Below are positions 1 to 32,000 of a stretch of 32,000 nt of DNA, piece by piece (positions within the stretch are counted from its first letter, which is position 1; the number at the start of each line of letters is the position of its first letter). The position numbers and the translations under genes are program-made. The stretch is from Flavobacteriaceae bacterium. Lineage in GTDB: Bacteria > Bacteroidota > Bacteroidia > Flavobacteriales > Flavobacteriaceae. The stretch covers positions 3,720,001 to 3,752,000 of the forward strand of contig OZ245049.1 in NCBI GenBank assembly GCA_965224465.1, read 5' to 3'. The notes beneath the pieces were generated by a model. That model was not told where the DNA came from. It searched no databases and was given only the letters and a program-made list of their open reading frames with translations.

Positions 1-891
1 GGAGACGCTGATCCTAAAAAAGACCTTATAACAAGATATAAAATACCAGATTACGAACCATTATCTCAAGATAAGTTGTGTATTATCTATATGAAACATT
101 ACGGAAAAGGGCTAATAGAGTTACTTGCTGAAGGGCAAATAGAAAAAGCTATTAGAACAAAAGCGAGTAAAATTTGGGCTAGTTTACCTAATGAAGGTAT
201 ACCTTTCGAACATAAAAAAAGTAGATACCTAATGCCAGATGGTCTTAGGTATCAACCAGCAGAACATATGAGTGATAGCTGTTTGATGAATTACCGTAAG
301 TTTTATAGAGAAGAAGTAAAAGGCATAACTGACTTATATTTACAACCAGGTTTTTTAAAAGAGTTTGGTTTTAATTGTTGTAAAGATGATGATACTTTAT
401 CTAATAATGAGGGTGGGTGGCCTGTTAGGAAATCTCATAATGGTCATAAAAGAAGATTTGGAAGTCCTTTTGGACCTAGAAATGGAGGTCAACATCGTGG
501 AATTGATATGAATTTTGGTTCTGGATATGATGATTATGGTGCGCCTGTAATAGCTACACATGATGGCGTTGTGAGAAAAGCACAAGAAAATGATGATAAA
601 ACTGAAGGAGCAGGAAGAAGAGTAACGATACAGTCTGAAGATGGGACTTTTCAAACAAAATATTTTCATTTAAGTGTTTTTTTAGTAGATATAGGAGATA
701 AAGTAAAAAAGGGACAAATTATTGGTGAAATAGGCTCTTCTGCTTTTGCTAAAGAAAATGGAACTGATTGTCACTTGCATTATGAAATACATAAAAAAAA
801 TTCAGCAGGAAAAATGGAGCATTATAATCCTACCGAAGGGAAAGCTAACACAGGAGAAAACATAGTAGATCCACAAACTTGGATTAAATAA
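1..891 (+). CDS. 5'-truncated (window edge) T6SS cell-wall effector C-terminus: lambda-R-like (GH104) lytic transglycosylase C-terminal half fused to an M23 (LytM-type) metallopeptidase
   Basis: Frame 1 is open from nt 1 (GDADPKKDLITRYKIPDYEPLSQDK...) into the listed ORF, so the CDS starts upstream of the window. ...GQIEKAIRTKASKIWASLPNEG..FEHK resembles the C-terminal ...IRQAIDRCSNIWASLPGAGYGQFEHK of phage lambda lysozyme R. HRGIDMN (HxxxD) and CHLHYEIH (HxH) are the M23 zinc-ligand motifs. Confidence 0.75.
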   Translation, partial: GDADPKKDLITRYKIPDYEPLSQDKLCIIYMKHYGKGLIELLAEGQIEKAIRTKASKIWASLPNEGIPFEHKKSRYLMPDGLRYQPAEHMSDSCLMNYRKFYREEVKGITDLYLQPGFLKEFGFNCCKDDDTLSNNEGGWPVRKSHNGHKRRFGSPFGPRNGGQHRGIDMNFGSGYDDYGAPVIATHDGVVRKAQENDDKTEGAGRRVTIQSEDGTFQTKYFHLSVFLVDIGDKVKKGQIIGEIGSSAFAKENGTDCHLHYEIHKKNSAGKMEHYNPTEGKANTGENIVDPQTWIK

Positions 892-920
892 AAACAATAA
901 TAAAATCTAAATTAAAAATC

Positions 921-1847
921 ATGTCTATTTTTATAAATCGAACTATTATAATTTGCACAATTATATGTTTATTTTCTTGTAAAATTAATGAGAAAGAAAA
1001 AAATGAAGGTGTCAAAATTCAATCAGATTTACAAACATCTTCTAAAGTTACTTCAGAAAAAAAAACTAATACAGAATTTGTAACATACCTGTATTCAAAG
1101 AGAAAGTCGGATGGGGAAGGTGAAGAACACACAATGCAAGAATTAAAAATACAATGGAATGATAGTCTTAATATAAAATTTAAGATAGTCATGAAAAACC
1201 TGATGTGTGAAATGAAAGATAAAGGAGAAGCTTCACTAATAGGAAAAAACACTTATCAAGTAAAAAATAATTCAGTTATAAAACAATTAAAATTTGATAA
1301 TAATAAGAATGAAGTAGAGTTAGTTTGTAGCTATGGTAAGTATCAAGGTGAATGTGATCCTATGCAGCAATTGTTAATGACAACAACTTCTTTTACTGGT
1401 AAAAGTGAGTTGAGAAAAGATTTTTTGGAAAAGGAAGAAGCTATTACATATGAAACTATTTATGAGCTTAAAAAGAGGAAGTTTTCAACAGATTGTTCAA
1501 GTGATGATTATGTTTTCTTTTTAGTTGCTGGACAGTTTATAACAAAAAATATTTTTTTTAATTCACGACTTAAAAAAATTAATGAGACAGAGTATTATAT
1601 TTATTTTTCGCCACCATTATTAGCCCCTGTACCAAGTAGTTTAAATGATGCCGCTTCTTTTTCTTTGAGTAAACCAATAGGTAAGATTGTTAATAATACA
1701 GAAGGTCAAATACAGTTTGAATGGTATGGTTTTTATAATAGAAAAACAAAAAAAAGAGAGTTTAAGCAAAACCCTTTTACAAATAAAATAGAGAATGGTT
1801 CTATTGTTTTAAAATGGTGTGATATAGGTAATGTCGATGGTTTTTAA
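921..1847 (+). CDS. lipoprotein, putative immunity protein for the upstream GH104/M23 effector
   Basis: 308-aa ORF starting 30 nt after the effector stop. Hydrophobic N-terminus followed by Cys (IICTIICLFSCKIN) looks like a lipoprotein signal. The C-terminal motif FEWYGFYNRKTKKREFKQNPF...IVLKWCD is shared with ORF 24596..25411. The immunity role is inferred from position only. Confidence 0.55.
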   Translation: MSIFINRTIIICTIICLFSCKINEKEKNEGVKIQSDLQTSSKVTSEKKTNTEFVTYLYSKRKSDGEGEEHTMQELKIQWNDSLNIKFKIVMKNLMCEMKDKGEASLIGKNTYQVKNNSVIKQLKFDNNKNEVELVCSYGKYQGECDPMQQLLMTTTSFTGKSELRKDFLEKEEAITYETIYELKKRKFSTDCSSDDYVFFLVAGQFITKNIFFNSRLKKINETEYYIYFSPPLLAPVPSSLNDAASFSLSKPIGKIVNNTEGQIQFEWYGFYNRKTKKREFKQNPFTNKIENGSIVLKWCDIGNVDGF

Positions 1848-1933
1848 TCCCCGATCCCGCCAGTTCAATGTTATTAAGTTAAGAATTTAATCATTTAAAA
1901 ATTAGTATTTTAAATTTACTTTAATCAAGTATA

Positions 1934-2470
1934 CAGAAATAGCACAAAAACTATCTCGTTTGGTATGTAAGCACAAAAATGAATGGTCTTATACTATGGA
2001 CGAAATAAAACCAGAAGTAAAAGAACGCTGTGATTTTGGTATACAATTAGAAGAAGTTACAGCCGAAAAACAAAAACTAGAAACCGAAAGGGATGATAGT
2101 TTAGCCAAAATGGAAACCAAAATAGAAAATTTAATGTGGTGGGATGAGGCAAGTAAAAAAACCTACACACCACCAGTAAAAGAAGAAGATAAAACAAAAA
2201 CGAGTAGCACCAAAAGACCTTCTATGTTGCCAGAAGGTACAGTGGTAGAAGAAATACCACAAAAAGATGTTGTACCTTTAGACAATAAAACAACAGCAGC
2301 TAAACCAGATGCTAAACCACCGGAAGATAGTATACCAACGACAAGTACAACCGATGCTCCAGCACCAGAAACTAAAGTAGAAGAAAAAGAAGTGCCACCA
2401 GAACGTATGTTTCCTAAAAGCAATATAGTACATCATTTTCATCCAATTGCTTGGGTGGAGCAGATGAAAC
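1934..2470 (+). repeat. copy of the conserved effector pre-toxin module (near-identical to 20756..21304)
   Basis: Direct alignment by eye: CAGAAATAGCACAAAAACTATCTCGTTTGGTATGTAAGCAC... through ...GCTTGGGTGGAGCAGATGAAAC matches 20756..21304, with a few substitutions and one 12-bp indel. Similarity stops abruptly on both sides. Confidence 0.9.
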
Positions 2471-3885
2471 GAATGTATGGAGATTGTAAAGTTTTGAAAA
2501 AAGGAGATAAAAACGAATTAGTTAGAGAAATAAATATCCGTTTAGCAGGTTTTGGAGGAAATGTACCAACTGACGAGTTTACACAACGTACAGTAGATAT
2601 GGTTAAACAATTTCAAAAAGACTATATGAAAGTGGAGCAAACGGGTGTGGTATGTGGTAAAATGTTTAAAGCTATTGATGAGTTTAGTGAGAAGTATGAT
2701 ATATCAAAGACTATTTGGGGTCAATTAGACTGTAGTTGTACAGGAAAAGGCACAAATAAATACAATAAACTAAACGGTAAAAAAGAATTAAATAATTGTA
2801 GTGGTTGGGGAGATAAATCTGGAAAAAGTACGTATAAATCAATAACACATTCAGAAGCAATGCATAAGTATGAATACCCTGGTATTCATAGATCTATATT
2901 ATTTGCCCTAAAAACTATATTATTTTATTTAGATAGTAATAATAATTATTCTTTTGCTCATATTAGTTCTGGCTATAGATGTAGATTTAAAGGATATACA
3001 ACCACTAATCATCAAGGGAAGGCAATTGATATTCAATTTAACAAAGGGGATTGGGAAATAAGGGGACAAGTACATAAGAATATAGCTCCTCTTAAGGATA
3101 TAAAAAATAAAATTTTTAATAAACTTAATGCTAAAACAAGCTGGACTGATAAAAATCAATATAGCTTAGAACCAATTGGCTTAAATGCAGATAATACAAA
3201 AATAAATGGTGGACATACGCATAGTTGGATACATATGGATGTGAGAAAATTTGATGCAGTTTATTTAAAAGACACTTACTTTTGTAAAGATAAATTAACA
3301 TTAAATGGAGAAAGTATTGTTCAACTAGCAATAAATAATAAATACAATGTTGATTGTAATTGTTCTGAATATACCATAACACAAGACTCAAGTGATAGTA
3401 ATGAAGAGAGAGTTGACCCTAAAACTCTAAATGCAAGTGATGATTTAATTAAATTTATTAAAGATTGGGAAAAATTGGAAACAGAAGCATACAATGATTC
3501 TAAAGATTATTGTACAATAGGTTATGGGCATTTGATTAAGAAGAAAAAATGTGAAACTATTACTCTATCTGATGAATTTAAAAATGGAATTGGCGAAGCA
3601 AAAGCAACCGAATTATTTAAAGAAGACTTAAAAGAATTTGAAAAGGCTGTACAGAGATATGTTACAGTTAAATTATATCAAAGAGAATTTGATGCTCTTG
3701 TTGATTTACTATTCAATACAGGAGCTTATTTTTTAAAGAATAATAAAGCTCCAAAGTTATATAAAAATTTACTTGATGAAAAATATGAAGATGCTGCTAA
3801 AGAATTTTTAGATATAGAAAACAAAAAAAGGAGAGAACAAAATTATGAAATATTTATCAATGGAAATTATGACTCGACACATTAA
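1960..3885 (+). CDS. orphan effector module (lacks the ~345-aa N-terminal region of the full-length paralog): pre-toxin module + PG_binding_1-like domain + M15A-type zinc peptidase + GH24 (T4-type) lysozyme
   Basis: The ORF opens at a TTG that is an internal Leu codon in the paralog 19717..22551 ([10 protein letters not shown]); the first in-frame ATG is at 1996. [22 protein letters not shown]...[12 protein letters not shown] resembles a peptidoglycan-binding repeat. SGYRCRF...NHQGKAIDI (H-x6-D) ...SWIHMDVR matches the M15 zinc-ligand pattern. [28 protein letters not shown] is the T4-lysozyme-type E...D...T(I)GYGH motif. Confidence 0.75.
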
Positions 3886-4759
3886 AACAAATCTACTTAT
3901 AATTATTATAATTATATTTTTTCATTCTTGTAAAAAACAAGACAAAAAAACACTATCAAATAGTGTAATTAATGAAATTGAAAATATTAGTATATGGAAT
4001 TACTCATCTAAAAATATAAATGACACATATTCACAAATTCAAATTCAAATATCTAAGGATAGTTTAAAAGTGTATAATATCAATTCAAAAGAATATATAT
4101 GTAAAGGAGAAATAATTAAAAGCGATAGAACATTTGAAAATGATATAAAAACTCAATTAGAAAACAAGCTTTTACTAAAATTAAATGATAATATTGAAGT
4201 AATAGAAAACTCAGAATCTTCAATATCTAAAAAAGGCTGTCAATTCCCTTTTTATGAATTGTTTATATCTAATAATGCTTTATTTTTTTTTGATAAAGAA
4301 TACTATTATTTCACTCAAAAAAAAGAAAGAGTTTCGCAAAAAACCAACTCTAAATTCCCGATAACAAGTGAAAATTTATTAAAAGAAAAAATAAAAACAA
4401 CAAACCATACAAAAGGGTTTGAAAATTATACCTGTGGAGAAGAAATATTAGAATATTATCAAATAGATAGTAAAAAGTGGGTTATTGCTAGTAGTTGTTA
4501 TGATTTTGAATATAAAGATTTAGTAATAATAGATAAGAATAAAAAAATTATTTCTAAATTATTAATTGAAAGAGAAAGTTGGGATATCGAAAAAAAAGAG
4601 CTTGAAGATATTGATGATAAAGAGACTGTAAATTTTGTAATAGAAAAGGATAATAAAATAAAAATTACAACAAGACATTTTCTTAATAAAAAATTATTAT
4701 CTACAATAATTAAAACCTACAAAATAACAGCCCAAGGGAAAATAGAAGAAATAAAATAA
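3869..4759 (+). CDS. lipoprotein, putative immunity protein of the upstream lysozyme-containing module
   Basis: The ORF track starts at 3845. I prefer ATG 3869 ([24 protein letters not shown]) because it parallels MIRHTKRRYLIIVVLFISFISCKKE of 26072..26878. It also gives the same 17-nt overlap with the ...YDSTH* end of the lysozyme gene. Has a lipobox-like Cys. Confidence 0.6.
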
Positions 4760-4820
4760 CATTTATGATTCGACACACTAAGCGAAGGTATCTTATAATA
4801 GTTGTATTATTTATTTCCTT
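4760..4820 (+). other. recombination scar: last ~20 nt of a lysozyme toxin gene plus the first ~50 nt of its immunity gene (matches 26067..26127), cut off by IS30
   Basis: CATTTATGATTCGACACACTAAGCGAAGGTATCTTATAATAGTTGTATTATTTATTTC is essentially identical to the sequence around 26067-26125. Similarity ends where the IS30 inverted repeat begins. Confidence 0.85.
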
Positions 4821-5940
4821 AAATTCAACTAATAAACGCAACTTTTCGATTTGATTCTATGATGGTTATATTTTCAAAACAGAAAAGTAGGAAAACCTAC
4901 CTTTCTTGTCTTGATGGATATGTATCTTACGGTCTCAAATCTCGAAAAAAGAAGTTGTATGAAACACATCACCCAAGCACAAAGATACACAATTTGCTGC
5001 ATGTTAAAACAAGGTTATAAACAGGTTGAGATAGCAGCTGCTATAGGAAAAGACAAGTCTGTTATTAGCAAAGAGATTAAGCGTAATTCAGACAAAAGAA
5101 ATGGAGTTTACAAGCATGAATTAGTCCAAAAAAAGTATGCTAAACGTCATAAAGAAAAGCCTAAAAGAAAACGCTTTACAGAAGATATTCAACAAGCAAT
5201 AGAGTTGTTATTGCGAGACGATTATAGTCCTGAGCAAGTAGTTGGTATCCTAAAAAAACAAGGTAAAGAAACGGTGTCTATTGAGCGTATATATCAGCAT
5301 ATTAGGAAAGACAAGAGGAGTGATGGTGATTTACATACACACCTTCGCAGACAGGGAAGGAGATATAGAAAACGTGGCTCATCAAAGGGTTCTAGAGGGG
5401 TTATAAAGAATCGCATTAGTATAGAACAACGACCTGAAGTTGTTGAACAAAGAAATCGATTTGGAGATTTAGAGGTCGATTTAATCATAGGTAAAAACCA
5501 TAATCAAGCCATACTTACCGTAAATGATAGAGCTTCTGGAATGCTTAAAATGAAAAAAGTAAGCTCTAAAGAAGCAGTTGTTGTCACCAAAGCTATCAAT
5601 GAAATATTAGAAGACTGGAAGCCTTATCTACATACTATAACAGCTGATAATGGAAAAGAATTTGCAGGCCATGAGCAGGTTGCAGAAAATTTATGTATTG
5701 ATTACTTTTTTGCGCATCCATATCACTCTTGGGAAAGAGGATCTAACGAAAATTTAAATGGTTTGATTAGACAATATTTTGCCAAAGGAAGTGACTTTAC
5801 AAACCTAACAGATCAAAGAATCAAAGAGGTAGAAACAAAATTAAATAACAGACCTAGGAAGAGACATAAATATCAAAACCCTATATTTGTAATGGAACAA
5901 TTATTATTTAACTAAAAGTTGCGTTTGTGACTTGAATTCA
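4820..5940 (+). mobile_element. IS30-family insertion sequence (complete, ~1.12 kb)
   Basis: Imperfect ~26-bp terminal inverted repeats: AAATTCAACTAATAAACGCAACTTTT at 4821-4846, and AAAAGTTGCGTTTGTGACTTGAATTC at 5914-5939 (22/26 match by eye). They flank a single IS30-type transposase ORF. Confidence 0.85.
4959..5915 (+). CDS. IS30-family DDE transposase
   Basis: [26 protein letters not shown] (HTH), ...[22 protein letters not shown]..., ...ITADNGKEF..., ...[25 protein letters not shown]-like are hallmarks of IS30 transposases. Start chosen at the MKH... ATG rather than the upstream alternative at 4911. Confidence 0.9.
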   Translation: [318 protein letters not shown]

Positions 5941-6264
5941 GCTTATGTCTTTTAAAGCAAAATTAAAAGTAGGTGGACAAGAGTACAATGTATTGTCTTG
6001 TTCTTATGAATTACATCAAGAAACTGATGCAACTGGAAGACCATCTTCTATCACTAGAGGTGGGAAAATTAGATTAACGGTTGAGTCTACAGCAGACACA
6101 AGTTTGTCTGATTGGATGTTTAATAACTTTGAGCGTAGAGACGGTTCTATTGTTTTCTTAAAAAGAGATACCGAAGCTACTGCAAAGGAATTAAAGTTTT
6201 CTGAAGGTTATATGGTGAAATATCGTATCCGTCCGACGAAGTACGTATAGGAATTAAAAATACA

Positions 6265-6297
6265 TAAAAAAACCTCGATTTATTGATCGAGGTTTAA
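6265..6297 (-). terminator. hairpin plus T-run at the end of tnpC (inside the IS66 end); copies at ~27100-27125 and ~27835-27860
   Basis: On the minus strand: AAACCTCGATCAATAAATCGAGGTTTTTTTATG. This is a 7-8 bp stem (CCTCGAT/ATCGAGG) overlapping the stop codon, followed by T7. Confidence 0.5.
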
Positions 6298-7965
6298 ATT
6301 TTGTGGAAATAGCTCACTTAATTTTTGAGCATTGTAATCAGGGATTATATCCAGTATTTTTTTCATCCATTTATAGGGGTTTACTTGGTGTTTTTTACAA
6401 GTCCCAAAAAAGGAATAGAACATCGCTGCATTTTTTGCAGCATCATGGCTACCTGCAAATAAATAATTTTTACGTCCAATAGCTAATGTTCTGATAGATC
6501 CTTCTACTAGGTTATTATCTAGTTCTAAAGTACCGTCATACAGGTAGGCTTTTAAGTAGTCCCATCGTTTTAATGTATAAGTAATTGCTTTTCCTAGTGG
6601 ACTTTTCGGTAAGCTTCCTTGGGTGTTATGGATCAACCATTTTATAAATGTATCCATTATTGGTTGTGCTTTATCTAGGCGATAAGCATGCCGTTGCTCA
6701 GGAGTAAATTCCTGTTTTTTACAATGTCGCTCAATGGCATATAATTGTTGAATGAGTACCATCGCATGACTCGCTTTTACTTTGTCATAGTCTAGTGCTT
6801 TCTCAAAATAACGACGTGCATGTGCCATACACCCTACTAAAGTGACATCTTTTTTATGTGCAAATTCATCATATACAGCGTAGCCATCTGTTTGTAAATA
6901 CCCTTTAAAGTTTTTAAGCATTTCTCTAGGTCCATGTTTAGATCTAGAGGGACGATAATCAAACAATACCATTTTTTGTATGGGTGAATAGTACACCCAA
7001 TGATATCCAGTATGAGTTTTTCCTTTTTTCTGTTTGTCTAGCACTGGAATAGTTGATTCATCGGCCTGTACATATCCTTGTGACAGCACCGTGTTTTTCA
7101 TAGCCTGATACAGCGGCTTAAGTAAGTGTCCTAAGCTGTTTTGCCATCCATTTATTGTAGATGAACTTATAGAGATTCCTTCTCGTTTAAAACGTTCTAT
7201 CTGTCGATAATACGGTAAGTGATCTAAGAATTTATCAATCAATAGCTGTGCTAGCAGGCTGTTTGATGCTACAGATTTTTCAATAGCAAAACTTGGTAAA
7301 TCAGCCATAATAACGGTCTTAATACCTAAAGGGTTTCCATTGTCAATCAATGTGTCTTGTACTTTCTTTTTTAAGGCGTATTTTGGTCTGACATATCGTT
7401 TTATGTATAGCTTTGTGGGTACAAGTTCTAATTTATCTGTAATTTCTTCACCTATTTTTATTCGGTTCTCTATAGTCTCTTTAGGCTCTAAATTAATAAT
7501 TTCAACAGGTAAATGACTGGGGAGATTTAAACTTCCAATCGTTCTTTTTTTAGCCTTTTTACGTTGATATGTAATGTTTACAGGAGCTTCTTCTTCCTGG
7601 GGCATCTCTTTTAAAACTTCGAAAGGGAGTTGCATTTGAAAAGGGTTATTAGCCATTATAAAACGCTCACGTTTTGTCCCAAAAATCATACGACGTAATT
7701 GCTCTAATTGAAATTGTCCATATCCGTATTTTGTCTCTAATTCTTTATATTGAGCTTCTAGGATAGCCTTTTGTAAAGTAACGTCTTTTGTCTTTATAGT
7801 AAGTAACTCATTCTTTGCGCTAAGAGAACTTGTCTTTGTATTAAGTAACTCATTCTTTGAGCTAAGAGAATTTGTCTTTTTGATAAGTAAATCTGACTTA
7901 GAATTAGCCTCCTGTAATAGGGCTATAAGTGCTTTTTTTGATAGCTGTTCTAAGTCTTTTTCCAT
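6280..7965 (-). CDS. tnpC: IS66-family transposase TnpC
   Basis: 561 aa. N-terminal coiled-coil/leucine-zipper-like region, ...CMAHARRYFEKAL..., ...NNLVEGSIRTLAIGRKNYLFAGSH... are typical of IS66 TnpC. Confidence 0.9.
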   Translation of the reverse strand: MEKDLEQLSKKALIALLQEANSKSDLLIKKTNSLSSKNELLNTKTSSLSAKNELLTIKTKDVTLQKAILEAQYKELETKYGYGQFQLEQLRRMIFGTKRERFIMANNPFQMQLPFEVLKEMPQEEEAPVNITYQRKKAKKRTIGSLNLPSHLPVEIINLEPKETIENRIKIGEEITDKLELVPTKLYIKRYVRPKYALKKKVQDTLIDNGNPLGIKTVIMADLPSFAIEKSVASNSLLAQLLIDKFLDHLPYYRQIERFKREGISISSSTINGWQNSLGHLLKPLYQAMKNTVLSQGYVQADESTIPVLDKQKKGKTHTGYHWVYYSPIQKMVLFDYRPSRSKHGPREMLKNFKGYLQTDGYAVYDEFAHKKDVTLVGCMAHARRYFEKALDYDKVKASHAMVLIQQLYAIERHCKKQEFTPEQRHAYRLDKAQPIMDTFIKWLIHNTQGSLPKSPLGKAITYTLKRWDYLKAYLYDGTLELDNNLVEGSIRTLAIGRKNYLFAGSHDAAKNAAMFYSFFGTCKKHQVNPYKWMKKILDIIPDYNAQKLSELFPQNLNLDQ

Positions 7966-8033
7966 ACATTAAAAATACGAAAAATATACATGAACAGCCT
8001 GGTTTTATTAGGTTTTTTACCTGTAAAAAGACA

Positions 8034-8375
8034 TTAATAACGTTTCCTTTGTTGGATGTTTTTTATAGACAGTCCATCAAGAAGCATCACCATTTGGCTG
8101 TATTTCATTTGTATACTTCCTTTCAGATTATCATACACCGGAAGTTCAAAAGTACCTCGTTCCAATCGTTTATAATACAGTACAAATCCACCTGCTTGCC
8201 AATGCAATAGTTTTATTTTGTTTCGAGGTTTATTTATGAAGATAAAAACAGCTCCATTACTAGGATCCTCTTCTAAATTATTACGGATAACACCTGACAA
8301 ACCATTAAATCCTTTACGCATATCTGTGGGTTCTAGGTACAGATGAAAATCAAGTTCACTTGAAAGATTTAGCAT
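8034..8375 (-). CDS. tnpB: IS66 Orf2-like protein TnpB
   Basis: 113 aa. TDMRKGFNGLSGVI...KLLHW...GFVLYYKRLERGTF matches the IS66 orf2 family pattern. Lies directly upstream of tnpC. Confidence 0.85.
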   Translation of the reverse strand: MLNLSSELDFHLYLEPTDMRKGFNGLSGVIRNNLEEDPSNGAVFIFINKPRNKIKLLHWQAGGFVLYYKRLERGTFELPVYDNLKGSIQMKYSQMVMLLDGLSIKNIQQRKRY

Positions 8376-8376
8376 A

Positions 8377-8685
8377 TTACAAATGAATTAAATTTTGTAA
8401 ATCGATAAGTGTAATCTCTTTGTTAATGACCAAATTTACACCTGTTGGATACTCGATTTTAAAACTATCTAAAATAGAATTTCTGCTGTTTTCAATAGGA
8501 GCATCAATAAGTTCAACCTTTGAAAATCCACTGGCATTTTTGGAGGTCAATTTCTTATTCCAGTACCTAAATTTACAAAGTGTAATTTTATGACTTTTAC
8601 AATAATCTTCCAAGGTTAAATCACTCAACTTCCAATCGGAAACAACAGCTGTCATATAGGCTCGTTTTTCTTCGTTTTTTCTCAT
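8377..8685 (-). CDS. tnpA: IS66 Orf1-like protein TnpA
   Basis: 102-aa ORF abutting tnpB (stop/start 1 nt apart) in the first position of the IS66 operon. Assigned mainly by position and size. Confidence 0.7.
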   Translation of the reverse strand: MRKNEEKRAYMTAVVSDWKLSDLTLEDYCKSHKITLCKFRYWNKKLTSKNASGFSKVELIDAPIENSRNSILDSFKIEYPTGVNLVINKEITLIDLQNLIHL

Positions 8686-8896
8686 GCGTCAAAAATAGAA
8701 GCTATTTTTCCACTAAAAAATATGGGGATGGTCGGACGGATACGAAATATCTAGAGAATTTTGATTCTACAGGTAAAGATCCAATGTCAGAGTCATTTAT
8801 CATTTCAGCAAAATCTGTTGCAATGGGGAATGGTGAACATGTAAATGATTGGGTGTAATACCGTTTTAACTATAGTATAACATATCTATGGAAATG

Positions 8897-8928
8897 AAAA
8901 GGAAGTGTTATATGACACTTCCTTTTTT
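8897..8928 (+). terminator. rho-independent terminator after hcp1 (locus 1)
   Basis: AAAAGGAAGTGTtatatgACACTTCCTTTTTTGCG: ~10-bp perfect stem followed by a T-run, 40 nt after the hcp1 stop. Confidence 0.75.
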
Positions 8929-8969
8929 GCGTTTAATTTAATTAGTTTAACAAAAATAAATACTATAAA

Positions 8970-18863: not shown

Positions 18864-19658
18864 ATGATAGATACTAAAAACAAAGAAAGTTTTAATTTCA
18901 AACGCCCTATTACCCATACCCAATACAAACATGGCGATAAAGAAACCAAAAAAGGAGGATTTAGCAGAATGTTGCCTATGCGTATAACAGATAACAAGCA
19001 AATTGTAAGAAAAAGTGATGTAGGTACTAAAGGGGGCTATCCCTTTGCTACTGATGTTTTTTTAAAATGTCCTATCAATCCTAAGATAATGCCATTATGG
19101 TTGGGTAGCCTATTTTTATTTTTATTTTTATCGGGTATTTTAATTATGTTGAGACCTAGTCAGCTTAAAATTGAATTGCCAGTAATTATTATGACGATAG
19201 TGTTTTTTCTAGGATTTTTGTTTTTTGCAACCTATTATTTTACGATGCCAACAAAAGAGCTTGTTTTTAATAGAGCGGACGGTTTGGTTACTTTCCCTGG
19301 GTTTATGTGGCATAAAAACATAACAATGCCTATACATAAAATGATGTTTTCTATGTCATCGCCTAGTACGCAAGGAGGAGGCGCTTATATGTTGCAAATT
19401 GTACGACCAGACAGGACGTATTCCTTGTATTTGTGTTCCTATGGGCTTAGTTGTTATGAAGATTTATCATTCTTTTTATGGTATATGGATAAGAACAGAC
19501 CATTACCTACGGGGGAAGGTTTTGATCCGTGTCGTTTACAAGATTATGAACGTAGAAAATCTGAGGGTTTCCCTAAGCCATTATTTCCTTGTAGTTTTGA
19601 AACTCCAGAAGCTACGCTTGAACAACAGGCAGAACGTGAGCGTATTGGCGGTTGGTAA
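18864..19658 (+). CDS. 2-TM membrane protein, paralog C
   Basis: 264 aa. Same architecture as A and B, with a unique TM1/loop/TM2 segment (FLSGILIMLRPSQLKIELPVIIMTIVF). Confidence 0.7.
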   Translation: MIDTKNKESFNFKRPITHTQYKHGDKETKKGGFSRMLPMRITDNKQIVRKSDVGTKGGYPFATDVFLKCPINPKIMPLWLGSLFLFLFLSGILIMLRPSQLKIELPVIIMTIVFFLGFLFFATYYFTMPTKELVFNRADGLVTFPGFMWHKNITMPIHKMMFSMSSPSTQGGGAYMLQIVRPDRTYSLYLCSYGLSCYEDLSFFLWYMDKNRPLPTGEGFDPCRLQDYERRKSEGFPKPLFPCSFETPEATLEQQAERERIGGW

Positions 19659-19716
19659 AAGTTGATAGCGCAAAGCAATGTATTCGCGCGGATTTTAAAT
19701 CCGCGCCAGTAACTGA

Positions 19717-22551
19717 TTGTCTGCTAAGAATGTTTCGCGGAAAGGTTTACGGAAAAAGGTGATTTATGCATCATTAGAAAATACAGATGATGTTTTTGAG
19801 TTTTTAAGTAATGAAAAAAAAGATGGAAAAGAAGAACAATATTTTACAAATATTAAAGCAGGAACAAAATTAAAAACAAGCCTATCTTACAAAGTAGACA
19901 TTAAAGCAAATACACCCATAAAAGTACTTAAAATTAAAGGAGATTATGCACAAATAAAAGTAACATCTATTACTGCAACCTTAGTTAGAGATACCGATAT
20001 TAATGATAACGTAAAACCATTTAATAGCAATAAACTTTATACTATCAAAAATCTTACTACGGTTAATAAAGCATTTAATGGTCTTGCAACTAAAGATGCC
20101 ACATTCAATACAAAACAAGTAAAAGCACCAAGAAATTGGAGAACAAATTTAAACAGAACTGTTACCTTTTACCCAAATGGCTATGGTAAAGTGATTTGGA
20201 TAGAAAAAACATCTATTTCCAAAATAGCAGAAAAAATAAAAAAAGAAGCAGGTATAATTACCTCAATTATTCCTGACTATTTTTTAACAGAAGAACAAAA
20301 ATACGAAACAGTTGAAAGAGAAGCCAAAACAGGAGAAAAAACTACATTATATGTAGATGTATGTAAGGCATATATCGAAGTCCCTTTTAGAACCGATGTA
20401 GAAGAAGTAACTGTAGAAAAAGAAAAAGTAGTTGACTTACGTAAATTTAAAAAAGCAAAAGACGATAAAAAAGACCTTTGGTATAAAGTAGTATTAGATG
20501 ATACAACTAGTAGCCAATGTGTAGCAGTAAAAGGCTGGGTAAAAGAAAAGGATCTTGACAAATTTAGCGCTTACGATTGGCAAAAATTTGGTTTTAAAGA
20601 TCTAGACGCAGGTAATGAATACATATACTCTGTAAAAGACTTATGTAAGGCAACAGATAGTACCGATTTTGTAACCGAAATTTGGGATAAAACAATAGAT
20701 ACAGATGGCAATAAAGTATTAGATATACTAGAGCTTATTAGAGCCTTTAGTAAACCAGAAATAGCACAAAAACTATCTCGTTTGGTATGTAAGCACAAAA
20801 ATGAATGGTCTTATACTATGGACGAAATAAAACCAGAAGTAAAAGAACTCTATGATTTTGGTATACAATTAGAAGAAGTTACAGCCGAAAAACAAAAACT
20901 AGAAACCGAAAGGGATGATAGTTTAGCCAAAATGGAAACCAAAATAGAAAATTTAATGTGGTGGGATGAGGCAAGTAAAAAAACCTACACAGCACCCGTA
21001 AAAGAAGAAGATAAAACAAAAACGAGTAGCACCAAAAGACCTTCTATGTTGCCAGAAGGTACAGTGGTAGAAGAAATACCACAAAAAGATGTTGTACCTT
21101 TAGACAATAAAACAACAGCTGTTAAACCAGATGCTAAACCAGATGCTAAACCAACGGAAGATAGTACACCAATGACAAGTACAACCGCTGCTCCAGCACC
21201 AGAAACTAAAGTAGAAGAAAAAGAAGTGCCACCAAAACGTATGTTTCCAAGTACAGATATAGTACATCACTTTCATCCAATTGCTTGGGTGGAGCAGATG
21301 AAACTTGTTTTTGGGGAGGGTGGCGGAGATTGTGAATCTCTTATTTGGGGAAATAAAGTAAGTTGTGAATTTAGAAAACGAGTAATTCAAATATCTAAAC
21401 GTCTTGAATGCGATCCTAATCATTTAATGGGAGCTATGGCATTAGAAACTGGAGGGAAATTTGACCCTAAGGTCGATAATGGTTTAGGTAAAGACAAAGA
21501 TGGTATTGGTTACATCGGCTTAATTCAGCTTGGAAATGATGCTATAAAAGATATGAATAGGAATTATTTTCTACATAGGGCGAAAATTAAAAAGAAAGAT
21601 TTAAGAGCAATGTCTGCCGTAGAGCAATTATGCTATGTAGAATATTATTTAGCCAAACATAAAGGTAAACTTAAAACCTTAGCAGATTTTTATTTAGCAA
21701 TACTTTGGCCAGATGCAGTAGGTCACGGTAATGAACCTAATTATATTGTTTTCGATGATGAGGCTAGTGGTAATAAGAAAAGAGCATATTTCTCAAACCC
21801 TACGTTTTTTAGAGAAGATGATGAGTTTAAGAAAAATAGTAAGGGAAAAATATACGAAAGACATGGTAAAACAGGAGGTAAAACGTATGTATGGGAAATA
21901 GCTGAAGCCATACAAGAATGGTATGATAAGGGAGTGCCTGAAAAAAACACTTCTAGTAACTGTACTTGTAATACAAATTGCTCATGTTGTAAATGTATTG
22001 ATTTAACAAATAAGGTTATTTGGATAAGTCAGTTTAACAAAAGTGAACGTAGAAGTAATGGCACTATGAAAACAGATGGATGCTGGAGAACTTCCCAAAA
22101 ATTATTAATGGATGCAGGCTTAAGTAAAACTTCGGGTTATAAAACAGGGATGATTATAACAGCATTAGAGGATGATGCTCATACTTCTTTATCTTTGACA
22201 AAGAGAGTAAAAGATGGTGTCGATTATATTGACTCTGAACTAGAAAAAGGAAATCCTGTCTTAGTTGGTCTAAATCACACCATTAACTATAGACGCAATG
22301 GTAAAATAATTAATGCAGACTCCTCACTAGGAGACCCAGGAACTACAGATCATTATGTGGTTGTCATAGGTAGAGGATGTGAAAAAAATAAAGTGTATTA
22401 TCGTTTTTATGAAGTAGGTACAAGTTGGGCACATTATGGGCAAAACTCTAGAAATAAATTATTTTTAGGAAGTGACTTTTCTTTAAAGGGAAGTCCTGGA
22501 AATAATAAAGAAAAAAAATATACAGTAAGTCAAGTACGAAAAAATCAATAA
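19717..22551 (+). CDS. full-length T6SS cargo effector: N-terminal ~345-aa delivery region + conserved pre-toxin module + lysozyme-like (SLT-type) domain + Cys-rich linker + papain-like Cys/His amidase-like domain
   Basis: 944-aa ORF. The start is uncertain (TTG 19717 or GTG 19759; no in-frame ATG nearby). LMGAMALETGGKFDP...GYIGLIQLGNDAI resembles the E-S/T ... GLMQ motifs of lytic transglycosylases. DGCWRTSQKLL ... TDHYVVVIGRG is a Cys...His arrangement like the papain-fold peptidoglycan amidases/C39-like peptidases. aa ~347-529 equal the module at 1934..2470. Confidence 0.75.
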   Translation: MSAKNVSRKGLRKKVIYASLENTDDVFEFLSNEKKDGKEEQYFTNIKAGTKLKTSLSYKVDIKANTPIKVLKIKGDYAQIKVTSITATLVRDTDINDNVKPFNSNKLYTIKNLTTVNKAFNGLATKDATFNTKQVKAPRNWRTNLNRTVTFYPNGYGKVIWIEKTSISKIAEKIKKEAGIITSIIPDYFLTEEQKYETVEREAKTGEKTTLYVDVCKAYIEVPFRTDVEEVTVEKEKVVDLRKFKKAKDDKKDLWYKVVLDDTTSSQCVAVKGWVKEKDLDKFSAYDWQKFGFKDLDAGNEYIYSVKDLCKATDSTDFVTEIWDKTIDTDGNKVLDILELIRAFSKPEIAQKLSRLVCKHKNEWSYTMDEIKPEVKELYDFGIQLEEVTAEKQKLETERDDSLAKMETKIENLMWWDEASKKTYTAPVKEEDKTKTSSTKRPSMLPEGTVVEEIPQKDVVPLDNKTTAVKPDAKPDAKPTEDSTPMTSTTAAPAPETKVEEKEVPPKRMFPSTDIVHHFHPIAWVEQMKLVFGEGGGDCESLIWGNKVSCEFRKRVIQISKRLECDPNHLMGAMALETGGKFDPKVDNGLGKDKDGIGYIGLIQLGNDAIKDMNRNYFLHRAKIKKKDLRAMSAVEQLCYVEYYLAKHKGKLKTLADFYLAILWPDAVGHGNEPNYIVFDDEASGNKKRAYFSNPTFFREDDEFKKNSKGKIYERHGKTGGKTYVWEIAEAIQEWYDKGVPEKNTSSNCTCNTNCSCCKCIDLTNKVIWISQFNKSERRSNGTMKTDGCWRTSQKLLMDAGLSKTSGYKTGMIITALEDDAHTSLSLTKRVKDGVDYIDSELEKGNPVLVGLNHTINYRRNGKIINADSSLGDPGTTDHYVVVIGRGCEKNKVYYRFYEVGTSWAHYGQNSRNKLFLGSDFSLKGSPGNNKEKKYTVSQVRKNQ
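20756..21304 (+). repeat. conserved pre-toxin module (master copy inside the full-length effector), ending with the [21 protein letters not shown] junction
   Basis: Near-identical to 1934..2470. Contains a 12-bp tandem duplication CCAGATGCTAAA x2 (PDAKPDAK, ~21127-21150) that is single in the other copy. Confidence 0.9.
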
Positions 22552-22555
22552 CTAA

Positions 22556-23359
22556 ATGAAAAAAATAATATTCTTATTCTGTCTAAGTTTTGTTTTGATT
22601 TCTTGTGATAATAAAAATCAAAATAATCATTCTAAATTTCAAAGAGAAAATAATCATACGAATCCCGATAGCAAAGTAAGTAATGTCAGTTTAAAAGGTG
22701 ATTTTTACGACATAGAGGAATTTAAAAATTTTATCAATAAAAAATGGGTTGATGTAGGAGATGAGAATCCGTGTCATCCCTATAGTCAAAGTGTAACTGT
22801 TAAAAATGGATATGTATATGAATATAATACTATAGAACCTTCAGAATATAAGATAGATACGATTGTAGAAATTGATTTAAAAACACTAAGTATAAAAATA
22901 GAGAATAGCTTAAACCGTGATGTTATATTCAAAGTAGAAGTCTTAAATTTTAAAGAAAAAATTGTAAAGTGGTCTTTAAATGAAAAATCTTTTGTAGCAA
23001 AACCGTATGATGATGTTTGTAATATTGAAGAAAAAGAAAAGATAAATGAAAAGAATACCTTTAGCAATGATTGGAATGGTTTTTATCAATTTACGAATGC
23101 TAAAGAAGATGAAGATTGGAGAGAAGGTAAAGATTACGATTTGTATATTTCTTTAGATTCAGTCAATCTAAAAAGTTATGGGTACCAACATTTAAGAAAT
23201 ATAAAATGTTATGTGAGACAGAAAGAAGATAGCTTGTTTATTTATAGTTTAGATAAAGAATATGGGCTTTTGTTAAAACTTTTTGTTAAAAATGATAAAT
23301 ATGTTGTTTCATCTTTGATCGATAAAAAAGATTTGTTTGAAGTTGTAAAAAAGTATTAA
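22556..23359 (+). CDS. lipoprotein, putative immunity protein of the 944-aa effector
   Basis: Starts 4 nt after the effector stop. MKKIIFLFCLSFVLISCDNKN is a lipoprotein signal. No recognisable domain. Confidence 0.6.
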   Translation: MKKIIFLFCLSFVLISCDNKNQNNHSKFQRENNHTNPDSKVSNVSLKGDFYDIEEFKNFINKKWVDVGDENPCHPYSQSVTVKNGYVYEYNTIEPSEYKIDTIVEIDLKTLSIKIENSLNRDVIFKVEVLNFKEKIVKWSLNEKSFVAKPYDDVCNIEEKEKINEKNTFSNDWNGFYQFTNAKEDEDWREGKDYDLYISLDSVNLKSYGYQHLRNIKCYVRQKEDSLFIYSLDKEYGLLLKLFVKNDKYVVSSLIDKKDLFEVVKKY

Positions 23360-23395
23360 TGTAGCCAGCTCTCTTAGTATGGAATGTCTACCTAA

Positions 23396-24058
23396 TGGGA
23401 GGCCTTAAAAGAAACACGTCAGCATCATGATTTATCACTACCAGAGGGCTTAGAAGTATTACTGCAAGCTGAACAGTTATATCATGAAAATAGGCGTTTT
23501 GAACGCTTAAAACGAAGTGCTAAGTTTAGATATAGTGCCAGTATAGAGGAGTTAAACTTTGAAACCTCTAGAGGCTTAAATAAATCACAAGTGACCTAGC
23601 TTGCAACGGGAAACTACATTAAAAACGGAGAGTCAATACTTATAACAGGCTCCACTGGATTTGGTAAAAGCTTTACAGCATCGGCATTGGGACACAGAGT
23701 ATGTTCTCAAGGAGTAAAGGTGTTATACTATAACCTTCAAAAACTACTCACCATTATTAAAATGGCACGTATTGATGGAAGTGTTTTTAAGCTATTGGAG
23801 AAAATATCAAAATCTGGATTATTGATACTCGACAATTTTGGAATAACTCATTTAAATAACCAGCAACAAATGGATTTAATGGAACTAATTGAAGATCGAC
23901 ACGGAAAATCATCCACCATAATAGCGAGTCAATTACCCGTGGAAAACTGGTATGAAATCATCGGAGAAGCAACCATAGCAGACGCCATTTTGGATCGATT
24001 AGTACACCGCTCTCACCGAATAGAATTAAAAGGAAAAAGTCTAAGAAAAAAACTGTAA
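23396..24058 (+). pseudogene. istB: IS21-family helper ATPase IstB, 5'-truncated with an in-frame stop
   Basis: The reading frame gives ...RFERLKRSAKFRYSASIEELNFETSRGLNKSQVT*LATGNYIKNGESILITGSTGFGKSFTASALGH... (Walker A), LLILDNFG (Walker B), ...ADAILDRLVHRSHRIELKGKSLRKK. TAG stop at 23597-23599. No istA gene is adjacent. Confidence 0.85.
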
Positions 24059-24171
24059 CTTTTTCAGTATCTCATTTTTAAGACCAAAATCTACAGAGGG
24101 GTCAACATCATCGGAATATCTACCTTTTCAATTAGAAAAAAATGATTAATTAATAACAAAGTACTAGAACG

Positions 24172-24663
24172 GATGTTCAAGTACAAATATAGTACATCAC
24201 TTTCACCCTATTGCTTGGGTGGAGCAGATGCGGAGAGTTTTTGGAGATAATGGTATTTGTGTTTGTGATGCTAGTGTTAGAGCATATATGCGAATGTTGA
24301 GAGTTGGTGAAGGTACAGAAAAAGAAATAGGATATACAACTATGTATGAGTAAGCATCCTGAAAAGGTAATTACTGCGGGAAAATATTCTTCCTCAGTTG
24401 TAGGTTCTGGGTGTGAAGAAGGAAAAAGATTCTATAATTTTTTTGATGTTGGTTCTAAAACTAAAGAAAAAGGTACTGACACAAAGAACAAATTATTTAT
24501 TGACGATAATTTGCTTATTTCAGGAAAAAGTAATGGAGGGACATATAACTACACAATAACAGAGGTAAGAAAAAACAACAAAAAAAATATTAAAAATGAA
24601 ATTATTTATAATTTATGTACTGGCTATCAGTTTGATATCATGCCAACAAAAAAATTCAAATAA
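24172..24663 (+). pseudogene. decayed mosaic orphan toxin cassette: junction motif + N-terminal GH104 fragment (frameshifted) + C-terminal tail of a papain-like amidase domain
   Basis: 24172-24230 repeats the MF..(2-bp deletion)..[15 protein letters not shown] junction. Then RRVFGDNGICVCDASVRAYMRMLRVGEGTEKEIGYTTMYE* follows (lambda R-like ...AFLDMLAWSEGT...GY). After a +1 shift comes SKHPEKVITAGKYSS (lambda R ...SDHPRKLV...GAGRYQ). Then VVGSGCEEGKRFYNFFDVGS...YTITEVRKN parallels VVIGRGCEKNKVYYRFYEVGTS...YTVSQVRKN of the 944-aa effector. Confidence 0.7.
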
Positions 24664-25411
24664 TACACAAGATTTTAAAGGACATACTTTCCTTAAAGTT
24701 ACTAAGATAAAGTCTAAAAAAGTATTATATAAGCCATGTTATGCATCAATAGAAACATATAAATTTTATAAAGACTCAATATATCACAACTGGGGTCAGG
24801 AACATTATAATTTTAAAGGTGTATATATAATTAATAACGATGGTAGCTTTTTATTCAAAGGGCTTAATAAGAATTTTTCGAAAAATGAATATACTTTAAA
24901 AATTAATAAAGTAAAAGGTACAGATTTTTTTTGGTATATAAATGATGATATTTTCATTGATAGTCTTAATATCAAGCAAATCCTTTTTGAAAAAGAAATT
25001 TGCGAAGAAGATATTAATAAGCCTATAAAAAACAATCATCAAATCCTTGATATTAATGGAAGTTGGAAAGTAACATGTATAGAAGATAAATCTGCTTTAT
25101 TAATCTTTGATAAATCAAGAGGGTATTTAGATATCCGAATTAATAATGATTATGCAAGAGTTAGTGTTGATATAAAAGAATATAATCATATTTATAATCT
25201 TAAATATAATGTATTAACAGGTATAACTCGACACAACGAGTTCGTTGATTGGTTAGATATTTCACATGATAGTATTATAGGTAACTTTACTATAAAAGAT
25301 AAGAATATAAAATTTAATTGGTTAGGTTTCTATAATATGAAAACTAGAAAAAGAGAACTTAATCAAAATATTTTTGAAAAAGAGTCTATATTATTAAAAA
25401 AATGTGACTAG
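24596..25411 (+). CDS. lipoprotein, putative (orphan) immunity protein
   Basis: MKLFIIYVLAISLISCQQKN is a lipoprotein signal. The C-terminal FNWLGFYNMKTRKRELNQNIF...ILLKKCD is homologous to the C-terminus of 921..1847. Confidence 0.6.
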   Translation: MKLFIIYVLAISLISCQQKNSNNTQDFKGHTFLKVTKIKSKKVLYKPCYASIETYKFYKDSIYHNWGQEHYNFKGVYIINNDGSFLFKGLNKNFSKNEYTLKINKVKGTDFFWYINDDIFIDSLNIKQILFEKEICEEDINKPIKNNHQILDINGSWKVTCIEDKSALLIFDKSRGYLDIRINNDYARVSVDIKEYNHIYNLKYNVLTGITRHNEFVDWLDISHDSIIGNFTIKDKNIKFNWLGFYNMKTRKRELNQNIFEKESILLKKCD

Positions 25412-25490
25412 AAAACACCATCAAAATGTATGTTTCCTAAAAGTAATATAGTACATCACTTTCATCCTATTGCTTGGGGGGAGCAGATGA
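25412..25490 (+). repeat. fourth copy of the pre-toxin junction (..[20 protein letters not shown])
   Basis: ATGTATGTTTCCTAAAAGTAATATAGTACATCACTTTCATCCTATTGCTTGGGGGGAGCAGATG aligns with 2403-2466 and 21238-21300, with one T>G change (W-V-E to W-G-E). Confidence 0.85.
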
Positions 25491-26088
25491 ATGGCTATTA
25501 TGGTCTGACTTAATCAATCCAATGAATATTTTAAAAGAAGGATGTAAAAGTACTTTTAAAAACAAAAATGACGATACTAAAAGAGTTAATCCTAAAACTT
25601 TGAATACAAGTAAAAAAGGAATCCAATTTATTAAATATTGGGAAAGTTTCAAGAGTGAAGCATATAATGACTCTGAAGACTATTGTACAATAGGTTATGG
25701 GCACTTAATTGCCCGTGATAAATGTGAAAACATTACTTTATCTGAAGGATTTAAAAATGGAATTACTAAAGAAAAAGCAACCGAATTATTTAAAGATCGT
25801 CTAGTAGACTTTGAAAATTCTATTCAAAGAGATATAAGTGTTGATTTGCATCAATATGAATTTGATGCATTAGTTAGTTTGGCTTTCAACACAGGTTCAA
25901 ACTTTTTAAATACTGGAGGAGCAGGAAAAGGAGAGACCCAAATAAAAAAGAAAATTAATAATGAAAACTACTCTGAAGGAGCTGATGAAATGGGTGATGT
26001 AACTAATAATGGAACAAGTGGCTTAGTAAAAAGAAGAAAAGCCGAAATTAATATTTTCAAAAATAACATTTATGATTCGACACACTAA
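25474..26088 (+). CDS. orphan GH24 (T4-type) lysozyme toxin module; no own upstream ATG and out of frame with the junction motif that precedes it
   Basis: [28 protein letters not shown]...YEFDALVSLAFNTG... is homologous to the C-terminal domain of 1960..3885 and ends with the same ...IYDSTH*. The junction frame (codons from 25454) terminates at TAA 25511, while the lysozyme frame is shifted by one nt. The first internal ATG is at 25522. Confidence 0.65.
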   Translation: MGGADEWLLWSDLINPMNILKEGCKSTFKNKNDDTKRVNPKTLNTSKKGIQFIKYWESFKSEAYNDSEDYCTIGYGHLIARDKCENITLSEGFKNGITKEKATELFKDRLVDFENSIQRDISVDLHQYEFDALVSLAFNTGSNFLNTGGAGKGETQIKKKINNENYSEGADEMGDVTNNGTSGLVKRRKAEINIFKNNIYDSTH

Positions 26089-26878
26089 GCGAAGGTATCT
26101 TATAATAGTTGTATTATTTATTTCTTTTATATCATGTAAAAAAGAAATAACAAAAAATAATACTGTAGAAAAATCTACTAAAAAAATAAATATACAAGGT
26201 TTTTGGAATTGTACAAAAACCGAAAAAGACAAACGATTTACAACAAAATTCGGGGATTTATATACTCAAGAATTTCAACTATATTCTAAGTTTAGAATTA
26301 AAAATGACTCCATCTATATTGGAGAATGTCAAGAAGAAATATTTAAATATAAATACGCAACTAAACCTAAAAAGTATGGTGATGAGAGTGTTTTTTTAAT
26401 TAAAGCAAAAAATATTGACAGCATTTTAATTGTTTCGACGTATGAAAATAAAAATAATTCTTGTATTCCTTTAGGTAATTTAACTTTTTATTTAAATAAT
26501 AAAAATGAAATAATAATACATGATAGAGGTTGTTTTTTTACTTTTACTAAGTTTAATAGAAAGAGTGAAATATGTAATAGTATAGGTTTACCTGGGAATA
26601 ATCGAAATTATTGGAATGTTGAATGTAAGCTAAAAACAAATGAATTACATGAAGCTTATGAAATGTTTAAACAAAAATATCCATATGCATCGAAAAACTT
26701 GAAGAGTGTATTGCCAAAACGAAACTACACCGATAATAAAAACAACATAACTTATACTGTGAAAAAAAATAATGTAATAATACAAAAATCTGATCCCTCA
26801 GGTATAATTTATATTGAATTAAAGCAACTGAATAAAAATTATCAACTAAAATATGAAATGAAATTCCCTGAATATTAG
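26072..26878 (+). CDS. lipoprotein, putative immunity protein of the orphan lysozyme module
   Basis: MIRHTKRRYLIIVVLFISFISCKKE is a lipoprotein signal. The start overlaps the lysozyme stop by 17 nt, exactly as in the 3869/3885 pair. Confidence 0.6.
   Translation: MIRHTKRRYLIIVVLFISFISCKKEITKNNTVEKSTKKINIQGFWNCTKTEKDKRFTTKFGDLYTQEFQLYSKFRIKNDSIYIGECQEEIFKYKYATKPKKYGDESVFLIKAKNIDSILIVSTYENKNNSCIPLGNLTFYLNNKNEIIIHDRGCFFTFTKFNRKSEICNSIGLPGNNRNYWNVECKLKTNELHEAYEMFKQKYPYASKNLKSVLPKRNYTDNKNNITYTVKKNNVIIQKSDPSGIIYIELKQLNKNYQLKYEMKFPEY

Positions 26879-32000: not shown

Follow-up and report, generated by a model that had tools for sequence, protein, structure and literature searches.

A cargo-loading domain of T6SS effectors, WHIX, has been described in Proteobacteria (Fridman et al., PLoS Biol 2025, PMC12135965), with V. 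alginolyticus WP_005373349.1 as its prototype and Awe1 of Aeromonas jandaei as a further member. The domain is defined by a first region containing the motif WHxxxH (residues 31-126 of the prototype) and a second region (271-476) that ends just before the toxin, its published C-terminal boundary lying at WHYWPF, residue 476; membership was assigned by RPS-BLAST with the WHIX PSSM at E<=1e-6 and >=70% coverage. In Proteobacteria the whole domain, rather than a peptide, is sufficient for secretion, and it has been shown to dock on a VgrG tail (PMC12135965). For the auxiliary T6SS clusters of V. cholerae, sequential displacement of effector/immunity modules has been reported (Kirchberger et al. 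2017, PMC5361080).

Here we analysed a window of 32,000 nucleotides from a marine genome of the Flavobacteriaceae, in which a block of about 549 bp recurs. This repeated block appears to be the tail end of the known loading domain WHIX and to mark the exact point of exchange for cell-wall-degrading toxins and their immunity genes, and the copies in the window are truncated spare cassettes rather than a complete weapon. We consider it likely that the window holds arrays of toxin/immunity cassettes of a WHIX-class polymorphic T6SS cargo effector, the modules of which are swapped at the end of the loading domain.

A Bacteroidota family and its relation to WHIX

Exhaustive phmmer searches found the module in 120 clusters (50% identity level) of marine Bacteroidota, most of them of 900-1500 aa with the module at about 560-900. 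The motif V[YWH]HFHPIA[FW]VEQM was present in 87 clusters, with divergence right after it, and most of the others carried variant motifs. Full-length relatives begin with a WHxxxH motif (W37-H38-G-G-I-H42), in which W37, H38, G39, G40 and H42 were invariant in 41 sequences. Compared with the one prototype sequence used, region 1 was matched by BLASTP (38% identity over 96 aa, E=4e-16) and by hhalign (99.5% probability, E=2e-22), and the start of region 2 gave E=3e-5. The stretch holding the repeated block gave a weak collinear match (FIVKHPTDW of the prototype to LVCKHxSEW; E=0.004, probability 8%), and the prototype WHYWPF (471-476, in SLWHYWPF) was paired with YHFHPIAF by collinearity and inspection only. 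Vibrio proteins that are 91-98% identical up to WHYWPF then continue into pesticin, lysozyme-like or chitinase-like toxins. On this sequence comparison the full-length Bacteroidota family is homologous to WHIX, with strong similarity confined to region 1 and the beginning of region 2, and the junction at the end of the block appears to correspond to the C-terminal boundary of the WHIX domain. The delivery module, which the earlier note on this DNA had not recognised from the literature, thus has a described relative (PMC12135965). By eye only, the N-terminal WHGGIH and THLEVF resemble M23; an M23/LytM peptidase, with its HxxxD and HxH metal ligands, was rejected for the N-terminal region, where Pfam found only SH3_3 (on P0013) and a PDB profile search and Foldseek returned no M23.

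The junction motif is conserved at the protein level across four orders, and its 20 residues FPxxxxVYHFHPIAFVEQM are conserved far more than the linker preceding them. An AlphaFold model (mean pLDDT 68) contains a strand at 77-82 (LVCKHK), a disordered linker, and the junction as a strand (236-240) followed by a helix (242-253). Because the motif is conserved across four orders and is modelled as a strand and helix at the domain end, its conservation has at least in part a structural basis rather than serving recombination alone.

Tabulation of the domains C-terminal to the motif, as had been suggested, yielded unrelated peptidoglycan hydrolases: Pfam identified M23, CHAP, GH24, GH19, pesticin, GH108, YkuD, SLT and DUF5675, and PDB matches added lambda lysozyme, C39-like and lytic transglycosylase tails. 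The source genome alone has at least 11 module-bearing paralogs with different toxins after EQM. At 54 loci, drawn from Aquimarina, Cellulophaga, Tamlana, Tenacibaculum, Olleya, Fulvivirga, Saccharicrinis, Labilibaculum and others, PAAR was found just upstream of the family gene in 43, VgrG in 28 and Hcp in 11, and ORF maps confirmed the order vgrG-PAAR-effector-lipoprotein. A lipoprotein gene often, though not always, follows the toxin: 64 of 86 downstream ORFs encode a lipobox, and 14 more encode another signal peptide or TM segment (78/86 in total). From gene order only, we infer that the family depends on the T6SS and partners with PAAR.

Junction copies and cassettes in the window

All features given with coordinates in this section lie on the forward strand. 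Copies A (1934-2470) and B (20756-21304) of the block are ~97% identical by alignment, differing by one 12-nt indel within a KPDA repeat and by a few substitutions; identity starts at CCAGAAATAGCACAAAAAC and stops within a few nt past GAGCAGATGAAAC, in agreement with the near-identical block ending at a junction that the earlier note had described. Copy A covers the WHIX-like domain's final ~180 codons up to the junction (motif core 2425-2466), and copy B the C-terminal WHIX-like part, with the LVCKHKNEW strand, helices, a P/T/K/E-rich linker and the junction (21259-21300). The 31-nt core ATAGTACATCAYTTTCAYCCWATTGCTTGGG occurs four times, at 2425, 21259, 24189 and 25448, and was absent from 100 dinucleotide-preserving shuffles. 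The two further recurrences of the junction end were likewise confirmed, as shorter copies of 60-75 nt at 24159-24232 and 25418-25491 (0 expected by chance). Aligned four ways, the junction copies are conserved through CAGATG and unrelated beyond.

The window start cuts an orphan cassette gene, leaving its 3′ end (1-891). This gene equals P0007, which comprises a WHIX 3′ fragment, the junction, a lambda-lysozyme-like domain and an M23 peptidase: ORF 76-891 matches Pfam Peptidase_M23, and P0007 (546 aa) ends identically and bears the module and junction. Directly after this toxin lies a candidate immunity lipoprotein gene (921-1847; N-terminal lipobox ...IICLFSC). The next orphan cassette ORF (1960-3885), identical to P0006 (641 aa), encodes a WHIX 3′ fragment, PG_binding_1, a middle domain and a GH24 lysozyme, followed by a candidate immunity lipoprotein with a signal sequence (3845-4759). 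Of the PG-binding, M15 and GH24 domains previously assigned to this ORF, the first and last were recovered by Pfam (PG_binding_1, Phage_lysozyme), whereas M15 was absent from the Pfam and PDB search results and a PDB search with the middle part gave no match.

The 944-aa ORF (19717-22551), by BLASTP to P0013 a 5′-truncated WHIX-type effector, carries a lytic-transglycosylase-like toxin domain (21343-21855; PDB 9udh, 'lytic transglycosidase', E about 1e-19 to 3e-19) and a peptidase C39-like/papain-like (amidase-type) toxin domain (21925-22545; PDB 9jdd and 9jg8, E about 3e-27 to 1e-26), matches that bear out the SLT-like and papain-like domains read from it before. A candidate immunity lipoprotein gene follows (22556-23359; lipobox FVLISC; weak Pfam DUF5991 match, 1.4e-3), and in a related strain (locus L055) the same toxin is followed by the same kind of gene.

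Translations of the third junction-bearing cassette (24159-24663) revealed the junction copy (24189-24230) in frame with only 44 further codons, which encode the beginning of a lambda-lysozyme-like domain and run into a stop; a C39/papain-like C-terminal piece (24346-24663) comes next, in a different frame from the junction copy. The lambda lysozyme match was obtained on the homologous tail of full-length P0008 (PDB 1am7, E=1e-16). In the fourth (25418-26088), a T-to-G change has produced a G6 run, and the junction copy (25448-25489, IAWGEQM) and the GH24 lysozyme ORF (25474-26088) are in different frames. Candidate immunity lipoprotein genes follow at 24596-25411 (lipobox AISLISC) and 26072-26878 (FISFISC). 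The claim that each short copy precedes a toxin module and its own lipoprotein gene thus holds for the lipoproteins, both with signal peptides, but the cassettes themselves have decayed. Lipoprotein-type signal peptides were found in all five downstream ORFs of the window (921, 3845, 22556, 24596 and 26072). A fifth toxin cassette remnant (27160-27516; CHAP/TIGR02594-like, ATTPPWMEVALAEAKK...), identified by translation against the P0031 tail, has lost the junction, has Ser for the catalytic Cys and is disrupted at its 3′ end; TIGR02594 was matched on a related tail. IS30, IS66, IS4-like and IstB-like sequences break up the region. The frameshift or truncation of two of the four junction-bearing cassettes and the abundance of IS elements fit simple decay as well.

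Besides a PAAR toxin, the T6SS parts in the window comprise two VgrG genes and four Hcp copies, three of them complete and one truncated. One tube/spike pair (8970-11271) consists of Hcp (TssD, 8970-9365; Pfam TssD, 3e-47) and VgrG (9451-11271; Phage_base_V, Phage_GPD). The PAAR-HetC toxin gene (11869-16649; Pfam PAAR_motif, Het-C) is split by a DDE transposase (13913-15346; Pfam DDE), and its N-terminal 143 aa align along their whole length, at 52-56% identity, with the small PAAR proteins adjoining full-length family members (BLASTP). Between the spike genes and the 944-aa ORF stand three tandem gene copies for a 260-264-aa two-TM protein (16838-19658; repeats D1-D3, 90-98% identical). These proteins probably confer immunity to the HetC toxin; their weak NCBIfam match to a Bfi2-family immunity model (9e-8) lies below the cut-off.

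Orphan arrays, mosaic alleles and alternative readings

A main gene with 1-4 5′-truncated orphan cassettes was found at 25 of 55 loci (the 54 family loci plus L055). In these arrays the junction occurs 2-5 times on the same strand; the ORF upstream of one copy has 650-1125 aa, those of the others 7-210 aa. Among 43 main/orphan pairs (40 from these loci, 3 from the window), the 60 nt preceding the junction were 87% identical, against 38% for nt +15 to +135 after it; ungapped 5′ homology extended over 30-390 nt, and 3′ homology was mostly 0. In the 5.24-Mb source genome, where the location of intact main genes is known from protein records and a related strain (L055) only, P0008 and P0009 share identical module haplotypes and differ in their toxins. 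Conversely, the 944-aa ORF and P0005 share a toxin, but 6 of the 16 informative sites in their modules are different. All four gametes were seen at two module sites in this genome, together with these mosaic module/toxin combinations; no direct main/orphan recombinant was observed. Because identical modules occur on different toxins, and the converse, these alleles indicate that exchange between modules and toxins occurred repeatedly within one genome. The arrays and the 43 pairs support the exchange logic put forward earlier, a common N-terminus with swapped C-terminal toxin and immunity gene; arrays in many genera and mosaic alleles likewise back a polymorphic T6SS cargo-effector family with a fixed part, a junction and varied toxin/immunity pairs.

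Could the 944-aa protein itself be the active, delivery-competent effector, with its N-terminal 345 aa and the module as the loading part and the other copies as spare C-termini? The frame is open for 944 codons ~8.4 kb downstream of vgrG on the same strand, and its toxin domains and immunity gene look intact. However, every full-length relative has ~340 extra N-terminal residues, including the invariant W-H-G-G-x-H and other region-1 residues. The ORF is 92% identical to P0013 over 345 aa (BLASTP, query 5-348 to subject 318-662, with real identity from TDDVFEF); homology begins abruptly at codon 23 (nt ~19783), equivalent to residue 340 of full-length relatives, so that WHIX region 1 with WHxxxH is missing. 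Its first 357 codons contain no ATG, with TTG and GTG as the sole start codons, and no 944-aa product was present among the matching protein records, in which paralogs such as P0005 and P0006 begin at MVCKHKNEW. Moreover, an unrelated PAAR-HetC toxin gene, along with three immunity genes, lies between VgrG and the ORF, and no small PAAR partner gene of the family adjoins it. An active effector is quite improbable on these grounds, and the earlier description of the ORF as a delivery-competent N-terminus is not sustained. Because the first ~340 residues including WHxxxH are missing and an unrelated PAAR-HetC toxin stands in front, the ORF is probably a displaced orphan itself and, without region 1, would not be secretion-competent alone. 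For annotation the lesson is that long open frames of this kind can be displaced fragments rather than working effectors.

It is conceivable, though unlikely, that all such orphans are debris without function, the junction being a mere structural domain end and the downstream copies dead remnants of gene replacements (sequential displacement, duplications, IS activity) that form no toxin reservoir, with perhaps only the immunity genes mattering, as orphan immunity. The truncated or frameshifted third and fourth cassettes, the fifth without junction and catalytic Cys, the interrupting IS sequences, the 944-aa ORF without a plausible start or region 1, and the protein-level conservation of the motif across orders would all agree with this. 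Yet in other genera many orphans still have long, uninterrupted toxin ORFs of 170-460 aa, each accompanied by a lipoprotein gene; the 5′ homology tracts of orphans are 85-100% identical to the resident main gene, and the same residues differ between species; and the mosaic alleles argue for repeated exchange. Far less probable still is a short leader ending in the junction motif that acts as a secretion or processing signal (e.g. a cleavage or recognition site), with orphans expressed independently as small effectors. The strong conservation of the 20-residue motif relative to the linker would suit such a signal, as would the many orphans that keep little else upstream, but several have only 7-30 codons between stop and motif, without the start codon that expression would require, AlphaFold places the motif as a strand beside the conserved LVCKH strand of the domain, and the sufficient unit for secretion in Proteobacteria is the whole WHIX domain (PMC12135965).

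A proposed exchange model and comparison with known systems

We favour exchange of toxin/immunity modules at the end of a WHIX-type loading domain. Homology, a sharp boundary, orphan arrays, mosaic alleles, a T6SS neighbourhood and the pairing of hydrolases with lipoproteins are the observed base of this model. In intact loci, vgrG is followed by a gene for a small PAAR (~155 aa), then by the effector gene (~1000-1300 aa) and a gene for a putative immunity lipoprotein. The first ~850 effector residues would form the loading domain, with the WHxxxH region, inserted SH3-like beta domains, a region 2 with an EF-hand-like loop, the LVCKHxSEW strand and helices, a disordered low-complexity linker, and a final strand and helix, V[YWH]HFHPIA[FW]VEQM[KR], immediately past which the peptidoglycan-degrading toxin domains begin. 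Since this end is the same in all alleles, the upstream DNA would stay homologous and everything downstream would be exchangeable. New modules would come in by recombination within the conserved 3′ part, and displaced modules would stay downstream as 5′-truncated orphans, presumably silent until recombined back. The loading domain may dock on a spike protein, probably the C-terminal tail of the adjacent PAAR.

A more far-reaching reading is offered tentatively, as a possibility that falls short of probable: the WHIX C-terminal boundary would be a dedicated toxin-swap junction common to T6SSi (Proteobacteria) and T6SSiii (Bacteroidota), the orphan arrays of marine Bacteroidota a silent, recombination-activated reservoir of peptidoglycan toxins and immunities, the junction strand clamped by a putative lineage-specific Cys/His (CxH...HxH) site, and the domain loaded on the tail of a dedicated small PAAR. 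If true, the junction with its cassette reservoir would be the first such system on a T6SS cargo-loading domain rather than an Rhs/CDI-type carrier. The orphan arrays offer a tractable system for testing cassette recombination in cargo effectors, as in Rhs and CdiA, and HFHP[IV][AG]F.. gives a sequence handle by which the toxin/immunity pairs of marine Flavobacteriia, Cytophagia and Marinilabiliales can be catalogued.

Judged from the literature searched, three elements are new: the Bacteroidota (T6SSiii) branch of WHIX, its small PAAR neighbour gene and the orphan arrays. The family shares with the described WHIX effectors (PMC12135965) an N-terminal WHxxxH at the same position, homology in region 1 and at the beginning of region 2, a two-part domain interrupted by an insertion, what appears to be a common domain end of the form W/Y-H-x-[HW]-P-x-x-F with the toxin directly after, toxins that are almost all peptidoglycan-targeting (chitinase-like/GH19, pesticin, lambda lysozyme, NlpC/P60), a downstream signal-peptide gene, and adjoining VgrG/PAAR genes. 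It differs in several respects. Its hosts are Bacteroidota whose T6SS genes are of the T6SSiii type (TssD family PF17642), against Proteobacterial orders only in PMC12135965. The domain has about double the length and contains SH3-like insertions, an EF-hand-like loop and, ahead of the last strand, a low-complexity linker of 40-100 aa. The protein constantly encoded beside it is a ~155-aa PAAR whose C-terminal tail is conserved, instead of a VgrG tail. Both the extended motif HFHPIAFVEQM and the Cys/His pattern are specific to this lineage, and 5′-truncated orphan cassette arrays are not described in PMC12135965. A secretion domain known from Proteobacteria only is now linked to the distantly related T6SSiii of Bacteroidota, which suggests an old, shared mode of loading peptidoglycan toxins onto the spike.

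MIX, FIX, RIX and PIX are likewise N-terminal domains of the marker or loading kind, joined to a variety of C-terminal toxins, but their sequences are unrelated and none was detected here. Rhs, CdiA and MafB proper were rejected by Pfam/NCBIfam searches of the window ORFs and 67 family members, in which YD repeats, DPxGL, VENN and the MafB N-domain were absent. As in Rhs, CdiA-CT and MafB, a short invariant motif divides a conserved delivery part from a variable toxin, a cognate immunity gene follows each toxin, and downstream orphans retain 5′ homology permitting recombination with the main gene; unlike in those systems, a T6SS cargo-loading domain serves as carrier in place of a shell or filament, and the junction gives no indication of an autoproteolytic function. 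The V. cholerae clusters (PMC5361080) are similar in that incoming modules recombine in conserved upstream sequence and earlier ones stay downstream, building arrays, but whereas mainly orphan immunity genes remain there, here toxin-coding parts with a defined junction remain as well.

Repeat copies and the surrounding spike/effector region

A direct repeat of ~540 nt was found in two copies, at window positions 1934-2470 and 20756-21304, which are set apart by a single 12-nt indel within a KPDA-coding repeat and by a few substitutions. Their identity begins within the reading frame, at CCAGAAATAGCACAAAAAC, and ends a few bases past GAGCAGATGAAAC. The last 60-75 nt of the repeat are present twice more (24159-24232 and 25418-25491), and past CAGATG the sequence is unrelated among all four copies. 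A 31-nt core was counted four times on the + strand and in none of 100 shuffles, so the repeat and the sharp end of similarity described in the earlier note are borne out. The third and fourth copies are also junctions, ending in the V[YWH]HFHPIA[FW]VEQM-type motif that closes the module (the repeated protein block), but, as a correction to the earlier note, neither leads into an intact in-frame toxin: the third is followed by 44 in-frame codons (a lambda-lysozyme-like start), a stop and then a C39-like fragment in another frame, and the fourth is out of frame with the downstream GH24 ORF. Apart from the copy in the 944-aa ORF (19717-22551, + strand), the window copies keep about 180, 9 and 14 codons 5′ of the motif. 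An M15 assignment for the second long-copy cassette, ORF 1960-3885, was unconfirmed by Pfam or PDB sequence searches.

The window is a Bacteroidota-type T6SS spike/effector region. At its left end, an array begins with the 3′ end of an M23-domain gene and ORF 1960-3885, each followed by a lipoprotein gene, and closes with IS30 and an Hcp copy truncated by IS66. Further on lie TssD/Hcp (8970), VgrG (9451), a DUF7738 protein (11261) and a PAAR-HetC toxin gene (11869-13833 and 15357-16649). The latter is interrupted by a DDE transposase (13913-15346, 477 aa), which may have left this spike set without its active toxin. Residues 1-143 of the toxin are 52-56% identical to the small PAAR proteins that partner the effectors described below, including the C-terminal tail IPFPKI...GNSLKEAQENQEK. 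Directly 3′ of the disrupted toxin gene, three tandem membrane-protein genes (16838-19658) form repeats of ~1.01-1.03 kb that are 90-98% identical; their products (260-264 aa, two predicted TM segments) weakly match a Bfi2-family T6SS immunity model, and they look like an amplified immunity gene. Next comes the 944-aa ORF with a lipoprotein gene, then a fragment of an IS, a pair of short cassettes that both have a lipoprotein gene, a degraded CHAP-like fragment and a further Hcp-Hcp-VgrG set, at 28591-31708.

The cassettes lie amid heavy IS traffic. The Hcp copy at 5945-6250 is identical to 28591-28870 and is then interrupted by a complete IS66 unit (6280-8685); Hcp/IS66 pieces occupy 5945-8685, 27794-28199 (an IS66 end fragment) and 28591-28977. 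IS30 lies at 4911-5915 and an IstB-like fragment, judged by eye, at 23687-24058. The two Hcp-VgrG units (8848-11271 and 29291-31708) are 95-100% identical up to about VgrG residue 540, beyond which the tails diverge (SLTINATETIDIAAKN... versus SLYIQATENIEFQAKN...), suggesting different cargo specificity. The spacer between the two Hcp genes (28975-29296) contains tandem repeats of 2 x 111 nt and 2 x 51 nt. A CHAP/TIGR02594-like toxin remnant at 27160-27516 matches the tail of protein P0031 from ATTPPWMEVALAEAKK onward; it lacks the junction, its catalytic Cys is replaced by Ser (STAWSASF) and its 3′ end is broken. Finally, an 84-nt repeat (4753-4836 and 26060-26143, 92% identical) spans the last part of a GH24 toxin gene together with the beginning of the immunity gene that belongs to it (MIRHTKRRYL...). 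Nothing but this stub is left at 4753, ahead of IS30, as the trace of another lost cassette.

A family with variable toxin tails beside PAAR genes

A word-indexed protein search returned 12 matches, all from a single contig of 5,241,564 bp, the source genome, and later searches of this kind returned 3 and then 7 (very low recall). Eleven of the 12 proteins contain the module and diverge directly after EQM[KR]. P0006 equals the product of ORF 1960-3885, and P0007 comes from the gene that the window start cuts. Their tails combine a lytic transglycosylase with a C39-like peptidase, a GH19-like domain with CHAP, lambda lysozyme with either a C39-like peptidase or M23, or PG_binding_1 with a middle domain and GH24 or another lysozyme. 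The family itself was revealed by an exhaustive phmmer search of 1.84 billion representatives using residues 280-540 as query, which yielded 120 clusters, most of them 900-1500 aa long and carrying the module at about 560-900. The motif was present in 87 clusters (consensus R.FP....V[YWH]HFHPIA[FW][VI][EN][QH]M[KR]), after which the sequence varies protein by protein, while most remaining clusters carry variants such as WHFEPFAW or YYFHPIAF. Pfam analysis of 67 members identified M23, CHAP, GH24, GH19, pesticin, GH108 with PG_binding_3, YkuD, DUF5675 and SLT in the tails, and SH3_3 and EF-hand matches in the common part. No Pfam or NCBIfam model corresponds to the module or to the N-terminal region, and the motif string retrieved nothing relevant in the literature searched. 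Against plasmids, tblastn gave toxin-domain matches only, plus one match to the module on a Capnocytophaga plasmid.

Outside the window, the source genome encodes an orphan (a 5′-truncated cassette), P0136, whose junction is of the commoner F type (NVYHFHPIAFVEQMKLL) and whose toxin is C39-like, so that this genome holds two coexisting WHIX-like subfamilies. A full-length family gene of the same genome is seemingly split into P0012 (510 aa, ...AEKIKKN) and P0002 (...KNKKKLDIITS...). The break falls in an A-rich KIKKK run, which P0131 of a related strain retains intact, and candidate explanations are a sequencing error, a pseudogene and slipped-strand phase variation.

A motif scan limited to one genome per species gave 54 loci, in Aquimarina, Cellulophaga, Tamlana, Tenacibaculum, Olleya, Fulvivirga, Xanthovirga, Saccharicrinis, Labilibaculum, Marinifilum, Plebeiibacterium, Prolixibacteraceae and Saprospiraceae. 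The window's T6SS proteins, used as tblastn queries, revealed in 43 loci a PAAR domain ~480 nt 5′ of the effector start; VgrG lay upstream in 28 loci and Hcp in 11. The tblastn pattern had raised the idea of a specialised effector fused to PAAR, which was dropped when ORF maps showed a separate PAAR gene (153-161 aa) in the order vgrG, PAAR, effector, lipoprotein. This gene order agrees with the earlier proposal of a T6SS cargo effector and indicates that the Bacteroidota family probably acts as one. Exact-sequence contig look-ups for P0012, P0001 and P0003 gave no match, and among these look-ups only P0131, from the related strain, supplied genomic context. There, locus L055 shows the intact arrangement: a PAAR gene (153 aa) comes first, then the 1264-aa effector with an immunity gene, then an orphan, followed by a DUF5991-like lipoprotein and IS66. 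The orphan begins 15 codons before the motif and has the toxin type of the 944-aa ORF.

Orphan cassettes and probable exchange at the junction

Orphans were surveyed at 55 loci (the 54 scanned and L055), 25 of which carry 2-5 motif copies on one strand. At each of these, one copy is preceded by 650-1125 codons of its ORF, and the others only by 7-210 codons, counted back to a stop; a tail of 170-460 aa follows each. Comparing 43 pairs of full-length (main) gene and orphan, 40 from surveyed loci and three from the window, nucleotide identity averaged 87% over the 60 nt before the junction and 38% at +15 to +135 nt after it. Ungapped homology extends 30-390 nt on the 5′ side and is mostly 0 on the 3′ side. 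The variable residues just 5′ of the motif (FPxxxx) are equal between a main gene and its own orphans and unequal between species. A downstream ORF with a lipobox followed 64 of 86 tails, and one with another signal peptide or a TM start followed 14 more.

Alleles of the source genome are mosaic. P0008 and P0009 have identical module haplotypes and different toxins, the 944-aa ORF and P0005 share a toxin and have modules that are unlike at 6 of 16 informative sites, and all four gametes are present at two module sites. Together, the boundary identities, orphan arrays and mosaic alleles support recurring exchange of toxin/immunity modules at the junction, on an evolutionary time scale rather than a present-day one.

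Alongside the homology to WHIX, a T6SS cargo-loading domain described in Proteobacteria, the T6SS neighbourhood and the peptidoglycan-hydrolase tails with lipoprotein partners, these observations suggest a working model. The WHIX-like domain would load the effector onto the spike, with the neighbouring PAAR's tail as the probable docking site; toxins would act in the target periplasm, with the lipoproteins protecting kin; and recombination in the conserved 3′ part of the domain would swap toxin/immunity modules and leave or reactivate orphans. The main rival holds that orphans are debris only and that the motif is conserved for structural reasons alone. The decayed cassettes of the window fit this reading, but as a full account it is opposed by the intact orphans and the within-locus homogeneity found elsewhere.

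The 944-aa ORF itself is best seen as the longest orphan of its array. It is 92% identical to the full-length relative P0013, from P0013 residue ~340 (TDDVFEF) only, and its first 22 codons are unrelated to that protein; because the alignment begins so late, the ORF lacks WHIX region 1, as well as the start of region 2. There is no ATG within its first 357 codons, and a different toxin system sits between it and VgrG. Between the third membrane-protein gene and the ORF start lies a perfect GC-rich, terminator-like hairpin (19685-19707, CGCGCGGATTTTAAATCCGCGC), which argues against read-through expression. The missing ATG, the hairpin and the separation from VgrG all count against a working gene. 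Most likely, the PAAR-HetC toxin came in with its immunity genes and displaced a small PAAR gene originally present there, together with the effector gene's 5′ third. Both toxin domains of the ORF are matched by PDB entries 9jdd, 9jg8/9jg9 and 9udh (E=1e-19 to 3e-27), structures that are apparently unpublished, as no paper was found in the literature searched by PDB code. The 617-aa chain of 9jg8 has a different N-terminus and no WHIX-like module.

Relation to the WHIX domain

The WHIX domain, named for its WHxxxH motif, is bipartite (in V. alginolyticus WP_005373349.1, residues 31-126 and 271-476), suffices for T6SS secretion and has been proposed to cap the C-terminal tail of a spike protein (PMC12135965). 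It is fused almost only to peptidoglycan-targeting toxins, and downstream genes encode signal-peptide proteins (PMC12135965). For comparison, the prototype sequence was taken from the WHIX authors' AlphaFold file. The full-length relatives P0131 (1264 aa) and P0013 (1047 aa) start MRVSYPLKD...GKYPIGAHNAWHGGIHLEG...YSNGFILIQH...FYSLYHHLMPESDI. Over region 1, the prototype (GRYLIGQGYGWHSGIHLTS...YSNNFVLIEH...FYTLYMHLAPPSDI) and the P0131 start are 38% identical over 96 aa (BLASTP E=4e-16), and the family profile matches the prototype with 99.5% probability (E=2e-22). The start of region 2 aligns IKVSAGEDIGYMG...VHIEMFS with IPIKAG..IGYTG...THLEVFT (E=3e-5), and its middle aligns FIVKHPTDW with LVCKHxSEW, a collinear and weak match (E=0.004). 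In the prototype, KFSWMQDL comes next and is joined by an 11-residue linker to SLWHYWPF, whose last residue is 476 and after which the chitinase-like toxin starts (VGNHTQSKCFCNRD); the Bacteroidota proteins continue with L.FW.E, a low-complexity linker of 40-100 residues and VYHFHPIAF-VEQM, followed in GH19-type alleles by ..CFCNRD. This collinear order, with the ends matched by inspection, indicates that the junction probably corresponds to the published C-terminal WHIX boundary. The same boundary is used in Vibrio, where proteins 91-98% identical to the prototype up to WHYWPF then carry pesticin (P0137) or a lysozyme-like domain (P0142). An M23 origin of WHIX region 1 was a resemblance by eye only and was set aside.

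Modelling of the module with AlphaFold (15-sequence alignment, mean pLDDT 68) gave a helical domain with a short strand at LVCKHK (77-82); beyond a linker predicted as disordered (about 142-230) come a second strand, IVHHF (236-240), and the junction helix (242-253). Residues C79, H81, E84, W85, H239 and H241 are invariant or nearly so. Members with Val or Ile in place of Cys often also lack the second His in HFH, and the Vibrio prototype (V...W) shows the same combined loss; the two strands may be held together by a Cys/His clamp. For the N-terminal 510 residues the predicted fold is confident (pLDDT 87), with beta-rich domains, some of them SH3-like. Foldseek found no significant PDB neighbour for either model, and the module profile gave only weak EF-hand matches (an EF-hand-like loop) to PDB sequences.

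The family is thus a member or close relative of a class published in 2025, and the earlier view of an unrecognised delivery module therefore fails. No Bacteroidota names occur in the WHIX paper and the supplements examined, which also leave recombination and truncated toxin cassettes unmentioned (PMC12135965); the same holds for later papers citing WHIX, as far as searched. Relative to the published class, what appears new in the literature searched is a Bacteroidota/T6SSiii branch with an enlarged domain and a PAAR neighbour, an explicit junction motif, and widespread arrays of orphan cassettes for a cargo-loading domain.
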